Part shown: positions 1-64,000 of the stretch, piece by piece
How positions within the stretch are numbered: the first letter of the stretch is position 1
How the letters are laid out: each line of letters starts with the position of its first letter
Virus record (IMG/VR): IMGVR_UViG_3300029969_000011
DNA: 64,000 bases
From: a virus
Lineage: Duplodnaviria > Heunggongvirae > Uroviricota > Caudoviricetes
Reading direction: 5' to 3' (one strand)
Position numbers and translations under genes: made by a program
Notes under the pieces: model-generated
Databases searched by the model: none
What the model was told of the DNA's origin: nothing
What the model saw: the letters and a program-made list of their open reading frames with translations, nothing else

Positions 1-72
1 TTTCTATATATATTATATCATAATATATAAAAAAAGTCAAAGAATTTTTAGTTCTTTGACTCTCAAAATCAG

Positions 73-708
73 TTATGTGAACTCAATATCATAGATTTTC
101 TTGGAGAATTTATGTCTCTTAAAGGTAATATGACCGCCGATTTCAAGTCTTTCCCAGTCTCCCTCTGATATTTTATAGGTCTGATATTCTCCTTCCTCAT
201 CTACTCCGATAACTTCGTACCATTTATCTGTGCCGCGGCGCCGCTTATCTCCGAGTTGAGGGTTGTCAACATCATATGGAAGGTCGCAAGGCTTTTCGCA
301 AGGAGTAGACCCCTCTAATCCGCTATTATCTATTGAGCCATTGTTGCACCATTCATTAGTCTTGTAATGATAGCGGGTAGTATAGTAATACTCATAATGA
401 TACTTCTCAGAATGATAGTGTCCATCTGAGTCTGTGTATGCAGACTTGTCAACTACCTTCTTCTGATGTCGTATTTGTTCTGTCCAAATATCATATGCAT
501 CTGCTGGCGGCCACCATTCAGATGTATGTGAGCAAGCTTTATAGCGTTGTACAGGTATATCCCAGTTCCAACGCAGATGCTCGATTGTCATTGAACCTGT
601 GACTGGTATGGAGAGAAATATGATAATACTCGCAAGTATAGTTATAGCTATTGCTCCGATACAGCCCTCTTCGTGGTCGTAATAAAACTCTTTAATACGC
701 TCTATCAT
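73..708 (-). CDS. hypothetical membrane protein (N-terminal TM helix)
   Basis: 211-aa ORF; hydrophobic N-terminus GAIAITILASIIIFLSIPVTG; tiles with neighbouring minus-strand ORFs. Confidence 0.45.
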   Translation of the reverse strand: MIERIKEFYYDHEEGCIGAIAITILASIIIFLSIPVTGSMTIEHLRWNWDIPVQRYKACSHTSEWWPPADAYDIWTEQIRHQKKVVDKSAYTDSDGHYHSEKYHYEYYYTTRYHYKTNEWCNNGSIDNSGLEGSTPCEKPCDLPYDVDNPQLGDKRRRGTDKWYEVIGVDEEGEYQTYKISEGDWERLEIGGHITFKRHKFSKKIYDIEFT

Positions 709-1016
709 AGCTTATTGTATCCTTTCTCTTGATGCTCCGCCGCCAAGTCAAGAAGAGACTGCGGAGCGACTCGTCCCTCTTTCTCATAGTACCTGTTAAT
801 TTGTGCTGGTCTTGCGATAAGAGTTGTGACCAGCCTGTTTGTGATTGCATTATAGATGATAATGATGCCAGTATCGGTTACGCAATGTATCTCAGGACCG
901 TCTTTATGACCTCTATCCCAGTAGAACTTTTCAATAACATTGCCATAACCGATGACATCGTGGATGAACTTCTCGCGTGAGCTACGCTCATTTTTATAAT
1001 GGCTTGTTCTCTCCAT
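705..1016 (-). CDS. hypothetical protein
   Basis: 103-aa ORF, 4-nt overlap with downstream gene, same strand as operon. Confidence 0.4.
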   Translation of the reverse strand: MERTSHYKNERSSREKFIHDVIGYGNVIEKFYWDRGHKDGPEIHCVTDTGIIIIYNAITNRLVTTLIARPAQINRYYEKEGRVAPQSLLDLAAEHQEKGYNKL

Positions 1017-1317
1017 TTCTTATAAGCTCCTCTCTGTAAGGACATCCTTCGCAAGTATCTGTGTTACATTCGCCGCACCAAGCGTTTGCAGGAATAGGAT
1101 TTTCAATGGGCATATTTTCATAAGGCTTTTTAAGTTCTCTTTCCATAAACTCTTCGTCCTCCTTCTGTACTCTCTTAAACTCTGCGATTACTTTTTCGCT
1201 AAAACCTTGGAATGGTCTGTACTCATATTTGCACCCCTCACAAGTGCTGGCACCGCATTCGCCGCACCAAACACCAAGAGCGTTCCAACCTATTCCATCT
1301 TTGTGTAAGCCACTCAT
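994..1317 (-). CDS. Cys-rich zinc-ribbon protein (two CGEC...CEGC motifs)
   Basis: 107-aa ORF with duplicated CxxC-x-CxxC modules. Confidence 0.45.
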   Translation of the reverse strand: MSGLHKDGIGWNALGVWCGECGASTCEGCKYEYRPFQGFSEKVIAEFKRVQKEDEEFMERELKKPYENMPIENPIPANAWCGECNTDTCEGCPYREELIRNGENKPL

Positions 1318-1658
1318 TCCATTTCCTCCATTTCCTTTTCAAGGAGCTTCTTGAACTCCATAACTCTCTGAATGTACCAAGGCTCCTCCATAGTCTTCTC
1401 GATAAGCTCCTTGTTATTCTCAATCCACTCAACGCACTGGCGGCGAGTCTTCTGGATAGTAATGCAAGTACCAGAGTAGAGGTCTGTTGCCGCCCACTTA
1501 GTCCAGCCTGCACGCTTAGTGCAAATCTTGTGGAAACCGATTGTGTAGTCGTCATTTGCCCAACCAGAGACAATCTTAATGGGCTTTTCAGCCTTGTCTA
1601 TAAGTCTGATTGGGAATGTGTGCATATGAAAACCCATTAAGATACCTCCTTTAATCAA
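1314..1658 (-). CDS. hypothetical protein
   Basis: 114-aa ORF tiling between 994..1317 and 1651..2502; alternative-frame ORFs 1212..1640/1238..1573 rejected. Confidence 0.4.
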   Translation of the reverse strand: MIKGGILMGFHMHTFPIRLIDKAEKPIKIVSGWANDDYTIGFHKICTKRAGWTKWAATDLYSGTCITIQKTRRQCVEWIENNKELIEKTMEEPWYIQRVMEFKKLLEKEMEEME

Positions 1659-2502
1659 TCCATTTAAGTAAAATCTGACAATGCGTATTGTCTACGAGGT
1701 CTATGTCGAAGTCCTCCTTAACCTTTTCCTTTACGAAAGGAAGGATATACTGTCTTGCATAGACGATTTCATAGTTGCCGTTCTCGATTATTTTATTGAG
1801 TAAGTCCTCAAAGTAGATTGGGAAATAGTTTTCTCTTACTTCTCTCTCCCAGTTCTCGATATAACGATACTTCATAAGGAAGTGAAGAACGTCTTTATTT
1901 TCAACTTCACAGCTTCTTTCATCTGCATCATAGCCGTTATGAACAAGGAAATTCTGCCACTGTTTTGTATCAAACTCGTGTATTTTATCATAATACTTGT
2001 TCCAATATTCATTACGGAAATTATGAATACCGCTCTGTGTATGTTCTACTATTGGGTTAACAAGATTTACAGACCTGTCAACCATCATATCTCTGATAGC
2101 GATATACTTATAGTTATCATTAAGAACGTGATTCCAGAAGTCATCAATTTCCTCATCAGTGCAGTAAGAATAAACCTCGTGGATAACGCTACTAAGATTA
2201 AGGAGATAATTCTCTTTTACTTGAACTCCTCCAAGGTTTACTGCCGCCTTCATAAAAGGACAGTTTGTTAATGCCCTGTCGAGCATCTTCTCGTTATTAT
2301 CGACTCCGATGAATTTAACGTTCTCATTATGCTGAAGATACAACTGCTGATAAGCTTTGTCGATAAGTGCTCCGTCAGCACAACCGAAGTCAACAACTGC
2401 GTCTATCTTTTCATTTTCAAGAAGTGGTATCCAGAACAGTTTGTCGTCAAGCGACTTCTGCATACCTTCTATATATGTTGTATAATTATCAATAGCTGTC
2501 AT
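1651..2502 (-). CDS. class I SAM-dependent methyltransferase
   Basis: 283 aa; motif I VVDFGCADGALID (DxGxGxG-like); preceded by consensus promoter. Confidence 0.55.
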   Translation of the reverse strand: MTAIDNYTTYIEGMQKSLDDKLFWIPLLENEKIDAVVDFGCADGALIDKAYQQLYLQHNENVKFIGVDNNEKMLDRALTNCPFMKAAVNLGGVQVKENYLLNLSSVIHEVYSYCTDEEIDDFWNHVLNDNYKYIAIRDMMVDRSVNLVNPIVEHTQSGIHNFRNEYWNKYYDKIHEFDTKQWQNFLVHNGYDADERSCEVENKDVLHFLMKYRYIENWEREVRENYFPIYFEDLLNKIIENGNYEIVYARQYILPFVKEKVKEDFDIDLVDNTHCQILLKWID

Positions 2503-2534
2503 TTAACATCTTTCCTTTCATCTTTTCTATATAT

Positions 2535-2563
2535 ATTATAACATAAAATATAAAAAATGTCAA
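2535..2563 (-). promoter_or_regulatory. σ70 consensus promoter (TTGACA 2558-2563, 17-bp spacer, TATAAT 2535-2540, read on minus strand)
   Basis: Reverse complement of 2535-2563 reads TTGACA-17 nt-TATAAT; one instance of the repeated intergenic cassette. Confidence 0.6.
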
Positions 2564-2608
2564 ATTTTTATTAAAAAGAAAAGGAGCATTACTGCTCCTT
2601 TCTCTCTT

Positions 2609-3055
2609 TTATTCTCCCTTATTTCTTGCGTCTACTGGAATGTCATCGACAGAAGGTATGTCCTCAATAACATCAAAGTCATTGCAGGCATATTCATTCC
2701 ACCAGTTTGTCCACTTATTATTAGCCCAATACTGAGCATCAGTTAAATCGCTATTATATTTCTCGACCTCATCCCAAAGGTTAGGGTCTTCAGCACCATT
2801 TTCCCAAAGCGTTATACGAGCTGACAGTCCTCTATAGCGACTATCCCACTCTTTATAAGAAGTTTCATAACCACTTTTTGACCTTTCTGTTGCCGCAGTA
2901 CCTGCTAATGCTATCGTGCCGCCGCCTCCTATGAAGAGACAAAGTATTACCATCCAAGCTCCAGCATCTGGTATCCAATCGGTTAATGAAGATGGAAGGA
3001 GAAGACCTAAAAGTCCGATAGCTAACATTGATATTAATATAATTCCGAGTATCAT
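2609..3055 (-). CDS. membrane protein, tandem paralog 1
   Basis: 148 aa; N-terminal TM; shares YK[EK]WD[ST]R...LWE[NQ]G..D..L...........L.D[AE]QYW[AS].N.WTNW[WF]N[ED].AC..FD motif with 3057..3485. Confidence 0.5.
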   Translation of the reverse strand: MILGIILISMLAIGLLGLLLPSSLTDWIPDAGAWMVILCLFIGGGGTIALAGTAATERSKSGYETSYKEWDSRYRGLSARITLWENGAEDPNLWDEVEKYNSDLTDAQYWANNKWTNWWNEYACNDFDVIEDIPSVDDIPVDARNKGE

Positions 3056-3056
3056 A

Positions 3057-3485
3057 TTATTCCTCGCTTTCTATCATATTCTTTGGTATTTCAATCTTAT
3101 CAAAATGCTGACAAGCGCTGTCATTAAACCAGTTTGTCCAAAGATTAGAGCTCCAGTATTGCTCATCTACAAGCTCTACGTTGAAATTTGTTATGTCGCT
3201 GAAAAGAGTATTGTCTGCATTGCCCTGTTCCCACAGGTCTATTCTTTCTTCCAGTGCCGCGCGTCTGGTATCCCACTTTTTATACGAGTTGTCATACTGA
3301 CACTGTTCTATGGGAATTGCAAAAGCACAAATTGCACTTGCTCCAATGCCGCATATACAAAGCAGCTGAGCAAATAGAGCCACTCCAAAATGGTTGTCAA
3401 AATAGCAACGGTCCTTCTTTAAACCTATCACTCTTATAACATAGGCAATAATGATTGCGCTTATAAAGATTAACATAAGTATCAT
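3057..3485 (-). CDS. membrane protein, tandem paralog 2
   Basis: 142 aa; paralogous to 2609..3055. Confidence 0.5.
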   Translation of the reverse strand: MILMLIFISAIIIAYVIRVIGLKKDRCYFDNHFGVALFAQLLCICGIGASAICAFAIPIEQCQYDNSYKKWDTRRAALEERIDLWEQGNADNTLFSDITNFNVELVDEQYWSSNLWTNWFNDSACQHFDKIEIPKNMIESEE

Positions 3486-3487
3486 AA

Positions 3488-3943
3488 TTAGTCCTCCTTA
3501 ATAGATGTTCCTCTTATATCTGACATAAACATAACATACTGGTCAATAACTTCCTGCAAAAATTCATTTGCAGAAACTTCTTCCCATTCTTTTTCCCATT
3601 CCTTTACAGGGTCTTCTGCTTCACAAGCCTTTGAGAAAATAGTATCTATCTCAACTGTTGGTACAGATGGGCCGCCATTATCATTGTCCATAGAAGTCTT
3701 GAGCACAGGAATCTGAAACTCATTAAATGAGACACCAAGTGCTCTATATACTTCAAATGGCACAGAATAAACGAATACTACTCGATTGTCTTTACGATTA
3801 CGATAAGCTTTACCAACTAAAGGCTTTAATCTTTCTTTCTGTATCTCGCGTCTCTGTTCTGAAAGATGAAAAAGCTCACTGTTAATCCTTATTGACTCTT
3901 CATTGAGTTCGTGATATTTTTCTTTTATCTCTTTTAATGTCAT
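3488..3943 (-). CDS. hypothetical protein
   Basis: 151-aa ORF. Confidence 0.45.
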   Translation of the reverse strand: MTLKEIKEKYHELNEESIRINSELFHLSEQRREIQKERLKPLVGKAYRNRKDNRVVFVYSVPFEVYRALGVSFNEFQIPVLKTSMDNDNGGPSVPTVEIDTIFSKACEAEDPVKEWEKEWEEVSANEFLQEVIDQYVMFMSDIRGTSIKED

Positions 3944-3955
3944 ATTGTTTCCTCC

Positions 3956-4327
3956 TTACCACCAAACAAGGTTATAAAATTCTTCTGGAAATGTGCCGTC
4001 AGCGAACTTTTTATCTGCTATCTCAGTTATCTTCTTAGCAAGATAATTTATTCTATCAGCATCTTTTTCGCCTTCTTCTGCATACTCTTCGCTGTCAAAA
4101 TAAAAGGTATCACTATCGCATCTTTCAAAAGACTCATTACCATACATCTGAGCATAATTTCTCCATACGATGTCACCGATAATCTCAATGTCTCTTGCCT
4201 GAGCTTCAGTAAGCTGTACGTGCTCATACCAAATCTGTCTATGATTTGGCAGCCCCATTTCCTCACAGAATATATCTGTCAAATCGCGGCAATCTATTAC
4301 TGGTATATTTTTAAATGACTCATGCAT
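3956..4327 (-). CDS. hypothetical protein
   Basis: ORF 3956..4390 trimmed to internal ATG (4327) preceded by GGAGAG RBS to avoid 70-nt overlap. Confidence 0.4.
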   Translation of the reverse strand: MHESFKNIPVIDCRDLTDIFCEEMGLPNHRQIWYEHVQLTEAQARDIEIIGDIVWRNYAQMYGNESFERCDSDTFYFDSEEYAEEGEKDADRINYLAKKITEIADKKFADGTFPEEFYNLVWW

Positions 4328-4898
4328 TAGCTTCTCTCTCCTTCTCATCAATAATATAATGAATAACATTGTAAGCTTCGGGCCAGCCATATACGTGACC
4401 TACGCGTTCATCATCTTCATTCCAAGGATAACCCATACAAAGTGGAGTATATGAAATATCTCCCACAAGATTATCCATACAATCGTCAAGTAATATGTCA
4501 AGTTTGAGAAGTTGCTTCTGACGAATGTTTATAGTGTGACTTTCAACATATCCTTCAGGGAAGAAGCTAAGATTACGAGATAAGTGCTTAATCTTTTTGC
4601 GTAAATTCTCAGGCAAAGAACTGGTTACAAAGTAAATTTCGTGTCCCTCTTGGTAAAGTTTCTTAATATACTTCTTTGCATACTTGATAAGTTTAACCTT
4701 TTTCCACATATACTTAGACTCAAAGGCTTCCTTAACAAGACGAGAATAGCCGACTGGCAAATTTTTCTCCAGCCAATACTCCTTTACATCATCAATTTTT
4801 AAATTGAGATTTGGTATTCTCTCGTTTAAATACTCGATAACTGCTTCAGTAGTATTAACAACTACATTATCGAGGTCTATACCGATTTTTAATGTCAT
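4320..4898 (-). CDS. HAD-superfamily 5'(3')-deoxyribonucleotidase-like protein
   Basis: 192 aa; N-terminal IGIDLDNVV matches HAD motif I (DxDx[TV]). Confidence 0.45.
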   Translation of the reverse strand: MTLKIGIDLDNVVVNTTEAVIEYLNERIPNLNLKIDDVKEYWLEKNLPVGYSRLVKEAFESKYMWKKVKLIKYAKKYIKKLYQEGHEIYFVTSSLPENLRKKIKHLSRNLSFFPEGYVESHTINIRQKQLLKLDILLDDCMDNLVGDISYTPLCMGYPWNEDDERVGHVYGWPEAYNVIHYIIDEKEREANA

Positions 4899-5284
4899 TC
4901 ATTATCCTCCTCTACAGGGACCCACATTGTCTTAGTTACTTCCTTATATTCGCACTTTTCCGCCACTTGAGCATCATACTCAGGAATACCATAGCTATCA
5001 TGATAAGCAAAGGTCATCATATAGTTTTCATTATCTTCAATTTCAAAGATATAATCTCGCCAGATATATCCGTGGTCGAAGTATTCACCATCTTGACTCT
5101 CATAAGGAAAGACCTCGTAGTTAAAGAGTACAGCAATTTCATCAGAAGTAATCGTTATTCCTGACCTGAACTTCTCCTTTAATCTTGAAGCTATATACTC
5201 CATTTCCTTATTGGCTTCTTCCTCATTATTATTGACCCTATAATTATTGTAATTTTCAATTAACTCCGCATAATCGTATCCCAT
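4895..5284 (-). CDS. hypothetical acidic protein
   Basis: 129-aa ORF. Confidence 0.4.
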   Translation of the reverse strand: MGYDYAELIENYNNYRVNNNEEEANKEMEYIASRLKEKFRSGITITSDEIAVLFNYEVFPYESQDGEYFDHGYIWRDYIFEIEDNENYMMTFAYHDSYGIPEYDAQVAEKCEYKEVTKTMWVPVEEDNE

Positions 5285-5285
5285 T

Positions 5286-5951
5286 TTAATCCTCCTTATT
5301 TAACCTATTCTTTAAACAGAACTTATCATAAAGCAAATCTATCTTCGCAATATCTCGCTGTGTTAATATTGAAAATGTATGTGCTTTATAATGAAGATTA
5401 GCTATCTTTTGTGCCCCTGTCATCGCCTTTATATCAACAGGACGATGGCGTTTATCATATATAAATATTAAGTCCTCTTTGATAATTTCAAAGACAATGG
5501 TATCACATATCTTACGGTTCTGCGGCGCGCCATTCTTTCTGAGAGTTCCGACCTCGACGCCGCCGTAGCGATTTATAATGTTACGATAAAGCTTGACTGC
5601 TTCTTCATTATCTGCATAACAACGCCACTCGGCACTTTCGATGCCATACTTCAAGAACATATCCTTGAACATCTGAATAGCATCTTTCATAAAGGTTCTG
5701 TTGTGCTTTCTGAAAGCCATCAGTCCGAAGTTCATTGCACGCTTTGAGGGTTCATATACCCAGTATGAGAAGAAACCGACTACTTCTCCCTGTTCATTGA
5801 CAGAAACAAACTGATACTGATTATCGGGTTTGTCTGCTATATCAGGTATGCCAGGGGTAGTATCATAATAATACATATAATCTGGGTCATACCAAGTCTC
5901 AGCAATCTTTTCCTTTAGCTGAGCTTCATATAATATTGCAGGTTTAATCAT
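5286..5951 (-). CDS. hypothetical protein
   Basis: ORF 5286..6020 trimmed to ATG 5951 with AGGAAGGAGA RBS. Confidence 0.4.
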   Translation of the reverse strand: MIKPAILYEAQLKEKIAETWYDPDYMYYYDTTPGIPDIADKPDNQYQFVSVNEQGEVVGFFSYWVYEPSKRAMNFGLMAFRKHNRTFMKDAIQMFKDMFLKYGIESAEWRCYADNEEAVKLYRNIINRYGGVEVGTLRKNGAPQNRKICDTIVFEIIKEDLIFIYDKRHRPVDIKAMTGAQKIANLHYKAHTFSILTQRDIAKIDLLYDKFCLKNRLNKED

Positions 5952-5965
5952 TTTATTCTCCTTCC

Positions 5966-6154
5966 TTATTTCAAAAAGAATTGTACGAAATCGAAGTTTA
6001 TCTTTAAACACTCCTTGCATAGATGCACTTCTTTATGTTCTACCAAAAACAGACCTCTCTTTGGGTAGAGAACTATTCTATTATCAGTATGTTCACTATA
6101 TGAGATTTTCTTTTTACATCTATCGCAATAATATTCTATAGTTTCCTTTTTCAT
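5966..6154 (-). CDS. small C4 zinc-ribbon protein
   Basis: CDRC...CKEC; start at ATG 6152-6154 with GAGGGCGG RBS. Confidence 0.35.
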   Translation of the reverse strand: MKKETIEYYCDRCKKKISYSEHTDNRIVLYPKRGLFLVEHKEVHLCKECLKINFDFVQFFLK

Positions 6155-6387
6155 TAGCCGCCCTCGTTTTTCTTTCTTAAATAAAACTCGAAGCCGCAGT
6201 TGCAAACAAATCCTTTGTATAAGATTCCTGCTCGCGGCGGCGCAAATATAACGAACTTCATCCAGTGCTTTGGACATTTATACCGTCCGCTATTGCCATC
6301 ATCATTGGCATTTGCAACGTGTACTCTAAAGAAAGAACCAAGTTCGTCAAGCTCTTCCTTTGTAAAACTATATGTCTTGTCAACCAT
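6154..6387 (-). CDS. hypothetical Cys-containing protein
   Basis: 77-aa ORF. Confidence 0.35.
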   Translation of the reverse strand: MVDKTYSFTKEELDELGSFFRVHVANANDDGNSGRYKCPKHWMKFVIFAPPRAGILYKGFVCNCGFEFYLRKKNEGG

Positions 6388-6813
6388 TTACTTCACCTCT
6401 GGCTTCTCCTTAAAGAACTTACGAATATTGAACCATTTGTTCTTAGTGATGTGCCCGATGTCAGTAATAATGCCGTCAGTGATTTTTATTCTGAGATACT
6501 TATTAGGTAAATCTTCCCACTTGTTTACACCGATTACCTTTAGAACTTCTCTTATCAGTTCATCGGTATAAGGATAGCTTATATATTCTGTTGGTCCAAG
6601 TGATGGAGTAGTGAAATGACCGAACTGAGTTGTGAAATCAGAGCAATAGTCTGGTGTTGAAAGAGAAGGGTGCGCGTCATCATAGAATATAGTTCTTATG
6701 TAAAAGAACAATGGCCCTGTGCCGTCGTAGAGACCAAGACAAGTGGACTCTATCTGTGCATTATAAATTCCGTCAACCATTACTTGTCCTCCTCGTTGAG
6801 GTACTTGATGCAC
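6388..6813 (-). CDS. hypothetical protein
   Basis: 141-aa ORF. Confidence 0.4.
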   Translation of the reverse strand: MHQVPQRGGQVMVDGIYNAQIESTCLGLYDGTGPLFFYIRTIFYDDAHPSLSTPDYCSDFTTQFGHFTTPSLGPTEYISYPYTDELIREVLKVIGVNKWEDLPNKYLRIKITDGIITDIGHITKNKWFNIRKFFKEKPEVK

Positions 6814-7349
6814 TCATCAACCTTTGCATTGAAATCCTCAATAACCTGCTCAATAGAAACAGGTGTGCAGTTATGTGCATCTGCCGCCACGTTGTACATA
6901 TAAGGTCTGTCCTCGAAGAACTTATCCTTGCTATGAGTGTGACCGAAGATGTTGATTACTGCTCTATGAGGGTCCTGCTCAAGACCTGCTGTGAGTGTAG
7001 GATAATGGCAGAGGAAGAATGTTCTCTTCTTGTACTTAAGACGGAGTGCGTCAGCAATCTCGACAATATTATCCCAGTTGTCATACTCATCAATCTTAGC
7101 AGGCGTATCGTGATTTCCTACAATAAGATGAATCCTGCCCTTCAGAGTGTAGAGAACGTCCTTAATGAACTCCCAATCTGTGCCGAGGAAGAAGTCTCCA
7201 ACAACATAGATGTCGTCCTCATCTGTAACAGTCTTATTCCAATTTTCAATGAGAGCCTTATGCATCTCATTAATGTTGCTGAACCCTCTCGGTCCAAATA
7301 CGAACTCTCGGTCATGACCAAAATGGCAATCGCTAATAAAATAAATCAT
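6780..7349 (-). CDS. calcineurin-like metallophosphoesterase
   Basis: MIYFISDCHFGHD...VVGDFF...GNHD motifs; start ATG 7349 with GGAGG RBS. Confidence 0.65.
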   Translation of the reverse strand: MIYFISDCHFGHDREFVFGPRGFSNINEMHKALIENWNKTVTDEDDIYVVGDFFLGTDWEFIKDVLYTLKGRIHLIVGNHDTPAKIDEYDNWDNIVEIADALRLKYKKRTFFLCHYPTLTAGLEQDPHRAVINIFGHTHSKDKFFEDRPYMYNVAADAHNCTPVSIEQVIEDFNAKVDECIKYLNEEDK

Positions 7350-7499
7350 TTTAATCCTCCTTTTCAACAGATGCCGCCTCAGCCTTGAACAGAAAAACCT
7401 GCTCACGCATTTCCTTATTAGCATCTTCTAACTTTTCAAAAGCCTTTATTCTTATCCACTTGTGATTAAATTTTGCATATACTACAAACATTATCTCAC

Positions 7500-7578
7500 T
7501 TCTTTCTCATTTTCTATATATATTATATCATAATATAAAAAAAAAGTCAAAGGTTTTTACGCCTTTGACTTTCATAAA
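7500..7578 (-). promoter_or_regulatory. fused intrinsic terminator + σ70 promoter cassette
   Basis: Minus-strand reads GAAAGTCAAAGGcgtaaaaaCCTTTGAC-T9 hairpin, then TGATATAAT extended -10. Confidence 0.6.
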
Positions 7579-9156
7579 TTAGTCTTCCTTCTTCTCGATT
7601 AACTTACTGCCGAGAACGCCACCGAGGATTGACTGAATGTCAATACCTGTTGAGCCCTTCAAGCCATCATTAACCTGATTGAGGGTTGTCATTATATCGC
7701 CTGTGAGCTTAGCTGTGTTACCTTCACCGTACATAGTGATTTTGTCAATCTGTGCCATAGGTGATGCGATTGCTCCAGCGATTGCAGGAAGCTGCTCGAA
7801 GTAAACCTTGAGTGCTTCAATCTGCATATCCATCTTAGCAGCGTCGCCGTACTGCTTCATAGCTTCAGCCTTCTTGAGGATACCCTCGGCTTCAGCCTCT
7901 GCCTTAGCAAGGAGAGCTGCCGCTTCAGCTTCACCCTTTGCCTTAATACCTGCTGCTTCAGCTTCCATAGCTGCCTGCTGTGCGAGAGCGGCTGCCTTAC
8001 GTGCCTCTGCCTTCTGCTGCTCTTCGTAAAGAGCTGCTTCTGCAGCGACCTTCTTAGCTTCTGCTTCACGCTCTGCCTGAACCTTCTGAGCCTCTGCCTG
8101 ACGCTCAATTTCGTTCTTCTTAGCTTCTGCTGACTTCTGACGCTCGAACAAGTCTGCTTCTGCCGCCTTCTGTGTTTCGATGAGACGAGCTTCAGCTTCC
8201 TGCTGTCTTGCGTACTTGTCTGCTTCTGCCTTCTTCTTGATTTCTGCTTCAAGAGCCTTCTCGGTGATGGCTACATTACGCTCCTTCAACTCGATTTCCT
8301 TTTCGAGCTTAGCAAGGTTTGCATCAGCGGTTGTAGTCTCAACAGTCTTACGCTGTTCCTGCTCCTGAATCTGGTATGCAGCGTCGGCTTCTGCCTTCTT
8401 GATGTCTGCCTGCTTCTTGAGTTCTGCCTTCTGAATAGCAAGCTCATTCTTCTTCTTAGCGATTTCTGTGTCTGCCGCAACCTGTGCATCGTTGGCATCC
8501 TTCTGTGCCTTAGCCTGAGCGATTGCGATTTCCTTTTCAGCATCTGCCTTAGCGATTGCCGCCTTCTTCTGAATCTTTACGGTATTGTCGATACCGAGGT
8601 TCTCGATAAGTCCCTGCTCATCAGAGAAATTCTGAACATTGAATGAAACAATTTCGAGACCCATAGCCCTGAAGTCAGGACCTGCATTTTCCGCAACCAT
8701 TTCTGCGAACTTCTTTCGGTCATTTACCATCTCTTCCAAGGTCATCTGACCGATGATTTCACGCATATTACCTTCAAGCACTTCTCGTGCTACCTTCGCG
8801 ATGTCTGTGACGTCCTTATTAAGGAAGTTCTCTGCCGCGATTGATAAAAGTTCTGGATTGCTGGATACCTTTACGTTTACATTACCATCAGCAATTACAT
8901 TGATGTAGTCTGCCGTTGGAACTGAGTTGGAAGTCTTTACGTCTATCTGAATTAACTGGAGAGTTAACTTATCCAATCTTTCGAGGAATGGAATCTTGAT
9001 AGATGACTTACCGATGACGGTCTTTTTACGAAGACCTGAGATGATGAATGCGGTGTCTGGCGGAGCCTTTACATAACCCGTCGCTATAATTACGATGAGT
9101 AAGATGATGGCGAGACCGCCGAGAATGAGTCCAAGATTAGCTAAAATTACTGACAT
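7579..9156 (-). CDS. flotillin-like SPFH/band-7 domain protein
   Basis: 525 aa; N-terminal TM, SPFH core, long Ala/Glu/Lys-rich coiled coil (EA repeats) typical of flotillin/YqiK. Confidence 0.65.
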   Translation of the reverse strand: MSVILANLGLILGGLAIILLIVIIATGYVKAPPDTAFIISGLRKKTVIGKSSIKIPFLERLDKLTLQLIQIDVKTSNSVPTADYINVIADGNVNVKVSSNPELLSIAAENFLNKDVTDIAKVAREVLEGNMREIIGQMTLEEMVNDRKKFAEMVAENAGPDFRAMGLEIVSFNVQNFSDEQGLIENLGIDNTVKIQKKAAIAKADAEKEIAIAQAKAQKDANDAQVAADTEIAKKKNELAIQKAELKKQADIKKAEADAAYQIQEQEQRKTVETTTADANLAKLEKEIELKERNVAITEKALEAEIKKKAEADKYARQQEAEARLIETQKAAEADLFERQKSAEAKKNEIERQAEAQKVQAEREAEAKKVAAEAALYEEQQKAEARKAAALAQQAAMEAEAAGIKAKGEAEAAALLAKAEAEAEGILKKAEAMKQYGDAAKMDMQIEALKVYFEQLPAIAGAIASPMAQIDKITMYGEGNTAKLTGDIMTTLNQVNDGLKGSTGIDIQSILGGVLGSKLIEKKED

Positions 9157-9183
9157 ATTTTTGTCCTCCTTAATATTTTAACA

Positions 9184-9363
9184 TCAGCCATCGCAGTGGT
9201 CTGGTGTTATTGTCAAGTTGCCTACGGCGAAGTTTCTCGCCACTCTGAGTGCCCGCTCTGTCTCTTCGAGCCGCTTTTCAAGTTCCCTTATATACGCGAC
9301 TGTTTGAGGCGGGCTGGTTTCAATCATTGTCTTGAGTTCCCAATCTGTTAACTTCTTATACAT
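9184..9363 (-). CDS. small hypothetical protein (59 aa)
   Basis: ATG 9361-9363, MYKKLTDWELK..., below ORF-track length cutoff. Confidence 0.3.
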   Translation of the reverse strand: MYKKLTDWELKTMIETSPPQTVAYIRELEKRLEETERALRVARNFAVGNLTITPDHCDG

Positions 9364-9541
9364 AGATTACATACACTCCATTCCTATGTTTTATTAGGTT
9401 TACTCTGCGTTGAGCATATTCAACCCATTGAGATTTATTTCCAACGGCGATGCCCTCAAAAAGAACATCGTCGTGAAAAGTCAAGCGGATACTTACTTCA
9501 GCGAAAGCTTCAAGAGCCGCTATTAGATTCTCCAGTGTCAT
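9356..9541 (-). CDS. hypothetical protein
   Basis: 61-aa ORF. Confidence 0.35.
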   Translation of the reverse strand: MTLENLIAALEAFAEVSIRLTFHDDVLFEGIAVGNKSQWVEYAQRRVNLIKHRNGVYVIYV

Positions 9542-9740
9542 TGTCGTACTCCTTTACGATTGTGACCATATCCTTATTAACGCCAGTCTTCATCACAAAG
9601 TCAGTAAGGATACCTTCGATAGTATTATCGAGTTCCTTTTCTGATTTAGCTGTAAGATATGTCCATGACTTATGCTCTGTATTGCCGCTGAGTCCTTCAG
9701 CGGAAGGAGCTGTGAATGTTACCTTTACATTAATATCCAT
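9510..9740 (-). CDS. hypothetical protein
   Basis: 76-aa ORF. Confidence 0.4.
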   Translation of the reverse strand: MDINVKVTFTAPSAEGLSGNTEHKSWTYLTAKSEKELDNTIEGILTDFVMKTGVNKDMVTIVKEYDNDTGESNSGS

Positions 9741-9751
9741 ATGAGTCCTCC

Positions 9752-10684
9752 TTATCTGCTCTTAAGCATATCTCTTACGTATGTCATTGTAAGGCTACCG
9801 CAAATCTTACCAAAGTTCTCGCAAGCTGCGACTACCTCTGGCTCCTCCTTACGGCAATCCTCATACATCATCTTAGGAAGTACCTTTGCGATTGCTCCCA
9901 TATCGTGCTCGTCCCAATCAGGTCTAAGCTGACCCTCATCGACAAGCTTCTGAAGACACTTCTCAGTTCTACGAGCAGTTGCAACACTTGCTATGTACTG
10001 TCTCTCAGCCTCTCTCTTCTTGAGCTCCTCTGGGTCTACAGGCTTGTGATGGTCCTGATGAACCTCGGAAAACTTCTCTGCGACAATCTTAAGGTATGAA
10101 GGAGTTCTGCTGTTCTTGTTGTCAAGTCTGTCCTGAGACTTAATAACGACGCCCTCACCACAAGGCTCTGCGCCGAGCATAGACTGACCTACAAGCTGGT
10201 AAACAGTATCCCAACCTCTGAACTCACCTGTGTAGAAGATAGGAACAAAGTAGATTACCTGCTGAGTAAGCTGTACTGCGTTCTCAAGTCCCTTGAAGAT
10301 TGCGTATGTGTCCTCGTGAGGGAGGTACTCCTCTGTCTGAGTATCCCATACGTCGAACATATAGAAGTTCTTGTATCTGTTCTCAGGGTACTTGATTGTA
10401 TGCTTTGTAAGCCACTCGCCGAAGATTACATATCTGCCGTGCTGTGTAAGCATATCAATCTGAGAAACGTTGAGCTGCTGTGCCCAGTTCCAGAAACCGT
10501 TGAGTGTGTTAGCCTCATTAAGCTGGTTCTTACGAGAAAACGCAAGAACAGTATTTGTTGTGGGGTCATATGTGAATGATGCATTTGAGCCGTCAACCTT
10601 CTCGGTAATCGTTACCTGCTCACCGAGTGAAAAGACGGTATCATACTTCTCCTTGAAACGCTCGATATCTACATACTTTTTCAT
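9752..10684 (-). CDS. ATP-dependent RNA ligase (T4 Rnl2-like)
   Basis: 310 aa; N-terminus MKKY...; nucleotidyltransferase motif I TEKVDGSN (KxDG); size and layout like Rnl2. Confidence 0.65.
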   Translation of the reverse strand: MKKYVDIERFKEKYDTVFSLGEQVTITEKVDGSNASFTYDPTTNTVLAFSRKNQLNEANTLNGFWNWAQQLNVSQIDMLTQHGRYVIFGEWLTKHTIKYPENRYKNFYMFDVWDTQTEEYLPHEDTYAIFKGLENAVQLTQQVIYFVPIFYTGEFRGWDTVYQLVGQSMLGAEPCGEGVVIKSQDRLDNKNSRTPSYLKIVAEKFSEVHQDHHKPVDPEELKKREAERQYIASVATARRTEKCLQKLVDEGQLRPDWDEHDMGAIAKVLPKMMYEDCRKEEPEVVAACENFGKICGSLTMTYVRDMLKSR

Positions 10685-10749
10685 TTCTTTTTACCTCTTT
10701 CTCATTTTCTATATATATTATATCATAAAATATAAAAAATGTCAAATTT

Positions 10750-11118
10750 TTATATGAATTTTCCGCCGTTAATTATTCTTAGGTCCTTGTATTCAGGGAG
10801 TTCGAGAAGTTCATCATCATTTATTGCTCGATAATAACCATTATTTGTAGGGAAACAAACAGCAGTTTTGTCACATACAAGTTTACCACAGATACGGCAT
10901 ATTCTACCAACGCAGAGTCCGTACCAGTCGTCATAGTTAATGAGAACTTTCTCATAGTCATGCTTATGGTTAGCTTTCTTAACCTTTTCTTTTACCTTCT
11001 TCTTACCTGTTGAAGGTTTATTTTGCGCCGCCTCACCATAAAAATTATTAAGAGAAGAGCGACTGCCGCCCTCTCCATCCCAACATTCATTTACCTTTCT
11101 GTAATCTCCCTTGCCCAT
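10750..11118 (-). CDS. Cys-rich hypothetical protein
   Basis: 122 aa; CVGRICRICGKLVCD. Confidence 0.4.
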   Translation of the reverse strand: MGKGDYRKVNECWDGEGGSRSSLNNFYGEAAQNKPSTGKKKVKEKVKKANHKHDYEKVLINYDDWYGLCVGRICRICGKLVCDKTAVCFPTNNGYYRAINDDELLELPEYKDLRIINGGKFI

Positions 11119-11341
11119 TAGCTACCTCCATATCTTTTCTTGTTTTCCGTGCCCACTTATTCCATTTTTCGATAGCTTCTTTGCTTGATTTTACATTGAT
11201 AACTTCATACATTTTAACTGACATTGGACAGTTATGTGTCCTGCATTTTATAATCCAGTAAAAGTATGAAGCCATTCCGATTATCTCTTCCTGCTTTTTA
11301 GAGATTGTCATTTCATTATCACAATAAGGACATCTTTCCAT
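11087..11341 (-). CDS. small zinc-ribbon protein
   Basis: CPYCDNE...C..HNC. Confidence 0.4.
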   Translation of the reverse strand: MERCPYCDNEMTISKKQEEIIGMASYFYWIIKCRTHNCPMSVKMYEVINVKSSKEAIEKWNKWARKTRKDMEVANGQGRLQKGK

Positions 11342-11631
11342 TACTTCGTCTCCTCAAAATCTTTTACACCGATGCCGATTAAATCTCCTATACCATAAAA
11401 GAGGTCATCGCCGTTAGAATGTAACGGAACGCCAAGGCATCTCTTATGCTTACCAACATTCGGCGGTCCCATATCTCTGACCTGTGACTCGAAACTTACT
11501 TTGTCAATAGTAAATTTTTCAGTAAAGACAAGTCCACAGCTTCGACATTTATAATAACGTGTACCGTCATAATACTTTTCTCTTCCCATTATGTCCTCCT
11601 TAATATACCAGACCAGAGTGACACATTCCAA
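11341..11631 (-). CDS. small zinc-binding hypothetical protein
   Basis: 96 aa; CRSCG. Confidence 0.4.
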   Translation of the reverse strand: MECVTLVWYIKEDIMGREKYYDGTRYYKCRSCGLVFTEKFTIDKVSFESQVRDMGPPNVGKHKRCLGVPLHSNGDDLFYGIGDLIGIGVKDFEETK

Positions 11632-12004
11632 AGACCAATGTCTCTGGCGTATGGATTATCTCTCTGAACATATTAACTTCTGTAAGATAATCTCTGAAAG
11701 TTTTTGCAATGCGCCGCCCTTCCTTACAGAGAATGATATTCTTCGGCGGCTCATAGTAACCATACACACTCCAGTCCTCAGCTTCTTTGATAAAAAGATG
11801 GTCTACATCAAGAATAACAAGAGCTATTCTGGTCATACCAATGAGCTTAGTCATATCGTGTATCTGTGTATTTGTATCTGCCGCTGTAGGCTTAATGTAA
11901 ATTGCGGAGTTTACTTCTGTATCAATAGGAAGTATAAACTCCTTCTTATACTTTTCAAGAATAGTAAAAGGAATATCCTTTAATTTCATTATTGTAAACT
12001 CCAT
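11600..12004 (-). CDS. hypothetical protein
   Basis: 134-aa ORF. Confidence 0.4.
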   Translation of the reverse strand: MEFTIMKLKDIPFTILEKYKKEFILPIDTEVNSAIYIKPTAADTNTQIHDMTKLIGMTRIALVILDVDHLFIKEAEDWSVYGYYEPPKNIILCKEGRRIAKTFRDYLTEVNMFREIIHTPETLVFGMCHSGLVY

Positions 12005-12120
12005 TTATTTTTCTCCTTTAACTGATTTTCTATATATATTATAACATAAAATAAGCGGAAAGTCAAATTTTTTATTGACTCTCCGCTTTTATAGTTAAAT
12101 ATTACGTTTCAGTTGTCGCG

Positions 12121-13278
12121 TCAATTTTCGCTGGGCTTTGCGCTTGAGTCCTTCTGGACGCCGAAGCCTTTCGCCATAAGCATTGCCATCAAAAAATCCT
12201 TATTGTCGCCGCCAGACTTATCGCTGAGCATAAGGAAAGGAAGCATTGCATTCATGTCCATTGTGCCGCCGTTAGCATTGTTCATCATAGAGAACATAAG
12301 CATAGAGCTCATATCTGTATTACCGTCGCTGAACATAAGGAAAGGAAGTATGTTGCCGAATGGATTCTCAGCATTTGCATTTGTGCCGCCGAACATATCC
12401 ATAGGTGTCATAATCTTAGTGTAGAAATCGAAACCGAAGATAGACTTCTTAGGTGCGAAAGTCTTGATTTCATTGCTCTTAGGCTCAACAGCAACGATAG
12501 CTGTCTTTGCGTTCTCCTTTACGACAAGAGGAGTTCTGTCAGCAGGGTGAAGGATTACATCACCAACTGCAAGCTGTGACTTAGACACAGGCATTGCAAA
12601 GATAGGAATGTCCATTACCATATCAGATACATTGGTAAGTGAACCGTCCTCATTATATACGTTATATGTTACGCCGTCTTCTGCCTTAAAAGCGATACCG
12701 TTGAAAGAATACTTGATGGTATTTGTATCTACCTTACCGAACATAAAGTCGCCCATTAACTTTTTCATATTCATTGATTTTTCCTCCTTAATAACTTCTA
12801 TACTTTTGCCATTTTTAAACACTATTTTAGGCTCTGAATTTACATCACTCAAAGAGAATGAATGTATTGCATCGCCTATTGTTACTACGTCATCTTTCTT
12901 CACATAGAGTGAAGAAGGTTCGTATTTAACATATACTGGCTCACACTTTTTAATGTCGTAATCTATAATTTTAGACCATGCGCCAAGTGCGCTAAGAGCC
13001 TCGAGTTTAGCAGGCATACACTTGTAATTAACGTCTCGAAATACTTCTAAGACCTGCATCCAGCTATCGCCATAAGGGTCTTTCTTAATTGTTCCCATAG
13101 ACACGGAATCAACATCTGACAAATGCTGAGTTACACGAGCATTGGTCAATACCTTGATTTTGTCACCAACGGCTAAGCCATTAAGTGTAGCAACTTCGTA
13201 GTAATAGACCTTTGCGTCAGGACTATAATTACCGTCTCTATTAGGGAAGATAGCTGCAATAAAATCGCCTTTAGCCAT
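12121..13278 (-). CDS. hypothetical protein with Met-rich repetitive C-terminus
   Basis: 385 aa; repeats PFLMFSDGN/PFLMLSDKSGG; strong GGAGGAAGAA RBS. Confidence 0.45.
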   Translation of the reverse strand: MAKGDFIAAIFPNRDGNYSPDAKVYYYEVATLNGLAVGDKIKVLTNARVTQHLSDVDSVSMGTIKKDPYGDSWMQVLEVFRDVNYKCMPAKLEALSALGAWSKIIDYDIKKCEPVYVKYEPSSLYVKKDDVVTIGDAIHSFSLSDVNSEPKIVFKNGKSIEVIKEEKSMNMKKLMGDFMFGKVDTNTIKYSFNGIAFKAEDGVTYNVYNEDGSLTNVSDMVMDIPIFAMPVSKSQLAVGDVILHPADRTPLVVKENAKTAIVAVEPKSNEIKTFAPKKSIFGFDFYTKIMTPMDMFGGTNANAENPFGNILPFLMFSDGNTDMSSMLMFSMMNNANGGTMDMNAMLPFLMLSDKSGGDNKDFLMAMLMAKGFGVQKDSSAKPSEN

Positions 13279-13516
13279 TTCTTCCTCCTTCTTTCCTGTT
13301 AATACTTCAAGATTAAAAGCTGGTGTGCTAAATGATACTGATATACTTTTATTGGTCTACCACGGCATTTCAAGCATACCGCTGCAGGAACAAACTGAAT
13401 CGTAAGAAGTCTCAACTTTTAGGTCTGAAACTTCCCCGAAGTCAATCTGAATTTTCTCGCCTTTTGAATTTGTGCCCCAACCTATAAGTTTATAGGTCTA
13501 TGGCATAGTAGGGTAC

Positions 13517-14359
13517 TCACTGTACATTCTCATTCCTCCAGATTTCGTCGCTTAACGCACGCTTAATGATGAGGAATTTCTGCTCGTCCATACTGTCAAG
13601 AACAGACTGGTCAAAGTTTAGACCCTCTTCTCTGTACTTAGCGAGCCAAGCATCTGCCTCTTCAACGATACGCTTACCAAGGTCCTTAGCCTGAGCCGCA
13701 GAGTAGTTGATTTGTCTATCCTTAACACCAAGGATTTCACCCCAGTATCTCTGCATATTCAAGTCTGAACCCTTAAATGGGTTAAGAATGTACGCGTAGT
13801 CTTCCTGCTTAAATTTTGAAAGCATAGCAAGCAATCTCATTTCGTGAGAGAGCTGCTTTGAAGCATAACCGTACTTCTCGACTTCCTCGACCTGAACTGG
13901 ATAAGGGTGGTCAAGAGCATTAAACTTTTCCTTAATCTGACCGACAATAGCCTTTAATGCAGACTCTTCATTTGCGTGTGCAATAGCGTCCCTATTAAGA
14001 ATAAACCAGAACATAGGGCTGTAATCTGGATTTACCCAGAACCAGTCTGAGTAAAGAAGCTCAACAAAGTTTGAAGAACCCTTCTTCCACTGGTCAACGA
14101 TAAGACGAATGTCCTTAACATCGACCTGACCGTTGAAAGGCATTTCTTCAACATGGCTTACAGGCTTTGAGTTGAATACAATATCCCTCAGTGAAGGAAC
14201 GACAACTGCCTTGTAATCGTAGTCACTCTTAGGTCGTCTCAGATTGTAGTTCTGAGCACCGTATAGAGCGATAAAGATTACATTAAAACCTCTTTTCTGA
14301 AGCTCCCTGACTGCAACGTGCATAAGCTCCTCTTCTGGCATTATCACTTTCTCGTCCAT
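13517..14359 (-). CDS. Pol-beta-superfamily nucleotidyltransferase (NTP_transf_2-like)
   Basis: YGAQNYNLRRPKSDYDYKAVV matches the hG[GS]x9-13Dh[DE]h nucleotidyltransferase signature. Confidence 0.4.
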   Translation of the reverse strand: MDEKVIMPEEELMHVAVRELQKRGFNVIFIALYGAQNYNLRRPKSDYDYKAVVVPSLRDIVFNSKPVSHVEEMPFNGQVDVKDIRLIVDQWKKGSSNFVELLYSDWFWVNPDYSPMFWFILNRDAIAHANEESALKAIVGQIKEKFNALDHPYPVQVEEVEKYGYASKQLSHEMRLLAMLSKFKQEDYAYILNPFKGSDLNMQRYWGEILGVKDRQINYSAAQAKDLGKRIVEEADAWLAKYREEGLNFDQSVLDSMDEQKFLIIKRALSDEIWRNENVQ

Positions 14360-14423
14360 TTTCTTCTCTCCTTTCCTTTATTATAATAATATTATATCAT
14401 AGATTATTTATAAAGTCAAATTT

Positions 14424-14906
14424 TTAACTGTATCTGTAAGCTACAAAGATAACGTTATTCTCCTTCTCGACTTCTTCCAGTGTTTTCTTCATCACTGACC
14501 AGTCGCCGCCACCAAGACCGCAACCAAAAAGATAAGGAATAGCTATCGGCATCTGAGCGTAATCAGCAGGAATACATTCAAGTTCTCTGTAGCCGAGTAT
14601 CATATCAGTAAAACCGTCCTTTACTGCCTGATAATCTGTATAGCATTTATCTCTGCCATAGTCATCTTGACCAAAGATATTCCATATTTCGTGTCCATCT
14701 GCGGTCCAAGCACAACCTGTACCTAATGGAGACTTGTGATTGATAGCCCAGTATTCATCAATGAACTCCTTATAGACATCAAAGACTTCGGGATAGCGGT
14801 CTTTAATTGTCCTTGCTAAGCCGCCGCCCATAACTCCTCGACAGTTTACCTGATGAGCTATAATGTGTACGTCTGTATTTAAAACATCACCGTGGGTAAT
14901 TATCAT
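14424..14906 (-). CDS. macrodomain protein (ADP-ribose binding/hydrolase)
   Basis: GDVLNTDVHIIAHQVNCRGVMGGGLARTI aligns to the macrodomain GDI..vDvIVNAAN..l.GGGGV..AI motif; later GCGLGGGDW; start ATG 14906 with GGAGGAAG RBS. Confidence 0.6.
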   Translation of the reverse strand: MIITHGDVLNTDVHIIAHQVNCRGVMGGGLARTIKDRYPEVFDVYKEFIDEYWAINHKSPLGTGCAWTADGHEIWNIFGQDDYGRDKCYTDYQAVKDGFTDMILGYRELECIPADYAQMPIAIPYLFGCGLGGGDWSVMKKTLEEVEKENNVIFVAYRYS

Positions 14907-15202
14907 TCGTCTTCCTCCTTTATTCCATAATCGTCCCATTCCGCATCATCGGGAATCCAGGTCCAGCTATCTTCAAGGGCAGTTCGATAAGATGTAACAA
15001 CTACTCTGTGCTGCTTATATGCAACCGCATTTATATCAAAAGGATGGTCTAATATCCACTTGTCGATATAATCACCGAAGTCTTCTTCCTCAGATAGCTC
15101 ATAAAGATTTATAGGGCTTATAGGAGTATCCCTATCTTCAGGCTTTGCAAAGAACCATACCATTAATGTTCTCAATCGGTCAACCTCCAATTTATGTATC
15201 AT
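14903..15202 (-). CDS. hypothetical acidic protein
   Basis: 99-aa ORF. Confidence 0.4.
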   Translation of the reverse strand: MIHKLEVDRLRTLMVWFFAKPEDRDTPISPINLYELSEEEDFGDYIDKWILDHPFDINAVAYKQHRVVVTSYRTALEDSWTWIPDDAEWDDYGIKEEDE

Positions 15203-15393
15203 TAGTCCTCCTTAAGTGTCTGCTTGACATCATCAACTGTAAACTTTATACCCATGCCAGTGCTTTTGAGGAAATCTGTTGCCTTCTTTGTATCCTCTTC
15301 AGACTCAATATCTTCATCAAAATAAATGATAAGATACCAGAGCATAAAGATTACAAGTGCCGCCGTAAATAAAATTGCTATCATAATCTTCAC
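15202..15393 (-). CDS. small membrane protein
   Basis: 63 aa; TM segment IMIAILFTAALVIFMLWYLIIYF. Confidence 0.4.
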   Translation of the reverse strand: MKIMIAILFTAALVIFMLWYLIIYFDEDIESEEDTKKATDFLKSTGMGIKFTVDDVKQTLKED

Positions 15394-15463
15394 TCCTTTT
15401 CACTTTCTATAAATATTATATCATATATAATAAAAAAAGTCAAAGCTTTTATAGCTTTGACTC

Positions 15464-15730
15464 TTAGAAAATTTTGTACGGCGGCACTATAAGGTCGCAT
15501 CTACCCTCTCCGGACCAGTAAAATCTAATCCACGGTTTGGGTTTACGCCATTCGCCGCCCCAGCCTTCGCTGATTTTTATTTGCCTTAGTTTAAGTTCGT
15601 CCTTAATTTCAGAAGATAATGGTGGGATATATGCGTTAAAATATATTGTTACGCCACTATACCCATTACAACTTGCCTTATCAATCCAATATGCAAGATA
15701 CTGGTATTGAATATGGTTAATGAGCCCCAT
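15464..15730 (-). CDS. hypothetical protein
   Basis: 88 aa; GGAGGAATTG RBS. Confidence 0.4.
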   Translation of the reverse strand: MGLINHIQYQYLAYWIDKASCNGYSGVTIYFNAYIPPLSSEIKDELKLRQIKISEGWGGEWRKPKPWIRFYWSGEGRCDLIVPPYKIF

Positions 15731-15779
15731 TACAATTCCTCCATATAAAAAAAATAGAGCAGACTAACGTCTACTCTTT

Positions 15780-16346
15780 TAAAACGGTAGTTTTTAAGAA
15801 CACGATTGCCAGTCAATAGCCTTGACTGTTGGCTTAAACTGTAAAGTATAGCGCAATGCTTCCTTAACTGTTTTACTATCATTTGATTGTTCAAAAATAG
15901 TTGCTGATGCAATCGTAATATAAGAACTCGACTTCCTGCTGGGTCCACCAGACTTTTCCTTCCATTACCCTGAAGGGGGATAGGTTCTTATACCTATAAG
16001 CAAGTCGTCATGGTGACTAACCAGTGCCATACCATTTCAGATATGGGAATTTTACTATGACGTTTCCGACGCATCGGATTCGCCGTCACCCTGTCCGAAG
16101 ACCATAGGTGACTTCCTGTTATCTAAATTCATATCAAATCTATTATAGAAGATTGCTGATAGAAGTCGAAACCATTTTTTATTTTAACGAGGGCGCGGCA
16201 CCACGTCCTCATCTTGCTCAGTGAGCTTTCTTTATTTATAGGACGTTGCTCTACGTCCATTCTCTCGTAAGTCAATACGAAGACTATTGCCCTCGTACTG
16301 TTGTATTTATAAGTGGGATTTTACTCCCACCCATACAACATTTTCA
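15780..16346 (-). ncRNA. candidate structured non-coding RNA (possible Y-RNA-like partner of the TROVE protein)
   Basis: About 560 nt with no credible ORF (15730..15948 judged spurious), locally GC-richer with many short inverted repeats; ends in a hairpin + T-run terminator at about 15745-15780; directly downstream of the Ro60-like gene. Confidence 0.3.
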
Positions 16347-17828
16347 TTACTTCCAAGAATATACATCCTTAGAAAGTATCTTGACCATAGCCTCATAAGC
16401 ATTGCACTCGATGAGTTCTCTAAGGTCATTGAATGGACCTACACCAGAACCGCTGCAGTAACTGATGTTATCGTAGATAGTACCGATGTAGTTGTCCTGA
16501 CGTGCCTCAACATTCCAGCTTACGACCTTAGTCTCAGGGAGACCAGCCTCGCGAAGCTTCTTGTTCCACTTACCGACAATGGAGTCAGCAGTGTCTGGAC
16601 GTACGTCGTAGTCGAACTGACCGTCTGATATAACTACAAGAGCCTTTGGAACCTCGCGGGTTCTTACAGCAGTCTTATAGATAAGCTCGAAAGCCTTATC
16701 AAGGTTAGTGTTGTAACCCATGTCAGTTGACATTACCTTTCTAAGACACTCCTCAAGTCCCCAGCTATCCTCGAGGGATATGAAGTGAGGATTGTTAGTG
16801 AATGTCATATAAAGGTTGTGGTATGCACCCTTATTACGCTGAGCGAAGTAAGTTGCAAGACCAACAGAAGTTGCCATAGGCTGACCTAACATGGAGCCAG
16901 ATACATCTGCCATTACGACAACATCGTACTCTCCGCTAACGTAGTTAGGAAGAGCCTTCCACTGAGCTTCGTCTACAGGGTCAAGATGGTAACGAGAGCT
17001 ACCATACATATACTTGTACACGATGTCGTATGGGTAAAGAGTAGAAGCATTTACCTTAGCCTCGCCCTTTTCAAGGGAAGCCTTGTAAGCTGCAAATCTC
17101 TCCTGACAACGCTTGTTGTAAGTCTTGATATATCTGCTCATTGCAACAGATGGAACAGACTGGAAGTCTATCTCATCCCACTTACCAGCAGACATCTTTG
17201 TCTCGACGACGCCGATGTGTGCACGAAGCTTTGCAAGAGTCTTACGATATGTACGCTCGGTAAGACCGAGGTAACGACAAGCTCTACGACCAAGCTTACG
17301 AGTCTCCTGAGAAGAAGTATTGATAGATGGCATCCACTTAGCAAGGATGGAGATAGGCTGGTTCTTAGCCATACCCTCTGCATCAGCACGAAGCTGCTTG
17401 GAGATAAACTCCCATACCTTTGCCTCAATTACTGGATACTTTCCGTTAAGGAAGATGAAAAGGTCATCCCATCTACCTGTATCAACAATGGTCTGAAGAT
17501 TGCGGACAATCTTCTGAGGGTCGATACGACCGAGTTCTGCAAGCAGAATACGACCGATACGTCTCTCACCAAGACCACAGTCTCTGATGTTACGAGCGTA
17601 AAGGATAAGGTTATCTGCAAGAGTAGGGTTCTCCTGTCTTGCTGCCTTCCAATCGCTGATTATAGCGGAAGCATCTCTCTTTCTCATACCACCTATCTTT
17701 GCATAGATGTCAAGAAGAGCGCCGCCGTTTGTTGAACTATATGCGAGTCCACCGTTTTCGGTAAGTGTCTGATTAGCCATTGCCTTAGCTGCGTTTACGA
17801 AATTACTCATTACACATCTCTCCTTCAA
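16347..17828 (-). CDS. Ro60-like protein (TROVE-like helical N-terminal region + vWA domain)
   Basis: 493 aa; C-terminal vWA MIDAS VVVMADVSGSM (DxSxS); N-terminal ~300 aa helical region consistent with a TROVE module. Confidence 0.5.
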   Translation of the reverse strand: MKERCVMSNFVNAAKAMANQTLTENGGLAYSSTNGGALLDIYAKIGGMRKRDASAIISDWKAARQENPTLADNLILYARNIRDCGLGERRIGRILLAELGRIDPQKIVRNLQTIVDTGRWDDLFIFLNGKYPVIEAKVWEFISKQLRADAEGMAKNQPISILAKWMPSINTSSQETRKLGRRACRYLGLTERTYRKTLAKLRAHIGVVETKMSAGKWDEIDFQSVPSVAMSRYIKTYNKRCQERFAAYKASLEKGEAKVNASTLYPYDIVYKYMYGSSRYHLDPVDEAQWKALPNYVSGEYDVVVMADVSGSMLGQPMATSVGLATYFAQRNKGAYHNLYMTFTNNPHFISLEDSWGLEECLRKVMSTDMGYNTNLDKAFELIYKTAVRTREVPKALVVISDGQFDYDVRPDTADSIVGKWNKKLREAGLPETKVVSWNVEARQDNYIGTIYDNISYCSGSGVGPFNDLRELIECNAYEAMVKILSKDVYSWK

Positions 17829-17900
17829 GATAATTATTTTTGTTTGCTGTTTTTATCTTACTTATATATTATACTATAAAATATAATTTTTGTCAAATAT

Positions 17901-18455
17901 TTAATTGCACCTGTCTTCGTAAAAGGTTGCTACCCTACGAAAAATAGAGTCTGGCGCCGCCACAAATTCCTTCTGCCACTCTCTTTTGAAAGTTTTGAAG
18001 TATTCATCGACTTCCATATCGCCGAAAACATAAACTCTTATATTATTTCGTCTTGAGAAAACTTGTCTATGATAGACTATCTCCTTAAAGACTTCTAAGT
18101 CTCGCTTATCCTTAATCGAAATCGTAAGTCCATCAATGCCCCAGAGGTTCTTTTCTCTTTTATAAAGATACTCATATAACTCATAAGCATTGGTATAAAC
18201 ATACACCTTTTTGATATTAGGATAAGTTCCTTTTAAAAAGGAAGCTGTCATACAAGGGTCTGCATATGCAAATGGTTCGCCGCCCGTCAAGAAAATGTTT
18301 TCAGCTTCTTCAAGCTCTTCATTCGTAACGACGGGAATTTCATTTACATTATACTGCTTATTGCAACAAAGCGGGCAATTTCTATCACAACGATTTGTAA
18401 TCATTATGTGAATATTACGCTTCGTTATATCTGTCTTTTCATTTAATTGAGCCAT
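17901..18455 (-). CDS. radical SAM activase, NrdG-like (anaerobic RNR activating protein) or QueE-like
   Basis: 184 aa; CDRNCPLCCN = CxxxCxxC followed by CN as in NrdG (CPGCYN); GGEP motif. Confidence 0.5.
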   Translation of the reverse strand: MAQLNEKTDITKRNIHIMITNRCDRNCPLCCNKQYNVNEIPVVTNEELEEAENIFLTGGEPFAYADPCMTASFLKGTYPNIKKVYVYTNAYELYEYLYKREKNLWGIDGLTISIKDKRDLEVFKEIVYHRQVFSRRNNIRVYVFGDMEVDEYFKTFKREWQKEFVAAPDSIFRRVATFYEDRCN

Positions 18456-18695
18456 TTAAACTCGTCCTTTCCATTTGATTTTCTATAAATATTATACTAT
18501 ATTTTATAAAAAAAGTCAAATTTTTGAGGGAAAAATAAGGGCAACGTCGCAACGCTACCCTTACTCAGCTTTCGCTGATGGTATCAATTTAAACACGATA
18601 GGTTTGTGGCGGACCGCCGCCTGTATAAACGGGGGAGTCGAACCCCACGTAACCAATTTCTGAGGGTTTACATTTGGTTTGCTGAACTATCGTTA

Positions 18696-18787
18696 TGGCG
18701 ACGAAGTGAGGTGTCGAGCCCCATACCGCTCATCACGGTACCAACTGCTTTCAAGGCAGTGCTCAAGGCCGCTTGAGATACTCCGCC
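18696..18787 (-). tRNA. tRNA-Ser (anticodon TGA), class II
   Basis: CCA+G73; T-arm; long variable arm (taccg/cggta); anticodon loop reads tttcaag on plus strand (codon TCA); acceptor pairs with two G-U. Confidence 0.5.
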
Positions 18788-18999
18788 ATTATCAAGATAC
18801 GTTTTTTTCTCGTGCCTCTGCCAATTGGGCTACTCCCCGATATGCTGCCCGAGACAGGAATCGAACCGTTACCCTCCGCCTTCTTCAGGCGGCGTGCACA
18901 CCTATGCACTACAAGGGCAGTCTGGTCGGGGAGGATGGGATTCGAACCCACACTCATCGTGCTCCTAACGCATTAATTGAGTAGCTGACGTATCTTTAT

Positions 19000-19075
19000 T
19001 GGTGCCGAGGGGGAGAGTCGAACTCCCTACGCCAAGCTCTTCAGGCTTGCGCTCTACCAGTTGAGCTACCTCGGC
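19000..19075 (-). tRNA. tRNA-Phe (GAA)
   Basis: Perfect cloverleaf: acceptor gccgagg/cctcggc, T-arm gggag-agtcgaa-ctccc, anticodon loop tcttcag (codon TTC), CCA encoded. Confidence 0.75.
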
Positions 19076-19208
19076 ATTATCAAGACAGTTATACTTATAA
19101 ACTCTACCCGTTGAGCTACGCGACGCGAACGCCACGGTGGGATTCGAACCCACATCCCCCTTTGTGCAAAAAAGAAAAAGTTTTAAGTGTTTTGCTGAAC
19201 TGCCTTAT

Positions 19209-19285
19209 TGGTCGGGGCGGTGGGATTCGAACCCACAGAATCGTGATTTTGAGTCACGCACGTTTACCAGTTACGTCACGCCCCG
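19209..19285 (-). tRNA. tRNA, anticodon CAA (Leu-type anticodon) with class I (short variable arm) body
   Basis: Perfect acceptor cggggcg/cgccccg, T-arm, D-arm acgt-ttaccagtt-acgt; anticodon loop ttttgag (codon TTG); 5-nt variable loop. Confidence 0.55.
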
Positions 19286-19412
19286 ATATAAAATGCAAAA
19301 TATGAAGAGGATACCACACCCTGCAGAGGCCCATATTTATTTATATCCCGCACCATAAGCTTCTTCGCGCTTCAATCCGTCGACTGTCCTCATGGCCATC
19401 CGTGCGGTTTTC

Positions 19413-19488
19413 TGGGTGGAAAGATGAGATTCGAACTCACACCTTCATGGGCCACAACCATGCGCTCTACCATTAAGCTACTCACCAC
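19413..19488 (-). tRNA. tRNA-His (GTG)
   Basis: Anticodon loop gccacaa (codon CAC); extra 5' G-1 and C73 discriminator + CCA characteristic of tRNA-His. Confidence 0.7.
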
Positions 19489-19595
19489 ATCAATTCCGAC
19501 TTTAACCCAAGTCGGCAGGGTTAAATAAAACCAAATCTGCCTCCACACAGTGGAGTTAGCTGTAGACAATAGCACTGAACATAACTATTCCTACT

Positions 19596-19671
19596 TGGTC
19601 TCGGTTATAGGACTCGAACCTATGACTTTCTCCTTGTAAGGGAGACACTCTCGCCGCTGAGTTAAACCGAG
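19596..19671 (-). tRNA. tRNA-Val (TAC)
   Basis: Perfect acceptor ctcggtt/aaccgag, T-arm atagg-actcgaa-cctat, anticodon loop ttgtaag (codon GTA). Confidence 0.7.
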
Positions 19672-19698
19672 ATTATCAAGACTCTCTATACCTTGCGG

Positions 19699-19772
19699 TT
19701 CCGGAAGGGGGATTCGAACCCCCATATGTACGATTTTAGGTCGTATGACTTAGCCACTTTGTCTATTCTGGA
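19699..19772 (-). tRNA. tRNA-like, anticodon region TAA with irregular loop (C33?)
   Basis: T-arm ggggg-attcgaa-ccccc, acceptor tccggaa/ttctgga; anticodon stem tacga/tcgta with loop ttttagg. Confidence 0.35.
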
Positions 19773-19920
19773 AAGGAATATTGCTGAAGAGTCTTTATTT
19801 GGTTCGGGTATGCTTATCGGAGTCAAGTACTCGCAGTTCCTCTTTCGAGGTATTTTCTTCGGAGTAAAGACCTTAAGGTTCGCGTAACCTCTCGTGCCCT
19901 AACCCATATCCGAAACCCGA

Positions 19921-19997
19921 TGGTGCCGTTAGAGGGACTCGAACCCACACTAACCAGTTCCTAAGACTGGCGCCTCTGCCAATTGGGCTATAACGGC
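19921..19997 (-). tRNA. tRNA, anticodon TAG (Leu-type anticodon) with class I, Gln-like body
   Basis: Perfect acceptor gccgtta/taacggc + CCA, anticodon stem ccagt/actgg loop tcctaag (codon CTA), 5-nt variable loop, 3-bp D-stem. Confidence 0.5.
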
Positions 19998-20061
19998 ATT
20001 GTTAAACAGTTCGAGTTACGGTCAAACTGAAGGTAAGCACCGATTAAGCAGCCAGATACTC

Positions 20062-20292
20062 CTATTCAGAATAATCAAGCTTTTCAATTCTTTTCATATC
20101 GGAATATGTAACCTGCTTCCAACCACTCTTAGGGTGGTTAAAGGCACACATCCAGCAGGAACAATGAATTTTACCTTTGGCTAACTTTCCGTCGCAATCA
20201 CAAAACCAATGATGAGTTTCATCAATGATATGTCTTTTGCGAGCTATGTGTTGTCTTCTCTGATAACGATAGTATGCTCTATCTCTTTCCAT
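20062..20292 (-). CDS. Arg-rich zinc-finger protein inside the tRNA array
   Basis: 76 aa; basic N-terminus, HxxxC...CxC...CxxC cluster. Confidence 0.4.
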   Translation of the reverse strand: MERDRAYYRYQRRQHIARKRHIIDETHHWFCDCDGKLAKGKIHCSCWMCAFNHPKSGWKQVTYSDMKRIEKLDYSE

Positions 20293-20432
20293 TGTGCCGC
20301 CCTCCGAAAAATTATAATAACGAATATAGGCAACCCACTACTTACTTTCCTTACCAGCGTAAATTAAGCACCTTCGCTACGTATTGCTACTACCTCAGTA
20401 TTTAATTTACTATGCCCTTCCCTCGATATTCG

Positions 20433-20975
20433 TTACTTAGTAATTCTGTTTGCGATACCAGAAGCAGCGTAGCTGTCTGGCTTGATAGCAACCTCGAAGC
20501 CGCAAGTCTTAATCCAAGAGGTAATCTCAGTAATAAGCTGATTTGTCTTACCTGCGTGACCAATGTCAGCGTGGACAGCGAAAGTAAATCTTCCGTCATT
20601 AGACATTTGCTCAAGGTCAATATCATAGTCGATAAGAGCATAAGCAAGAGCATCTACGAAACCTGTTGCGTTCTCAATAGAACGAGAAGTCTCTTCCTGT
20701 ATCTTAGTCTTAAGAACTCTTATCTTTGGTATATCTTGCTTGCGATAGAAGAAAATGCCGCCATCACCGATACGGTGAACAGCAATTACTTCCACCATTC
20801 TTGTGCACTTGTGGTTCTGGCTATCTGTACCCACAGTTATTTCGTATGAGGCGTTAGGTGCCTTTGCGATGTAGTCGGCTACAATAGAGCCTATCTGTGA
20901 ATAACGAACCTTCTCACCATTACCACGAGTAAATATCTTCTCGGTAATCACGGTTAATCTCTCCTTTATATTCAA
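20433..20975 (-). CDS. YkuK/DUF458-like RNase H-fold protein
   Basis: 180 aa; VGTDSQ and AVHADIGH motifs resemble the GTDSQ/HADSN signatures of the YkuK family. Confidence 0.4.
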   Translation of the reverse strand: MNIKERLTVITEKIFTRGNGEKVRYSQIGSIVADYIAKAPNASYEITVGTDSQNHKCTRMVEVIAVHRIGDGGIFFYRKQDIPKIRVLKTKIQEETSRSIENATGFVDALAYALIDYDIDLEQMSNDGRFTFAVHADIGHAGKTNQLITEITSWIKTCGFEVAIKPDSYAASGIANRITK

Positions 20976-21107
20976 ATATTCAAGACAGTTATGTTAGCTA
21001 CCTTTTGATTAAAATTCAAATGCTTTTAAAGAATTGCTGGACTGTCTTAGTGGTGATAATACGTGCCGCGGCACCACAGACCGCTATATGTGGTCGCACG
21101 TATTCTC

Positions 21108-21194
21108 TGGTCGGCTCGGTGGGACTCGAACCCACACGCCCTTGCGGGCACCAGCTCCTTAGGCTGGCGCGTCTGCCAATTCCGCCACGAGCCG
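21108..21194 (-). tRNA. tRNA-Leu (anticodon AAG), class II
   Basis: 87 nt; perfect acceptor cggctcg/cgagccg + CCA; long variable arm gccc-ttg-cgggc; anticodon loop tccttag (codon CTT). Confidence 0.55.
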
Positions 21195-21262
21195 ATTTAT
21201 CAAGACTCATCTTGTGTTTTTATATGCCCAAAAAACTTTCAGAGTTGCTGCTGAGTCTTATC

Positions 21263-21339
21263 TGGTCGGAGATGCGGGACTCGAACCCACGGCCTCTCGC
21301 TCCCAAGGCGAGCGCTCTACCAAACTGAGCTAATCCCCG
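21263..21339 (-). tRNA. tRNA-Pro (TGG)
   Basis: Anticodon stem ctcgc/gcgag, loop tcccaag (codon CCA); D-arm gctc-taccaaact-gagc; CCA encoded. Confidence 0.65.
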
Positions 21340-21409
21340 ATTAATTGGCGGCTTCAGGGACGCTACAAGATAACCAACCGCCAGAGTTATCACGCACTTA
21401 ATGTCCCAA

Positions 21410-21486
21410 TGGTCGGCGAGATGGGATTCGAACCCACACTGAATGGATTTTAAGTCCATTGCCTCTGCCTGTTGCGCTACTCGCCG
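21410..21486 (-). tRNA. tRNA, anticodon TAA (Leu-type anticodon) with class I body
   Basis: Perfect acceptor cggcgag/ctcgccg + CCA; anticodon stem atgga/tccat loop ttttaag (codon TTA); 5-nt variable loop. Confidence 0.5.
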
Positions 21487-21606
21487 ATAAGCCTATTAAA
21501 TAGGCTACAAGATATAACCCCTTTTACCGCGGGGCAGTCTCCCCAATATAATTGGTTGGGGAGATAGGAATTGAACCTACAAAAGTGAGTTGCTGATATA
21601 TCTTAG

Positions 21607-21683
21607 TGGTCACGCCAGCGAGGCTCGAACTCGCATTTTAGCCTTGAAAGAGCTACTTCCTACACCTGTTAGAAGATGGCGCG
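21607..21683 (-). tRNA. tRNA-Glu (TTC)
   Basis: T-arm gcgag-gctcgaa-ctcgc, anticodon loop ttgaaag (codon GAA), CCA encoded. Confidence 0.6.
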
Positions 21684-21835
21684 ATTCATCAAGATGTGCT
21701 TTTACCTCTCATGAGGATTTGAACCTTACCGTCCCCTTTTTGGGGCTGTGCTACCAGATTACACCATAACGCCGAGAGGATTTAAAATGGCGGCGTTAAA
21801 AACTTTAAAGAAAAAGTTGCTGACACATCTTTATT

Positions 21836-21909
21836 TGGTTGCGCAGACAGGACTCGAACCTATATCAACGGATAATGACTCCGTTATGCTACCTTTGCAC
21901 TACCGCGCG
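21836..21909 (-). tRNA. initiator tRNA-fMet (CAT)
   Basis: Anticodon loop taatgac (anticodon CAT); 5' CGCGCGG / 3' CTGCGCAACCA with C1·A72 mismatch, as in bacterial initiator tRNA. Confidence 0.6.
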
Positions 21910-22760
21910 TTCTCTTTATTTTCTATAATTATTATAGCATAAATTATAAAAAATGTCAAATTTTTGATTTCTAAGTCATTTCGTAAGCACTCTCACCGCG
22001 TGAAGGTAGACTTAATTGAGAGTATTTCTTCAACAATCTTGGGTGCCGCCACATCTCCTGCACACAGGAGACAGGGTACTCGAACCCCTCCATCGCCAGT
22101 TGCTGAAAGGAATTTCAACCTAATCTCATTAGTTATAAAGCCACTGAGCTGTAGCTATGCGAATAATTTGCCGCAATCAACGGGCGACTATTCTAATCGC
22201 CGTCATAACCAACACAAGTTATGAACCATTGTAATGTCGTCAGGTTCCCACACTTACGCAGTAAACGCGCCGCTTAACCACTTGGTTTAGGTATGTTCAT
22301 AACCAAGAAATTTTCCCTTTTACATCGTCAGCAGTAGATGTCGTAATTTTATCGGTACTTCCCCGAATGGACATTGCGTGCCTATCGTACTCACGGTAAT
22401 GTACGTAACCGCTGCCGTGCCAGCCAATACACGGATTTATACTGCCATCACACAGTCGGGCAGGTCTGTGATGGGTCTCTGCCCAATTTGGTTTTTGTGG
22501 TTTTAAACAGTCCAATGAGTAAACCTCAACTCAACTGTAGAGAATATTTGGTGGTTCGCTCTCTCTCAGCGAAGGTGTAAAGGGAGTTTAAACCACTTCC
22601 TCGTGGGGTTTTAACGTCTTTTCCTTGACAAGTCTCGCCGCAACCAGTACCATTTAAGGTACGCCAATCACTACGGGTTGCACATCCTTACTTTACCTGC
22701 CCAACAGGTCGGCGGTTGGACCCGCCAGTGTCCCTTTTATTCTCTTTAAGTAATTGGCAA

Positions 22761-22835
22761 TGGTGTGGGATAGGAGAATCGAACTCCCACCGCCTGTTTG
22801 GAAGACAGGAATACTGACCGTTATACGAATCCCAC
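22761..22835 (-). tRNA. tRNA-Gly (TCC)
   Basis: Perfect acceptor gtgggat/atcccac + CCA; anticodon stem cctgt/acagg, loop ttggaag (codon GGA). Confidence 0.65.
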
Positions 22836-23045
22836 ATTAGTTCTTATTTTTAAGTATAATTTATTATAACATATTCTAAGAAAAAAGTCAAATTTTTAAT
22901 AGTGATTGTCTTTGTAGGGGTCTGTCTTCTTCTTATCATGGGTTGCGGCGATGATGTCTGGCATAACCTCTATGAGCTTCCAAAGAAGTACGGTTACGCA
23001 AACAACTATTAGGTACTGCATCAGACAGACCTCCTTTCAAGACAT

Positions 23046-23120
23046 TGGTTTCTCCGCTTGGATTCGAACCAAGGAATGGCAGTTTTAGAGACTGCTGTCT
23101 TAAGCCTCTTGACGACGGAG
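23046..23120 (-). tRNA. suppressor tRNA, anticodon CTA (reads TAG); tRNA-Gln-like body
   Basis: Perfect acceptor ttctccg/cggagaa + CCA; T-arm cttgg-attcgaa-ccaag; anticodon stem gcagt/actgc, loop tttagag = C-U-CUA-A-A; 3-bp D-stem, variable loop CATTC as in E. coli tRNA-Gln. Confidence 0.7.
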
Positions 23121-23125
23121 AATTA

Positions 23126-23201
23126 TGGTTGCCGCTCTGGGAATCGAACCCAGTAAGACGGAGTTAGAGTCCGTTGTCCTCGCCAACTAAACGAAGCGGC
23201 A
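23126..23201 (-). tRNA. second suppressor tRNA, anticodon CTA (reads TAG)
   Basis: Perfect acceptor tgccgct/agcggca + CCA; T-arm ctggg-aatcgaa-cccag; anticodon stem acgga/tccgt, loop gttagag (anticodon CUA); 3-bp D-stem. Confidence 0.65.
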
Positions 23202-23342
23202 AAATTCTCCAAGACGCCTTTACATTTACCTTTTAAACATTTTAAGTGTTCTATTGTAAGAAATGATTGCAGGATGCGTCTTTCATTCTTATAAAATAAT
23301 TATAACATATTTTATAAAAATTGTCAAATTTTTGAGTGCTTA

Positions 23343-23606
23343 TTAGTCTACAGCAGTTGTAGTAGTTGTCTCTGTTGTAGTCTCTTCTGCCTCAGTTTCT
23401 GTGGTAGTAGTTGTTTCTTCGGTAGCCTCAGTTGTCTCCTCTGCTACTGTTGTAGCTTCAGTTGTTTCAGCTTCTGTTGTTTCAACTTCTGTTGTAACTA
23501 CTGTTGTGGTTTCACTGTTGCTTCCGCTATCCTTTGATGTATCGCAAGAAACAAAAGTTACAGCCATAGCGCCTGCCATAAGACAAGCTAAAATAGCCTT
23601 CTTCAT
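23343..23606 (-). CDS. small secreted lipoprotein, Thr/Glu-rich
   Basis: 87 aa; signal peptide + TFVSC lipobox-like; (ETT)n low-complexity tail; located inside tRNA array. Confidence 0.45.
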   Translation of the reverse strand: MKKAILACLMAGAMAVTFVSCDTSKDSGSNSETTTVVTTEVETTEAETTEATTVAEETTEATEETTTTTETEAEETTTETTTTTAVD

Positions 23607-23949
23607 TGTGTTTCACCTCTTTGCTTTTTAAATAAGAACCCTTGCTTGTATATCGAAACCTCGTATTATATCCACAGTCACATCGTGATTTACTCCCACA
23701 CAAGAGGGCTACCATGGAGAAGGGGCACGCCCCGAGATGGGCGGCAATAATCATAGAACGCTATACGAAAAGCATAACGTACTAAGGAACTCTTTCCACA
23801 CGTGGTGGATGAGCTATCGTATTTCTACGACCCCGCACAGCGGGTAGAAGTCATAATGACCTCTTAACAGTAATTTTGATTGAGCCGCGTTTCCTCTTTT
23901 AAGTCTGACTAACTGCGGTAAAAAATCCAGACTTCAAAATTACTTTTAA

Positions 23950-24043
23950 GAAATCATTATGGCGCGGTCGGGGAGACTCGAACTCCCACACCGATTGCTC
24001 GATTACTCATAGTTTAGCAAACTACTGCCTTACCAAATTAGGC
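23950..24043 (-). tRNA. tRNA-Ser (GCT), class II
   Basis: CCA + G73; perfect acceptor gcggtcg/cgaccgc; long variable region; anticodon loop ttagcaa (codon AGC). Confidence 0.5.
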
Positions 24044-24188
24044 TTACGACCGCATTATCAAGATACGTTTTTTCGATATACGTTGTTCTACCAGTTGAAC
24101 TACTCCGCCATATTGGCGACGGAGGCAGGACTTGAACCTACACCTACGGCGTGATAGGCAATCTATTGCTTGCTGACGTATCTTAGTT

Positions 24189-24266
24189 TGGTGTGCCTGA
24201 TGGGACTCGAACCCATGACCCCCTGATTAAAAGTCAGGTGTTCTATGCCAACTGAACTACAGGCAC
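24189..24266 (-). tRNA. tRNA-Lys (TTT)
   Basis: Perfect cloverleaf; acceptor gtgcctg/caggcac; anticodon loop ttaaaag (codon AAA). Confidence 0.75.
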
Positions 24267-24366
24267 ATTAACATCCGCTGAGCATCTTATTGGAACGCTT
24301 TCACCATGCGAGACCTCTATTGTTTATTTGCTGGCAGAATTTGAACCATTAACCATAGCGAATATT

Positions 24367-24442
24367 TGGTGGGACGCCTGAGATTCGAACTCAGATAAGC
24401 TCGGTTATGAGCCGAGTGCACTAACCATTGTACTAACGTCCC
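24367..24442 (-). tRNA. elongator tRNA-Met (CAT) or tRNA-Ile2 (CAT, lysidine)
   Basis: T-arm ctgag-attcgaa-ctcag; anticodon stem ctcgg/ccgag, loop ttatgag (anticodon CAT). Confidence 0.6.
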
Positions 24443-24490
24443 ATTAAAGAAAGGAAAGGGGCATACTTTCAAGATGGCTATGCCAGACCA

Positions 24491-24564
24491 CTAAGTTATT
24501 GGCTTCGGCAAAGGGAGTCGAACCCCTATCAACAGAGCCAAAATCTGTTGTCCTACCATTAGAC
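24491..24564 (-). tRNA. tRNA-Gln (TTG)
   Basis: G73 + CCA; anticodon stem acaga/tctgt, loop gccaaaa (codon CAA); 3-bp D-stem GTC/GAC. Confidence 0.65.
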
Positions 24565-24601
24565 GATACCGAAATCTATGGAGTCATAAAGACTCCAAAT
24601 A

Positions 24602-24961
24602 TTACTTTTTGTTAGTTTTGTCTTTGCCTTTATCTTTATCTTTATCTTTATCCTTGTCTTTTCCTTCGGTATCTTCTTTGGTTTCTTCTTTTGCCATTGT
24701 AGAAGTCCAGCCAACCATCTGTTCAGCTAACCAGCCTGGGAGTCCAAAATATACTTCTCCCAAAACTTCATTTATTTCTGTGAGGTAAACCCAGCCTTCG
24801 CCAGGGATGTTGGCTCTACATTTTGCTTTACCCTTACCTTTGTCAACATATTCTGACTTCAGATATTCGATAAGCTCATCTACTGTCATACCATAAGTAG
24901 CTTCTTTTCTTACGTCTTTTTCAGACTTTTTAGTTACTTTGGTTATCTTTTCGACTTTCAT
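24602..24961 (-). CDS. hypothetical protein with C-terminal (DK)n repeat
   Basis: 119 aa; the DNA microsatellite ctttat(c) encodes DKDKDKDKDK. Confidence 0.4.
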   Translation of the reverse strand: MKVEKITKVTKKSEKDVRKEATYGMTVDELIEYLKSEYVDKGKGKAKCRANIPGEGWVYLTEINEVLGEVYFGLPGWLAEQMVGWTSTMAKEETKEDTEGKDKDKDKDKDKGKDKTNKK

Positions 24962-25006
24962 TTTCTCACCTCACTATAAATATTATATCATATTTTATTT
25001 AAAAAG

Positions 25007-25471
25007 TCAAATTTTTGAAAACTCTTGAATATCATAATCGTGGTTTCTAAACCACTTATGTATCATAAGTCTCTCAGAACAAAGCTGTTCAGGTTTCTCA
25101 TAAACTATGAGAGCGGCAACAGGTTCTTCTTCAAAATGTAAGAAGTCTTGAACCCGATGTCCAATGCTTTCAAACCTCTCCATTATATTATCATAATTGA
25201 GGTATTTGAGCTGTAAATAATAATCGTGCAGAAAGTTACAAGTGTTTGGATTCTGCTTACATGACTTGCCGCCACACTCAGCGATGTTCTGAAAATCTGG
25301 TACAAATGGCTCTGCTCGGCACCCAATAAGGACACCATTCTTATCAACATAAGTTGACTTCATATCGCCGTTAATATGATACCAAGCAGGGTCAGATATT
25401 GCTGTACTTAATGGAATGATATTAGGAGTAAAGAATCTTATTTGGTAAAAATAAGATGTTACTATTTTCAT
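25007..25471 (-). CDS. hypothetical protein
   Basis: 154-aa ORF. Confidence 0.4.
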   Translation of the reverse strand: MKIVTSYFYQIRFFTPNIIPLSTAISDPAWYHINGDMKSTYVDKNGVLIGCRAEPFVPDFQNIAECGGKSCKQNPNTCNFLHDYYLQLKYLNYDNIMERFESIGHRVQDFLHFEEEPVAALIVYEKPEQLCSERLMIHKWFRNHDYDIQEFSKI

Positions 25472-25602
25472 TCCTCGCCGCGACCTTCACCTTCAAGGGA
25501 TACTATCTTCTCCCAACACTCAGGGCAAAGTGTAGCCTCTTCATCAACTGATTCAAAAGGCTTGCCGCACTCTTCACAGATTACTTCATATGTATCAGCC
25601 AT
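25469..25602 (-). CDS. small zinc-ribbon protein (44 aa)
   Basis: MADTYEVICEECGKPF...CPECW; GGAGCG RBS; below ORF-track cutoff. Confidence 0.35.
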
Positions 25603-25667
25603 TTAAAATCGCTCCTTTTTAATAATGTAATAATATTATATTATATTTTATTTAAAAAGTCAAATTT

Positions 25668-25970
25668 TTAATTGGTCTTTTCAGCGAAAGTCCAAGCCTT
25701 TCTTCCGTCAGCAAGAATATAAATTCCATTTATCTGGAACTTCTCAGGCTTCTCATAAACAATCTCAACCTTGTGCTTAACGCCGTCAAGTCTGTCCTGC
25801 TCAAGGCTTGTTCTGAACTCCTTACCGCTCATCTTAAAAATTTGATTGTCGGTAACTTTAAGTGATGTTACCCCATTCTCATCTTCAACTTTTTCGAGCA
25901 TTGTTACATTCATAAGAACCTTAGACTTTACTATATCCCAAGGCTGGAATCCTCTCTGTTTTAAATCCAT
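25668..25970 (-). CDS. hypothetical protein
   Basis: 100-aa ORF. Confidence 0.4.
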   Translation of the reverse strand: MDLKQRGFQPWDIVKSKVLMNVTMLEKVEDENGVTSLKVTDNQIFKMSGKEFRTSLEQDRLDGVKHKVEIVYEKPEKFQINGIYILADGRKAWTFAEKTN

Positions 25971-26407
25971 TACTTTTCCTCCTTAAAATCGTTCCTTAGT
26001 TTCATCAAGGTGTAACCAAGCTGATTACGACCTACGCCGCGGCAACTGGGACAAGTGCATATACCCCAGTATCTATCGTGCCAAGTTGTAGCTTCAACAA
26101 GAGTCTCATCACCAGTTTCAAGGAGAGCTTCCTTTAACTCTGGGTTTTGAGTAAACTTCTCATAAAGAACATCGTACATAACTTGGTCTTTAACCTGTTC
26201 CCAGTCAGGACGAAGGTTTGCACTTCTACCCATAGACTTAGCAAAAGAAGGTGGTCTGTCCGCATACTTCTCTGCATTTTCAGGCTCTTTCTGTGATTGA
26301 AATGCCGCCTCGGAGTTAGTAAAATGAATACCCTTATAAGTAAAAGAGGACGCATAAAAGTTACTTAAGAAACCATATTTGCCTATATTACCTGTAAAAT
26401 GTATCAT
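25970..26407 (-). CDS. NADAR-domain protein (YbiA/DUF1768-like)
   Basis: 145 aa; GKYGFLSNFY...EAAFQSQK...RPDWEQVKDQVMYDVLYEKFTQNPELKEALLETGDETLVEA...WG...GRNQLGYTLMKLR matches the NADAR consensus. Confidence 0.6.
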   Translation of the reverse strand: MIHFTGNIGKYGFLSNFYASSFTYKGIHFTNSEAAFQSQKEPENAEKYADRPPSFAKSMGRSANLRPDWEQVKDQVMYDVLYEKFTQNPELKEALLETGDETLVEATTWHDRYWGICTCPSCRGVGRNQLGYTLMKLRNDFKEEK

Positions 26408-26500
26408 ATATTTCCTCCCGTTTGATTTTCTATAAATATTATATAATAATATTTTTAAAAAGTCAAATTTTTAATCATAATATTCCGTTGCAAATTTATC

Positions 26501-27064
26501 CTATTCATTTTCCAGCCACTCTTTTGTCTGTGCTTTATGGATATAATCCAGCACTTCATTACAAATACGAGTGTATCCTTCTTCAGTACCGTCCATTATC
26601 CAGTAGTAAATATCGTGGCTTTCAAGGAATTTCTTTATTCTGACATCAATCTCTTTCGCTTCTTCCTCTGTCTGATTCCTGCCAACAGGATTGTAAGGCT
26701 TTTTTCGATTGATAAAAAAGTTAATGTTATCATAAGTATTAAACACATCCATTACTAAATGTTCGTAGTGCGGGCCCAAGACTGGGTTCTGATTATAAAA
26801 TACGCCGAGCGGCAATGGGCTATCTGTGATGATAACATCCACCTGGTCGCGGCACCTGTCCATTTTATAGGACTGTTTACCGAAAACATATTCCTGACAT
26901 CTTAATGCTGAATAGTTCTTCTCCCAAGTTTTATCCTTAGCAAACTCAGTTATCAACTCGCAATTAACACCTTTCATCTTTAATTGACTAAAAATAAAAG
27001 CTGCCGCCGTAGACTTTCCTGCACCGGGGCCTGCAAATAAGTTTATGACTATTGGCTTCTTCAT
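26501..27064 (-). CDS. P-loop NTPase / nucleotide kinase-like protein
   Basis: 187 aa; Walker A FAGPGAGKST. Confidence 0.5.
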   Translation of the reverse strand: MKKPIVINLFAGPGAGKSTAAAFIFSQLKMKGVNCELITEFAKDKTWEKNYSALRCQEYVFGKQSYKMDRCRDQVDVIITDSPLPLGVFYNQNPVLGPHYEHLVMDVFNTYDNINFFINRKKPYNPVGRNQTEEEAKEIDVRIKKFLESHDIYYWIMDGTEEGYTRICNEVLDYIHKAQTKEWLENE

Positions 27065-27162
27065 TGGCTTTCCCTCCTTTCTGATTATATAAATATTATA
27101 TCACAGAAAAAATAAAAAGTCAAGAAAAAGAAAGAGGGATTCTTCCGAACCCCTCAAAGCTA

Positions 27163-27657
27163 TTAACCAGTAATAGCTTCCTCTATACCACCTGGTGTAG
27201 TCTCAACTTCGTCATCAAGCTCATCAGCAAGCTCTTTAATCTGAGCCTGAATGAGTCCACGCTGATGTTCAAGTATTGTCTTGACTGTTGCAGCATAGCT
27301 GCCGTCTGCCCAGTCCTTAATCTCCGCGTCAATATTACCAAAGTTAAAGCTTGTATCGCCAACCTTAATAATGACATCCTTCTTCTTTGTTTCAAGGTTC
27401 TCAAGCATACGATTAATCATCGCAGCCTTCTTAGAGAGCTTGCAAATCTGTGCTTCCTTACTGTTCTTTCCTGGCTCTGGCTCAGGTTCTGGCTGAGGAG
27501 GGAAAGGAGGGAAAGGAGGAGGAGGACATGGAGGAACTGGAGGGAATGGATAATCTGGTGGCATTGGAGGGAATGGAGGGCAAGCTGGTCCTAAGTACAT
27601 ACCAACGTCGCCGCACTTACAGCCGTTCTTTTTAGAATAATCTGGATACTGATACAT
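27163..27657 (-). CDS. proline-rich hypothetical protein
   Basis: 164 aa; PPFPPMPPDYPFPPVPPCPPPPFPPFPPQPEPEPEP tract. Confidence 0.4.
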   Translation of the reverse strand: MYQYPDYSKKNGCKCGDVGMYLGPACPPFPPMPPDYPFPPVPPCPPPPFPPFPPQPEPEPEPGKNSKEAQICKLSKKAAMINRMLENLETKKKDVIIKVGDTSFNFGNIDAEIKDWADGSYAATVKTILEHQRGLIQAQIKELADELDDEVETTPGGIEEAITG

Positions 27658-27775
27658 ATCAGAGTTCTAAGGCTTATCAATATTTGGCATTAAAATTCCC
27701 CCTATAAATAAATTAGGGTATCCGAAGATACCCTTCTTATATAAGGTAAAAATTGCCTTTGGGAATTATAATCTT

Positions 27776-28681
27776 TTAGTGCGCCGCCTTATCAGCTTCG
27801 TGAAGACGCTCAAGGTCACGCATAAAGTCTGCACTATAACGAGCTGCCATCTTCTCCATATACTTCTCGCCCTTGTAGTGGTCCATATGGTGGTTGATTA
27901 AAAGAACGATATAGTGATTACGGTCAGAGCAACCAGTATGAGATAAGTAGAAGTATGCTCCTACATTCTCATGGTTATAGAAGTGTGCCTCTTCTGTAGG
28001 GTTGTTGCGAGCGTCGTGATAAACCTTGCAGTAAGGCTTACCAATATCGTGGAAGAGTGCCGCAGTTCTTACTAAGTCAGAACGAGTTGAGTCTCTTACT
28101 GTCTTATTCATCTCGTCAACGATATACTTCTCTGCCGCTCTCATATGTGCGCCGATAGTTAAAGAGTGGTGATGATTATCGTGAGGGATATTATCAGCTT
28201 CGAAAAGCATTTCTCCTATTACATCGAAGTTATTATCATTACCGAAAGTCATTATCTTATCCCAACCCTCAGAGTAGTCAGGTACCTCGAAGCTTCTAAG
28301 CATACGGTCGAGAACGAACTCAGGAACGACACGCTCACGGGAAGCATTACGCTCCTTTACAACCTCGAAAGGAGGTACGCAAAGAACGCATATCTTTACA
28401 AGGTCAGGTATCTTAGATAACTCCTTTAAGAAGCCTATACGACGCTTAGCATTGACGTTTGTTGCGTCATAGTAAACATCGACATTAGCCTTTAAAAGGT
28501 CGCGAGTACGAGTTAACATTAAGTTGAATACTTCTGCGTTATGAGTCTGGTCATTAACGTCTCCAAATACGTCCTGCCGTATCTGGTCAGAAGATACATA
28601 AGCTGCTTCAGAGAAGTAAGCCTTATATAAAGTAGACTTACCAGAGCCAGGGAGTCCTACAGTGAAAAATAATCTTGGCAT
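27776..28681 (-). CDS. polynucleotide 5'-kinase (T4 Pnk-like) fused to an HD-domain phosphohydrolase
   Basis: N-terminus LFFTVGLPGSGKST plus downstream kinase region resembling T4 Pnkp; C-terminus HHHSLTIGAHM...LFHDIGK = HD motifs; start ATG 28681 with AAGGAGA RBS. Confidence 0.6.
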   Translation of the reverse strand: MPRLFFTVGLPGSGKSTLYKAYFSEAAYVSSDQIRQDVFGDVNDQTHNAEVFNLMLTRTRDLLKANVDVYYDATNVNAKRRIGFLKELSKIPDLVKICVLCVPPFEVVKERNASRERVVPEFVLDRMLRSFEVPDYSEGWDKIMTFGNDNNFDVIGEMLFEADNIPHDNHHHSLTIGAHMRAAEKYIVDEMNKTVRDSTRSDLVRTAALFHDIGKPYCKVYHDARNNPTEEAHFYNHENVGAYFYLSHTGCSDRNHYIVLLINHHMDHYKGEKYMEKMAARYSADFMRDLERLHEADKAAH

Positions 28682-28683
28682 AT

Positions 28684-28908
28684 TTAGTCTCCTTTCCATT
28701 TTACAAATCCGCCAATGTTAATAATGAAATATGCTATATACATTAAAACCATTGGCAAATTAAATACTCCTACAATATTGACCGCTATCCATAGGAAGTT
28801 TCCTATTATCCAAGCTATCCAACCAATACGCTTTTTTAACATAATGAGGATATTTCCGCCGAGACTAAAGATAGCTCCAAGAATAGAAAGTATCAATATC
28901 AAATTCAT
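28684..28908 (-). CDS. small multi-TM membrane protein
   Basis: 74 aa, three hydrophobic segments. Confidence 0.4.
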   Translation of the reverse strand: MNLILILSILGAIFSLGGNILIMLKKRIGWIAWIIGNFLWIAVNIVGVFNLPMVLMYIAYFIINIGGFVKWKGD

Positions 28909-28991
28909 TTTATCACCTTTGATATAAATATTATACTATAAATCAGAAAAAAAGTCAAAGGTTTTTAAGCCTTTGACTTATAAAAGTTAGA

Positions 28992-29134
28992 TTAGTCCTT
29001 ATTAGGTTCCTCATCTTTATCTTCTTCTTCTTCCTTGTTTGCTGCGGCAAGAGCTGCTGCTTCGATTTCTTTCAAAGTACCAGCATCAATGAACTCTCTT
29101 CTTGTGCCGCCACCGATAATCATATCCATGTTCA
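28992..29134 (-). CDS. small acidic protein (47 aa)
   Basis: ATG 29132-29134 with GGAGGCAG RBS; below ORF-track cutoff. Confidence 0.3.
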
Positions 29135-29734
29135 TTATTCTGCCTCCTTTACCTTATAGTATGTTCCAGTACCCCAATCATTAGGCTGTGAACTAAGAAG
29201 TACGTATTTTGTTCCTTCTAATTCGTAGTATGTATTCTCTGCGAACGCTGGTGAGTATGTAGTAGTTGAAGTAAATTCTACTGGAGTAAATACATAAGAG
29301 CCTTCTGCTCCACTTCTTGTATAGAATGTTCCAGTTCCCCAACCTGCTGGCTGTTCAGTTAATGCTACTGCACTCTGTTCATTTGAATCATAGTAGATGC
29401 CAGATTCAAAAGCTGGTGAGTATGTAGTAGTTGAACTAAATGTCACAGCCTCATACTCTGGAGTTGGCTCTGGAGCATTAGTATCCTCTGCCCAAGTCTC
29501 AAAAGCCTGTGCGTAAGCAACTACACCTGCACCCATAAGTTCCTGCTTTGTTCCTGGCTGAGGGTAAATAGTTTTCTCGAAGCCTTCAATAGTAGGCTTA
29601 GTCTTACTATCACCAACTGCCAATGACTGAGCAGGCTGTGGCTTTGTACTCTGCTGATATTCAGCTTCACGATATGCCGCAGGACCATAGAAGGACTCCT
29701 TAATTCCATGCATTGGTCTTGAATTATAAGTCAT
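29135..29734 (-). CDS. hypothetical protein with internal tandem ~45-aa repeat
   Basis: Repeat ...STTTYSPAFE..YY...........QP..WGTGT.Y... occurs twice; start trimmed to ATG 29734 with GGAGGG RBS. Confidence 0.4.
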   Translation of the reverse strand: MTYNSRPMHGIKESFYGPAAYREAEYQQSTKPQPAQSLAVGDSKTKPTIEGFEKTIYPQPGTKQELMGAGVVAYAQAFETWAEDTNAPEPTPEYEAVTFSSTTTYSPAFESGIYYDSNEQSAVALTEQPAGWGTGTFYTRSGAEGSYVFTPVEFTSTTTYSPAFAENTYYELEGTKYVLLSSQPNDWGTGTYYKVKEAE

Positions 29735-29791
29735 TGTTTTCCCTCCTTTATTAAGAATAAGCAGAAACCTCTGCTTCAAAATAAAGTAGAT

Positions 29792-29980
29792 TTATATAAC
29801 ATTTCCTCTAACTATTATCTCTCTCTGTACATAATAATAGTCACATCCGCCGCCTTGCTTTAATCTTTCGCCCATTTCTTCTGCTTGATACTGCTCTTCA
29901 AAAACTTGATAAAGTTTTGCACTTATAGAGTTATAACTTCCGATGTATAAAAGATAACAAAACATAATCAGCACCTCCAT
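29792..29980 (-). CDS. small hypothetical protein
   Basis: 62-aa ORF. Confidence 0.3.
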   Translation of the reverse strand: MEVLIMFCYLLYIGSYNSISAKLYQVFEEQYQAEEMGERLKQGGGCDYYYVQREIIVRGNVI

Positions 29981-30027
29981 ATACAGGTTGCGCCGCGACC
30001 CTCAAAATTAAAGACCGCGGCTTAGTT

Positions 30028-30339
30028 TTAACGATACTGGTGATAGAAGGATTGAACGAATCTATCCCATTCCTTATTGATAAGATTGCATATTTTCTCT
30101 GCATCCTTCTTATTCTTGAACACACAGTGAGGGAAACCTGTGCGACCCTTTATCGTGCCGCCATTGACAGCACAGTAGCGAAGATACTCAGGGTAAGTAA
30201 AACCGAGGAGTCTTGCGGCGAGGACGCCATATGAACCACGGAGAATTAAGTTTGGATTTTTGTCGTGAAAGTCTTCTGTAAGACCAATCGTATAATTGAC
30301 AAGTTCACAGTCTTCACGAACTGTAAAAGCCTTTTCCAT
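30028..30339 (-). CDS. hypothetical protein
   Basis: 103-aa ORF. Confidence 0.4.
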   Translation of the reverse strand: MEKAFTVREDCELVNYTIGLTEDFHDKNPNLILRGSYGVLAARLLGFTYPEYLRYCAVNGGTIKGRTGFPHCVFKNKKDAEKICNLINKEWDRFVQSFYHQYR

Positions 30340-30878
30340 TAAAATACTCCTTCCGCATAATATTTTGTATTACAATATTCACAACTCATTGTACTTAAAC
30401 TAATTGTGCCGCCGCAGCGTTCACAAGTAGGTACAGGTTTAAGTCCTTGTAACATAGGTATTTTCTTCTCCTCATCTTCTGGCTTTTTAATTCTCTTAAC
30501 CCAGTCTTTACATAAGTCAACAAGAAGAGTTTCTCCCCCAAAACAACTGTCATTACACATCTCAAGGAAAGGAGCTCGTCCAACAGAGAAAGTATTTCTC
30601 CAAGGTATCTTATAGGAATAGAATTTCTTTTCCCAGTAGATGAGAATGAAAAGCTTCTCGTCGAAAAGATTAAGCTGTTGAAAAAGTTTTATTTTTCTGT
30701 CATATTCTCTTAATACAAATTCCTCTACCCTATCCATTTGCTGATGATGGCTAAGACCACAGACCATAGTTGCAGGATAATCTTCTCTATATGGCCATTG
30801 TCCCATTTGAACTACTGGATAGCCATTAAATGTAACTATCTCATGAATAGCCTCATCATTAGTTTTAACACATCTCAT
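30339..30878 (-). CDS. hypothetical protein with C-terminal zinc ribbon
   Basis: 179 aa; CERCGG...CEYCN. Confidence 0.4.
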   Translation of the reverse strand: MRCVKTNDEAIHEIVTFNGYPVVQMGQWPYREDYPATMVCGLSHHQQMDRVEEFVLREYDRKIKLFQQLNLFDEKLFILIYWEKKFYSYKIPWRNTFSVGRAPFLEMCNDSCFGGETLLVDLCKDWVKRIKKPEDEEKKIPMLQGLKPVPTCERCGGTISLSTMSCEYCNTKYYAEGVF

Positions 30879-31198
30879 CAGAATATCTCCCTTCTCAGAG
30901 CTTCAAGTTCAGCCCTTTCAGTTGCATCTATAGAGCAAGTCTTAAGAAGTGCTTCAGGAACGCCGCAACTTTGTGCAATTAAATCATTAATCTTCATAAT
31001 GAAGCCGCCACAATCATTCGCTTCCTTATCAAAAGTTATCTGAATACGCTGTGACTTAGGAACGTAGTCAGGAATTATATACTTGCTTACTGTGCTAACT
31101 GAACGTCCTACAGCTTCAGCAACCCTTGCCTTTACTTTAAATTCACAATAAAGCTCGTTAATAAGCTCTATCTCTTCCTGTGTAACTTTATTAGCCAC
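30878..31198 (-). CDS. putative HTH DNA-binding protein
   Basis: 106 aa; AEAVGRSVSTVSKYI helix-turn-helix-like. Confidence 0.4.
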   Translation of the reverse strand: MANKVTQEEIELINELYCEFKVKARVAEAVGRSVSTVSKYIIPDYVPKSQRIQITFDKEANDCGGFIMKINDLIAQSCGVPEALLKTCSIDATERAELEALRREIF

Positions 31199-31412
31199 AA
31201 TACCTCTCTCCTTTCGACTTCACAAATTCACGAAATTCCTGTTTATTTTTTAAGTTCATTTCTTCTCTTGGATTCTTATTATCAGACATAATGAATATAG
31301 GTTCTTCATCAAGATTCAAGCCTGTCACTCTATTCGCAAGGATTTCAATGTTTTTAGCTAAGAGTGAGGCGATATGTCCGCTATCGTTAGCAGAAACAAT
31401 AGCTACTCTCAT
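31191..31412 (-). CDS. hypothetical protein
   Basis: 73-aa ORF. Confidence 0.35.
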   Translation of the reverse strand: MRVAIVSANDSGHIASLLAKNIEILANRVTGLNLDEEPIFIMSDNKNPREEMNLKNKQEFREFVKSKGERYCG

Positions 31413-31413
31413 A

Positions 31414-31671
31414 TTATTCCTCCCTTTCCTTTAACCAAGCTGACTTACCAGTCTTGGAAATGTAAAGCCAGTTCTCCATCATTTCTCCTTCAGGATAGCC
31501 CTCGACTAACTTTACCTTTAAATCGAGATTAGCTGTCTGAGAGAGAAACTCTTTTTTCTTCATTTTAATTGAATGTTCTTTTTCTTCGCCGTAGGAATTG
31601 ACTGTTGTAATCATAAGATTAAAACGTGAAGCCAAAGCCTGCTCAGCGAGGACTCTATTTGTTCCCGTCAT
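31414..31671 (-). CDS. hypothetical protein
   Basis: 85-aa ORF. Confidence 0.35.
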   Translation of the reverse strand: MTGTNRVLAEQALASRFNLMITTVNSYGEEKEHSIKMKKKEFLSQTANLDLKVKLVEGYPEGEMMENWLYISKTGKSAWLKEREE

Positions 31672-31755
31672 TCTAATCTCTCCTTTACTTTTATAATAAT
31701 ATTATACTATAAAATATAAAAAAAGTCAAAGCTTTTTTAGCTTTGACTTTCTTAA

Positions 31756-32089
31756 ATCAGTTTTCATTTGCTTCCTAATTAGAAGTATCTTCGGCAGGCG
31801 TTGCTTCTGAGAAATTAAGGAAGAGACTGTCGTCAATACAATTGACTATTTTTGTAACTCTACCTCCCTCATCTACATCAAACTGAACAACCTGTCCATT
31901 GAGGTTTTCCCAGTTTGGTGTGTCTGCCGCCTGAAGGATACCTGCGATTCCATTTAAGTCTTGTATTATAATTGGACCTACGGGATAATGCTGCTCTTTA
32001 GTTGCAACTACAAGCTATACTCCCATTACCCATTCGTCACCGTTCTTTGCAAGTCCAAGATATGTACCAGTAATCTTACCATTCATCAT
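31756..32089 (-). CDS. hypothetical protein with in-frame TAG codons (missed by ORF track)
   Basis: ATG 32087-32089 with GGAGGAG RBS; reads MMNGKITGTYLGLAKNGDEWVMGV-TAG-LVVATKEQ... to a TGA; only TAG interrupts the frame. Confidence 0.4.
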
Positions 32090-32104
32090 TAGAAAATCTC
32101 CTCC

Positions 32105-32815
32105 TTAGAAAATTGTTTCTTTACTATCATCTGCAATCATACGCACATCATCGTAAAGGATTATTCCGTCTGGAGTTACCTTATCAACGTGGTAATGACC
32201 ACAATAATGTTGTTTATAAATAGTTTCATTTAAAACCTTATCAAGCATAAGGTCAGATACAGTAGATTTGAAACCAAGAAAGTTACAAATCTTTGAGCCG
32301 CCAGTGTGAGAAAAGACATAATCTACTGTGCCGCGATAGCAAGAAAGATTAGCCTTTGCTATCTCAACTTCTTCCTCTGTTATTTGCTCCTGCTCCCACC
32401 AAGAGGTATGTGGATGACGATAACGCTTACCGTCAATAAATATATCGTGTGAGTCTGCCCCATTCATAACAAGACAATCCTGACCACACAGATGATATAT
32501 TTTACCAGTCATAGCGTAGTAGATAGAATCAGAAACTTGATAGCACTCTTCGCCGCCGAATGTAGTGGTAGGAAGCTGTTCAATTCTGTCGTAGTTCTCG
32601 TGATTACCAAGGACACAGAAAGTTGTCCAAGGCTTATCGTTCAAAAACTTTTGCCAAAATCTCTCCTGAGAACTATCAGCCCAAATGAAACCTGCGTCTC
32701 CCATTATGACAAGAATATCTTCTTTAGTCAAATCATTACATTTAAAATGGCGGCTATTTAATTTTGACATATCGAGACCACCGTGGGTGTCTCCTGTGAC
32801 AAATAATCTTGCCAT
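32105..32815 (-). CDS. calcineurin-like metallophosphoesterase
   Basis: 236 aa; GDTHG...GDAG...GNHEN motifs. Confidence 0.65.
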   Translation of the reverse strand: MARLFVTGDTHGGLDMSKLNSRHFKCNDLTKEDILVIMGDAGFIWADSSQERFWQKFLNDKPWTTFCVLGNHENYDRIEQLPTTTFGGEECYQVSDSIYYAMTGKIYHLCGQDCLVMNGADSHDIFIDGKRYRHPHTSWWEQEQITEEEVEIAKANLSCYRGTVDYVFSHTGGSKICNFLGFKSTVSDLMLDKVLNETIYKQHYCGHYHVDKVTPDGIILYDDVRMIADDSKETIF

Positions 32816-32827
32816 AAAAATCTCTCC

Positions 32828-33091
32828 TTATTCGTGAATATAGTTGCCGTCGCCGCCCTCGATATTTATCCAAGGTTCAACAACAGAATAAAGGTCATTA
32901 TCACTCTCGAACCAGATGTCATCGCCCCACTCAGCGTGAGCCATTAAAACACCAAGAAAACTTCTTGCGTCGACTCTGTAACGACCATTGCTATGGACAA
33001 GCTCCATACGACTTTCATCATTTAAAAAGTTTAACTTTCTACTGAAAGCTTCAACGTCCTTATAACCATCGAGATAAATTCTTACTCTCAT
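32828..33091 (-). CDS. hypothetical protein
   Basis: 87-aa ORF. Confidence 0.4.
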   Translation of the reverse strand: MRVRIYLDGYKDVEAFSRKLNFLNDESRMELVHSNGRYRVDARSFLGVLMAHAEWGDDIWFESDNDLYSVVEPWINIEGGDGNYIHE

Positions 33092-33253
33092 TCTCTTTCC
33101 TCCTTACTTAGAGTTGCCGAAGAAACCATCAAGGACAGCTTTAGTAAGGACATATACAATTATGCCAAATAATATCAATCCCATTTGAATTTCTCCTTTC
33201 ATCTTTTGATATAAAAATTATATCATAAAAGAAAGGGAAAGTCAAATAATTGA

Positions 33254-33643
33254 TTATCCCTTTCTGATGTTATATCCATACTGGTCGGAGTGATAAAATT
33301 CTATCCAGTATTTTTCTTTTTCGGTCTGTTCTTCTTTTGGGCAAACCTCTACGATTTCCCAAGTGAAGTTCTCCAAACCTTCTTTGAACATAGCGTCATA
33401 GATTTGACCAGCTATTCGTTCAATATTACAGCCGCGCTTAGCATGGGTACGCCAACGGTCTATAAACTTTGTTGTTTTACCAATATAAACTTTTTCATCA
33501 TTTATATTAGTAATCTTATAAATGCCGCCCTTATCTTTCTTGTCACCAAGAACTCGTTTAAAGAGCTCCTCTATTTGAGTTTTATAGTAAGTCTCATATA
33601 GGAGTTTATAAAAGATTTCTGGACGGGAGAAGCCAGGTGCCAT
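33254..33643 (-). CDS. GIY-YIG homing endonuclease (possibly the C-terminal part of a TAG-readthrough fusion starting at 34285)
   Basis: GIYKITNINDEKVYIGKT...R..H, catalytic E near the end; no RBS at its ATG and the frame stays open upstream through three TAGs to ATG 34285. Confidence 0.55.
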   Translation of the reverse strand: MAPGFSRPEIFYKLLYETYYKTQIEELFKRVLGDKKDKGGIYKITNINDEKVYIGKTTKFIDRWRTHAKRGCNIERIAGQIYDAMFKEGLENFTWEIVEVCPKEEQTEKEKYWIEFYHSDQYGYNIRKG

Positions 33644-34285
33644 AGACTTTAACTTAGCTATATCTGAAAGAGTTAAAGTATCGAGAGTAATGTGATAGAA
33701 GTCGCGTTGCTTACGAACTTCCTCATCTTTCTTAAACTAAGCTACGATTGCCGCCTGTCTTTGTTCAAAGGCTTTAATTTCTTCAGTCAACGCCGCCTTT
33801 TTCAAATTTATTTCGTCGCTGAACGTCTAAAAATTTACAGCCAACTGCTCCTTATCTTTCTCATATTGAGCCTGAACACCAGCTATCTTCTTTTCTCGTT
33901 CTGCTGTCGCCGCGGCAACGATTTCAGCATTTTCTTTTTGACGCTCAAGTTCAGCTTCCCTATCCATTTTAGCATACTCTTCACGAGTTGCTATATATTG
34001 TGCGTCAAGTCTTTGTACATCGGTATTATATTGAGCTTTCTTCTCTTCGAGCATACAGGTGTATTCTCTTAATGATGCCTGTTTTCCTGCAATCTCCTTT
34101 TGGATTTCATCCGTCATTTCCTTGACGGCGGCATCTTTCTTCTCAATAAGTCCTTTCTTAACTTTCTCCTATTCGGAAGAAAACTTTAGCTTACCTTTAA
34201 GAGACTTAACCGATAGAATATCGCAGACGGCATATGTAATGCCGCCACACACGATACCAAGTAATATGACCAATATCCATATCAT
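33644..34285 (-). CDS. TM + coiled-coil protein interrupted only by TAG codons
   Basis: ATG 34283-34285 with AGGGGTG RBS; MIWILVILGIVCGGITYAVC TM then coiled coil; TAGs at about 34169, 33827 and 33737 are the only stops; contains ORF 33827..34117. Confidence 0.4.
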
Positions 34286-34611
34286 TCAGTATTCACCCCT
34301 GAAGCTAAATCAATTCCCACTATAAATGGATATTGAGCAGATAGATTATAACCATGTCCATCTTTACATTGGGAGTTAAATTTCTTGATATAAAAACTAC
34401 GCCACTCATTTAATTTTTCGTTTGGAAATTCTCCTATTATATAAAATAGAAAATTCTCTTTCCCATACTTTTCCATTTCGTTGAGAAGTAAAGGATTTTC
34501 TTTTATTTCTTCTTTAATATAATGGCGATATATGATTTTAGGACTTTCAATTGTTTTACCCACATATATCTTTCCATTAATTAAATTTTTAAGATAGTAT
34601 AAGTATCCCAT
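34282..34611 (-). CDS. GIY-YIG homing endonuclease
   Basis: 109 aa; GYLYYLKNLINGKIYVGKT = GIY...YIG motif. Confidence 0.55.
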   Translation of the reverse strand: MGYLYYLKNLINGKIYVGKTIESPKIIYRHYIKEEIKENPLLLNEMEKYGKENFLFYIIGEFPNEKLNEWRSFYIKKFNSQCKDGHGYNLSAQYPFIVGIDLASGVNTE

Positions 34612-35432
34612 TACTCCATTTCAGCTCCACAGTCTGGGCAGTACTTAGTTTTCTCCTGAAATGCTCCTTCACATTCTGAACACCAGTAATATGTACACAT
34701 ACCACTTGGAGTACTATCGTGCATTTTAGCCCATTCATATACATCTATCCAGCGACCCTTTGGACGCCAAGTAAATTCCTTAATAGGCTTATGTCTACCG
34801 CAGCAATCCTTTGCGCTTTCTGGACAAGCCTTAATCTGTCCTGCTTCACACTTAGGCACAAGAACAGTAGAAAGTATTGCCTTTTCTTCATCAGAAATCT
34901 GTCGTGCCGCCAAGACCTCTCTTGTCATACCATTGGCAACCTCATGGATTTCCTTTGAAGCTCTGCTACACATACGCTCATTACAGAAGTGCATAAACGC
35001 TCTTAAATTAAAAGTAATATAGATTACTGTTGGAGTAGCATTAGGAAGAACGTCACGAGCATCTTCGGTTCTTACTCCTTTACCAATCATTAGTTTATAC
35101 TCAGCAAGAGCATTGTCGCAGTAATAACTGAGTTCTTCTTTAAGTTCTGCTGGTACTCCATCTAATGCCCAGTCTAAATCATCGTAAGTTACATAGCGCT
35201 GAGACTGTTGTGAATATGAAGCGATTCTATGTCTTACAATCTGATGAGAACAAACTCTTGAAATTCCTTCTACCCTAAAAGTAAATGAGCAATGTTCAAG
35301 AACAGAATGATGCCCCGAACGAATACAACCCTTTATAACATTAAGGTCAGGTTCACTATCATAACAAGCTGCTGCCGCCTCAGCACAAACATATAACGGA
35401 TTAGGTGTATATCCTACAAGTGTTACTTTCAT
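34611..35432 (-). CDS. thyX: flavin-dependent thymidylate synthase ThyX with C-terminal zinc-ribbon extension
   Basis: 273 aa; ThyX signature RHRIASYSQQSQRY (RHRxxxxxxxS); C-terminus CSEC...CPDCG. Confidence 0.75.
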   Translation of the reverse strand: MKVTLVGYTPNPLYVCAEAAAACYDSEPDLNVIKGCIRSGHHSVLEHCSFTFRVEGISRVCSHQIVRHRIASYSQQSQRYVTYDDLDWALDGVPAELKEELSYYCDNALAEYKLMIGKGVRTEDARDVLPNATPTVIYITFNLRAFMHFCNERMCSRASKEIHEVANGMTREVLAARQISDEEKAILSTVLVPKCEAGQIKACPESAKDCCGRHKPIKEFTWRPKGRWIDVYEWAKMHDSTPSGMCTYYWCSECEGAFQEKTKYCPDCGAEME

Positions 35433-35448
35433 TCTTTATCTTCCTCCA

Positions 35449-36006
35449 TTACTTCTCGCTTAGGTTTATTTCTTCATTGTTCATAGACTCAAATAAGATT
35501 GCATCATCAATCATACGCGAAACATCAGTATAAAGTATTGGAGTGTAATTCCAATGTTCCATACTGAGGTTCAAGATATTGTTTTTGAATCTTTCCTTTT
35601 TCTTACTTAAAGACTGCGCCGCCGCATAGTATTTTACTTCATGACTTCCGAAGTTTCGTGGTTCTACGGCGATAATAGCTGGCTGTTCCTCGCCACATAT
35701 CTCGCCAATTGTGTATCCACCGACACAGATGGTTCGTGAAATTCCAAAATTTAGCCATTTTTCTTTTGAAAAAAATCCTGATGGAAGGTCTTCCCCATAG
35801 TCGATTATCTCCAATGTGCCCGTGAGCTGCGATATGACTTCTTTTATTTTATCTTCACCAGCTTCTTTATTAACAAAGTTTCCGATAATAAGAGCAATAT
35901 CATCTGGTTTTATAACCGAACGCCAGTTCTTAATTACTCTCTGTGTGATTTTCTCATCTGTCAATAGATTTGCGTCAGCACAGATATAAACTTTTCCCAT
36001 AGCCAT
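35449..36006 (-). CDS. hypothetical protein
   Basis: 185-aa ORF. Confidence 0.4.
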   Translation of the reverse strand: MAMGKVYICADANLLTDEKITQRVIKNWRSVIKPDDIALIIGNFVNKEAGEDKIKEVISQLTGTLEIIDYGEDLPSGFFSKEKWLNFGISRTICVGGYTIGEICGEEQPAIIAVEPRNFGSHEVKYYAAAQSLSKKKERFKNNILNLSMEHWNYTPILYTDVSRMIDDAILFESMNNEEINLSEK

Positions 36007-36200
36007 TTCCTCCTTTTCATTCTTTTATTAAATTATAACACAAATATTTTAAAAAGTCAAATAATTAAAAAAAAGAGTAGTCAATGACTACTCCTTTCGT
36101 TTGCGTGTTCCCATTTCGATATTTTCTGTTTTTGCCTTTTTACTTTTCTCGCTTACGCAATTGAGTTGCCAAGTCAATCACATATCTTTTCTAATGGGTA

Positions 36201-36701
36201 TTAGATAGTGCGGAAGTGGTTATATTTTCCATCTCCCCACCATTGGTTGCAAGTCCAGCCTGCAAATGTGTCGGGGTTGTTAAAGTAATAATCTACAGCG
36301 TCTGCCATCGCTGAGTAATGGATTGAGCCGCCGCAGAAATAATCTGAATATTTATTAAATCCCCAAGGAGCACAAGTCTGGTCGAGTACTGCTTCAACCG
36401 AACCAGGCCAACGAGAATCATTTACCATATTCATTACTGAAGCTACGATTTTTGCTCTTTCGTAGACATCAGGCATTCCACCGTATTCACTTGCGACAAT
36501 CTTGCAAAGCAATGTGTAATCATAATCGCTAACTACAGGAGCGGTTGCATTGCTTACATACGGATTTACTATTTCTAAATTTGGATTACATTCGCTACAT
36601 TTTCTACACTCAATATCGTTTGTATCTGTGATTTCATAACAAGTTGAATCAACCCAGTGACAAGTTGACTTATGTATATAGTGTGTACTTGGTTTGTACA
36701 C
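36201..36701 (-). CDS. cell-wall hydrolase (SleB/Hydrolase_2-like)
   Basis: 166 aa; LLCKIVASEYGGMPDVYERAKIVASVMNMVN resembles the SleB-family core. Confidence 0.45.
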   Translation of the reverse strand: MYKPSTHYIHKSTCHWVDSTCYEITDTNDIECRKCSECNPNLEIVNPYVSNATAPVVSDYDYTLLCKIVASEYGGMPDVYERAKIVASVMNMVNDSRWPGSVEAVLDQTCAPWGFNKYSDYFCGGSIHYSAMADAVDYYFNNPDTFAGWTCNQWWGDGKYNHFRTI

Positions 36702-36725
36702 TGTGTACTCTCTTGGTGTCTCTGC

Positions 36726-37088
36726 CTATGTTGGTGCCGCTTCAGTAACTTCGGCAGTTGTTACTGGTGCCGCCGGCTCAGTTTCTTCAACTGAGGAAGT
36801 GGATGTGCTTGTGAGTGTTGTAGTTGTGGATGTGCTTGTGAGCGAAGTTGTGGATGTGCTTGTGGTTGTAGTTGAGGTAACAGTGGTAGCTGTTGTGACT
36901 GGAGTTGTTGTAACTACTGTTGTAGTTGTTGACTCAGTTATTTCAGTAACCATTGCCGCCTTTACTGGCAGGTTTGTGCCGTGAGCTTTGTCAGTTCTTA
37001 CCACGGTAGGTGTCGCTAAACAAAGCACGACAGCAGCTGCAAGAACTGCTGTCGCAACCTGAATTGTTCTTTTTACAGTTATTTTCAT
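36726..37088 (-). CDS. secreted Thr-rich low-complexity protein
   Basis: Start ATG 37088 with GGAGG RBS; signal peptide MKITVKRTIQVATAVLAAAVVLCLA; (T/S/V)-rich repeats. Confidence 0.45.
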   Translation of the reverse strand: MKITVKRTIQVATAVLAAAVVLCLATPTVVRTDKAHGTNLPVKAAMVTEITESTTTTVVTTTPVTTATTVTSTTTTSTSTTSLTSTSTTTTLTSTSTSSVEETEPAAPVTTAEVTEAAPT

Positions 37089-37203
37089 TATAAATTCCTC
37101 CTTTTCGTCCTTGCGGACTATGAGGGGAACACGCATTTATACCGCCCGTTTAGCGGACGGCGATATATTTAAGTAGAAAATTATATAACCCCTTATATAA
37201 AAT

Positions 37204-37704
37204 TCATACTGAAATATCATTTTCAATTAAATCATCGAAGCCCCAAAAGACAATTCTTAATTTTTCTTCGGTAATATGAGCACAGTATCCTCGAACCCCT
37301 CTTACTGGAGTATGAAAAATAGCTGTGTAAACTACACCTTTTATTATTTCTTGTTCAGAATAAAGTTCTTTTAGTTCTTCAAGAATTTCAAGGTAATCAT
37401 CTGGATTACTTAAATCATCATATGTGGATAAGTAATTTAATGCTACTGCAAACACGTCAAATGGCTCAGCCAAACCAATAAAGGTACGTGGCTCTATTAT
37501 AGGAACTTGTGCAAAGTATTCAGTAGGAATATCTACCTTAAACCCCGCTTCTCTTAGTTGCTTTTTAACTAAAGCAAGTAGAATAACTTTTTCTCCTTCT
37601 GATAAATTAAACATCGGAGTTTTACATTCTACCAAAGCCATATGTGCCGCGAGAGCAATTTCTATTACATAGTCCTCATTATCACATAATACTTTCGTTT
37701 TCAA
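37204..37704 (-). CDS. hypothetical protein
   Basis: 166-aa ORF, 4-nt overlap with helicase gene. Confidence 0.4.
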   Translation of the reverse strand: MKTKVLCDNEDYVIEIALAAHMALVECKTPMFNLSEGEKVILLALVKKQLREAGFKVDIPTEYFAQVPIIEPRTFIGLAEPFDVFAVALNYLSTYDDLSNPDDYLEILEELKELYSEQEIIKGVVYTAIFHTPVRGVRGYCAHITEEKLRIVFWGFDDLIENDISV

Positions 37705-38819
37705 AACTCAATCATCTCCGTGGTGGACTTATCAAAGATTCTGCCCGCCTCGGCTGATTTCGGAAGTGCTCTGTGACCTTTCTTAGTTCTTGGAGCAATA
37801 GCATTACACCAATATAATGCGTTCTCTGCTCTTGTTGCTGCGACGTATGAGATTTTACGTTCCTCTTCATTATAGAGACGTGCGCCTGTAACAATTACAT
37901 TTTTATTTTCAAGACCTTTAGCTGAATGAATAGTGAGAACCTTAACACGATTACTTGTTAAAAGTGCTGCGAGTTCATCCAAATCAAGGTCTCCCTTTTT
38001 AAAGGTGACGTTTGGAATTTTTCTACTGTTTAAAATATCCTGTGCCGCCGCAAGCTCATTATTGGTTCTGGTTAATATAAACCAAGAACCCCAGTTCTGT
38101 GAAAGCTCCAGTTCTTCAAGAGCTTCAATAAACGGCATACGCTCTTCTTTTCCTTCAAGAATACCTACCCTCGTTTTAACTGGCATTGAACTTGGACTTA
38201 GCTTTGTGTAAGAGTCCAAGAAACTTTCTGCAAAGCGAACAATGTTTGGTGCATTGCGGTAGTTTTCAGTTAAGTAATATTTTTTGAAATCGGTATCTTT
38301 CCACATAGAAATTAGGTATTCATCTGTACAACCTCGGAAGCCGTAGATAGCTTGTCTGTTATCTCCTACGAAAAAGATATTTTCGGTTGGAATTTTCATT
38401 AAAAATTGATATTCCAGAGGGCTTAAATCCTGACACTCATCAATAAGTAAATGCTTGATTTTAGGAAACTTTGAAGAAGGTATCTTTACTGCCCTTAGAA
38501 GAATAGCATCAAAGTCATAATCGTCAAGATACTTTTGAGTATCAATGCCGTTAATAGTACAAATCTTATTACCATAAGAATGGATAGTACCGATAAAAGC
38601 TCCTGATGCCGCCCCGCCTATACGACGTTTCATTTCATCAGCCGCCATATTAGTAAATGATATTGCAACTATATCTTGTGGAAAAACATTTTTTTCTTCT
38701 ATTAGAACTCGAACCCTTTCAGTTAAAACTCTTGTCTTTCCGCAGGCTGCGGTTGCGAGGCATAGTATTTTAGGCTCTTCAGCATAAATAACTTTCTTTT
38801 GTCTTTCATTAAAATTCAT
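37701..38819 (-). CDS. compact UvrD/PcrA-like helicase
   Basis: 372 aa; N-terminal CLATAACGKTRVLTERV...AISFTNMAADEM (UvrD motifs I/Ia) and C-terminal VLTIHSAKGLE (motif VI). Confidence 0.55.
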   Translation of the reverse strand: MNFNERQKKVIYAEEPKILCLATAACGKTRVLTERVRVLIEEKNVFPQDIVAISFTNMAADEMKRRIGGAASGAFIGTIHSYGNKICTINGIDTQKYLDDYDFDAILLRAVKIPSSKFPKIKHLLIDECQDLSPLEYQFLMKIPTENIFFVGDNRQAIYGFRGCTDEYLISMWKDTDFKKYYLTENYRNAPNIVRFAESFLDSYTKLSPSSMPVKTRVGILEGKEERMPFIEALEELELSQNWGSWFILTRTNNELAAAQDILNSRKIPNVTFKKGDLDLDELAALLTSNRVKVLTIHSAKGLENKNVIVTGARLYNEEERKISYVAATRAENALYWCNAIAPRTKKGHRALPKSAEAGRIFDKSTTEMIEF

Positions 38820-38885
38820 TCATACCTCTCCTCCAATTTGATTACTGTAAACATTATACCACAAGAAAAAGAAAAAGTCAATCAT

Positions 38886-39458
38886 TTAAGATTGACTTTC
38901 TTCTTCATCAAGTATTGCATCTTCCAAATTGGCAGCTCGTCTTTCCAAAACACCAATCTTATATATTAATTCATTCATATTAGGTTCTGCTGGACGCTCT
39001 TGCCATTCAGGAAGTGCAGGATAACGTCTTTTAAGAACATTATAAGTAATTCTATCGTAGTTAATGCCAGACTCATCGTGATAACCTTGATAAATAAAGT
39101 AAATGAAGTCGGGTCCTATAAGCCCCTCTGCAACTAACTCTTGATATTCTTCCCAAGTTTCATTGTAGTGATAAGGAAGGTATTCCCATTTATAGGTTAC
39201 ATCATTTGAATCTGTATCCTTGATATTGCCGCGAGCAAATTCTCGTGCAACTAATTCATCAATCTTAGCTTCTGTTAATGAAGCAATAAAACGATAGACA
39301 GTTTGTTTATCTTCATCACCATTAACATTAGAAAAGTCAAAATTCATTTCTGCTTTTCTTTCTCCGTCATTAGGCTCAAAAGTATATGTTTTCGGGGTGG
39401 CCTTTTCACCAGGCTCAGCCCCGATATCATATTTAAACTTCTTTGTAAAATCAGACAT
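38886..39458 (-). CDS. hypothetical protein
   Basis: 190-aa ORF. Confidence 0.4.
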   Translation of the reverse strand: MSDFTKKFKYDIGAEPGEKATPKTYTFEPNDGERKAEMNFDFSNVNGDEDKQTVYRFIASLTEAKIDELVAREFARGNIKDTDSNDVTYKWEYLPYHYNETWEEYQELVAEGLIGPDFIYFIYQGYHDESGINYDRITYNVLKRRYPALPEWQERPAEPNMNELIYKIGVLERRAANLEDAILDEEESQS

Positions 39459-40610
39459 TATTCATCGCTCCATAGAATTGCTGGAGATAATCTTCTGCTT
39501 TCTTATCAATTATGTAGAAATCAGCGCCATGCTTCTTTGGCAAGAATGTTGGCCAATCCCACCAAAAAACTCCAGCGAAGTATGGGTCGTCTTTGAATAC
39601 TTCCATACAAGACATATAGAAATTCAACTGTTCATCTTCATCATATGAGAGGCTTTCTGTAAAGTCCCAAGGATGAGCAGAAGCATTCATTACTGAGCGG
39701 CATCCTACTTCCATAAAAATAAATTGTTTGCCGCGGTCCTTCGCAATAGCATCAAGACGATAACGAATTTCCCACCATCTTTTTACAAGAGAGTCGTAGC
39801 TATTATCTACTGGTCCATCGAGGTACTCTGCACCGACTGGATAATAAGCAGAAGTGCCAAGATAATCACAAAGCTCAAACCATTGCTGGTCATCTTCATG
39901 GTCATGATTAGTGTTGTAAACAATTTTACCTTTATAAACACGACGGACTTCTTTAATTATATATTCCCAGTCATACTTACGGTGTTCAGTGCCAAGCATT
40001 TCACAGCCGATACATAGCATTTCTGCTCCACACTCTTGTGCTATTTCTGCGTAGTTGAGGATAAAGTTTTTATAGCTTTCAAACCAAGGGCCCCAATAAG
40101 CATTTAGGTCGTCCATATTGAGGTCTGGGAAGCCGATATGGGCTCTCCAAACATTATCTCTTGAATGTACCATAGGTTTTAAACAAACTTTAACCCCACG
40201 TTTATGCGCCGCCCTGACAAATTCTTTAATATCGCCTTCCGTTGGCGTTGCCAAGTGGTCTGCATAAATTCGAGTTGAATGATATGTGTCTTGATAGTTT
40301 ACTATTGTTAAGCAAACCCAATTATTATTAAGCTTATACATACGCTCCTGAGATTCTATTCCCTCAGCAGATTTAATTTCGCCTCTATTTGCGAAGTATC
40401 CATAAGTCATACCCCACATCTTCTCATTTTTATTGACTAGCGGCACAGGAGTCTTTGCTGTAGGGAAGGGTTCCCAAGGAAGTGCCGCCGAGATAAAAGG
40501 TGCACCGTCTGAATATCCGATATTAGGCCCACCGATATATGATGTTAATCCAGTCGCTCCATCGGTTCCATAGAACTAAGGAGGATTTGGATATATCATT
40601 TCTGTACTCA
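39451..40610 (-). CDS. TIM-barrel glycoside hydrolase with one in-frame TAG
   Basis: ORF 39451..40446 (GTG start in track) extends in frame to ATG 40608-40610 (GGGAGGG RBS) across a single TAG at about 40573; sequence features suggest a glycoside hydrolase. Confidence 0.45.
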
Positions 40611-40703
40611 TTTGCTATATCCCTCCCAAAAAATTTCACTATTTAAATAAGGTATCATACCTTATATTATAATATTAACATAAATTTTGAAAAAAGTCAA
40701 ATA

Positions 40704-41807
40704 TTAAACTGGTTCGTTGTATATAAATTCTGTTAATGAATTGCCATTATAAATAACTTCTGTCATTTGATTTCCGTCATAATAAAATGGAACACCAGTT
40801 GGAGGTGGTGGCGGATTTTCTGGTATATCAAGCATAACTGGAATATACGGGAATCCGTTATTTCTGTTCGGGTCAATGTGCCAATCTGTTGTTGCAGCTG
40901 AGTCAGTGCTGATTATGAAACCTTTGCTGTCAAGGTCGCTTTTGGACTTCATTTCTATTGTAGTTGCGCCAATTGTGCCTGTAGGTAATGTACCGCTGTA
41001 TTTATCAGTATTAACTAAGACGGAACTCATTTGTCCATAGTCCAAACGGAATCCGCCGGAAATATCGGCATTTATAACAGTCTTTTGAAAAGTAGTAATA
41101 TAAGAAAATCCAGCTATACCAGATACGTTACCTTCAATATAACAATAGTAAAAAGCACCATATAACTCATAATCATTGTTTTCATAGGTTGCACGAATAT
41201 TACAATATCTAATTCCAGCTTGCCAGTTCACTCCATTTGTAATCGAGCCGTCACCATTAAATGTTAGATTAAAACTACATACATCGATATATCCTAACAT
41301 ATATGTAACGTCAATTATAGCATTATATTCTTGACCAACAGAATATTTCTAAGCTGCTTCAAGACTACCTAAAAAACGACAATACCTTATAAAAGTTCCA
41401 CTACCAGAAGTTTGTGCTGAAGCCAATAATGCCACCGAAGCTCTCTATGAAGTATTTCCAGTCATATGTGCTGCAACACCATTAGAATCGACTATGAAAT
41501 CAATGAAATCAAGATATTCAACTCGACCACTGGCTTCATGTCCAGAAATTATAAATCCATAGTAGCTATAAGTGCCTGAAGTATTAGTAACTTTGGCATT
41601 TTTTATCTACCAGCCATTACCGTTGATAAATCCACGCAGCGGTATGTTATGCACTTCTCCATCTGTGTAGTAGTCACGCATATCAAATACGCCGCCACCC
41701 TCTGGTAATTCAGTATACTTATTATCTGCTGTGGTGCATTGTAGAAATTCTTCCCAAGTCGTAGGCTTGTAAGGGTCTGCAGATGTGCCGCTGCCCGTTA
41801 TCGCCAT
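40704..41807 (-). CDS. tail-associated structural protein with in-frame TAG codons
   Basis: Frame-2 ORFs 40704..41300 and 41607..41807 joined across TAGs; ATG 41805-41807 with GGAGGTGG RBS overlapping the TAA of the upstream fibre gene (TAATG). Confidence 0.45.
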
Positions 41808-44800
41808 TAATTTCCACCTCCATCGACAAAGTACATAATACCAGGTTCAGTTGCTTCAGAAGCAGACTAAACAACTTGAATTGGAATTTGAGTTAATAAT
41901 GCTTTGAGTGCTTCAAGCTATTTGAAACTAAATGATATTTCTTCATTAGTATTTGGATTACTTAAAGTAATACCACTTTCACCGCCTACCACTTCTGCTT
42001 TAATTCTAATACCATTATATAATCTAAATTCTGAATCATCAGTAATTTCTACAATAGGATTATTAGCATAGCTATTCAAGTGAGCATTACTATTATAGTA
42101 ATATCTATATACTATTGTAATAGAATCGTTAGAATTTAAAATAATACTCTCATACTGGTCAACAATCTATCCACTTAAGAAAGTTTCAAAATCAGCATAG
42201 TCAGCACCTGCTTCAAACTGTTTAATAAATTCATATTTATCAGTTAAATCATAAGTCTCAGTAGGAGTAAAAGTATAGCTCAAATGAGAATATGCTCCTT
42301 GGCTCCAACCTTCTCTAAGTACACAGTTAACAGGTCCGTATGCCTGAATAATTGGAGACTAATCCCAAGTCTCAGTACCAACTCTATCTGCTGTTTGAAT
42401 TGGACGATACCATTCTTTACCTAAATGTTGTGCCGCGCCCTAATATACAGAAGTTGTTGCTACTTTGTATCTTGGATGTTCTGCCGCATCATAGGTTCCT
42501 GTTTCTGCATTAGAGAAATCATAAGCTCCTACATTATAAGGTTTAGAAGAACTCTGATTTAAGAAGGTTTGAATATCTTCTGGTAAATCAGCATAAGGAG
42601 TATTAGGATAATTAAGTTTGTAATCAGTAGTATTATTTACAGTATTTTTAACTAAATAACTGTCGTATTCTGCAATAAAATTCTTTACCTTATAATAATA
42701 GTATCCATATCTTTGCTGATAATAAGTAACTGTACAATTAGTTCCAGCAACAACTCGGTCACATTTAAAAGCATTTCTAAAGAATGCTTGTACTTTACTA
42801 TTATTAAAGAAAGTGCTTGCGCTGGTTGATATATATGAATCAATATAAACTGTATATTCAGAAGAAACTAAATCTTTAACATTTTTAACTTCAAGTGACT
42901 CAATGTACTCATATAAGCTAACTTCAGACCAAGAAGTGTAAGCATTTTTTAATACTATCTGATAATTACTATTATCTTCTCCTCCTACTATATTACGGAC
43001 TCCCTTCTTAATGCCTGCTTCCGCACCGCTCATATTAGAAGAGCCTATATATTTATAAATATAATCCTTTTTATCAGTAACAGTATGAGTTTTTGTAATT
43101 GTTATATTAGTAATATCCAAATAATATGAACCTAAATAATAACGATATGTTGTAGAACTACCAGAATAACGTGATAATTGAGCATCTGATTTAAGGGTAA
43201 GAGCAAAATTATTTCCGTATCCAAAAGTATCTCTTATCCAGTCTTTAAATTCTTGTGACTATACTAATGTACTTTCCGTATAATAAGTATTAGAATTAAA
43301 ATACTAAGTTGTATTCCAGTTAATTATTTTAACATTATTAATTGTTAAAGTTTCTGTATATTTTATTGGAAGTTTTGTTTTAGATGTTCCAGTAAATCTA
43401 TTCCAAGTGTAATCATCATTATGAGGGTCGCCATTTGGTAGAGTAGTTGCATTTTTTAATTCAGTCGCAAATTGAGTTTCAATATCAGAAGTTGACATAT
43501 TGCTTAAATCAGTATCAACAACAATTTCGCCCTAAACAGAAATTTCCTTAGTTGTTTCATACATTTTTGGATAATGCTCATATTTAGTTCTACTATACTT
43601 TTCAGCTACAGGATTGACTTCGCTATTTCTTAAAATTACAGTACCGCTCCAAGACTCTAAATGAGTATTGCCGTCAATCTAAATAAAAGAATCATTACCT
43701 TCAAATATTCCCTTAAATCTATCCCATTGACAAATAATCTCACTATGTTTTGGTTCTACTGTTAAACCAAAAGCATACTTAGGGTCAAATTTAATTGCTG
43801 TAGTTCCACTTGGTTCAAAAAAGATAGAAGTCTCTGCAGAACTATCTGGACCAAATCGGAAATATGTACTACTTCCGTCATTAGGAACAATGTCTCCAAT
43901 AAGTTTAGAATTTCCTCCAATTCCATATTTAATTTGAGTTGTACTATTTCCACCACAAGAAGCTACAATACCAATAGTAGAACTATCTCTTGTTGCTAAT
44001 TGCATACCCAATCTACCTGATTCTGAAGAACAGATATGCATACTAACAGGTCCTTCATAAGCAACTAAAGGATAACCTATATACTTTTTCATTATATTTA
44101 AATCATCAAACTTAGTATTTATACTACAATGAGGATGGTCATAATCAAAAGTTCCAATCTAACTATGTTCAATACAGTTAGCTCTTGTACTATAATCTAC
44201 CCAACTACCATTAAAGAAAATATTTGAACTACCATCCCATCCATCATGGTCTTTTCCATTAGTAATGGCACCACTACCAAAAACCATCTGTCCTCTATCG
44301 ACAGAAACACAAGCAGGAAATTCTTCAGTACCTCTCATTCTTACCATAGACCCTGGATGAATATAAACTTGGGTTCTGTAACCTTCCTATAATTTAATTC
44401 CATGATTAGTATCGTGATATCCATTAGAATACTGACCACCATTAATATGAATATCAGCATTACCAGATAAAATTGCTGTCGCATTATTTCTCATTTGTAA
44501 AGTAGCTCTTTCATAAATAGAAACTGTTGCTCCGTCATGAATTTGGAGTATAGGAGAATTATCATTATCTCTGCCACTAAAAGGATTAATATACTTTCTA
44601 ATATCTTCTCTGTCGGGATGAGCCTATCCAAGCCAATAATTAGGTCCTGGATTAGCATACATATCAATTAAACAGTTACCTCTCATTGAAATAGCCGGAG
44701 TGCTACGAGGGTCTGCTCCGCCAAGCATTTCAATTTTTGCAGTTCCTTTAATTTTAATAGTAGGGCTTGTCAAAGTTTCTTCAAAGTCTTCTCCGCCCCA

Positions 44801-45358
44801 CCATTTTATACCACTATATACAGTTTCTTTTGTGCCTATTTCAATTTTTGAGTCTCCATAAATTTTAGCTATAGCAGAATCTGCACTGCTAAAACCATTT
44901 TTTAAATAGGTAATTGGATAATTAAACACGCCCTAAGTTGAGGCAGGTTTTATTGTACCAAAAGCGGTTTCAAATGGAGGTCCTTCAATCATTCCAATTC
45001 CGAAATAAGTTGGTGAAGGAGTTACTCCACCTGTCACAGGAGTTATATTATTATCTTTCCAAAATGGCATACTATAAAGATTACAGTCATTTCCTTTTGC
45101 CCATTCTTTAGGTTCAACATTTCCAGTTCCAGTAAGTAACTGAGAGTAGCTTGCCTTAATCGGAGGAACATCTGCTCCGAGTGGATAAAACCGCTCAGTT
45201 TCAATGTCATAGCGATAAGGGATATTTGTTTCTTCGACTATATATAAATGGTTCTCTTTCTTATCGGTTAAATCGAAAAGGTCTTCATAGGCATAGACAG
45301 TAGTTACGTCATCTTCTGCTGCACCGAAAGGAATCCCATTACGAAATATAATTCCCAT
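41807..45358 (-). CDS. large tail fibre / receptor-binding protein (about 1183 codons) with many in-frame TAG codons
   Basis: Six frame-1 ORF fragments (42440..43120 to 44933..45358) separated only by TAG; hand translation of 41807-42440 shows only TAG interruptions ending at TAA 41807-41809; N-terminus MGIIFRNGIPFGAAEDD paralogous to the gene at 47565. Confidence 0.5.
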
Positions 45359-45435
45359 TTATTATGACCTCCTATCATAGTGTGCCGCCCCTCAGATTTT
45401 TAGAAGGGCGGCGCATTTAATTTATATTATTCTCT

Positions 45436-47565
45436 TTAAGTTTGTGGATGAATTATATTATATAAAGCCTATAAATCTGCCATACTAAAAGTAACGTCAG
45501 TAGTACCATCGCTAAATGTAAATTCAACCTCTGATGTTCCCTATTCAGCTTTAATCGTTGCGCCATCACGAAGACGAAGTTCTGACTCACCATACATTTC
45601 AAATACAGGAGCATGAGTAGATGTAGCTGAAGCAAGTCTTGGAATATCATTTGTAAATTTATATCTAATATGAACGATATAACTACTATTATTACTTTCA
45701 TTATTTATAGTATATGATATTAAAGTTCTATTATATGTAGCAAGTTCATCTAAAAAGTCTTGATATTTAGTAGAAGCCTCAAAATCTGATTTTGACATTG
45801 TTGTATTATTTGTAAAACTATATTCTCCAGTATACTCTCTTGAAATATCTGCCGCCATTGCAAAGTTAGATTCATCATACATCTAAAAGACAGGTTCAGA
45901 ATCATTCTATACAAATACAGTCCAATCTCTTCCTAAATGTGAATTGCTTGGGTGGCCACCATAAATGATATTTTCATTTGCAGGAGTTGTGGTTCTCATT
46001 ATAAATGAGCCACCATGTAATTCGCTATGGAAACTTCCTGATGTTTGAATATAAGCATTATCTCCTTCAATTAAAGCATCTAATGCACTCCATTGGCAAG
46101 TTATTTCAGTCGCTACATTTGGAGTAAAAGATATAGCACAGCTACCCTTTGGTGAGTAATTAATACTTGAAACACCATTTGGACAATAGTTAAAAACTGT
46201 ATTACTACTGCCGGCTGGTTCAATGTTGTAAGCTGCGACAGCATTTTTGCCGTGACACATATTAAACATTACTATTGCGCCGCTATCTGTACCAATCTTA
46301 ATATCTTCATAACCATATCCACTCCAGTCAATGGATGTATAAGCACCGCCACTTGGAGCTATTTTTGCAGCTAAATATCCGCTATCACCAATTGATAAAT
46401 GAGTTTTACCCATGATATTTAATGTAGGCTAAAAAAGTTTTGGCATTAAAGTAGAAGGAAGACTACCTGGGCTAACACTGGAATTATAAATAAAATTACG
46501 ATGATTATATAATCTATAGGAAAAACTAATTATACGACTACTTAAAGTGGCACCAAAATCATGGTCACTTGAATTATAATCATAAATTCCATTATGAATA
46601 CCATGCTATGCAGTTATTAAAAGTTTACCAGGACCGTCTCCACTGCTACTACTTTCAAGAGCAATCATTGGTCCATATTCGCCGCCATAGGTACCTGTTG
46701 ACCTTGTCATTCTAATCATTGCGCCCGGTTCCATATATAAACCAGTTCTTATTTGACCAGAATTAATCTGTTTACCATTAAGGTCAGTTAATGCTCCACC
46801 ACGGATAACAACATCTGCATTACCAGCCATTTCAAGACCCGCACTGTCTGCCATTTTAATAATAGAAGCGCCTTCCATTATAACCGTACTTGAATTTGAC
46901 ATATGGAAATATGGAAAAATTTCTGCATCACTTAAACGAGTATAGTTACTACCATAAGGAGAGTAACCTTGATAGGCATAATAAGCAACTTCAGACAGAC
47001 ATTTGTCACCAGAGCTATGCCTTGGTAAAGCGCGAGTATAGGTCTTCTAATTATTATGGTCCTAATAGGCATACATTTCAAAAATACCGGCTCCAAGCAT
47101 TGAGATGACAGGAGAACTTCCTTCTCTTTTCATCATCTATAGTAATGGAGAACCATACATAAAGAACTTGGCATTATTTTTATTTTCGCCCCAATATAAT
47201 TCTGAAACATCAGTTGTACTTCCTATTTCTATTGCTGTCATAGAAGTTTTCAATTTTGCAATGGATGAAACAGCGCCAGGACTTCCTATTGTCTCTGCAA
47301 ACCAAAAGCTATGAGGCTTTACTCCACCTTCTCCGTCACCTATTACTATTTCATTCTCATCTGCCGCGATATTAAAAGTTGCAGACAAAGGAACAAACTC
47401 TCTGTTCTCAACATCCCAATAATACTCAGTATTATCAGAAGTAGTAACATATAAATGATTTGTTTCTTTATTTGGCAGATTAGTTAAATCCTCAAAATTA
47501 GTTACAATAGTAACATCTTCTTTCGCCGCCCCAAAAGGTCTACCATTTCTAAATATAACTCCCAT
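45436..47565 (-). CDS. tail fibre paralog (about 709 codons) with in-frame TAG codons
   Basis: Frame-0 ORFs 45541..45882, 45907..46413, 46606..46902, 47137..47565 joined across TAGs (verified at 45541, 45883 and 45907); ends at TAA 45436-45438; GAGGAGG RBS; N-terminus MGVIFRNGRPFGAAKED. Confidence 0.5.
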
Positions 47566-47958
47566 TAAGTATCAACCTCCTCTTCTGCATCAGGGTCGAA
47601 TTCGGGGTGGTCTTCCTAATAAGCTGCGACAAGTTTATCATACTTAGTCATTAATTCATTTACTTTGTTAAGTAAATATTCAACAGCATCAGAAAACTCT
47701 ATATCTGTAACAAAGAATATTTGGTCTTTGTACTAATTCATAAAGTCTGGCTGTTCAGCGAGAGCAACATAATCATCCCAGGTTATGTCCTACTCATGCA
47801 TTTTACGCTGTTCATTTGCCATTTCCTTTGCACCTCCGTACAATTTGTTTTCTACATAATAAAGTAGAGATTTGAGTCGAAACGTCTAATCCTTTACTTA
47901 TTGATATTATAGCATAAAAATAGAGAGAAGTCAAGTGTTGACTTCTCTCTTTTTAATA

Positions 47959-50900
47959 TTAGCTTATATGCTTATCTATTCTTGTAATTGTAAGAGCTTC
48001 TGTTGGTATATTTGTTGCTTTCCAAGCTGAAGATTGACGTCCAGAGCTCTCATTTGGCCATAAGAATGTATATGGAGAATTAGCAATTTTCTTTCCATAG
48101 AACATTGGATAATGGAAGTCACAATCTCCATTTGGATTGTCCCAATTATGTCCATTATGGTCTACGTTGCCTTTTCCAGTAGGCATATCTGCCGCCGCAC
48201 CAATGATAATATAACCAATAGGAGGACGATTAAATATCCACTCTCCATTACTTACCCAGCAATTATCTATATTATGAGCTAAATATCTTGCTTCTGTTGA
48301 ACTTGTTGCAACGTCTTTGGCTATTTCTCCCCAGTTGAATAATATAAAAGCAGTATGACTTAAATCAGCATAAACATCTTTTTCATAGCTATCATTTTGA
48401 GCTTCATAGTCATAACAAATTGGTATAATAAATACCTAACGAGCATGACGTACATTAGAAACAAATGCGTCTCCATAATCGGCAATATCAGTCATTACAC
48501 AAGGTTCTAAAGCCGGATTTACTCTATTTGGATACTAAGCTAATGCAAATGCATTACCATAAATTAATCCAATTGACTCAATAAAAGCATTAATTTTAGC
48601 CATACCTCTTACTTCATTATTTACATCTATTAAGTCTGTCATATAAGAAGTAGCAACTCTTCCACTTGATGCATCGCCATTTATATTAATAAAATTAGTG
48701 AATAATCCTTGAGTATACCAACCACCAGTTACAGTATAAGATTGTCCATCCCAAGTATAAGTTTGGGCTGCTACTGCGTTAAGAGGAATAGTTCCATCCT
48801 TTACCCCTGAACTTAAAGTTAATCTTCTTGTTCCTTTTAATCCTCCATATCCACTATTTACAGTATCTATAAGATAACGGAATTGACTTTCATATCCTAC
48901 ACTTGGGTCTTGGTTAGCAGCTGAAGACCAGCACATTCCAGTATTATTGATTCCTTGTGAAATTCTGCCTTGAATCAATCCATTTGGACGTGCGCCACCA
49001 GAAGTAACATATGTCATTGAGCCACTACTACCAGTTTCTCCAGCTATTGTAAGATAAGAATAGCAGCCAAGACCTGAACGGACAATTGTTGTGCTTGCAC
49101 TTTCACTAACTTCTTTCAGCTCTCCTGTACAAGGTGCTGTTAAAGACTCTGTTGGTTTAAGCATATTTGAAAGCTAAATTAAATCTCTATATTTTTCTCC
49201 TGATTTATCTGTTAAACTTGGCTATAAATATTGAATACCTATTCCAGTTTTTCTTCCATAAACAGTATCCTTAAGAACAAAGCTTGGAGAATAACGATAT
49301 GTCGCTCTTGAGCAACATTCAAGATGCAAATTTAATGGCTAATAATTAGTATAATCACTAACACCGCCAGGCAATGAACCATCAATACCTTTAACATATG
49401 CCTTATCTGTATTAACTTTAGATGGGTCAAAATTAATCATTATTAATTCTAATTCTGCAACAGAATTATTAGGCATAGCAAGAACCTTAGTCGCATCATA
49501 CTTATAAGTAGCTCTACCGCTACTTTTGTTAGAGATAATTATTTCTGCCAAACTAAATTCATTAGAACCAGCTTCTCTATAATAAGCATAATAAGTTGGA
49601 TTATACATAATTATATTTAAATCTTTAATAAATTCAAAATCTGCTCCATTTGCTACCATATTATCTAATGTTTTCAAATACCATCCATCTCTTGTAGAAC
49701 CAGTATTTGCACTTGAAGCATCTACAGAAATATTATAGAAAAATGGATGTACCATTTTCTTTCCCTATATCTGTGATTTTGAAGTTGGGTTATCAGCAAC
49801 ATCAAAAGCAACTGTTGATTGATATAAATCCCATAAATTTAAAGATGTTGTACTATTATTTTGGCCGCCATTTGGATATGCGCCAGTTTTATTCCAAGAA
49901 GAACAAAATGACTCCCAATCAGTATAGTCCAATTCTCTACTATAATTACTTAAATTATTATAAATTGGTACTTTAATTTGTCTTGCTCCACTACCTTTCT
50001 AAATATTAACATAAAGATTTGTTAAAGTATATCCCTGGCACATTGAAGCAAATTTATCTCCAACAAGTTTTACCTAAGTCTGTCCATCAAGACCAAGTAA
50101 CAAATTAATCAAATTTACTTCACTGGTAATTTTATTAAGTTGTTTAATAATAGTATTGATAGCATCTACAATACCATCATCTCTCCAAACAGCCTCAACT
50201 AAAGCGTCGCAAACCTATCCAAGAACCCAAAAATTCTTATCTAAATCTTCTACTTCCACTCTACGAGAGTAGCGAGGCATAAGTAAATTCAAATAACTAC
50301 TGAGTTTAGATAGTCTATTTGAAGGGAAAATACCTGTCTCTTTAACATATGCAATAAAATCTTCTTTAGTTACATATGCTTTTTGAGTTTCATTTCTTTT
50401 ATTAATCTAATCTACAATAACCAAAATTTTTGTAGATAGTCTTGCGTCTATTAAAATTCCACCATCATAATGGACGGTATCCGCTTTATTTACAAAGTCA
50501 GTAGCACATTCAGTAAGAGTCTTTCCCTAAGCATTAAAATAACAAGTATATTCTTCTCTTTCAGGCTATGGAGTACCACTTTCTGGATAATATGATGTAT
50601 CAAAACAATCTAAGTATAATGTTCCATTTGTTCTCTTAACAATAGGAATGGACTAAGAGTGATAATTTATTGAACCATCTACATAATCTAATAAGACATC
50701 ATGTCTTCCTTCATTTTCATCCCATATGCGGTCAACTACAGTAGCTATTGAATTGTTCCACTTAACAGGGTCTAATTCTGTAATTTCCTGTATATCTCCA
50801 TATTCAAAAACTCTATTGAAAAATCCAACTGGCTAAGTAGCAGAACCTGTTGAATAAACAGCATACATAGCGAGACTAATTCTTGCATCATCTATACCAA

Positions 50901-51321
50901 GAACGCCATCATTACCGAAATCAAGTAAATCATAAAGCTGTTCGAGAGTAAGATTACCAACAAGGTATTCATCTTCAGGAATGTCGCCACCTTCTTCAAG
51001 AATTTTATTAGTAAAGTCCATATTCTTGATATGCATCGGAATCTCATCGTGGCGTGCTTCTCTATACTCAAGTCCAAGTTTATTAATTAAAGGTCTTGGA
51101 TTCAAATAGTCTGGTAGTGTTCCTGTTGCATCAGCCTACAAAAGAGTTCTTCTATACTAATCATCGAAAAGAGCTCTACTACCACCTATAGTATTATCAC
51201 CATTTTTAGTTTCGTCTATGTATAAATTAGTAGTAAGCTAATCAATTATACTATCCCAATCTATCATACCATTCGCATCTTTTTCAAGAAGGGTAGGCTC
51301 TAATATAATATCTTTACTCAT
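47959..51321 (-). CDS. large virion/tail protein (about 1120 codons) with in-frame TAG codons
   Basis: Frame-0 fragments 47959..48186, 48535..49164, 49339..49755, 50833..51105 plus upstream extension to ATG 51319-51321 (GGAGGAGG RBS); TAGs verified at 51136, 51157, 51238 and 48535; ends TAA 47959. Confidence 0.4.
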
Positions 51322-51683
51322 CTTCTTCCTCCTCCTTCTTTCCTATCACCCTTTCCCAAATCTTCTTTAGGGAATCAAAGCCATTCATACTAATGAACGC
51401 AATAATAAAACCATTAAGAACACTTGCCGCGATAGTAGCAAAACTAATAACAACGCCAGGTGCAAGGAATGGAATTATAACAGCAATGATTAGAGCAATA
51501 ATTAATGTTAATATCTAAGTAGGGAATTTCTTAGGTACTACATTTTTCATAACTTCAACTATAATCATAGTCAAAAATGCCATAGCACTTATTGAGCCTA
51601 AAGTTCCTAAACCTAAAGCTGCAAAAATACTCTCCATTGTTATCCCTCCTTTAAATTAAGGGGAGGTTTAACTCTCCCCTTTA

Positions 51684-52919
51684 TTATTTCTTAACAATTT
51701 TCATTTGAAGTTTATCAATCTTTCTACCATAGATACCTGCATAATCCTAAGTTCCAATTACCCAAGGTAAATAAGGACCGCCAACAGTAGATACTCTATA
51801 CTGAACTTCATATCCATTGACGCCAGTGAGATATGCCTGAACTCCGTCAATCATATAAGCAGGAAGTCCTGCATAACCATTATACCAGTCATTAGCATTA
51901 TACTTAGTTATCCAACCAAGCCAGCCGCCACCAATAATGTGAACACGATAATGGAGAACTCCTTCTGAAGCTTTCGCCATTAAACATCTTATTGGAGCAT
52001 AATTAATACCAGCATATCCCATATCATTTGAATCATTACAATTCTTTATTTCTCCAAGCCAAGAATTTGTACGGACTTTATAAATTACATCAATCTACTT
52101 CTTAGCTGGTGCAGCAGGAGTTGCTGGTTTAGCCGGAGTTGTTGGAGTAGGAGCTGGAGTAGCTGTTGGATATACAGCTTCACCTTTACTATTATAAATA
52201 GTATAACCTTCCTTCCAAGCTTTTTTAGCATTATCAAGAGAAGTATAAGCTCCAATCTAAGACTTAGTATCTGCCCAACTCTTACGAATACGGTACATTT
52301 CAGATGTTGATGGAGTTGTGCCGCCCTTCAACTTATTCAACTCTGCTATACAATTAGCTTTAAAAGTTGCCCAGTGAGGGAGGATATAAATTGGACACCA
52401 CTTGTATGGGTGCTTGCGAGTATTAAGATAATCGTTGCTTCCAGTAACACCATCACGAACATTAAGCCAATGAGTATGAGTGAAAAGATTATCTTCAACA
52501 TTGAGATTATATTTGTTAAGTAAATAAGCTACTAACTTCGCACAGTTAGCTTCTGCCTTTGCAGAATTTCCGATTACTTCTATAGCAATAGTTTTTCTAT
52601 TACCATTACCGCCGCCGTCAGCTGCGTGCCAACCACTTAAAGTAAGAGGGAGGCCCTACCAAGCACAATAATCATCAACGTAGAAATGAACTCTTACGTC
52701 ATTCATATTGCCGTTAACTGTTGCACGAGTATACTACTCTGCAGGAGTAGTATTTGAAGCTACTGAAATAGCCTCAGTATTATGAACAGTAACGCCCAAC
52801 GGAACAGCAGGAAGATTATAACCCGGCATATCAATACCATAAGGATTATGGTTTGTTAAAAGATATTCATAGACCTTTAACCCATTCCAAGTAAAGGTTT
52901 TATCCGGTGTAAGTGGCAT
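51684..52919 (-). CDS. endolysin: N-acetylmuramoyl-L-alanine amidase (Amidase_2/PGRP) + PT-rich linker + C-terminal cell-wall-binding domain, with in-frame TAGs
   Basis: ATG 52919 with GGAGG RBS; VHFYVDDYCAW-TAG-GLPLTLSGWHAADGGGNGNRKTIAIEVIG...THTHWLN...KWCP = Amidase_2 motifs; PTATPAPTPTTPAKPATPAAPAKK linker; frame-2 ORFs 52734..52919 and 51747..52022 joined; ends TAA 51684. Confidence 0.6.
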
Positions 52920-53080
52920 TATATCAACCTCCTTTATAGGAATAATCCTATTATTTCCTCTTATAAGTAGAAAAAGTCACAAGGACTTATAATAAATCCC
53001 TGTGACCTCTCTGTATATATAACTATTAATTGCAAAGCGGTTGAAGGGGCGCCGCCTGAGCCAGAGCAATTATATAGTTT

Positions 53081-55717
53081 TTAATAAGTTCTGAACTGTA
53101 GCTTATAAATTGAAGGTGTTGCATTATTTTGGCTTGAAGATGTTTCAATACCAACGAGATACTTACCAGAGTTTGGAAGTTCTCCGAGCATTATACCCTC
53201 AATATCATTTTGACTTGCTGTTCCATTATGAACAAAAGACATTGTGTATACTCCATTCTCTGCACCATTCATATGGTCGAGGAGCATTGAAATATACTAA
53301 GCGGTTGTTTTATTCTAATCATATGGGATAAGATGAACTTTAACTTCTGTACTTGTCCAGTCTCCTTCTGAAAGAGCACAGGTTGAAATAACACGGTCTG
53401 AAGCAAAGTCAAGAACACGATTAATGAACATTGCTTTTACAGGAGTTAAAAAGTTCTAATTGTTATCTCTTGCTTGCGGCTGGAAATTAAGACCAGAATG
53501 GAAACCAGTCGCACCATTGATAAGGCACATCTTACCATTATTAGTAGTGTCTAAAATTATCCACTCGTAAGAATCAACGTAGACATTATCCCAATAATAC
53601 TGAATAACATGAAAGTCATTGTTTGGGTCAATAACATAAGTATATTGACCCAAAGTATCAAGCATTTCCTATACGGTTAAATCTCCTGACATAAGTGTCT
53701 CAGGGATTTGAGAAATGACTTTAATCTGAGCACCGCCCTGCGGCATATGTAAAATTCCACTCATTTAAATCACTCCTTAATAATATGTAATTTCAAGCAT
53801 TATATCTCTATTACCTGTAATTACATCTTCTACTCTTACGCAACTATTCCATTCATTATCGTAATGAAGAGTAAAGTTTGGAGCACCTTCTGGACCAGAT
53901 GTAGTATCTGTAATTGAAGTTTTATTTGTAGTACCATTACTAATCTATAACCAGAAATAACCTGTTTTAATAACAAGACCAGGGCTATTACGACTAATTA
54001 CAGTATAACGAATTAACATATAATTTTTAGTAGTATCTACAACAACATCTACTTTGTCATGACCACAAATAGTAATAACTTTTCCATCATTACCTGCTCT
54101 TGCAAAAGTTGCGCCAACAACACTTGCATCGGTAATCATTGGTCGATAAACTCTATCTATCGCACCAGCATCATGAGTAACTGAAAATACTAAATTTAAA
54201 TTAGTCGGTCCAGTAAGGGTAAATGTTGTTTCACCATTATAGTTATCACAAATCTTTGTGCCGCTGTCTCGGTTATAAAGATTTAAAGCATATGTGGTAC
54301 TTGAACCACCAGTACATCCTGATAATTTGTAAGTTCCTGCTGGTAAAGCTTCTTTAATTTCAATTGATGCGCTACCAGAAGAACCATACTATTGACCATT
54401 TGTTACAACGTAGACGCTTCCATCCTAACGTTTATAAACAGTATATCCAGTTGCTTCAGTAACAGTACCTAATGTAATCAAGTTAGAAGAAATATCTGCA
54501 TTATCACATTTACTCTGTAGCGCCGCAACATCTGCTGCACTTGCTTTATTATTAAGAGCTGCTGTAATAACCTTATTCTGAACAGGATTTTCAGAAGCTA
54601 AACTTAAAGTATCATCAACTGTAATTACAGGAGTTACAGAAGTATATGAACCTTCAACTACAAGTAACATAGGAATATCAACTGAAGGCTGTTCACCATA
54701 TGCCTTAAATACGATTGAACCATTATTGATTGCCTGAATAATCATTTTAGCACCAAGCAAACCATTAAGCTGGTTCTCAGTAATTCCTGCCGCCGGACCA
54801 ACATCAATAAAGTTTGTTGTATTGATTGCCGCATTGCTATATGTATAATTATATGAACCGTCCTGCTGCTGTACCCAGTTAGCTGCTGAAAGTACGAAGC
54901 TATACTGCTCACTTCTGATTGTTACATCACCCGCATCAACATCTGCGCCCTCACTAAATAAAACAATTAAATGTTTATTGGCGTTAATTGTTGTACCAGT
55001 AATACTAATACCATCAGCACCAGGAGCACCGTCATCACCGTCTGTACCTGCAGGACCAGTCTGACCGTCAGCACCATTAGTTACTGTGAATGTTGATGTC
55101 GTGTTATTACTATAAGTAATAGTGTATGTATCTACAAGGCCAGTTGTATCAGTCTTTGTAACAGAAGTAATACCTCTACCGGCAGGACCTGTTGCACCAG
55201 TTGCACCATTAGTACCATTTATACCGTTTGTAACTGTAAATGTTGAACTTGAGCCTGATGTGTATGTGATAGTATATGTATCAACATTATCAACTGTAGC
55301 TGTTTTTGAAATAGAAGCAATACCTCTACCAGCAGGACCTGTTGCACCAGTTGCACCAATAAGTGAAGCTAAGAAATCTGCTTCTGAACCTTCATTACCT
55401 GCATCAAGCCAAATTTCATATGCAGAAGCACCGTCTTCTCCATCCTGACCATCTGTACCATCTTGTCCATTAGTACCGTCAGTACCATTAGTACCATCAG
55501 CACCATTAGTAACTGTGAATGTATCTGAGTTACCATTTGTATATGTAATTGTATATGTATCAACAAGACCAGAAGTACTGCTCTTTGTAATTGATGAAAT
55601 ACCATTACCGGCAGGACCTTGTAAGTTACCTGCATCAATAAATCCATTTACTGCCGCGGGGTCAGAACTGTTGGTGTAAACCCAAAGATGTCCGTTAATT
55701 ACATAACAATCACCCAT
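53081..55717 (-). CDS. collagen-like / β-repeat tail fibre (C-terminal portion), with in-frame TAGs
   Basis: Frame-1 ORFs 54425..55717 (GTDGTNGQDGTDGQDGEDG collagen-like tract; repeated [SG]xVDTYTIxYTNG...TFTVTNG modules), 53945..54139, 53456..53665, 53081..53287; 54140-54424 checked open except TAG; ends TAA 53081. Confidence 0.45.
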
Positions 55718-55762
55718 CTGCTGACCGCTTGAAGGAAGATTACTTGAACTTGAAAGCTCTCC

Positions 55763-56419
55763 CTTAATGATAACTGATGTACCATCTGCGCCCTTTACAA
55801 CACCTGCATCAAGTGATTGGTTATTGCTAAGAGTGATGATAAGGTGTCCAGAAGCATTAACTGTTGCTCCAGTAATTGAAACACCATCAGTACCGTTTGT
55901 ACCATTAATACCATTAGTACCATTAGTACCGTTTGTTACAGTAAATGTTGTTGTGTTTGTATCGGTAAATGTAATTGTATAGGTATCTACATTACCTGAT
56001 GTACTTGTCTTTTCGATTGAAGCGATACCTACGCCATTTGTTCCATTAGTACCATTTGTTCCGTTTGTACCATTGGTACCATTTGTAACAGTGAAAGTAG
56101 CGTGTCCACCATTTGTATAGTTAATGGTGTATGTATCAACATTACCCTCTGAAACAGGACCAGTAATAGAAGAAATACCATTACCAGTTGCACCCGTTGC
56201 ACCAGTCTGACCAGTAGAACCTTTAGAACCATTGGTTACTTCATAAGTTGAGGGAGAACCGGTTGTATAGTTTATTTGGTATGTATCAGTTGCACCTTCA
56301 ATACCTGGCTAATCGCCGCCTGTACTTGAAAGCCAAACTATAGATTCAATACCTTTTCCGTCTTTACCAGCTGGACCTTGGCCGCCACCGCCACCATTAA
56401 CGAAAGGATTAAAACTCAT
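55763..56419 (-). CDS. collagen-like repeat fibre protein (N-terminal portion or separate paralog)
   Basis: ATG 56417-56419 with GGGAGGTGAG RBS; MSFNPFVNGGGGGQGPAGKDGKG...(NGT)n with the same VDTYTI.YTNG...TFTVTNG repeats; one TAG; in-frame TAA at 55763-55765. Confidence 0.4.
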
Positions 56420-56435
56420 TTATCTCACCTCCCAT

Positions 56436-56718
56436 TAATATATGAACCATATTTTTTTAGTACATCCTGTTTTAAAAGTGACTGAATGTATCATCATATG
56501 GTTTGCTCCATCATAAGGGGTAATGAATTGTCCAGTAGATGGAACAATATTTGGAACGCCGTTAATTGTCAACTCTTCTCCGGCTGACTCTTCGAAGGCA
56601 ATAAACTGAATTTTGCACTATTGACCTGGAGGAACAGTTCCAGTCAATTCCTTAAAAAGTAAAGGAACAATATTCTCGTCTGCCTAAGCAGTAATTTCAA
56701 CACAAGCATACTGTGCCA
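56436..56718 (-). CDS. hypothetical protein with two in-frame TAGs
   Basis: ATG 56716-56718 overlapping the upstream TAA (TAATG), GGAGGGG RBS; MAQYACVEITA-TAG-ADENIVPLLFKELTGTVPPGQ-TAG-CKIQF... Confidence 0.35.
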
Positions 56719-56967
56719 TTAGATTTCCCCTCCTAATTCGTTAAAAATTTCTTTTATTTTATCTAAATCATTCTCATCATCAAATACAACAGTTATTACA
56801 TCTCCCATTTTATACTAAGCACTTAATATGCCAATGAGAGATTTACCGTTAATAACTCTTTCACCAGACTGAATATGTATTGATGAATGAAGTTGACTTA
56901 AATCCCAGTTTAACATAGTAGCTGTTCTTGCTACAATATCTCTATTTAATTTATATTGAAGTTTCAT
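56719..56967 (-). CDS. HPr/Crh-like phosphocarrier-fold protein with one in-frame TAG
   Basis: ATG 56965-56967 with AAAGGAGGAA RBS; ...LNRDIVARTATML...IHIQSGERVINGKSLIGILSA-TAG-YKMGDVITVVFDDENDLDKIKEIFNELGG aligns to HPr (GLHARPA...KGKSVNLKSIMGVMSLG...ITI.AeG.De..A); His15 replaced, Ser46 retained. Confidence 0.4.
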
Positions 56968-57046
56968 TCTCAATTCCTCCTTTAATATAATAACATTCTG
57001 TACAACAATAGTCAACATTTCGATTACAATAGCAATTAAATTGTTG

Positions 57047-57075
57047 ACTTTTTACCTCAATTATGTTATACTTAG
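57047..57075 (+). promoter_or_regulatory. σ70-like promoter for plus-strand operon (TTGACT-17-TATACT)
   Basis: ttgactttttacctcaattatgttatact in divergent intergenic region. Confidence 0.5.
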
Positions 57076-57102
57076 ATGAAAATAAAAAATGAGGTGAAGA
57101 AA

Positions 57103-58044
57103 ATGAATGTAATCACAAAAGCTTTGCTCGAAGCAAAACTTGAACATCATAATCTTAACTTGTTCTATCCTATCGGCTATGGAAATGAAGCCGAAACAAA
57201 TATGAGAATAGAACAAAAAATAAGCGAGTTCCTTAACCGATATGGCAAATATGCAGAAACTCATACATTTGTTTTAGAATATCACGACGATATCATAAGT
57301 GCTATGTGTTACAGAATGTTAAAAGCTATATCTGCTATGTCTACACCTATTAATTTGGTCATATATGGCAAGCGCCGCAAGACCAAAGATATTGTGAGGG
57401 GAGTAAAGAGAATCGGCAATTACCGATTGAAGAAATTAATGAAGCAAGAAAAAGCTATCTATATTTCTCCCTTTAATCCTCTATATAAAGTAACTGACTC
57501 TAAGGACATCTTCAGAGATTTCCCTAATGTTACTTGGTATCCAATGAAAGAATTTACTCCGTATCAATTGAAGGCAATTAGATTATTTTATCATCTTGGA
57601 TATATTAAGAATGATATAATTGAAAATGATACTATTATAAATAATCTTCAGCATTGGTGTGAATGTAGCTATTCAATGGAAAATCACGCTTGGGAAAATA
57701 TGAGCTTCCACTTTAATGACAATATTATTGAACCTTATGAGAGAGACATAATAGTCCTTTTCTTGACTCCTTCTCTCGAAAAGAATACAATATTATTGAG
57801 GGAAGTTGAGAAAACAGATTCGATTGTGCTCTACAAGTTCCCTGACAATGTAAGTGATGAAATACACGATAAAATAATTGACCAGCTCAGACAATATTCT
57901 ATCTTTATTAAGAGTCATTCAAATGCTTACGGCTATTTAAATGACATTGATAAAGGAATTACTATTGAAGAATATCAAGAATTTTTCGGCAGTCATATAA
58001 CTATATTAAATGAAAATAGCATAAAGGAGGAAGAAAATGTTTGA
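57103..58044 (+). CDS. hypothetical protein
   Basis: ORF 57076..58044; preferred start ATG 57103 after GAGGTGA RBS. Confidence 0.45.
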   Translation: MNVITKALLEAKLEHHNLNLFYPIGYGNEAETNMRIEQKISEFLNRYGKYAETHTFVLEYHDDIISAMCYRMLKAISAMSTPINLVIYGKRRKTKDIVRGVKRIGNYRLKKLMKQEKAIYISPFNPLYKVTDSKDIFRDFPNVTWYPMKEFTPYQLKAIRLFYHLGYIKNDIIENDTIINNLQHWCECSYSMENHAWENMSFHFNDNIIEPYERDIIVLFLTPSLEKNTILLREVEKTDSIVLYKFPDNVSDEIHDKIIDQLRQYSIFIKSHSNAYGYLNDIDKGITIEEYQEFFGSHITILNENSIKEEENV

Positions 58045-58540
58045 TATAAAAATTTTTATAGTAAATGGATAGGGCGGCTCAGGTAAAACTACTTTTGAGA
58101 ATTTTGTAGCTTAGGCTTGTGAAGGCGATGTCGCCGCCGTCTCAATGATTGATTATACAAAGCAATGTGCCGCCAAGCTTGGTTGGAATGGAGCCAAAGA
58201 AGATAAGGACAGACGTTTTCTTAGTAATTTAAAAGATGCTCTTACAGCTTGGGATGACAGCCCATTCCTTACCACTTGTGCTATGGCTCATATGGCAATT
58301 AAAGAAGGTTGTGAAATTGTCTTTATCGACGCAAGGGAGCCTGATGATATTGACAGATTAAAGGAAGCATTTAGTTGCCTTACAGTCCTTGTAAAAAGAG
58401 GAGGTCAGAAAGACTATGGAAATCATGCTGATGATGACGTTTTTAATTATAATTATGACATCGTTATTGAGAATAATGGAACGCTCGATGAACTTCGTGC
58501 TTCGGCAGAAGAGTTCGTCAAAATGACGAAAGGAGAATAA
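58037..58540 (+). CDS. P-loop NTPase with two in-frame TAGs
   Basis: ATG 58037 after AAAGGAGGAAG RBS; MFDIKIFIVNG-TAG-GGSGKTTFENFVA-TAG-ACEG... is in frame with ORF 58145..58540; TAG-to-Q completes Walker A GQGGSGKT. Confidence 0.45.
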
Positions 58541-58541
58541 T

Positions 58542-59048
58542 ATGATATTAAATTATTACACTGATGGCGCCGCAACAATGAGAAAGGTCAACAATGAATA
58601 TGTCCGTGAAGCTGGCGGCTGGGGCGTTATTTGTCTTGATGAGGATATGAAAGAATATAATCGTCTCTCTGGCGGCGAGAAGGAAACCACAAACAATCGT
58701 ATGGAGTTAATGGCTATATGGAACGCCCTCAATCTTGCGGAATATGAGACTCGTTTTGAGAAAGGTCCATGCACAGTTAATATCTATTCTGACAGCGCTT
58801 ATTGCATAAATATCTTTACTCAATGGATAAAGGGTTGGATAGCAAGAGGTTGGAAGAAAGCAGATAAAAAGCCAATCGAAAATCTTATTCTTATTCAGCA
58901 GATATGGGACAAGATGAATCAAGTTGCAGGTGAAGGCTCATTTAATTCTGTTAATTTTATTAAGGTAAAAGGACACGATGACGTTTACTGGAATAATGAA
59001 GCAGATAAATTAGCTGTCGCCGCGAAGGAGGAGATAGCCAATGGGTAA
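58542..59048 (+). CDS. rnhA: ribonuclease HI
   Basis: 168 aa; YTDGA, TNNRMEL, YSDSAY, KGHDD, NNEADKLA = RNase H catalytic D-E-D-H-D motifs. Confidence 0.75.
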   Translation: MILNYYTDGAATMRKVNNEYVREAGGWGVICLDEDMKEYNRLSGGEKETTNNRMELMAIWNALNLAEYETRFEKGPCTVNIYSDSAYCINIFTQWIKGWIARGWKKADKKPIENLILIQQIWDKMNQVAGEGSFNSVNFIKVKGHDDVYWNNEADKLAVAAKEEIANG

Positions 59049-59337
59049 TATGTTTCATCCCGATTTATTACCAGAGTCAAGCGACCCAGAAGGTTCAAAA
59101 AGATATGAAGCTACAATCTTTGTTAATTACTTCCCTGCTGAAAAAGAGGGCGTAAAACATATTGATTTAATATCTACTAATAAATTATTTATTGTTCAAG
59201 CATACGGTCCTGACTTCAAAAAAATATCATCAAGTGTATTTGATGGTATCGTTCTCAAAGAAAAGAATGGTAGTTATTCTTGGTGGAGACATATAAAAGC
59301 AAAATATCGTTATCCAATAATTAAATATGAAGATTAA
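59041..59337 (+). CDS. hypothetical protein
   Basis: 98-aa ORF. Confidence 0.4.
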   Translation: MGNMFHPDLLPESSDPEGSKRYEATIFVNYFPAEKEGVKHIDLISTNKLFIVQAYGPDFKKISSSVFDGIVLKEKNGSYSWWRHIKAKYRYPIIKYED

Positions 59338-59395
59338 GTCAAGAGTAAAATCTTGACTTTTCTTTTTATTTGTGCTATAATTATAATATAAATGA
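59338..59395 (+). promoter_or_regulatory. fused intrinsic terminator + σ70 promoter cassette (plus-strand version)
   Basis: gtcaagag-taaaa-tcttgac + T-run; TTGACT (in hairpin 3' arm)-17 bp-TATAAT; AAAGGAG RBS before 59413. Confidence 0.55.
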
Positions 59396-59412
59396 GAAAG
59401 GAGTAAAGCTTA

Positions 59413-59718
59413 ATGAGCTGTATTAATTGTGAATATGCAAGAAGAGCAGAAAATAAAGAATATGTAGGTTGCTGCTTACTTGTAAAACTTTCTTATGCGC
59501 ATCCTGCGAGATTTGCTTATGAAGGCGACCAGTTATTTGACTTCTATGAAAAAGACAGTATATGTACTGGCTGGGTAAATTTAAGTTATAGACCAGATGA
59601 AACAGGTAAAGAAGGAATGATAACAAACTATATTCCTTGTTTTAAGAAAGATGACGTTTGTAAACATTTTAAAGAAAAAGGATATACAGGAGGATTATTA
59701 GATGAGTATGATTATTGA
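59413..59718 (+). CDS. Cys-rich hypothetical protein
   Basis: 101 aa; CINCEY...GCC. Confidence 0.4.
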   Translation: MSCINCEYARRAENKEYVGCCLLVKLSYAHPARFAYEGDQLFDFYEKDSICTGWVNLSYRPDETGKEGMITNYIPCFKKDDVCKHFKEKGYTGGLLDEYDY

Positions 59719-60832
59719 TGGTATCGACTTTGAAAATCTTGAGGCGGAGAAGTATTGGTCTTTCCCCAAGACATACAAGGGTGATAAGCAGGCGGACACC
59801 AAGAATATGATTATGTCTGGTAATTATATTGGTGCAGAGAAAAAGGACGGACATTATGCTCGTTTCATTAAGGATATGGACGGCAATATGAGACTTCAGG
59901 GAAGAAGCGAGAGCGTAAATGGCGGCTATCTTAATAAGATAGAATGGGTTCCTCAGTGTCAGGATTTCTTCAACAGCCTTCCTAACGGAACAGTTCTTCT
60001 TGGAGAACTTTATTTCCCTACACAGCGCGGTTCTCGTAAGGTTACTACAATTCTTGGTTGTTTAAAGGATAAAGCTCTTGAACGTCAGGAGAAGGGCGAA
60101 AAGCTTCATTACTACGTTTTTGATATATGGGCATATAATGGTAAGTCTCTTCTTGATACTCCATTCCAGACAAGAATTGAGCAGTATCTTGATTATGAAA
60201 TACTTGACCTTTTTAAGGGCGAAGATTATGTAGAAGATGCTTGCTACTATGAAGGACAGGAGCTCTGGGATAACCTCGGTAAGATTCTCAATGAAGGCGG
60301 CGAGGGAGTAGTAATTACTCAGAAAACTGCTAAGGCGGCACCAGGTAAGCGTACTGCTCGTAAGACATTAAAGGTTAAAATGGAAATTGAGCAGACTATT
60401 GATGCTTTCCTTGACGGAAATTACAAGCAACCAACTCGTCTTTATAATGGTAAAGAAATAATGACTTGGCCCTATTGGGAGAACGAAAAGACTATGGAAA
60501 AGTCTAATATTAACCGTTACAAGGATTACAATGACGGACTTCCTTGGGTTCCTGTTACAAAGCCATATTACTATGGTTGGGCTTCTGCCGTATCAATTTC
60601 TGTTATGAAGGACGGTAAGCCATTCCATATTGGCTGGATAAGCGGTATTACAGATGAAATGAAGGAAGGTATTATCAAGACTCCTGATAAGTATATCGGT
60701 AACGTTTTTGAAATAACCTGTATGGAAGTTGAGAAAATCGACGGCAATTATTCACTTCGTCACGGAAAGTTCGTTGCGCCGCGCCCCGATAAAAATGCTA
60801 AGGATTGCACCTTCGACCAAATAGACTCTTAA
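59702..60832 (+). CDS. ATP-dependent DNA ligase
   Basis: 376 aa; motif I AEKKDGHYARF (KxDG), motif III LLGELYFP, motif IV EGGEGVVITQK, motif V LKVKME. Confidence 0.65.
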   Translation: MSMIIDGIDFENLEAEKYWSFPKTYKGDKQADTKNMIMSGNYIGAEKKDGHYARFIKDMDGNMRLQGRSESVNGGYLNKIEWVPQCQDFFNSLPNGTVLLGELYFPTQRGSRKVTTILGCLKDKALERQEKGEKLHYYVFDIWAYNGKSLLDTPFQTRIEQYLDYEILDLFKGEDYVEDACYYEGQELWDNLGKILNEGGEGVVITQKTAKAAPGKRTARKTLKVKMEIEQTIDAFLDGNYKQPTRLYNGKEIMTWPYWENEKTMEKSNINRYKDYNDGLPWVPVTKPYYYGWASAVSISVMKDGKPFHIGWISGITDEMKEGIIKTPDKYIGNVFEITCMEVEKIDGNYSLRHGKFVAPRPDKNAKDCTFDQIDS

Positions 60833-60919
60833 AAATCTATAAGAAGTTGAGTACGAAATCACTTAATCTTTAGAGGAGAGACTTTATGTCTCTCTATTTT
60901 TTTTAAGAGGTGAGTGGTT

Positions 60920-61765
60920 ATGAAAGAGTATTTTCTAACTCCGATAGAAATTAAGGAGCCTCCACGTCATACACAGATTCATCCTCGTTGTTATACTTGT
61001 AAGAAATTCCCTGTTTGTAATCTTAGAGAAGATTACTTAAAAACTGCATTACTTATGCAGAGAATACTTGGTGACCCATAGGACGATAGAGAATTGGGTT
61101 ACTACAATAGCTCTTGGGGCAGAGTGCCTGGATACAAGGGCTATAATTTTGAAAACCCAGGCGAATACTTCCCAGAGACTATTACAACAGAAAAGAATAC
61201 TGGTACTTTCAAAGAAGCTAAGTACCGCAACAAAGATATAGTTCAGTTCATTTATGATATTGAAGGTTACTTTGTTTTATTCAATGCTGTATATGATTAG
61301 GACGACGGAGTATTTGACTTCAGCGAAGGAAGGGAAATCTATTACGGATTAAAGTATACTCTTAGCGATGACTCTATGGTAGAGCTTGCCGTTGGTCTTG
61401 AATCTTGGCGTCTCGAAATGATAGCACACGAAGAGGATTCAAAAGATTTGGAGGTCATCAACACAACTTATTTCTCCGCAAAATTAGAATGTGATTTCTA
61501 TGAATGGGAGAAAGGTTTGACAGAAGAAGAAGGAATCAAGCGTATGATTGCTTTCTTCCCTAACGGTATTCCTTGTAAGGATGGTACTTATTACCATTTA
61601 GCTACTTTCCACATTGAACCACATAAGGTTCCTTGCTATCACCCAGAAAACGGAAAAGTTGCATTTGCTCCTATGCCTTATCCTGTATTTATTCCTCCAA
61701 GATGTAAAAAAGATTTACCTCGCCCACCAAGAAGAAGAGGCGACATTTGTGAATCAGATTTCTAA
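60920..61765 (+). CDS. hypothetical protein with two in-frame TAGs
   Basis: ATG 60920; ORFs 61094..61300 and 61376..61765 are in frame with it (offsets 174 and 456 nt), separated by TAG at about 61079 and about 61298. Confidence 0.4.
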
Positions 61766-61794
61766 AGGGGAACAAAAGTTAATTAACTTGTTCC

Positions 61795-62159
61795 GCCGCG
61801 GCGGGATACATTTTGAGCGAGAAGTGTCTTTTGAGGATTTACACGGAAAAGGACAAACGTTACTTCGTTTTGATTTTGCTTTATATCGTAATAATAAAAT
61901 ATGTTGTCTGGTAGAATATGACGGAATACAACATTTTCAATATACTCCACATTTCCATAAAAATCTTGCTGGTTTTAAGAAGTAGCAAGAATGGGATAGA
62001 AGAAAAAATAGTTATTGCTTAATGCATAAAATTCCTCTTATTCGAGTTCCATATTGGGATTTAGAAGATTTAACCCTAAAGAAGGTTTTATCTGACCCCT
62101 CTTATTAGGTTAAAAGCAAATATCATATAGATGATTTAAAACGACAAGGGGTGAGAAAA
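61795..62159 (+). CDS. Vsr/DUF559-like endonuclease-fold protein with two in-frame TAGs (start uncertain)
   Basis: Latter half of ORF 61614..61985 (GIHFEREVSF...LVEYDGIQHF) continues across TAG 61986 into ...KIPLIRVPYWDLEDL... to TGA about 62157. Confidence 0.3.
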
Positions 62160-62632
62160 TGAGCGAAGTATTAATAGCAGCTATTTTTGCTGGATTAGGT
62201 GGTTTAGTAGGCGCAGTCGGAAAAGTTATTGTTGATGTAATTCGAGCCAAGCACGAGCCTGATTAGGCAGACTTGGAATTAAAAGACGAACTACAGCGTG
62301 AAAAAGAAAAGAACGACACGGCAATCGCAACTTTCACAGACTTCGGGAAAGACATCAAGAAATGTGTGGAAGATATGAAAACGGAAATGAATTAGAAATT
62401 TGAGGATATGAATGAAAAGATTACTGATTACAGAGAAGAAACTCGTAATATAAATAAATCTGAATTAAGACATTCAATTACTCAAATTTATTATGAACGC
62501 AAAGATGCAAAAACCCTTGACCTCAGAACAAAAGATGACCTTTGTTCTTTATATGAAGCGTATAGTTCAATCGGTGGCAATTCATTTGCACACGAGCTGT
62601 ATGAAGAAATGATGAGTTGGGACGTCAAATAA
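62159..62632 (+). CDS. membrane-anchored coiled-coil protein with two in-frame TAGs
   Basis: ATG 62159 overlapping the upstream TGA; N-terminal TM VLIAAIFAGLGGLVGAVG; in frame (249 nt) with ORF 62408..62632. Confidence 0.4.
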
Positions 62633-62754
62633 TAAAAGAGTGGCCACGGCGCCACTCTTTTTTTATACTTTAACCTGATTTTGATAAAATCATTTCTAAT
62701 TTATTAGATGAACTTGTTGTCAATTTTACTTGTTATTACACTCCAAGTGAATAA

Positions 62755-62790
62755 TTTGACTTTTACAAATTTTTGGAGTATAATATTTAT
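62755..62790 (+). promoter_or_regulatory. σ70 consensus promoter (TTGACT-17-TATAAT)
   Basis: ttgacttttacaaatttttggagtataat upstream of nrdH-like gene. Confidence 0.5.
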
Positions 62791-62821
62791 AGAATAAATT
62801 AGAAAAGGAGTGAGTGCAAGT

Positions 62822-63040
62822 ATGGAAAGTATTACATTGTATTCAACAGGATGCCCAAAGTGTAATGTTCTTGAAAAGAAATTAACTGCCGCCGGCATTG
62901 AGTATGAGGTCGTAACTGACGAGAAAGTCATTGCAGATGTATGCGATACTATTGGTACAGATTTTCTTCCTATTTTGGAAGTAAATGGTGAATATTATGA
63001 TTTTGCTGCGGCAATAACATGGGTAGGTGAAAGAAGCTAA
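62822..63040 (+). CDS. nrdH: NrdH-like glutaredoxin (thioredoxin fold, CPKC)
   Basis: LYSTGCPKCNVLEKKL redox motif; immediately upstream of nrdD. Confidence 0.55.
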   Translation: MESITLYSTGCPKCNVLEKKLTAAGIEYEVVTDEKVIADVCDTIGTDFLPILEVNGEYYDFAAAITWVGERS

Positions 63041-64000
63041 TGCAGATAAATATTAAAGTTTCAAAGAATTTCACAACATAGTGGAATAAATTACAGAATG
63101 AGTTCGGCACTCAACTTGCAGACTTAAATGGTTTTGGGGATGAATAGCTTTCTTACGGTGACTTCATTGATAATTTCGTTGATGTCCCCGTTGTTGCAGA
63201 CAGCTCAATTGACTCAAACAGTAATGTAAGAAGAAAAGATATGGTAACTCTCCTTTCTGAAATGCCTAAGCCTCACAGAAAGCTTATGTCATTCCAGAAG
63301 ATTTATTACGAAATGCAGAAGGAATATGGTTTTAAGGCTGCTAATGAGTGGTTGCGCCGCGATTGGATGGGAGAAATCTATATGCACGATGCAGACACAG
63401 CAACATTCAAGTCCTATTGTTTTGCTTATGATTTAAAGGATTTGGCAGAAAAAGGACTATTCTTCCTTGGAGATACCTTCAATCCTAAGCCTCCTAAGCA
63501 TTTGACTACTTTTGTTGATTTCGTAAAGGAATATATTAACTTTGCAAGCAATAGAACTTCAGGAGCCGTTGGCTTACCAAACCTTATTCCTTATATGTAT
63601 TACTTCTGGAAGCAGGATTGGAACTGTGCTTATCTTGGTATGCAACAGTTTGAAGACTATGCAAAACAGAATATTCAGAGATTTATTTATGCTGTTAACC
63701 AGCCTTGCGTAAGAGATGGTCAGCAGTCAGCATTTACAAATACTTCTGTATTTGATAGAGAATATCTTATGGCGCTTTTCGGCGGTTCAGAGTTCCCAAA
63801 TGGTGATATGATGGTTGACCACATTGAAGGAATTATGGATTTCCAAAAGATGTATATGGAAGTTATGGCAGACGTTCGTCACGAGAATATGTTCACTTTC
63901 CCTGTTTCTACCATGTCTATGGTAAGAAAGAATGGTAAGTTCCTTGACGAAGAATTTGCAGAATGGGCTATCAAGCATAATATGCAATGGTCTGATAGTA
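63039..64000 (+). CDS. nrdD: anaerobic ribonucleoside-triphosphate reductase NrdD (5' portion, runs off window), with in-frame TAGs
   Basis: ATG 63039; ...WMGEIYMHDADTATF...FNPKPPKHLTTFVDF resembles E. coli NrdD HERGDIHYHDLDYSPF...EPPKSISTA; two TAGs near the N-terminus; partner NrdG-like activase at 17901..18455. Confidence 0.55.

What the first reader, a model, noticed from the sequence alone, without database searches (positions are those of the whole stretch)
19209..21486. Class-I (short variable arm) tRNAs carrying leucine-type anticodons CAA, UAG and UAA
tRNAs at 19209-19285 (CAA), 19921-19997 (UAG), 21410-21486 (UAA) and probably 19699-19772 (UAA, irregular loop) fold into canonical cloverleaves. 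They have perfect acceptor stems and encoded CCA, but only 4-5-nt variable loops. Bacterial tRNA-Leu is invariably class II with a long variable arm. The array's tRNA-Leu(AAG) at 21108-21194 does have a long arm. The UAG one has a Gln-like 3-bp D-stem. These may be non-canonical Leu decoders, decoders charged with another amino acid, or relatives of the suppressor lineage.
Basis: seen in the sequence. Interest (0 to 1): 0.65.

Follow-up and report, generated by a model that had tools for sequence, protein, structure and literature searches.

The report
Short-armed leucine tRNAs in a phage
A recoded phage carries several leucine tRNAs that lack the usual long extra arm. They are genuine, but they belong to a "type I tRNA-Leu" family already shown to accept leucine in Streptomyces and present in classic phages such as T5, so they are uncommon rather than new.

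Summary
ARAGORN and Rfam find tRNAs at 19209-19285 (CAA), 19697-19772 (UAA), 19921-19997 (UAG) and 21410-21486 (UAA). All are on the minus strand with 4-5-nt variable loops. The tRNA-Leu(AAG) at 21108-21194 has a long arm.

The UAG and 21410 UAA genes are 80-84% identical to a large, covarying type I tRNA-Leu family. That family keeps Leu features (U8-A14, A15-U48, G18G19, A73). In 286 anticodon-free pattern matches (166 viral, 120 bacterial, mostly Actinomycetota) it carried only Leu anticodons. Phage T5 and Felix-O1-like phages carry such genes, annotated simply as tRNA-Leu.

Fan et al. 2019 showed that Streptomyces LeuRS leucylates a type I tRNA-Leu. Across four related phage arrays, each Leu slot is type I in one phage and type II in another. 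Leu codons in window genes sit at conserved Leu positions.

I conclude these are Leu-accepting isoacceptors, not reassignment tRNAs or suppressors. The 19697 gene, with C33 in its anticodon loop, is clade-specific and remains unexplained. Novelty: new members of a known kind. Open questions are which host LeuRS enzymes charge them, and why phages favour the armless form.

The parts
19921..19997 (-). Type I tRNA-Leu(UAG), 77 nt. It has A9, a G10C11C12/G23G24C25 D stem, D loop CAAUUGGCAGA, variable loop UUAGU (U48), A73 and an encoded CCA.
   Evidence: (60.2 bits). It is 84% identical to a viral type I Leu(UAG) in L069 and 80% identical to an Actinomycetota type I gene in L194. It matches the family pattern used.
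21410..21486 (-). Type I tRNA-Leu(UAA), 77 nt. It has A9, D loop CAACAGGCAGA, variable loop UCAGU, A73 and an encoded CCA.
   Evidence: (54.8 bits). It is 84% identical to viral family members and 81% to bacterial ones.
19209..19285 (-). Type I tRNA-Leu(CAA), 77 nt, on a different body. It has G9, a 4-bp D stem ACGU/ACGU, D loop AACUGGUAA (A14, A15, G18G19), variable loop AUUCU (U48), A73 and an encoded CCA.
   Evidence: (67.2 bits). The nearest annotated relatives are 77-nt tRNA-Leu genes of T5-like phages, at 78% identity over 64 ungapped nt. The same array slot is 77 nt in L001 and L407 but an 87-nt class II gene in L002.
19697..19772 (-). Divergent class I tRNA with a UAA triplet in an irregular anticodon loop CCUAAAA (C33). 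It has U1-A72, an A4/C69 mismatch, A14, A15, U48 and A73, and no encoded CCA. Its identity is uncertain.
   Evidence: (51.1 bits). The loop is conserved, with compensatory stem changes, in L001 and L407. A whole-IMG/VR pattern scan found it only in those two related contigs, L407 and L408, the latter being the same contig as L001. It has no match in GenBank phages.
21108..21194 (-). Canonical class II tRNA-Leu(AAG), 87 nt, with variable hairpin GCCC-GCAA-GGGC. It serves as the internal reference for the Leu-type D arm.
   Evidence: Its D loop AAUUGGCAGA, its G26 and its T arm 5' strand and loop (GUGGGUUCGAGUCCC) are identical to those of the type I UAG gene, and the anticodon stem differs only at the 31-39 pair.
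18844..18919 (-). Weak tRNA-like sequence that ARAGORN calls Leu(AAG). It is probably a decayed gene.
   Evidence: It scores 33.7 bits. It has acceptor mismatches, G at position 33 and no CCA. Its MFE fold is not a cloverleaf. Relatives L001 and L002 have no confident tRNA in this slot.
18696..24573 (-). The whole tRNA array. It contains about 20 genes, including two CUA suppressors at 23046-23122 and 23126-23201 and a divergent class II tRNA-Ser(UGA) at 18696-18787. An RNaseH-like ORF at 20433-20975 interrupts it.

Best explanation
These genes are type I (short variable loop) leucine tRNAs. They are transcribed from the minus-strand array and processed like the other tRNAs.

I infer that the host leucyl-tRNA synthetase charges them with leucine. 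That enzyme does not read the anticodon. It recognises the discriminator end and the tertiary core (U8-A14, A15-U48, G18G19 with the T loop), all of which these tRNAs keep.

They then decode UUA/UUG (UAA, CAA) and CUA/CUG (UAG). The class II AAG tRNA decodes CUU/CUC. Together they give this AT-rich, TAG-recoded phage a complete Leu decoding set of its own.

Shown here: the structure, the family membership, the restriction of the body to Leu anticodons, the interchange of types I and II in sister phages, and that Leu codons mean Leu.

Inferred: expression, charging by this phage's unidentified host (probably a Firmicute), and the benefit to the phage. That benefit could be codon supply, independence from host tRNA-Leu, or both.
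For: 1. The tRNAs are real, with Rfam E-values of 1e-9 to 1e-13 and ARAGORN cloverleaves.

2. The family is large and under structural selection. In 261 distinct members the acceptor stem is 95% paired and the anticodon stem 97% paired. Shuffled partners give 59% and 54%. Each stem position shows 3-6 pair types.

3. With the anticodon left free, 166 viral and 120 bacterial matches carry only UAA, CAA, UAG, AAG, GAG or CAG.

4. Leu identity nucleotides are conserved in the family: A73 in 98-99% of members, U48 in 100%, U8 in 88% of viral and 99% of bacterial members, plus A14, A15 and G18G19. All four window genes have them.

5. There is an experimental precedent. S. coelicolor type I tRNALeu(CAA) is leucylated by ScoLeuRS with kcat/Km of 6.25 s-1 uM-1, against 14.2 for a type II isoacceptor, and its gene could not be knocked out (PMC6614811).

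6. In the related arrays of the window, L407, L001 and L002, each Leu slot (UAA, AAG, UAG, CAA) is type I in one phage and type II in another. L407 CAA-77 and L002 CAA-87 share the D stem and T arm and differ mainly by the variable hairpin. L002 UAA-85 and AAG-77 share a near-identical 5' part, 26 of 27 nt.

7. At columns conserved in homologues, the window's Leu codons align with Leu. In the helicase: TTA 6/6, CTT 6/7, CTC 3/3, CTA 3/3, CTG 2/2, TTG 1/1. In the amidase: TTA 6/6, CTT 10/12, CTC 4/5.

8. Codon use fits the tRNA set. CTT is 41% of Leu codons and TTA 28%, rising to 46% in late genes.
Against: - No charging or expression data exist for this phage.
- E. coli LeuRS could not leucylate the S. 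coelicolor type I tRNALeu(CAA) in vitro, and a LeuRS from another Streptomyces species could not charge it unless given the ScoLeuRS LSD domain (PMC6614811). Acceptance of armless tRNA-Leu is therefore not universal.
- The host here is unknown. The nearest cultured relatives by helicase are Firmicutes phages at 36% identity or less.
- The codon test uses two genes and mostly phage homologues.
- The CAA gene and the 19697 gene lie outside the core family (69% identity or less). The 19697 gene has C33 and an acceptor mismatch.
Confidence: 0.8

Rival explanations
1. Anti-defence variant. The tRNAs are still leucine tRNAs, but the armless form is specifically selected. Host nucleases that recognise or cut the long variable arm of class II tRNAs cannot destroy them, so the phage keeps decoding Leu when host tRNA-Leu is attacked.
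For: [quoted passage not shown] T5 tRNA-Tyr escapes through a different variable loop (PMC13096335; PMC12673091 is listed).
- Mammalian SLFN11 and SLFN14 cut type II tRNAs selectively (abstracts listed).
- In a scan neutral to variable-region length, type I made up roughly two thirds of viral tRNA-Leu(UAA) matches: 61 plus at least 14, against 42 type II. In bacteria the body appears almost only in Actinomycetota.
- T5 and Felix-O1-like phages carry only type I Leu tRNAs, although their annotated Ser and Tyr tRNAs (one Ser flagged as a possible pseudogene) are class II in length.
- The window also encodes an RNA ligase, a P-loop kinase fused to an HD domain, and a metallophosphoesterase. This is a tRNA-repair-like gene set.
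Against: - I found no report of a bacterial defence nuclease that targets the tRNA-Leu variable arm.
- The phage keeps a class II Leu(AAG) for its most used Leu codon.
- Sister phages switch freely in both directions between the two types, which looks more like neutral interchange than directional selection.
- Actinomycetota use the same form as an ordinary chromosomal gene.
Confidence: 0.15
2. Sense-codon reassignment or deliberate mistranslation. The class I bodies are charged by a synthetase other than LeuRS, so UUA, UUG or CUA are read as another amino acid in phage genes.
For: - A class I body with a Leu anticodon is how known reassignments look, for example yeast mitochondrial tRNA-Thr(UAG) and Ashbya tRNA-Ala(UAG) (PMC7609411).
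- The phage already recodes TAG to Gln in late genes.
Against: - No G3:U70 and no G73. All four genes have A73, A14, A15-U48 and G18G19.
- The same body carries four to six different Leu anticodons and no others in 286 matches.
- Leu codons align with conserved Leu.
- Type I and type II genes occupy the same array slots in sister phages.
- The Streptomyces homologue accepts leucine (PMC6614811).
Confidence: 0.03
3. Non-translational or decaying genes. Some of these are pseudogenes, decoys for host enzymes, or processing signals in the array transcript, and not working decoders.
For: - The array holds clearly degenerate tRNA-like pieces at 18844-18919 and 19101-19157, plus others.
- The 19697 gene has C33, an acceptor mismatch and no CCA.
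- MFE z-scores are weak, from -0.7 to -2.4.
Against: - The CAA, UAG and 21410 UAA genes have perfect acceptor stems, canonical 7-nt loops with U33 and a purine at position 37, an encoded CCA and high covariance-model scores.
- Orthologues in L001, L002 and L407 keep pairing through compensatory changes.
- Even the 19697 gene keeps its loop and its pairing across three phages.
Confidence: 0.05

Closest known systems
Type I tRNALeu(CAA) of Streptomyces coelicolor (Fan et al. 2019, NAR, PMC6614811)
   Same: It is a bacterial-type tRNA-Leu with a 5-nt variable loop that coexists with class II isoacceptors. It has a Leu anticodon and the U8-A14 pair. It was shown to be leucylated by the single cellular LeuRS. 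My scan finds the same kind of gene, sharing its body with the window's UAG and UAA genes, as lone chromosomal genes in many Actinomycetota.
   Different: - The Sco variable loop is ACAGC (C48). The window and family members have NNAGU (U48, pairing with A15).
- The window genes are phage-borne, in an array, in a 38% G+C genome whose host is probably not an actinomycete.
- Charging was not tested here.
tRNA-Leu genes of coliphage T5 and of Felix-O1-like phages (e.g. Erwinia phage phiEa21-4)
   Same: Both T5 tRNA-Leu genes (UAA and UAG) are 77-nt type I with A73. phiEa21-4 has three (CAA, AAG, UAA) with the CAAUUGGCAGA D loop or the close variant CAACUUGGCAGA. They sit in phage tRNA arrays next to class II Ser and Tyr genes and are annotated simply as 'tRNA-Leu'.
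   Different: - Different phage families and hosts (Proteobacteria).
- T5 UAG keeps a class II-like core (G9, AUG-G...CAU) with variable loop GUUUU, and T5 UAA has A9 with the same GUUUU loop. The window's UAG and UAA genes instead have the A9/GCC-C/NNAGU core.
- Sequence identity to the window genes is only about 72-78%.
Canonical bacterial class II tRNA-Leu
   Same: A73, A14, A15-U48, G18G19, the D loop sequence, the T arm and the Leu anticodons. The window's type I UAG and class II AAG genes share an identical D loop, the T arm 5' strand and loop, and an anticodon stem that differs at one pair.
   Different: - The 9-19-nt variable arm is replaced by 5 nt.
- In the main family, positions 9, 12, 13 and 23 change together. 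Type I has A9, C12, C13 and G23. Type II has G9, G12, G13 and C23.
Animal mitochondrial tRNA-Leu (type I)
   Same: A short variable loop with Leu identity. Human mitochondrial LeuRS charges the Streptomyces type I tRNA (PMC6614811).
   Different: The lineage is unrelated and structurally relaxed. ScoLeuRS does not charge human mitochondrial tRNALeu(UUR) (PMC6614811). There is no sequence relationship to the phage genes.
T5 tRNA-Tyr with an altered variable loop that escapes Retron-Eco7 and Septu
   Same: A phage-encoded version of a class II tRNA whose variable region differs from the host's (PMC13096335).
   Different: That case concerns tRNA-Tyr, which keeps a long arm. A defined nuclease and a rescue phenotype are known for it. 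Nothing comparable is known for tRNA-Leu.

Membership tests
Type I (short variable loop) tRNA-Leu | Cloverleaf with a 4-5-nt variable loop instead of an extra arm | tested here: met
   ARAGORN structures, Rfam full-length matches of 74 nt and MFE folds without an extra hairpin, for 19209, 19697, 19921 and 21410.
Type I (short variable loop) tRNA-Leu | Leucine anticodon in a canonical 7-nt loop (U33, purine at 37) | tested here: met
   The loops are CUCAAAA (19209), CUUAGGA (19921) and CUUAAAA (21410). The feature is not met by 19697, whose loop is CCUAAAA with C33.
Type I (short variable loop) tRNA-Leu | Shared body of the main family: A9, GCC-C D stem, AAYNGGCAGA loop, NNAGU variable loop, GUGGGUUCGA T arm | tested here: met
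   19921 and 21410 match the scan patterns and are 80-84% identical to viral and actinobacterial members. 19209 and 19697 do not match (69% or less) and are separate type I bodies.
Type I (short variable loop) tRNA-Leu | The body is used only with Leu anticodons | tested here: met
   The anticodon-free pattern gave 166 viral matches (TAA 139, TAG 13, CAA 12, GAG 1, AAG 1) and 120 bacterial matches (TAA 69, CAA 36, TAG 13, CAG 2).
Type I (short variable loop) tRNA-Leu | Aminoacylation with leucine by LeuRS | not testable with these tools
   Shown for S. coelicolor tRNALeu(CAA) only (PMC6614811). E. coli LeuRS failed on that substrate, so host-specific testing is needed.
Canonical bacterial class II tRNA-Leu | Long variable arm (more than 10 nt, stem-loop) | tested here: not met
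   Absent from the four genes. Present in 21108-21194.
Canonical bacterial class II tRNA-Leu | E. coli-type identity set: A73, A14, A15-U48, G18G19 with U55C56, U54-A58 (as listed in PMC6614811 and PMC9976931) | tested here: met
   Read directly from the sequences. All four genes have U8, A14, A15, G18G19, U48, T loop UUCGA and A73.
tRNA-Gln / amber-suppressor lineage of this phage | Anticodon YUG or CUA, with the U1-A72 end shared by the window's Gln(UUG) and both CUA tRNAs | tested here: not met
   The anticodons are CAA, UAG and UAA. The 1:72 pairs are C-G, G-C and C-G for 19209, 19921 and 21410. Suppressor 23046 has G15 and C48, not A15-U48. Only 19697 has U1-A72, and its similarity to the suppressors is weak.
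Sense-codon reassignment tRNAs (class I body with a Leu anticodon charged with Thr, Ala or Ser) | Identity elements of another synthetase (e.g. G3:U70, G73), and the affected codons falling at positions conserved for another amino acid | tested here: not met
   The 3:70 pairs are G-C, C-G, G-C and C-G, and all four genes have A73. Leu codons align with conserved Leu in helicase and amidase alignments.

The most novel reading that the evidence does not exclude
Loss of the long variable arm from tRNA-Leu is a recurrent, selected trait of phages. It makes the phage's own leucine decoders invisible to host enzymes that recognise class II tRNAs by that arm, such as defence nucleases of the PtuAB/Septu kind or Schlafen-like kind.

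This would explain three things. Type I is the majority form of tRNA-Leu(UAA) in viral contigs. Phages such as T5 and the Felix-O1 group carry only type I Leu genes, although I know of no type I tRNA-Leu in their hosts. And this phage clade has lost the arm independently in different array slots.
Probability: 0.15. Interest if true: 0.75.

Novelty: new member of a known kind. Interest (0 to 1): 0.3.

Why it matters
For annotation, these genes can be called tRNA-Leu. They should not be flagged as code changes or suppressors.

More broadly, the scans show that armless tRNA-Leu is not a Streptomyces curiosity.
- It is common in Actinomycetota chromosomes.
- It is the more frequent form of tRNA-Leu(UAA) in my sample of viral contigs.
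- It occurs in phages of E. coli, Salmonella, Erwinia, Lactobacillus, Vibrio and Aeromonas.

The only biochemical study reports that E. coli LeuRS cannot charge the Streptomyces type I tRNA. That makes two questions directly testable with T5 or Felix-O1-like phages:
1. Which LeuRS enzymes accept type I tRNA-Leu, and through which nucleotides? A15-U48 versus C48 is an obvious candidate.
2. Does losing the arm protect phage tRNAs from host nucleases?

Tried and rejected
- A protein-based search for relatives with the RNaseH-like ORF inside the array found nothing in IMG/VR. The DUF2828-VWA neighbour worked instead.
- A distant DNA search of the whole array in GenBank phages gave only scattered single-tRNA hits and no related cultured phage.
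- The 19697 gene has no match in GenBank phages.
- A PDB sequence search with the DUF2828-VWA protein found nothing, so its Ro60-like nature is untested.
- Literature searches for an explicit description of type I tRNA-Leu in phages found none. One search was wasted by a loose term setting. The 1970 T5 tRNA paper is not held.
- I rejected a Gln-like identity for the UAG gene. Its 3-bp D stem and loop are those of the class II Leu gene next to it.
- I rejected a simple one-step deletion origin for the main family. Positions 9, 12, 13 and 23 differ systematically between type I and type II. The T5-like body and the L407 CAA body do look like direct arm deletions.
The taxonomic spread (mostly Actinomycetota) is therefore a sample, not a census.
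Full report
**Observation**

ARAGORN finds 19 tRNA genes in the window, all on the minus strand between 18.8 and 24.6 kb. Rfam's tRNA model confirms them.

The four genes in the finding are real:
- 19209-19285: CAA, 67.2 bits.
- 19697-19772: UAA, 51.1 bits.
- 19921-19997: UAG, 60.2 bits.
- 21410-21486: UAA, 54.8 bits.

Each has a variable loop of 4-5 nt. The CAA, UAG and 21410 UAA genes have perfect acceptor stems, A73 and an encoded CCA. The tRNA-Leu(AAG) at 21108-21194 is an 87-nt class II gene with a 4-bp variable hairpin. MFE folding reveals no hidden extra arm in the short genes.

The 19697 gene is irregular. Its loop is CCUAAAA (C33), it has an A4/C69 mismatch, and it has no encoded CCA. 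A further ARAGORN call, Leu(AAG) at 18844-18919, is weak (33.7 bits), does not fold as a cloverleaf, and looks degenerate.

**What the bodies are**

The UAG gene and the class II AAG gene of the same window share several parts. These are an identical D loop (AAUUGGCAGA), position 26, the T arm 5' strand and loop, and an anticodon stem that differs at one pair.

I built a pattern from the UAG and 21410 UAA genes, combining the Leu-type D arm, a short variable loop and the T arm.

I then left the anticodon free. All 166 viral and all 120 bacterial matches carried Leu anticodons and nothing else:

| Set | TAA | TAG | CAA | CAG | GAG | AAG |
|---|---|---|---|---|---|---|
| Viral (166) | 139 | 13 | 12 | 0 | 1 | 1 |
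| Bacterial (120) | 69 | 13 | 36 | 2 | 0 | 0 |

The bacterial matches are almost all Actinomycetota. In 111 of 118 loci the gene is the only tRNA within 8 kb, so these are ordinary chromosomal genes and not prophage arrays.

Across 261 distinct members the acceptor stem is 95% paired and the anticodon stem 97% paired. With shuffled partners the figures are 59% and 54%. Most stem positions show several pair types.

The family keeps these nucleotides:
- A73 in 98-99% of members.
- U48 in 100%.
- U8, in 88% of viral and 99% of bacterial members.
- A14, A15 and G18G19.
- A 5-nt variable loop, NNAGU.

This is the E. coli-type leucine identity set as listed in PMC6614811 and PMC9976931, minus the arm. 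The window's UAG and 21410 UAA genes are 80-84% identical to both viral and actinobacterial members.

**It is known**

Fan et al. 2019 (PMC6614811) describe a type I tRNALeu(CAA) in Streptomyces coelicolor.
- The single ScoLeuRS leucylates it at about half the efficiency of a type II isoacceptor.
- Its gene could not be knocked out.
- Human mitochondrial LeuRS also charges it.
- E. coli LeuRS does not charge it.
- The paper does not mention phages.

In GenBank phages the same kind of gene is common and is annotated simply as tRNA-Leu.
- Erwinia phage phiEa21-4 (Felix-O1-like) has three, with anticodons CAA, AAG and UAA.
- Coliphage T5 has two Leu tRNA genes, UAA and UAG. Both are 77-nt type I, while its annotated Ser and Tyr genes are class II in length.

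I also ran a scan that does not constrain the length of the variable region. Among the first 120 viral tRNA-Leu(UAA) stretches with a GGCAGA D loop, about two thirds were type I: 61 new matches plus at least 14 re-hits. The other 42 were type II. The two types differ at a fixed set of core positions. Type I has A9, C12, C13 and G23. Type II has G9, G12, G13 and C23.

I found no paper that discusses type I tRNA-Leu in phages.

**Evidence from this phage's own relatives**

Three related contigs carry the syntenic array: L001, L002 and L407.

| Leu slot | Window | L407 | L001 | L002 |
|---|---|---|---|---|
| UAA | short | slot absent from the stretch held | long | long |
| AAG | long | long | absent | short |
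| UAG | short | short | long | short |
| CAA | short | short | short | long |

Two comparisons show how the forms relate.
- L407 CAA (77 nt) and L002 CAA (87 nt) share the D stem and the T arm, and differ mainly by the variable hairpin.
- L002 UAA (85 nt) and L002 AAG (77 nt) share a near-identical 5' part (26 of 27 nt). T5 Leu(UAG) has the same D arm.

Both forms therefore serve the same slots in one phage clade. The arm has been lost more than once.

**Do Leu codons mean Leu?**

I aligned the window's UvrD-like helicase with 77 homologues of less than 65% identity. At conserved columns the window's Leu codons fall on Leu: TTA 6/6, TTG 1/1, CTT 6/7, CTC 3/3, CTA 3/3 and CTG 2/2. The amidase gives TTA 6/6, CTT 10/12 and CTC 4/5.

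None of the four genes has G3:U70 or G73.

Leu codon use is CTT 41%, TTA 28% (46% in late genes), CTC 15%, TTG 9%, CTA 4% and CTG 4%. The tRNA set (AAG, two or three UAA, CAA, UAG) covers all six codons.

**Conclusion on mechanism**

These are leucine isoacceptors that lack the extra arm. I infer that host LeuRS charges them through the acceptor end and the tertiary core, and that they read UUA/UUG and CUA/CUG.

Charging in this phage's host is inferred, not shown. The host is unknown. The nearest cultured relatives by helicase are Firmicutes phages at 36% identity or less. The Streptomyces study shows that not every LeuRS accepts an armless substrate.

Reassignment and suppressor readings are not supported.

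A further reading remains open. The armless form could protect phage tRNA-Leu from nucleases that target the variable arm, by analogy with tRNA-Tyr and Retron-Eco7/Septu (PMC13096335). The free switching between types in sister phages argues for near-neutral interchange instead.

**The irregular 19697 gene**

Its CCUAAAA loop is conserved, with compensatory stem changes, in L001 and L407. A whole-collection scan found it only in those two related contigs, L407 and L408, the latter being the same contig as L001. It has A14, A15, U48 and A73 like Leu tRNAs. It also has U1-A72, like the window's Gln and CUA tRNAs. Its reading and identity remain unexplained.

**Context**

- TAG is a sense codon in the late block at about 40.7-56.4 kb.
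- TAG aligns with invariant or near-invariant Gln at three conserved amidase positions. A 56%-identical homologue uses CAA at those positions.
- Two CUA tRNAs lie in the array.
- The window also encodes an RNA ligase, a P-loop kinase fused to an HD domain, a metallophosphoesterase, and a DUF2828-VWA protein next to the array.

**Verdict**

The novelty is modest. The interest lies in the open questions of LeuRS compatibility and of why phages favour the armless form.

Noticed in passing
window 40704-56419 (minus strand); tRNAs at 23046-23122 and 23126-23201: TAG is read as a sense codon in the late or structural gene block. Stop-to-stop ORF coverage in the 4-kb bins from 40 to 60 kb rises from 0.51-0.70 to 0.97-0.99 when TAG is read through. 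The ORFs there, of 228-1184 codons, hold 4-18 in-frame TAGs each, whereas genes to the left of 40 kb have few. TAG aligns with Gln in 106-108 of 108 homologues at three conserved amidase positions, and a homologue in L301 uses CAA at those positions. Two CUA suppressor tRNAs lie in the array.
   Followed up: partly
window 9752-10684 (-), 27776-28699 (-), 32105-32815 (-): An RNA-repair-like gene set is present. It consists of an RNA ligase (PF09414), a P-loop kinase (AAA_33) fused to an HD phosphohydrolase domain, and a calcineurin-like phosphoesterase. This resembles the kit phages use to repair tRNAs cut by host anticodon nucleases.
   Followed up: no
window 16347-17828 (-), 24056-24168 (-), 19101-19157 (-): A DUF2828 + DUF7788 + VWA protein sits next to the tRNA array. 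From memory, this architecture resembles Ro60/Rsr. There are also two weak, sub-threshold matches to the YrlA (Y RNA-like) family inside the array. A PDB sequence search found nothing, so the Ro-like reading is untested.
   Followed up: partly
window 19697-19772 (-); L001 7215-7287; L407 8390-8464: This tRNA has a conserved anticodon loop CCUAAAA, with C33 where U33 is nearly universal, and compensatory changes in its stems across three related phages. It was found only in this phage clade. What it decodes is unknown.
   Followed up: partly
L001 3618-3711 versus window 23046-23122: The CUA suppressor in relative L001 is a 94-nt class II tRNA with A73 and a long variable arm. The window's counterpart has a similar D arm and anticodon stem-loop but a 4-nt variable loop. 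Loss of the arm is therefore not confined to Leu tRNAs in this clade, and the amino-acid identity of that suppressor is unclear.
   Followed up: no
window 18696-18787 (-): This is a divergent class II tRNA that default ARAGORN missed and Rfam matched to the tRNA-Sec model below threshold (43.2 bits). Its loop CUUGAAA gives anticodon UGA, it has G73 and CCA, and it is syntenic with Ser(UGA) in L001, L002 and L407. It is most likely tRNA-Ser(UGA).
   Followed up: partly
window 18844-18990, 19101-19157, 21540-21600, 21700-21791: The array holds several tRNA-like fragments with T-arm-like GGTTCGAATCC motifs, or low-scoring candidates. They look like decayed tRNA genes between the intact ones.
   Followed up: no
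window 21108-21194 (-); L002 7909-7985; L133 3001-3078: tRNA-Leu with an A34 anticodon (AAG) recurs in these phages. To my knowledge, A34 tRNAs other than tRNA-Arg(ACG) are uncommon in bacteria. Whether A34 is deaminated to inosine here is unknown.
   Followed up: no
window 20433-20975 (-) and 17901-18455 (-): An RNaseH-like (PF04308) ORF lies inside the tRNA array. A small radical-SAM-like ORF lies just downstream of it. Their functions were not examined.
   Followed up: no

What the first reader, a model, noticed from the sequence alone, without database searches (positions are those of the whole stretch)
23046..23201. Two tandem, non-identical amber-suppressor tRNAs
Adjacent tRNAs (23046-23120 and 23126-23201) both have anticodon loops reading C-U-C-U-A-A-N (anticodon CUA). 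Their acceptor and T stems differ (TTCTCCG versus TGCCGCT), so they are not simple duplicates. Each has a perfect 7-bp acceptor with encoded CCA and a 3-bp D-stem like tRNA-Gln. The second copy could insert a different amino acid, or provide dosage.
Basis: seen in the sequence. Interest (0 to 1): 0.7.

Follow-up and report, generated by a model that had tools for sequence, protein, structure and literature searches.

The report
Paired glutamine-type amber-suppressor tRNAs in phage
A large gut or rumen phage that reads the stop codon TAG as glutamine carries two adjacent, different-looking tRNAs for that codon; both look like glutamine tRNAs and related phages keep both, so this is a well-supported example of a known kind of phage code change.

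Summary
Two canonical tRNAs with anticodon CUA lie 3 nt apart on the minus strand: SupA at 23046-23122 and SupB at 23126-23201. Both encode CCA and have perfect 7-bp acceptor stems. They sit in a roughly 20-tRNA array, behind a perfect sigma-70-type promoter.

The window uses TAG as a sense codon. There are 65 in-frame TAGs in the genes at 39-64 kb, up to 17 per gene. TAG means glutamine: three TAG sites in the endolysin align to Gln in 118-120 of 120 homologues, encoded CAA in a standard-code orthologue.

Both tRNAs carry the U1-A72/A73 signature of the sense tRNA-Gln genes in related phage arrays. Both score best with a home-made Gln covariance model. One A-type and one B-type suppressor co-occur in nine related contigs, with compensatory stem changes, so neither is a pseudogene or a recent duplicate.

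The best reading is two glutamine-inserting suppressors that together give the near-complete read-through these genes need. A second amino acid is unlikely but not excluded. Several amber-suppressor genes per recoded phage have already been reported (phAss-1), so I rate this a new member of a known kind, of modest interest.

The parts
23046..23122 (-). SupA: A-type amber-suppressor tRNA (anticodon CUA). Loop CUCUAAA, acceptor UUCUCCG/CGGAGAA, A73, encoded CCA, A13.A22, 5-nt variable loop CAUUC.
   Evidence: ARAGORN. Rfam 55.4 bits with alignment. Its only E. coli match is tRNA-Gln, weak (best E = 0.2, 77% identity). Its best phage match is the tRNA-Gln of phage EcS1. Orthologues occur in 9 contigs with T-stem covariation.
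23126..23201 (-). SupB: B-type amber-suppressor tRNA (anticodon CUA). Loop CUCUAAC, acceptor UGCCGCU/AGCGGCA, A73, encoded CCA, U13-G22, 4-nt variable loop.
   Evidence: ARAGORN. Rfam 53.4 bits. Orthologues occur in 11 other contigs (12 loci with the window); six distinct sequences show 9 compensatory pairs, 100% paired. Gln model 68.8 bits against Glu 57.4 and Lys 52.1.
23299..23327 (-). Perfect extended -10 sigma-70/sigma-A-type promoter (TTGACA-17-TATAAT, with TG), about 98 nt upstream of SupB. It probably drives a SupB-SupA transcript.
   Evidence: Promoter scan, 12 of 12 matches. It belongs to a family of 26 such sites in the window, against 0.15 expected.
18700..24573 (-). tRNA array that holds the pair: 19 ARAGORN tRNAs plus one class II Ser(UGA)-like tRNA. 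It includes tRNA-Gln(UUG) at 24500-24573.
39451..56419 (-). Block of TAG-recoded late genes: GH113, tail-fibre-like proteins with 13, 9 and 17 in-frame TAGs, the endolysin, and a collagen-like fibre.
   Evidence: Reading TAG as sense raises stop-to-stop ORF cover from 0.71 to 0.89 and the longest ORF from 627 to 1183 aa. Pfam hits.
51684..52919 (-). Endolysin (Amidase_2) with 5 in-frame TAGs. Three of them sit at invariant Gln columns, so this gene calibrates TAG = Gln.
   Evidence: Homologues have Q at 120/120, 118/120 and 120/120. The standard-code orthologue L055 has CAA at all three sites.
57076..63999 (+). Divergent block of genes, several with in-frame TAGs: P-loop protein, DNA ligase, NrdD. 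RNase H and the ORF at 57076-58044 have none. Recoding is therefore not limited to structural genes.

Best explanation
SupA and SupB are two functional, paralogous, glutamine-type amber-suppressor tRNAs of a large TAG-to-Gln (genetic code 15) phage. The host is most likely Ruminococcus or another member of the Oscillospiraceae.

SHOWN: both are canonical cloverleaf tRNAs with anticodon CUA. Both types are conserved as a pair in related phages, with compensatory changes. The phage has about 73 in-frame TAGs in the window. TAG sits at invariant Gln positions.

INFERRED: the pair is transcribed together by host RNA polymerase from a consensus early-type promoter, processed, and charged with glutamine by the host's Gln-tRNA pathway (GlnRS, or non-discriminating GluRS plus GatCAB). 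The U1-A72 pair and U35 would be the main determinants. The charged tRNAs then outcompete release factor 1 at UAG.

Two genes are kept because read-through must be nearly complete. A gene with 17 TAGs needs about 96% suppression per site to yield 50% full-length product. Two diverged sequences give that capacity without a recombination-prone direct repeat. They also give robustness if one tRNA body is poorly charged, poorly modified or cleaved in a given host.
For: - **tRNA status:**
- **Pair conservation:** one A-type plus one B-type occurs in L020, L022, L046, L047, L049, L050, L051, L052 and L053. They are tandem, about 115 nt apart, or split by tRNA-Ser(GCU).
- **Selection on structure:** B has 21 pairs, 100% paired, 9 compensatory. 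A has 19 pairs, 100% paired, 3 compensatory.
- **Gln identity, signature:** all 10 distinct sense tRNA-Gln in these arrays have U1-A72, and 8 have A73. All 13 distinct CUA tRNAs have U1-A72 and A73. The Glu tRNAs have G1-C72 or C1-G72.
- **Gln identity, models:** the Gln covariance model ranks SupB (68.8 bits) and SupA (63.2) directly after the training tRNA-Gln. The Glu and Lys models score them lower. SupA matches only tRNA-Gln in E. coli (weakly, best E = 0.2) and in phage EcS1.
- **TAG = Gln, alignment:** endolysin sites align to Q in 120/120, 118/120 and 120/120 homologues. They are CAA in a standard-code orthologue. Q is the commonest residue opposite TAG in relatives, 14 of 57.
- **TAG = Gln, composition:** CAA+CAG+TAG is 3.0% of codons in both the early and the late region. 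CAG falls where TAG rises.
- **Expression:** promoter results.
- **Host:** Shine-Dalgarno cores upstream of 40 of 52 genes against 17% background. Endolysin relatives lie in Ruminococcus genomes and Ruminococcus phages.
- **Literature:** only TAG-to-Gln and TGA-to-Trp reassignments are seen in phages whose code differs from their host's (Borges et al., bioRxiv 10.1101/2021.08.26.457843). TAG-to-Gln is validated by proteomics (PMC9523058, abstract).
Against: - No aminoacylation or proteomic data exist for this phage.
- SupA prefers the Gln model to the Glu model by only 3.8 bits.
- Both tRNAs have A73 rather than the G73 of E. coli tRNA-Gln, and neither has G3-C70.
- If dose were the only need, identical duplicates or one strong gene would do. 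Long-term retention of two distinct types hints at non-redundancy: A is invariant in its acceptor, D and anticodon arms, while B varies freely there.
- One relative, L033, shows only the B type in the stretch available.
- Whether the host uses GlnRS or the indirect pathway was not determined.
Confidence: 0.7

Rival explanations
1. Both insert Gln but are not redundant. They may be tuned to different partners or conditions. SupA, with a classical bacterial tRNA-Gln-like body, would be a GlnRS substrate. SupB, with U11-A24, U13-G22 and a 4-nt variable loop like the GluRS 'augmented D-helix', would go through non-discriminating GluRS plus GatCAB. Alternatively they serve different hosts, or one survives a host anticodon nuclease or tRNA-targeting defence that disables the other.
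For: - The two types are kept side by side across diverged phages.
- Their constraint patterns differ sharply: A is invariant in three arms, and B covaries in three stems.
- SupA resembles E. coli tRNA-Gln, while SupB finds no E. coli match at all.
- An unrelated contig, L014, also has a tandem CUA pair with one ...AAA and one ...AAC loop.
- The window encodes a tRNA/RNA repair set (RNA ligase, PNK/HD, RlaP-like, Ro60-like), which fits pressure on tRNAs.
Against: The reading of identity elements rests on E. coli rules recalled from the literature, not on a test here. The host pathway is unknown. Sense tRNA-Gln genes in the same arrays show the same mix of features, so the differences may simply be inherited from two tRNA-Gln lineages.
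Confidence: 0.17
2. The two tRNAs carry different amino acids, for example SupA Gln and SupB Glu or Lys. TAG would then be decoded ambiguously.
For: - SupB has Glu-like D-arm and variable-loop features.
- Both tRNAs have A73 and U35, which in E. coli favour LysRS mischarging of amber suppressors (my own knowledge, not tested).
- TAG is opposite GAG (Glu) in a 98%-identical relative at one site. E is opposite TAG at 5 of 57 aligned sites.
Against: - U1-A72 is invariant in both types and absent from every Glu and Lys tRNA of the arrays.
- The Gln model beats the Glu model by 11.4 bits for SupB.
- TAG occupies three positions that are Gln in 118-120 of 120 endolysin homologues. A mixture would be harmful there.
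- E, K, S, R, T and N opposite TAG at variable sites is what is expected for Gln (inference).
Confidence: 0.07
3. One of the two is a decaying duplicate or a non-functional tRNA-like remnant, and only the other one works.
For: L033 appears to carry only the B type. Phage tRNA arrays do turn over quickly: the tRNA-Gln(UUG) differs between the window and the 94%-identical L050.
Against: Both have full cloverleaves, canonical T loops, G18G19, U33 and an encoded CCA. Both keep 100% of their stem pairs across relatives, with compensatory changes. They co-occur in 9 contigs spanning at least three levels of divergence.
Confidence: 0.03
4. They are tRNA-Pyl, as ARAGORN labels them, or some other non-standard decoder.
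For: Only the ARAGORN label, which follows from the CUA anticodon.
Against: Both have a 5-bp anticodon stem, normal D loops with G18G19, a canonical UUCGAAU or UUCGAUU T loop, and 4-5-nt variable loops. None of these are tRNA-Pyl traits. No pyl genes were seen among the ORFs scanned. Aligned residues are Gln.
Confidence: 0.01

Closest known systems
Phage-encoded amber-suppressor tRNAs of TAG-to-Gln (code 15) phages: crAss-like, Lak, and the recoded clades of Borges et al.
   Same: A CUA tRNA is encoded by the phage. In-frame TAGs are concentrated in structural and lysis genes, and early genes are largely compatible with the standard code. No dedicated aaRS was seen, so host charging is presumed. 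Glutamine is the inferred meaning.
   Different: There are two distinct suppressor types, conserved as a pair. The host is probably Ruminococcus (Firmicutes). The phage has no near relative in GenBank phage records, and its late proteins have no PHROG family.
phAss-1 / 'Phassvirus' gut phages (PMC10607447)
   Same: These are large TAG-recoded phages of probable Clostridia hosts. They have many tRNAs and more than one tRNA-SUP-CTA gene: three in phAss-1, two in its relatives. The suppressors are assigned to Gln, and no aaRS is present.
   Different: There is no detectable nucleotide similarity. SupA and SupB find no such records by blastn, and the 20-kb segment finds none either. The phAss-1 passages I searched do not describe a conserved heterologous pair; I did not read the whole paper.
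E. coli supE (glnV/glnX amber suppressor, tRNA-Gln CUA)
   Same: It is a tRNA-Gln body whose anticodon reads UAG through a G36-to-A change. Related phage arrays hold sense tRNA-Gln(CUG) genes with loops CUCUGAA and CUCUGAC, one base away from the loops of SupA and SupB.
   Different: supE is a weak chromosomal suppressor mutation. Here the suppressors are dedicated, promoter-driven genes that serve a genome with many sense TAGs. They have A73, not G73.

Membership tests
Canonical tRNA (Rfam RF00005) | Covariance-model score above the gathering threshold across the full model | tested here: met
   55.4 and 53.4 bits against a gathering score of 29, model positions 1-71.
Canonical tRNA (Rfam RF00005) | Cloverleaf helices maintained by compensatory substitutions in homologues | tested here: met
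   B has 9 of 21 pairs with changes on both sides. A has 3 of 19. Both are 100% paired, and the slid controls fall to 40-52%.
Amber-suppressor tRNA | Anticodon C34-U35-A36 in a 7-nt loop after U33 | tested here: met
   The covariance-model alignment gives CUCUAAA and CUCUAAC. ARAGORN reports the anticodon cta.
Amber-suppressor tRNA | The genome needs UAG read-through, that is, in-frame TAGs in conserved genes | tested here: met
   73 in-frame TAGs in 52 ORFs, including the endolysin, GH113 and NrdD.
Amber-suppressor tRNA | Demonstrated suppression in vivo | not testable with these tools
   This needs a reporter assay or proteomics.
Bacterial tRNA-Gln isotype | Weak first pair U1-A72 | tested here: met
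   Both tRNAs have it, and so do all 13 distinct CUA orthologues. All 10 sense tRNA-Gln of the arrays have it, and no Glu or Lys tRNA does.
Bacterial tRNA-Gln isotype | Discriminator G73 and G2-C71/G3-C70, the E. coli GlnRS identity set (from my own knowledge) | tested here: not met
   Both have A73. SupB has G2-C71 but C3-G70. SupA has U2-A71 and C3-G70. However, 8 of 10 sense tRNA-Gln in the related phage arrays also have A73, so the E. coli rule does not describe this group.
Bacterial tRNA-Gln isotype | Best score with an isotype-specific model | tested here: met
   Home-made covariance models from sense tRNAs of the related arrays gave SupB 68.8 (Gln), 57.4 (Glu), 52.1 (Lys) and SupA 63.2, 59.4, 54.4. 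The SupA margin is small. The tRNAscan-SE isotype models were not available.
Bacterial tRNA-Gln isotype | Closest annotated tRNAs are tRNA-Gln | tested here: inconclusive
   For SupA the only hits are tRNA-Gln, in 5409 E. coli genomes (best E = 0.2, 77% identity) and in phage EcS1. SupB has no hit in either collection. Its nearest sense tRNAs within the arrays are Gln.
Genetic code 15 (TAG = Gln) phage | ORFs lengthen and coding density is restored only when TAG is read as sense | tested here: met
   Cover rises from 0.71 to 0.89 and the longest ORF from 627 to 1183 aa. TGA recoding does not lengthen the longest ORF.
Genetic code 15 (TAG = Gln) phage | TAG aligns with Gln in standard-code homologues | tested here: met
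   Three endolysin sites have Q in 118-120 of 120 homologues, and CAA in the standard-code gene of L055.
Genetic code 15 (TAG = Gln) phage | Gln detected at TAG positions by mass spectrometry | not testable with these tools
   This has been done only for crAss-like phages (PMC9523058).
tRNA-Pyl (the ARAGORN label) | 6-bp anticodon stem, 3-nt variable loop, small D loop without G18G19, and an atypical T loop (from my own knowledge) | tested here: not met
   Both have a 5-bp anticodon stem, 4-5-nt variable loops, 9-nt D loops with GG, and a UUCGAAU or UUCGAUU T loop.

The most novel reading that the evidence does not exclude
The two suppressors are deliberately non-redundant. Each would be acylated by a different route or enzyme (GlnRS against non-discriminating GluRS plus GatCAB), or even with different amino acids (Gln and Glu). 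Alternatively, one is a back-up that escapes a host tRNA-cleaving defence. The meaning or efficiency of TAG in this phage clade would then depend on host and condition, not on a simple fixed reassignment.
Probability: 0.1. Interest if true: 0.7.

Novelty: new member of a known kind. Interest (0 to 1): 0.3.

Why it matters
Stop-codon recoding in phages breaks standard gene calling. It is also thought to time late-gene expression and lysis. This locus is a clean, well-supported case in a probable Ruminococcus phage.

The locus shows that a whole clade keeps two different glutamine-type amber suppressors side by side. That gives a concrete pair of natural tRNAs, one extremely conserved and one freely covarying. 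They could be used to test how much suppressor capacity a heavily recoded genome needs, and whether the tRNA body matters for charging or for escaping host defences. The two tRNAs could also be candidate parts for amber suppression in Gram-positive anaerobes. None of this changes current understanding unless the two tRNAs prove to be functionally distinct.

Tried and rejected
- **tRNA-Pyl label.** The ARAGORN label was rejected on anatomy.
- **Phage records, whole region.** Megablast of 20 kb against GenBank phages found only short (about 70 nt) hits at one window tRNA.
- **SupB against annotated collections.** blastn against phages and against E. coli genomes gave no match.
- **SupB anticodon arm.** The exact arm was not found in IMG/VR. 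A looser 3'-half pattern was needed.
- **SupA 5'-body pattern.** It was absent from the 185,579 species-representative genomes, so no host donor tRNA was identified. In IMG/VR it occurs only in L020 and L022, always with CUA.
- **PHROGs on the late proteins.** No family was found for the five large structural-block proteins or for the 470-aa ORF at 12121-13533. The 157-aa ORF at 62159-62632 hit two families of unknown function.
- **Code-change genes.** Pfam and PHROG scans of 48 of the 52 ORFs used, plus the 3956-4420 ORF, found no release factor, aaRS or amidotransferase. Only 64 kb of a roughly 180-kb genome was visible.
- **Host tRNAs.** The 80 Ruminococcus-type loci and three homologue-context loci, 83 in all, contained no tRNA genes.
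- **Opal or ochre recoding.** This was rejected. TGA recoding does not lengthen the longest ORF. The tRNA-Sec-like hit at 18700-18787 has anticodon UGA (Ser), not UCA.
- **Codon context after TAG.** There is no bias: 67% purine against 66% background.
- **Nearest-neighbour isotyping.** I repeated it on unbiased arrays with the anticodon arm masked, and then with covariance models.

Full report
**Observation**

The region 23046-23201 holds two tRNA genes on the minus strand. ARAGORN places them at 23046-23122 and 23126-23201, both with anticodon CUA. It labels them 'Pyl' only because of that anticodon.

The Rfam tRNA model scores them 55.4 and 53.4 bits against a gathering score of 29. It aligns them over the whole model with 7-nt anticodon loops CUCUAAA and CUCUAAC.

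I call the downstream gene SupA: UUCUCCG...CGGAGAA-A-CCA. I call the upstream gene SupB: UGCCGCU...AGCGGCA-A-CCA. Both have perfect 7-bp acceptor stems, U8, G18G19, canonical T loops, the discriminator A73 and an encoded CCA. The spacer is 3 nt.

They differ in four ways:
- acceptor stem sequence;
- D stem (A13.A22 in SupA, U13-G22 in SupB);
- variable loop (5 nt CAUUC in SupA, 4 nt in SupB);
- position 38 (A in SupA, C in SupB).

**Context**

The pair lies in an array of 19 ARAGORN tRNAs, all on the minus strand at 18.8-24.6 kb. Rfam scores one more class II tRNA, at 18700-18787, just under the tRNA-Sec threshold. Its anticodon is UGA (Ser), not an opal suppressor.

A perfect extended -10 sigma-70-type promoter (TTGACA-17-TGTTATAAT) sits at 23327-23299, about 98 nt upstream of SupB. 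The window holds 26 sites of this form against 0.15 expected. Nearly all are on the minus strand within 0-39 kb. The suppressors therefore appear to be transcribed by host RNA polymerase together with the early genes.

I found no release factor, aminoacyl-tRNA synthetase or amidotransferase among 48 of the 52 ORFs used, plus the 3956-4420 ORF.

**The window is recoded**

Reading TAG as sense raises stop-to-stop ORF cover from 0.71 to 0.89 and the longest ORF from 627 to 1183 aa. Recoding TGA does not lengthen the longest ORF.

In-frame TAGs are concentrated at 39-64 kb: 65 in 7091 codons, against 8 in 8320 codons at 0-39 kb. The affected genes include:
- three large tail-fibre-like proteins with 13, 9 and 17 TAGs;
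- a PlyG-type Amidase_2 endolysin with 5 TAGs;
- a GH113 protein;
- a P-loop protein, a DNA ligase and NrdD.

**TAG means glutamine**

Three lines of evidence agree.
1. Three endolysin TAGs align to Gln in 120/120, 118/120 and 120/120 database homologues. Some database proteins were translated from recoded genes, so I checked the DNA. In L055 the orthologue has no in-frame TAG and uses CAA at all three sites. CAA is two substitutions away from TAG.
2. In tblastn alignments to related contigs, Gln is the commonest sense residue opposite TAG: 14 of 57 sites, as CAG and CAA. The rest are polar residues at variable sites.
3. CAA+CAG+TAG makes up 3.0% of codons in both the early and the late region. 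CAG drops from 183 to 72 where TAG rises from 8 to 65.

This matches the literature. Only TAG-to-Gln and TGA-to-Trp reassignments have been seen in phages whose code differs from that of their host (bioRxiv 10.1101/2021.08.26.457843). TAG-to-Gln has been confirmed by metaproteomics for crAss-like phages (PMC9523058).

**Are both tRNAs real and both needed?**

A scan of IMG/VR with the SupA anticodon arm found two contigs, L020 (186 kb) and L022 (94 kb). Each carries clear orthologues of both SupA and SupB.

A scan of the metagenome collection with a SupB-type pattern found eight more loci. Every one with enough flanking sequence holds one A-type and one B-type CUA tRNA.

Three arrangements occur:
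- tandem, 3 nt apart: the window, L047, L050 and L052;
- about 115 nt apart: L051 and L053;
- separated by tRNA-Ser(GCU) and followed by a tmRNA: L020, L022, L046 and L049.

These contigs range from about 94-96% nucleotide identity to the window (L047, L050), through about 80% (L051-L053), to only patchy similarity (L020, L046, L049).

Across six distinct B-type sequences, all 21 stem pairs are always paired. Nine pairs show changes on both sides, and the first three acceptor pairs and the D stem are nearly fixed.

Across seven distinct A-type sequences, all 19 pairs scored (the first T-stem pair was left out because of an alignment gap) are always paired. The acceptor, D and anticodon arms are invariant, and only the T stem covaries.

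Neither gene is a pseudogene, and they are not recent duplicates of each other. One relative, L033, shows only the B type in the 4.7 kb available.

**Which amino acid?**

In the tRNA arrays of these related phages, all 10 distinct sense tRNA-Gln have U1-A72, and 8 of them have A73. All 13 distinct CUA tRNAs have U1-A72 plus A73. The Glu tRNAs have G1-C72 or C1-G72, and the Lys tRNAs G1-C72 or C1-G72.

Both acceptor flavours also occur among sense tRNA-Gln in these phages. L020 has a tRNA-Gln(CUG) with UGCC...GGCA and loop CUCUGAC. It has another with UUCC...GGAA and loop CUCUGAA. Each loop is one base (G36 to A) away from the SupB or SupA loop.

SupA's only match in 5409 E. coli genomes is tRNA-Gln, though the match is weak (best E = 0.2, 77% identity). 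Its only match in GenBank phages is the tRNA-Gln of phage EcS1. SupB matches nothing in either collection.

As a stand-in for the tRNAscan-SE isotype models, I built covariance models from the sense Gln, Glu and Lys tRNAs of loci that were not selected on those tRNAs. The scores in bits were:

| tRNA | Gln model | Glu model | Lys model |
|---|---|---|---|
| SupB | 68.8 | 57.4 | 52.1 |
| SupA | 63.2 | 59.4 | 54.4 |

Under the Gln model the two suppressors rank directly after the training tRNA-Gln, ahead of all 16 other tRNAs. Both are best read as glutamine tRNAs, SupA by a narrow margin over Glu.

An independent argument follows from codon usage. Both tRNAs read the same codon, so any second amino acid would be inserted at every TAG, including the invariant Gln positions of the endolysin. 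That argues against a substantial non-Gln share. This step is an inference.

**Host**

Shine-Dalgarno cores lie upstream of 40 of 52 genes, against a 17% background. The promoters are of the extended -10 type.

The endolysin catalytic domain is about 60% identical to genes in Ruminococcus callidus, R. flavefaciens and many Ruminococcus or Oscillospiraceae MAGs. It is similarly close to endolysins of Ruminococcus phages.

The host is therefore most likely a Ruminococcus-like Firmicute. I could not determine whether that host makes Gln-tRNA directly with GlnRS or by transamidation. U1-A72 is compatible with both routes. The identity rules here come from my own knowledge of the E. coli and GatCAB literature, not from a test.

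**Mechanism proposed**

- **Shown:** the anatomy, the conservation of the pair, the recoding, and Gln at TAG sites.
- **Inferred:** co-transcription from the early-type promoter, charging by host enzymes, competition with RF1, and the need for capacity.

With 17 TAGs in one gene, 90% read-through per site gives about 17% full-length protein. About 96% per site is needed for 50%. High suppressor supply is therefore plausibly under selection.

Two diverged genes supply that capacity without forming a direct repeat, and they may hedge against host-specific failure of one tRNA body. The very different constraint patterns of A and B leave room for real non-redundancy, which I rank as the main rival.

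**Comparison with the known**

Phage-encoded CUA suppressors in code-15 phages are well described. Several tRNA-SUP-CTA genes in one genome have already been reported for phAss-1 (three) and its relatives (two), with Gln assignment and no aaRS (PMC10607447).

The present phage is not detectably related to those at the nucleotide level. Its late proteins have no PHROG family.

What this locus adds is a heterologous A+B suppressor pair conserved across a clade. That is a new member of a known kind, of modest interest.

Noticed in passing
window 24056-24168 (-), 19101-19157 (-), and ORF 16347-17810 (-): Between tRNA-Ser(GCU) and tRNA-Lys lies a tRNA-like element with a 3' acceptor/T-arm half placed before a 5' acceptor/D-arm half. 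It matches Rfam YrlA (Y RNA-like) at 33.4 bits, E = 2e-4, below the gathering score of 69. A second partial match sits at 19101-19157. The window also encodes a Ro60/Rsr-like protein (DUF2828 + vWA, phrog_850), an RNA ligase (9752-10684), an RlaP-like nucleotidyltransferase (13517-14359) and a PNK/HD protein (27776-28699). Together these look like a phage Ro-Y RNA / RNA-repair module.
   Followed up: partly
window 19209-19285, 19697-19772, 19921-19997, 21410-21486, 18844-18919 (all -): Five tRNAs with leucine anticodons (CAA, UAA, UAG, UAA, AAG) are only 76-77 nt long and have 5-nt variable loops. They have a class I shape and lack the long variable arm expected of bacterial tRNA-Leu. Only 21108-21194 (87 nt) has the arm. 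The same set is present in L047. The array holds six Leu-anticodon tRNAs out of 19.
   Followed up: partly
window 18700-18787 (-): A class II tRNA with anticodon UGA (Ser) and an odd T arm. ARAGORN misses it, and Rfam scores it as tRNA-Sec-like at 43.2 bits, below the gathering score of 47. It is not an opal suppressor.
   Followed up: partly
window 23620-23960 (-): A non-coding stretch between tRNA-Ser(GCU) and a small lipoprotein-like ORF folds much better than shuffles (-104 kcal/mol, z = -4.2). It has no Rfam match. Two pieces (about 23624-23746 and about 23777-23817) are 88-95% identical in the distant phages L020, L022 and L049, but in the opposite order. This may be an unknown structured RNA.
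   Followed up: partly
window, 26 sites, mostly minus strand at 12-38881: A promoter family TTGACW-N14-TGNTATAAT with a T-rich spacer has 26 matches against 0.15 expected. It is almost confined to the standard-code 0-39 kb region. Only one site lies inside the 39-56 kb recoded block. This fits an early/late division of transcription that parallels the division in code use.
   Followed up: partly
L003, L005, L006, L010, L013, L014, L015, L016, L017, L021, L023, L026 (IMG/VR): The exact 17-nt SupA anticodon arm GCAGUCUCUAAAACUGC occurs in CUA tRNAs whose acceptor, D and T arms are unrelated to SupA and to each other. This suggests convergence on, or exchange of, one efficient amber-suppressor arm.
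   Followed up: no
L014 12025-12174 (-); L017 1673-1966 (+): Unrelated viral contigs also carry two CUA tRNAs. L014 has a tandem pair 4 nt apart, with one CUCUAAA loop and one CUCUAAC loop, echoing the A/B pattern. L017 has two CUA tRNAs with identical anticodon arms but different bodies.
   Followed up: no
L027 684-757, L028 721-794, L029 4596-4669, L041 562-635: These tRNAs have a typical phage tRNA-Gln body (UGCC...GGCA-A-CCA, UCGUCUA..GGUAGGAC) but the anticodon CCG, which is nominally Arg.
   Followed up: no
window 24500-24573 (-) against L050 2738-2811: The tRNA-Gln(UUG) of the window and that of the otherwise ~92-98% identical contig L050 (segment identities) differ in acceptor stem, anticodon stem-loop and discriminator (G73 against A73). 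This points to rapid replacement of single tRNA genes within the array.
   Followed up: no
L020 7441-7791, L022 4350-4717, L046 1765-2112, L049 5950-6317: The more distant relatives encode a tmRNA directly downstream of the A-type suppressor, with tag peptides ANDFAFAA, ANDFALAA and AAYKKNGLSLLTKKRP. The window has no tmRNA at the corresponding place.
   Followed up: no
window 22896-23021 (-) and 23343-23606 (-): A 41-aa hydrophobic ORF with a strong Shine-Dalgarno site lies immediately downstream of SupA, before the next promoter. An 87-aa Thr/Glu-rich ORF with a lipoprotein-like signal (…FVSC) lies just upstream of the suppressor promoter.
   Followed up: no

Follow-up and report, generated by a model that had tools for sequence, protein, structure and literature searches.

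A predicted membrane-anchored GIY-YIG nuclease gene with in-frame TAG codons, next to a thyX cassette carrying a homing endonuclease remnant, in a TAG-recoded phage

The window analysed here, a stretch of 64,000 nucleotides from the IMG/VR record IMGVR_UViG_3300029969_000011 (Caudoviricetes), contains a locus in which all genes lie on the minus strand: thyX, an open reading frame (ORF) of 109 amino acids, and a frame that opens with the ATG at 34285. Under code 11 the locus yields two ORFs with a GIY-YIG signature, at 33254-33643 (129 aa) and 34282-34611 (109 aa), as the initial annotation had reported. Both match Pfam PF01541 (E 8.8e-10 and 4.6e-4, respectively), and the Tyr, Tyr, Arg, His, Glu and Asn residues of the motif are found in the two of them. 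The frame starting at 34285 had been described as interrupted by TAG alone, and this is indeed the case, since neither TAA nor TGA occurs until the TAA at 33254. The three TAG triplets, placed by frame translation and comparison with relatives, are codon 39 (34169..34171, minus strand), directly after a transmembrane (TM) helix, codon 153 (33827..33829, minus strand) and codon 183 (33737..33739, minus strand). With the TAA plus TGA frequency of the window itself (6007 per 128000 positions), the probability that a random frame of 343 codons is free of both triplets is about 7e-8.

The rest of the window has the features of a TAG-recoded, code-15-like phage. Open frames of at least 100 aa, which add up to 58.5 kb with TAG as a stop, reach 80.4 kb when TAG is read as sense, and the longest ORF grows from 628 to 1184 aa. 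Late genes of 1183, 709 and 1120 aa, with 13, 9 and 17 in-frame TAGs, are open solely under this reading. Throughout the block between 40.7 and 57 kb, where an endolysin and a tail fibre are encoded, each gene carries from 1 to 17 in-frame TAGs (3 to 17 where the gene has at least 200 aa); PHROG scans of six fragments of this late block gave no matches. Two tandem amber-suppressor tRNA(CUA) genes were detected by ARAGORN on the minus strand, at 23046-23122 and 23126-23201 (Rfam tRNA scores of 55.4 and 53.4 bits). An Rfam scan of the window matched only tRNA families: no group I intron, no theta/HDV-like ribozyme beside the suppressor tRNAs and no other ribozyme was found.

Read in this code, positions 33254..34285 of the minus strand form one nuclease gene of 343 codons, closed by the TAA at 33254-33256 and matched by full-length homologues. 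Sequence conservation in the homologues runs unbroken across all the TAGs and across the internal ATG that was supposed to mark a gene boundary. One relative, L085, carries a TAG-free version with CAG, TTG and CAG at codons 39, 153 and 183. The initial annotation had envisaged, as evidence against its reading, an uninterrupted gene without GIY-YIG in related genomes, but the uninterrupted gene of L085 is a full-length homologue of the nuclease gene. We regard the frame of the window as ancestral and normal in its single-gene form, in a phage with genome-wide use of TAG as sense. Hundreds of relatives have the same full-length architecture, and one of these lacks TAG. The picture of a TM/coiled-coil gene with a homing endonuclease on either side was therefore abandoned, the downstream GIY-YIG ORF being the C-terminal domain of that same gene. 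The proposal of a fusion made when TAG is decoded keeps one part, because the nuclease domain can be made only with the three TAGs as sense, and loses the other, as no readthrough joins a free-standing homing endonuclease gene (HEG) to its neighbour.

An internal start at the ATG at 33643 (M215) was also considered and rejected, because the residue is not conserved among homologues (Leu in 74 of 96) and, as had been noticed initially, inspection reveals no Shine-Dalgarno-like sequence upstream. A standard-code interpretation, where TAG is a stop and the locus encodes a 38-aa membrane peptide, some coiled-coil fragments and a 129-aa homing endonuclease, does agree with the code 11 ORF list, which gives exactly those pieces, and with the GenBank record of phAss-1, where the homologous gene is split into two fragments. 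It clashes, however, with the late genes of the same phage, which require TAG as sense, with the lack of TAA and TGA over 343 codons, with the continuous conservation over the TAGs and the uninterrupted gene of a relative, and with the variable M215 lacking a ribosome binding site; the 129-aa piece would moreover be left without any DNA-binding domain. We give this interpretation next to no probability. Hardly more credible is a decaying pseudogene, in which a formerly intact membrane nuclease gene would be gathering nonsense mutations. Three premature stops do appear under code 11, but every interruption is a TAG, with no TAA, no TGA and no frameshift among them, and at the six checked motif positions 96 of 96 sequences agree. 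The TAGs at codons 39 and 153 are also common to five relatives of 70-97% identity, and relatives keep their frames intact with up to 18 TAGs. From this sequence evidence, the frame from 34285 to 33254 is read as one gene of ordinary length in a phage with TAG as a sense codon.

The predicted product of this gene has four parts. The initial annotation had proposed a TM helix plus a coiled coil from the ATG at 34285, and an AlphaFold2 (AF2) model agrees. The N-terminal TM helix (residues 2-26; 34208..34282, minus strand) is called from the AF2 helix and its hydropathy; and because the residues after the anchor helix are mildly basic, the bulk of the protein is predicted to be cytoplasmic. Next comes a continuous helix or coiled-coil stalk of about 155 residues (37-192; 33710..34177, minus strand), modelled with pLDDT values mostly of 82-95 from residue ~61 onwards and of 67-75 for residues 41-60; in the PDB fold search it gave generic coiled-coil matches and nothing specific. 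A small helical adaptor (residues 194-249; 33539..33706, minus strand), defined from the AF2 model and the alignment, is the best-conserved non-catalytic part of the protein, with no known family and no Pfam match. The C-terminal end (residues 252-343; 33257..33532, minus strand) is an I-TevI-type GIY-YIG catalytic domain by PF01541 and alignment, the six invariant residues being Y256, Y267, R277, H281, E324 and N339. Profile searches detected no NUMOD, helix-turn-helix (HTH) or Zn-finger DNA-binding domain in either the 343-aa protein or the 109-aa ORF. Fold searches of the non-catalytic parts against BFVD and PDB returned generic coiled coils and otherwise GIY-YIG domains, with the exception of two viral proteins that have the same architecture as the 343-aa protein. 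The product is thus predicted to be a membrane-anchored GIY-YIG nuclease carried on a coiled-coil stalk.

This protein belongs to a large family. At least 300 homologues were found, and nearly all of the 120 listed are full length (331-377 aa), with identities to the window protein from 97% down to ~42%; 835 clusters at 50% identity match at E<=1e-30, and 443 IMG/VR stretches match the family. A search of GenBank phages at the nucleotide level found nothing related to the window, and at the protein level phAss-1 was the sole match beyond the bare GIY-YIG domain. In a GTDB genome scan the family occurs solely on metagenome-assembled contigs of 50-175 kb, which are probably mis-binned phage. In all eight related loci compared (L001, L002, L003 and L084-L088) the gene sits between thyX and a Metallophos gene. 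Far from showing a presence/absence polymorphism, it is present in L086, L087, L084, L002, L088 and L085. These data bear on the idea that the 343-aa protein could be a homing endonuclease in its own right, mobile and equipped with an unusual targeting region at its N-terminus. Its catalytic domain is closest to those of I-TevI and group I intron endonucleases and its gene adjoins thyX, a classic HEG target, but the gene is syntenic and near-universal in the phage group, without an insertion pattern among the eight loci; the protein has a TM anchor and no NUMOD, HTH or Zn-finger domain, and its nuclease is at the C-terminus and not at the N-terminus. Mobility of this protein is thus very improbable. 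Compared with I-TevI and related GIY-YIG HEGs (PDB 1ln0/1mk0; TIGR01453), it differs in the C-terminal position of the nuclease, in lacking the linker and DNA-binding domain, in its predicted TM anchor and in the lack of any sign of mobility. Altogether, the family appears to be a large and so far unstudied and unannotated one, and its gene a conserved core gene of these phages.

The upstream 109-aa ORF has a different history, which is tied to thyX. This gene (34611..35432, minus strand), correctly recognised at the outset (Thy1, E 1.7e-55), encodes 273 aa with a Thy1 domain and a C-terminal Zn-ribbon-like tail, as seen by Pfam and comparison. The comparison with HEG-less relatives proposed in the initial annotation allowed the insertion to be mapped. 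The closest relative, L086, has no HEG, and its nuclease gene is 97% identical to that of the window; blastn breakpoints at 35442 and 34340 delimit a replacement cassette of 1103 bp (34340..35442, minus strand), made of a thyX allele with the Zn-ribbon tail and the HEG catalytic domain. The cassette has no similarity to L086 by blastn, and its flanks are 95-96% identical. In sequence identity the window ThyX reaches 70% with its L085 counterpart but only 24% with those of L086 and L084. Residues 1-91 of the 109-aa ORF (34339..34611, minus strand) correspond, by PF01541 and comparison with L088, to a truncated free-standing GIY-YIG HEG: this catalytic part shares 55% identity with the N-terminal end of a HEG of 263 aa that occupies the same site in L088 and has weak NUMOD-like matches. 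The remaining 18 codons plus stop (34282..34338, minus strand) are the displaced end of the ancestral thyX, as placed by the DNA homology breakpoint at 34339; the tail AQYPFIVGIDLASGVNTE is homologous to the end of the L086 ThyX, AQYPFIVGVDLAPEVNTE. The stop codon of the ORF, TGA, shares bases with the start codon of the nuclease gene (ATGA). Presence/absence polymorphism is found for this ORF, which is absent in L086, L087, L084 and L002; L088 carries the full-length HEG at the site and L085 a different ORF of 65 aa.

The 109-aa ORF is best read from these comparisons as a decayed HEG remnant, separate from the 343-codon gene, that has lost the DNA-binding half typical of I-TevI-like enzymes. 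The HEG would have entered together with a divergent, foreign thyX allele by cassette replacement, and its catalytic remnant would now run in frame into the final 18 codons of the thyX that was replaced. The initial suggestion that homing endonucleases had invaded the locus therefore stands for the upstream ORF and fails for the nuclease gene. The cassette offers base-pair-resolved evidence of a HEG-associated allele replacement, followed by HEG decay.

As for the amino acid inserted at TAG, the closest relatives are the most informative. Codon 39 is also TAG in L086, L084, L088 and L002, and codon 153 in five relatives, whereas TAG-free relatives have Leu codons (TTG/TTA) at codon 153; codon 183 is CGT in L002. 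Where L003, L084 or L086 carries TAG, the window shows CAA or CAG in five cases, and at six further sites of L003 it has AAG, GCA, AGG or GAA, all in poorly conserved coil. In site-level comparisons among close relatives, CAG or CAA is opposite TAG in 7 of 15; the rest are the Leu codons opposite codon 153 or a mixture of codons in weakly conserved coil. A tally over the whole alignment is noisy, since distant homologues align badly along the coiled coil, and the count was limited to the conserved half and close relatives. Gln is 4.4-fold enriched opposite TAG in the reliably aligned C-terminal half, where a single alignment column has 7 TAG against 57 Gln. Decoding of TAG as Gln is thus the most likely reading, and it predicts the nuclease peptides FSSEQEK, NFQTFSDEINLK and AAIVAQFK. 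Separately, U1-A72 of both suppressor tRNAs matches the tRNA-Gln of the phage; as another tRNA in the window has the same feature, this is weak evidence for Gln. The phage would decode TAG as sense, most likely as Gln, through its own two tRNA(CUA) genes.

Gut phages recoded from TAG to Gln (code 15) with suppressor tRNAs have been described (Borges et al., 10.1101/2021.08.26.457843; Peters et al., PMC9523058; phAss-1, PMC10607447), and the recoded genes already reported include an intron endonuclease and a TM protein, with delayed translation as a proposal (Borges et al., 10.1101/2021.08.26.457843). Like them, the window has tRNA(CUA) genes, concentrates its TAGs in structural and lysis genes, and keeps an early region mostly in standard code with a few strongly recoded genes. 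Unlike the cases described, its recoded gene encodes a predicted membrane-anchored nuclease inside an early-type operon, and a preferential recoding of this family is not reported in that code 15 literature (10.1101/2021.08.26.457843, PMC9523058, PMC10607447). Across 33 loci with at least 5 TAGs in the flanks (flanking ORFs taken from a crude ORF caller), the median TAG/(TAG+CAA+CAG) is 0.27 in the nuclease gene and 0.10 in the flanking ORFs, and the nuclease gene exceeds its flanks in 28 of the 33 (Wilcoxon p=2.6e-6). The window is a modest example, with TAG in 3 of 19 Gln-type codons, a share only modestly above the local average and below that of 5 of the 6 late-block genes of at least 300 aa. 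The enrichment fits a translational gating of a potentially toxic nuclease and, for the family as a whole, lends some support to the temporal switch suggested initially.

How such a gate might operate depends on the promoters. A pattern search found 25 consensus sites in the window, where chance alone would give 0.08. One of them, an extended -10 promoter (TTGACT-N14-TG-N-TATAAT; 36032..36060, minus strand), preceded by a terminator-like hairpin (36070-36098), marks the start of a predicted transcription unit with a 185-aa gene, thyX, the 109-aa ORF and the nuclease gene; the next consensus promoter (33217..33245, minus strand), 9 nt past the nuclease stop, marks its predicted end. The nuclease gene would therefore be co-transcribed with thyX from a host-type consensus promoter. 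Without suppressor tRNA, translation would end at codon 39 and release a 38-residue membrane peptide. Full-length nuclease would need three successive suppression events, and 8-18 in some relatives, so its output should rise steeply, and late, with the level of suppressor. Nevertheless, the suppressor tRNAs have their own consensus promoter (23299-23327, minus strand), of the same host type as the early-region genes; this weakens the idea of a temporal switch, as suppression may set in early and leave any late switch weak.

The closest parallel to this architecture is the defence nuclease SNIPE, or PD-lambda-1 (PMC13190303; PMC9519451), which is likewise anchored in the membrane at its N-terminus and continues through a helical or coiled-coil middle region to a C-terminal, cytoplasm-facing nuclease of the GIY-YIG superfamily. 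The anchor is predicted here as the hydrophobic helix 2-26. SNIPE is also phage-borne, in a lambdoid prophage beside ren/P. It differs in its DUF4041 domain (PF13250; own score 1.2e-19) and its T5orf172/MUG113-type nuclease, where our family has the PF01541 I-TevI type, in its length (500 aa versus 343) and in its hosts (Enterobacteria, versus a probable Clostridia/Bacillota phage for the window). Among the matches listed for 29 family members at E<=1, none was to PF13250; T5orf172 was absent from the family in the Pfam search, and the PADLOC model PD-Lambda-1 was not among the matches listed. BLASTP against SNIPE gave nothing significant (E>=0.12), and hhalign aligned 41 coiled-coil columns and no more (76% probability). 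With homology tests negative, the parallel is inferred from architecture. A second system to be considered is Uzume, a bacterial single-gene defence in which GIY-YIG homology has been noted (bioRxiv 10.1101/2024.10.26.620412). Its PADLOC models PDLC03973/03975 match weakly to the coiled coil (residues 40-178) and to the adaptor plus nuclease (213-339), with E 2.1e-5 in 6 of 29 and 4.4e-3 in 4 of 29 family members; these UzuA matches are partial and weaker than those to generic HEase models, and the models span ~278 positions, apparently without an N-terminal TM.

By analogy with SNIPE, a nuclease held at the membrane would act on DNA there, for example that of superinfecting phages, and tethering would spare the replicating DNA of the phage itself. 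This exclusion role is the most likely one, judged from architecture. The same gene structure could alternatively serve host-DNA degradation and nucleotide salvage, like T4 endonuclease II (DenA), and feed the thyX pathway. DenA is a soluble, early enzyme without TM or stalk, and in an enzyme that degrades the nucleoid one would not expect a long stalk or the conservation of a membrane anchor. There was also no sign of a DNA modification by which the phage would protect its own genome, and gating by TAG would hold back an activity that is usually needed early. We consider salvage unlikely. Taken together, these comparisons point with good probability to a large, gut-type recoded phage with a single TM-anchored nuclease gene, a separate HEG remnant that belongs to a thyX cassette, and a SNIPE-like role suggested by architecture.

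For the annotation of these phages, the immediate consequence is that the standard code turns the nuclease gene into two entries, a small membrane ORF and a supposed ‘homing endonuclease’, and one published code-15 annotation, that of phAss-1, does so as well, so that a conserved phage core gene is mislabelled. The family, carried by large and probably lytic gut phages, would also offer a second and independent case of the membrane-tethered nuclease design that was recently demonstrated for SNIPE. At the family level the gene is much more amber-recoded than its early-operon neighbours, and this heavy recoding of one gene makes the stop-codon-recoding timer testable on a single gene. A bolder hypothesis, which we find possible but rather doubtful, is that the membrane-anchored I-TevI-type family (at least 835 clusters at 50% identity) is an independent SNIPE analogue derived from a HEG catalytic domain, with amber recoding selected as its gate. 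The yield would then scale with the n-th power of the suppression efficiency (n = 3-18), and a dangerous nuclease would stay off until the phage has switched the genetic code of the cell.

The minus strand carries every gene from 32 to 57 kb of the window, and under the standard code the pieces listed in the initial annotation are all present there: a 38-aa ORF starting at ATG 34285, a 96-aa ORF in the same region, a 129-aa ORF (33254-33643), a 109-aa ORF (34282-34611) and thyX (34611-35432). Read in one frame from 34285 down to the TAA at 33254-33256, the DNA has 343 codons, of which only three are internal stops, each of them a TAG (codons 39, 153 and 183). From the window's own TAA and TGA frequency, the chance that a random frame of this length lacks both triplets is about 7e-8, which implies selection for keeping the frame open. 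The sequence AGGGGTG sits 9-15 nt 5′ of ATG 34285. A separate start for the GIY-YIG part at M215, as first proposed, does not hold, because no Shine-Dalgarno-like sequence was found before this codon, 74 of 96 sequences have Leu at its position, and alignments A1 and A2 show unbroken conservation both there and across the three TAG positions. Judged by this conservation, the TM/coiled-coil part and the GIY-YIG part are one gene. The TAG-interrupted frame noticed at the outset is real, but a known phenomenon, genome-wide amber recoding, explains its main “anomaly”.

The window phage decodes TAG as sense. Among 19 tRNA genes detected by ARAGORN at 18.8-24.6 kb, two in tandem carry the anticodon CTA (23046-23122 and 23126-23201), and both were confirmed as tRNAs by Rfam. 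When TAG is read as sense, the total of open frames of at least 100 aa rises from 58.5 to 80.4 kb and the longest grows from 628 to 1184 aa. In this reading, the block at 40.7-57 kb consists of genes of 1183, 709, 1120, 411 and 880 aa, with 13, 9, 17, 5 and 4 in-frame TAGs, respectively, and pieces of the last two match endolysin and tail-fibre PHROGs. The first 39 kb are nearly without TAG and encode auxiliary and early-type functions, such as an SPFH/flotillin-like protein, an RNA ligase, an AAA_33+HD kinase/phosphatase, a UvrD helicase and thyX. Code-15 phages have been described with just such a contrast between a TAG-rich late block and a nearly TAG-free early region (bioRxiv 10.1101/2021.08.26.457843; PMC10607447; PMC9523058).

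Some other features of these regions deserve mention. ARAGORN calls six tRNA-Leu genes at 18844-21486 (anticodons aag twice, caa, taa twice and tag), but five of them, at only 76-77 nt, have the length of class I tRNAs and lack the long variable arm that a tRNA-Leu should have, and the assignment is uncertain. Early-region proteins encoded on the minus strand (7579-9156, 9752-10684, 27776-28699 and 16347-17828) include the SPFH/flotillin-like protein (525 aa), the RNA ligase, the PNK-like AAA_33+HD protein and a DUF2828/vWA protein, a set that, near a large tRNA array, suggests a tRNA-repair module. At 36201-37136 (minus strand), two code-11 ORFs merge over a single TAG into a 311-aa frame; one, of 136 aa, has a TM helix and a Thr/Ser-rich linker, and the other is 166 aa long. 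In two related phage loci, L085 and L088, the gene at the corresponding place has a Dockerin_1 match and a weak match to Hydrolase_2 (cell-wall hydrolase), domain matches that hint at a Clostridia-type host.

TAG is very probably decoded as Gln. Opposite the window's TAGs, the related locus L085 has CAG, TTG and CAG (codons 39, 153 and 183), whereas L003 has AAA, TTA and CGT, the last shared with L002. Conversely, the window shows CAA or CAG opposite two of the eight TAGs of L003, two sites of L084 and one further site of L086; at the other six L003 sites, which lie within the poorly conserved coil, it has AAG, GCA, AGG, GAA, GAA and AAG. Within the C-terminal half of a 70-sequence family alignment, the part that aligns reliably, no residue is more enriched opposite TAG than Gln (4.4-fold), and a single column holds 7 TAG against 57 Gln. 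Both suppressor tRNAs share the first pair U1-A72 with the phage tRNA-Gln(UUG), which is weak evidence for Gln because another tRNA of the window also has it.

The TAG-to-Gln translation has at least 300 homologues, from 97% to about 42% identical. Among the 120 matches listed, nearly all have lengths of 331-377 aa and a query coverage of 90-100%, a few being shorter (228-302 aa, coverage about 61-87%). An exhaustive profile search recovered 835 representatives of 50%-identity clusters at E<=1e-30, the best 150 of them mostly of 300-380 aa, and at least 443 matching stretches were found in IMG/VR, many within contigs of 100-195 kb. Since the database entries had evidently been translated with Gln at TAG, TAG content was checked in the DNA itself: IMG/VR members have 0-18 TAGs each and never an internal TAA or TGA, homologues in L001/L002, L003, L084, L086 and L088 have 2-8, and that of L085 (68% identical) has none and translates intact under code 11. 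In Phage Phass-1 (phAss-1, OQ749652.1), a homologous TM/coiled-coil/GIY-YIG gene with 8 in-frame TAGs (2437-3417) lies immediately 5′ of two tRNA-Sup-CTA genes, and its GenBank code-15 annotation consists of “hypothetical proteins” of 46 and 144 aa with an unannotated gap between them. The family is a large, unannotated group of I-TevI-type nucleases with a predicted membrane anchor from big gut phages. Directly 3′ of the window's gene, a small minus-strand ORF (33104-33202) with its own consensus promoter encodes a hydrophobic peptide of 26-32 aa (MGLILFGIIVYVLTKAVLDGFFGNSK), which is kept in L084 and L086 (81-88% identity).

An AlphaFold2 model built from the 96-sequence alignment is confident (mean pLDDT 86.7) and comprises a hydrophobic helix (residues 2-26), a single continuous helix (37-192), an adaptor of three short helices (194-249) and an alpha/beta GIY-YIG domain (254-331). 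A strongly hydrophobic 19-mer begins at about residue 2-3 in 99% of family members. The 15 residues on its C-terminal side are mildly basic (median net charge +1), from which an N-out/C-in membrane anchor is predicted. The nuclease domain matches Pfam PF01541, and the match to TIGR01453, “group I intron endonuclease”, spans only positions 1-89 of 215. Residues Y256, Y267, R277, H281, E324 and N339 are invariant in all 96 sequences; by position, we take them to be the GIY, YIG, Arg, His, Glu and Asn motif residues of I-TevI. No DNA-binding module of homing endonucleases was found in the 343-aa protein, and searches of Pfam, NCBIfam and PDB with stalk and adaptor returned only generic coiled coils (apolipoproteins, ATP synthase subunit b).

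A membrane anchor, a central helical region and a C-terminal nuclease of the GIY-YIG superfamily are also the parts of the defence nuclease SNIPE/PD-lambda-1. The SNIPE gene was recovered through primer sequences in the supplement of its paper and located in E. coli genomes, which list it as a DUF4041 protein of a lambdoid prophage, beside ren/P. SNIPE scores 1.2e-19 with DUF4041 and about 1e-17 to 1e-19 with T5orf172/MUG113; for 29 members of the family found in the window, 25 domain families were listed, and neither of these is among them, nor is PADLOC PD-Lambda-1 among the PADLOC matches listed. BLASTP between SNIPE and this family gave no significant match, and hhalign of the two profiles paired 41 coiled-coil columns only, at 76% probability. 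Membership in the SNIPE family is consequently rejected, and the likeness is architectural and possibly convergent. On architectural grounds, a SNIPE-like role at the membrane is a tentative option, and a role on host DNA like that of DenA, the T4 endonuclease II, seems somewhat less likely. PADLOC models of UzuA, from the single-gene defence system Uzume, gave weak partial matches in 6 of the 29 members (best E 2.1e-5).

The nuclease family is preferentially recoded relative to its neighbouring genes. In 33 related loci with at least 5 TAGs in the flanking ORFs, a definition of recoding that is independent of the target gene, the median TAG share of Gln-type codons is 0.27 in the nuclease gene versus 0.10 in the flanks (pooled, 0.27 versus 0.11), and it is higher in the nuclease gene at 28 loci (Wilcoxon p=2.6e-6). 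Several loci show a lone TAG-rich nuclease gene amid near-TAG-free neighbours (for instance, 11 TAGs versus 1, 12 versus 1 or 13 versus 2). In the window, the share is 3/19, lower than in most late-block genes, and the neighbouring thyX, 185-aa, 87-aa and Metallophos genes have no TAG.

The sequence TTGACT-N14-TG-N-TATAAT, a consensus promoter of the extended -10 type, is found at 25 places in the window versus 0.08 expected (for example, at 12-40, 7522-7550 and 59353-59381), always on the coding strand and nearly always in inter-ORF gaps, with 21 copies in 0-39 kb and only 2 in the TAG-rich 39-57 kb block. A terminator-like hairpin precedes one minus-strand copy (36060-36032), from which a unit is predicted to start that comprises the 185-aa gene, thyX, the 109-aa ORF and the nuclease gene. 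The next copy (33217-33245, minus strand) begins 9 nt past the stop codon of the nuclease gene. From these positions, the nuclease gene is probably transcribed by the host RNA polymerase together with early-type genes. Its translation would depend on TAG suppression and, since all n TAGs must be read, its onset may be steep and delayed, with a yield roughly proportional to the nth power of the suppression efficiency. This delay may be brief, because the two suppressor tRNAs have an early-type promoter directly upstream (23299-23327).

The 109-aa ORF has a different history. Its residues 1-91 form a GIY-YIG catalytic domain and share 55% identity with the N-terminus of a 263-aa protein at the same thyX-proximal site of L088. 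Over its length, this protein can be aligned with PHROG homing endonucleases, and it shows weak NUMOD-like matches. The remaining residues, 92-109 (AQYPFIVGIDLASGVNTE), come not from the endonuclease but from the C-terminus of another thyX allele, whose last residues are AQYPFIVGVDLAPEVNTE in L086 and AQFPFIVGVDLAQGEDGKCP in L084. Compared by blastn with L086, the closest relative (nuclease gene 97% identical), the window shows 96% identity down to 35443 and 95% onwards from 34339, and the intervening 1103 bp (34340-35442) have no similarity to L086 and stand in place of 699 bp there. In L086, the replaced stretch contains the thyX (gene at 4255-5004), which is only 24% identical in protein to that of the window; the latter resembles those of L085 (70%) and L088 (61%), Zn-ribbon-like tail included. 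This C-terminal extension (CxxC...CxxC) occurs in one of the two allele types of near-identical phages.

The junction between thyX and the nuclease gene is empty in L086, L087, L084 and L001/L002, and holds a full-length homing endonuclease gene (HEG) in L088 and a truncated one in the window and in several contigs (P0121-P0126). In L085, an unrelated 65-aa Cys-rich ORF (9800-9997) fills the slot that the HEG takes in the window and L088, making this junction a hotspot for small insertions. The simplest reading of these sequences is a homing-type cassette transfer, in which an HEG and its linked thyX allele would have moved in together; a right-hand crossover within the HEG would have left a catalytic-domain stub in frame with the old thyX tail, and in this fusion the ATGA where its stop overlaps the start of the nuclease gene would be kept. 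Read in this way, the locus would offer a case, resolved to the base pair, of the replacement of an HEG and thyX cassette followed by decay of the HEG.
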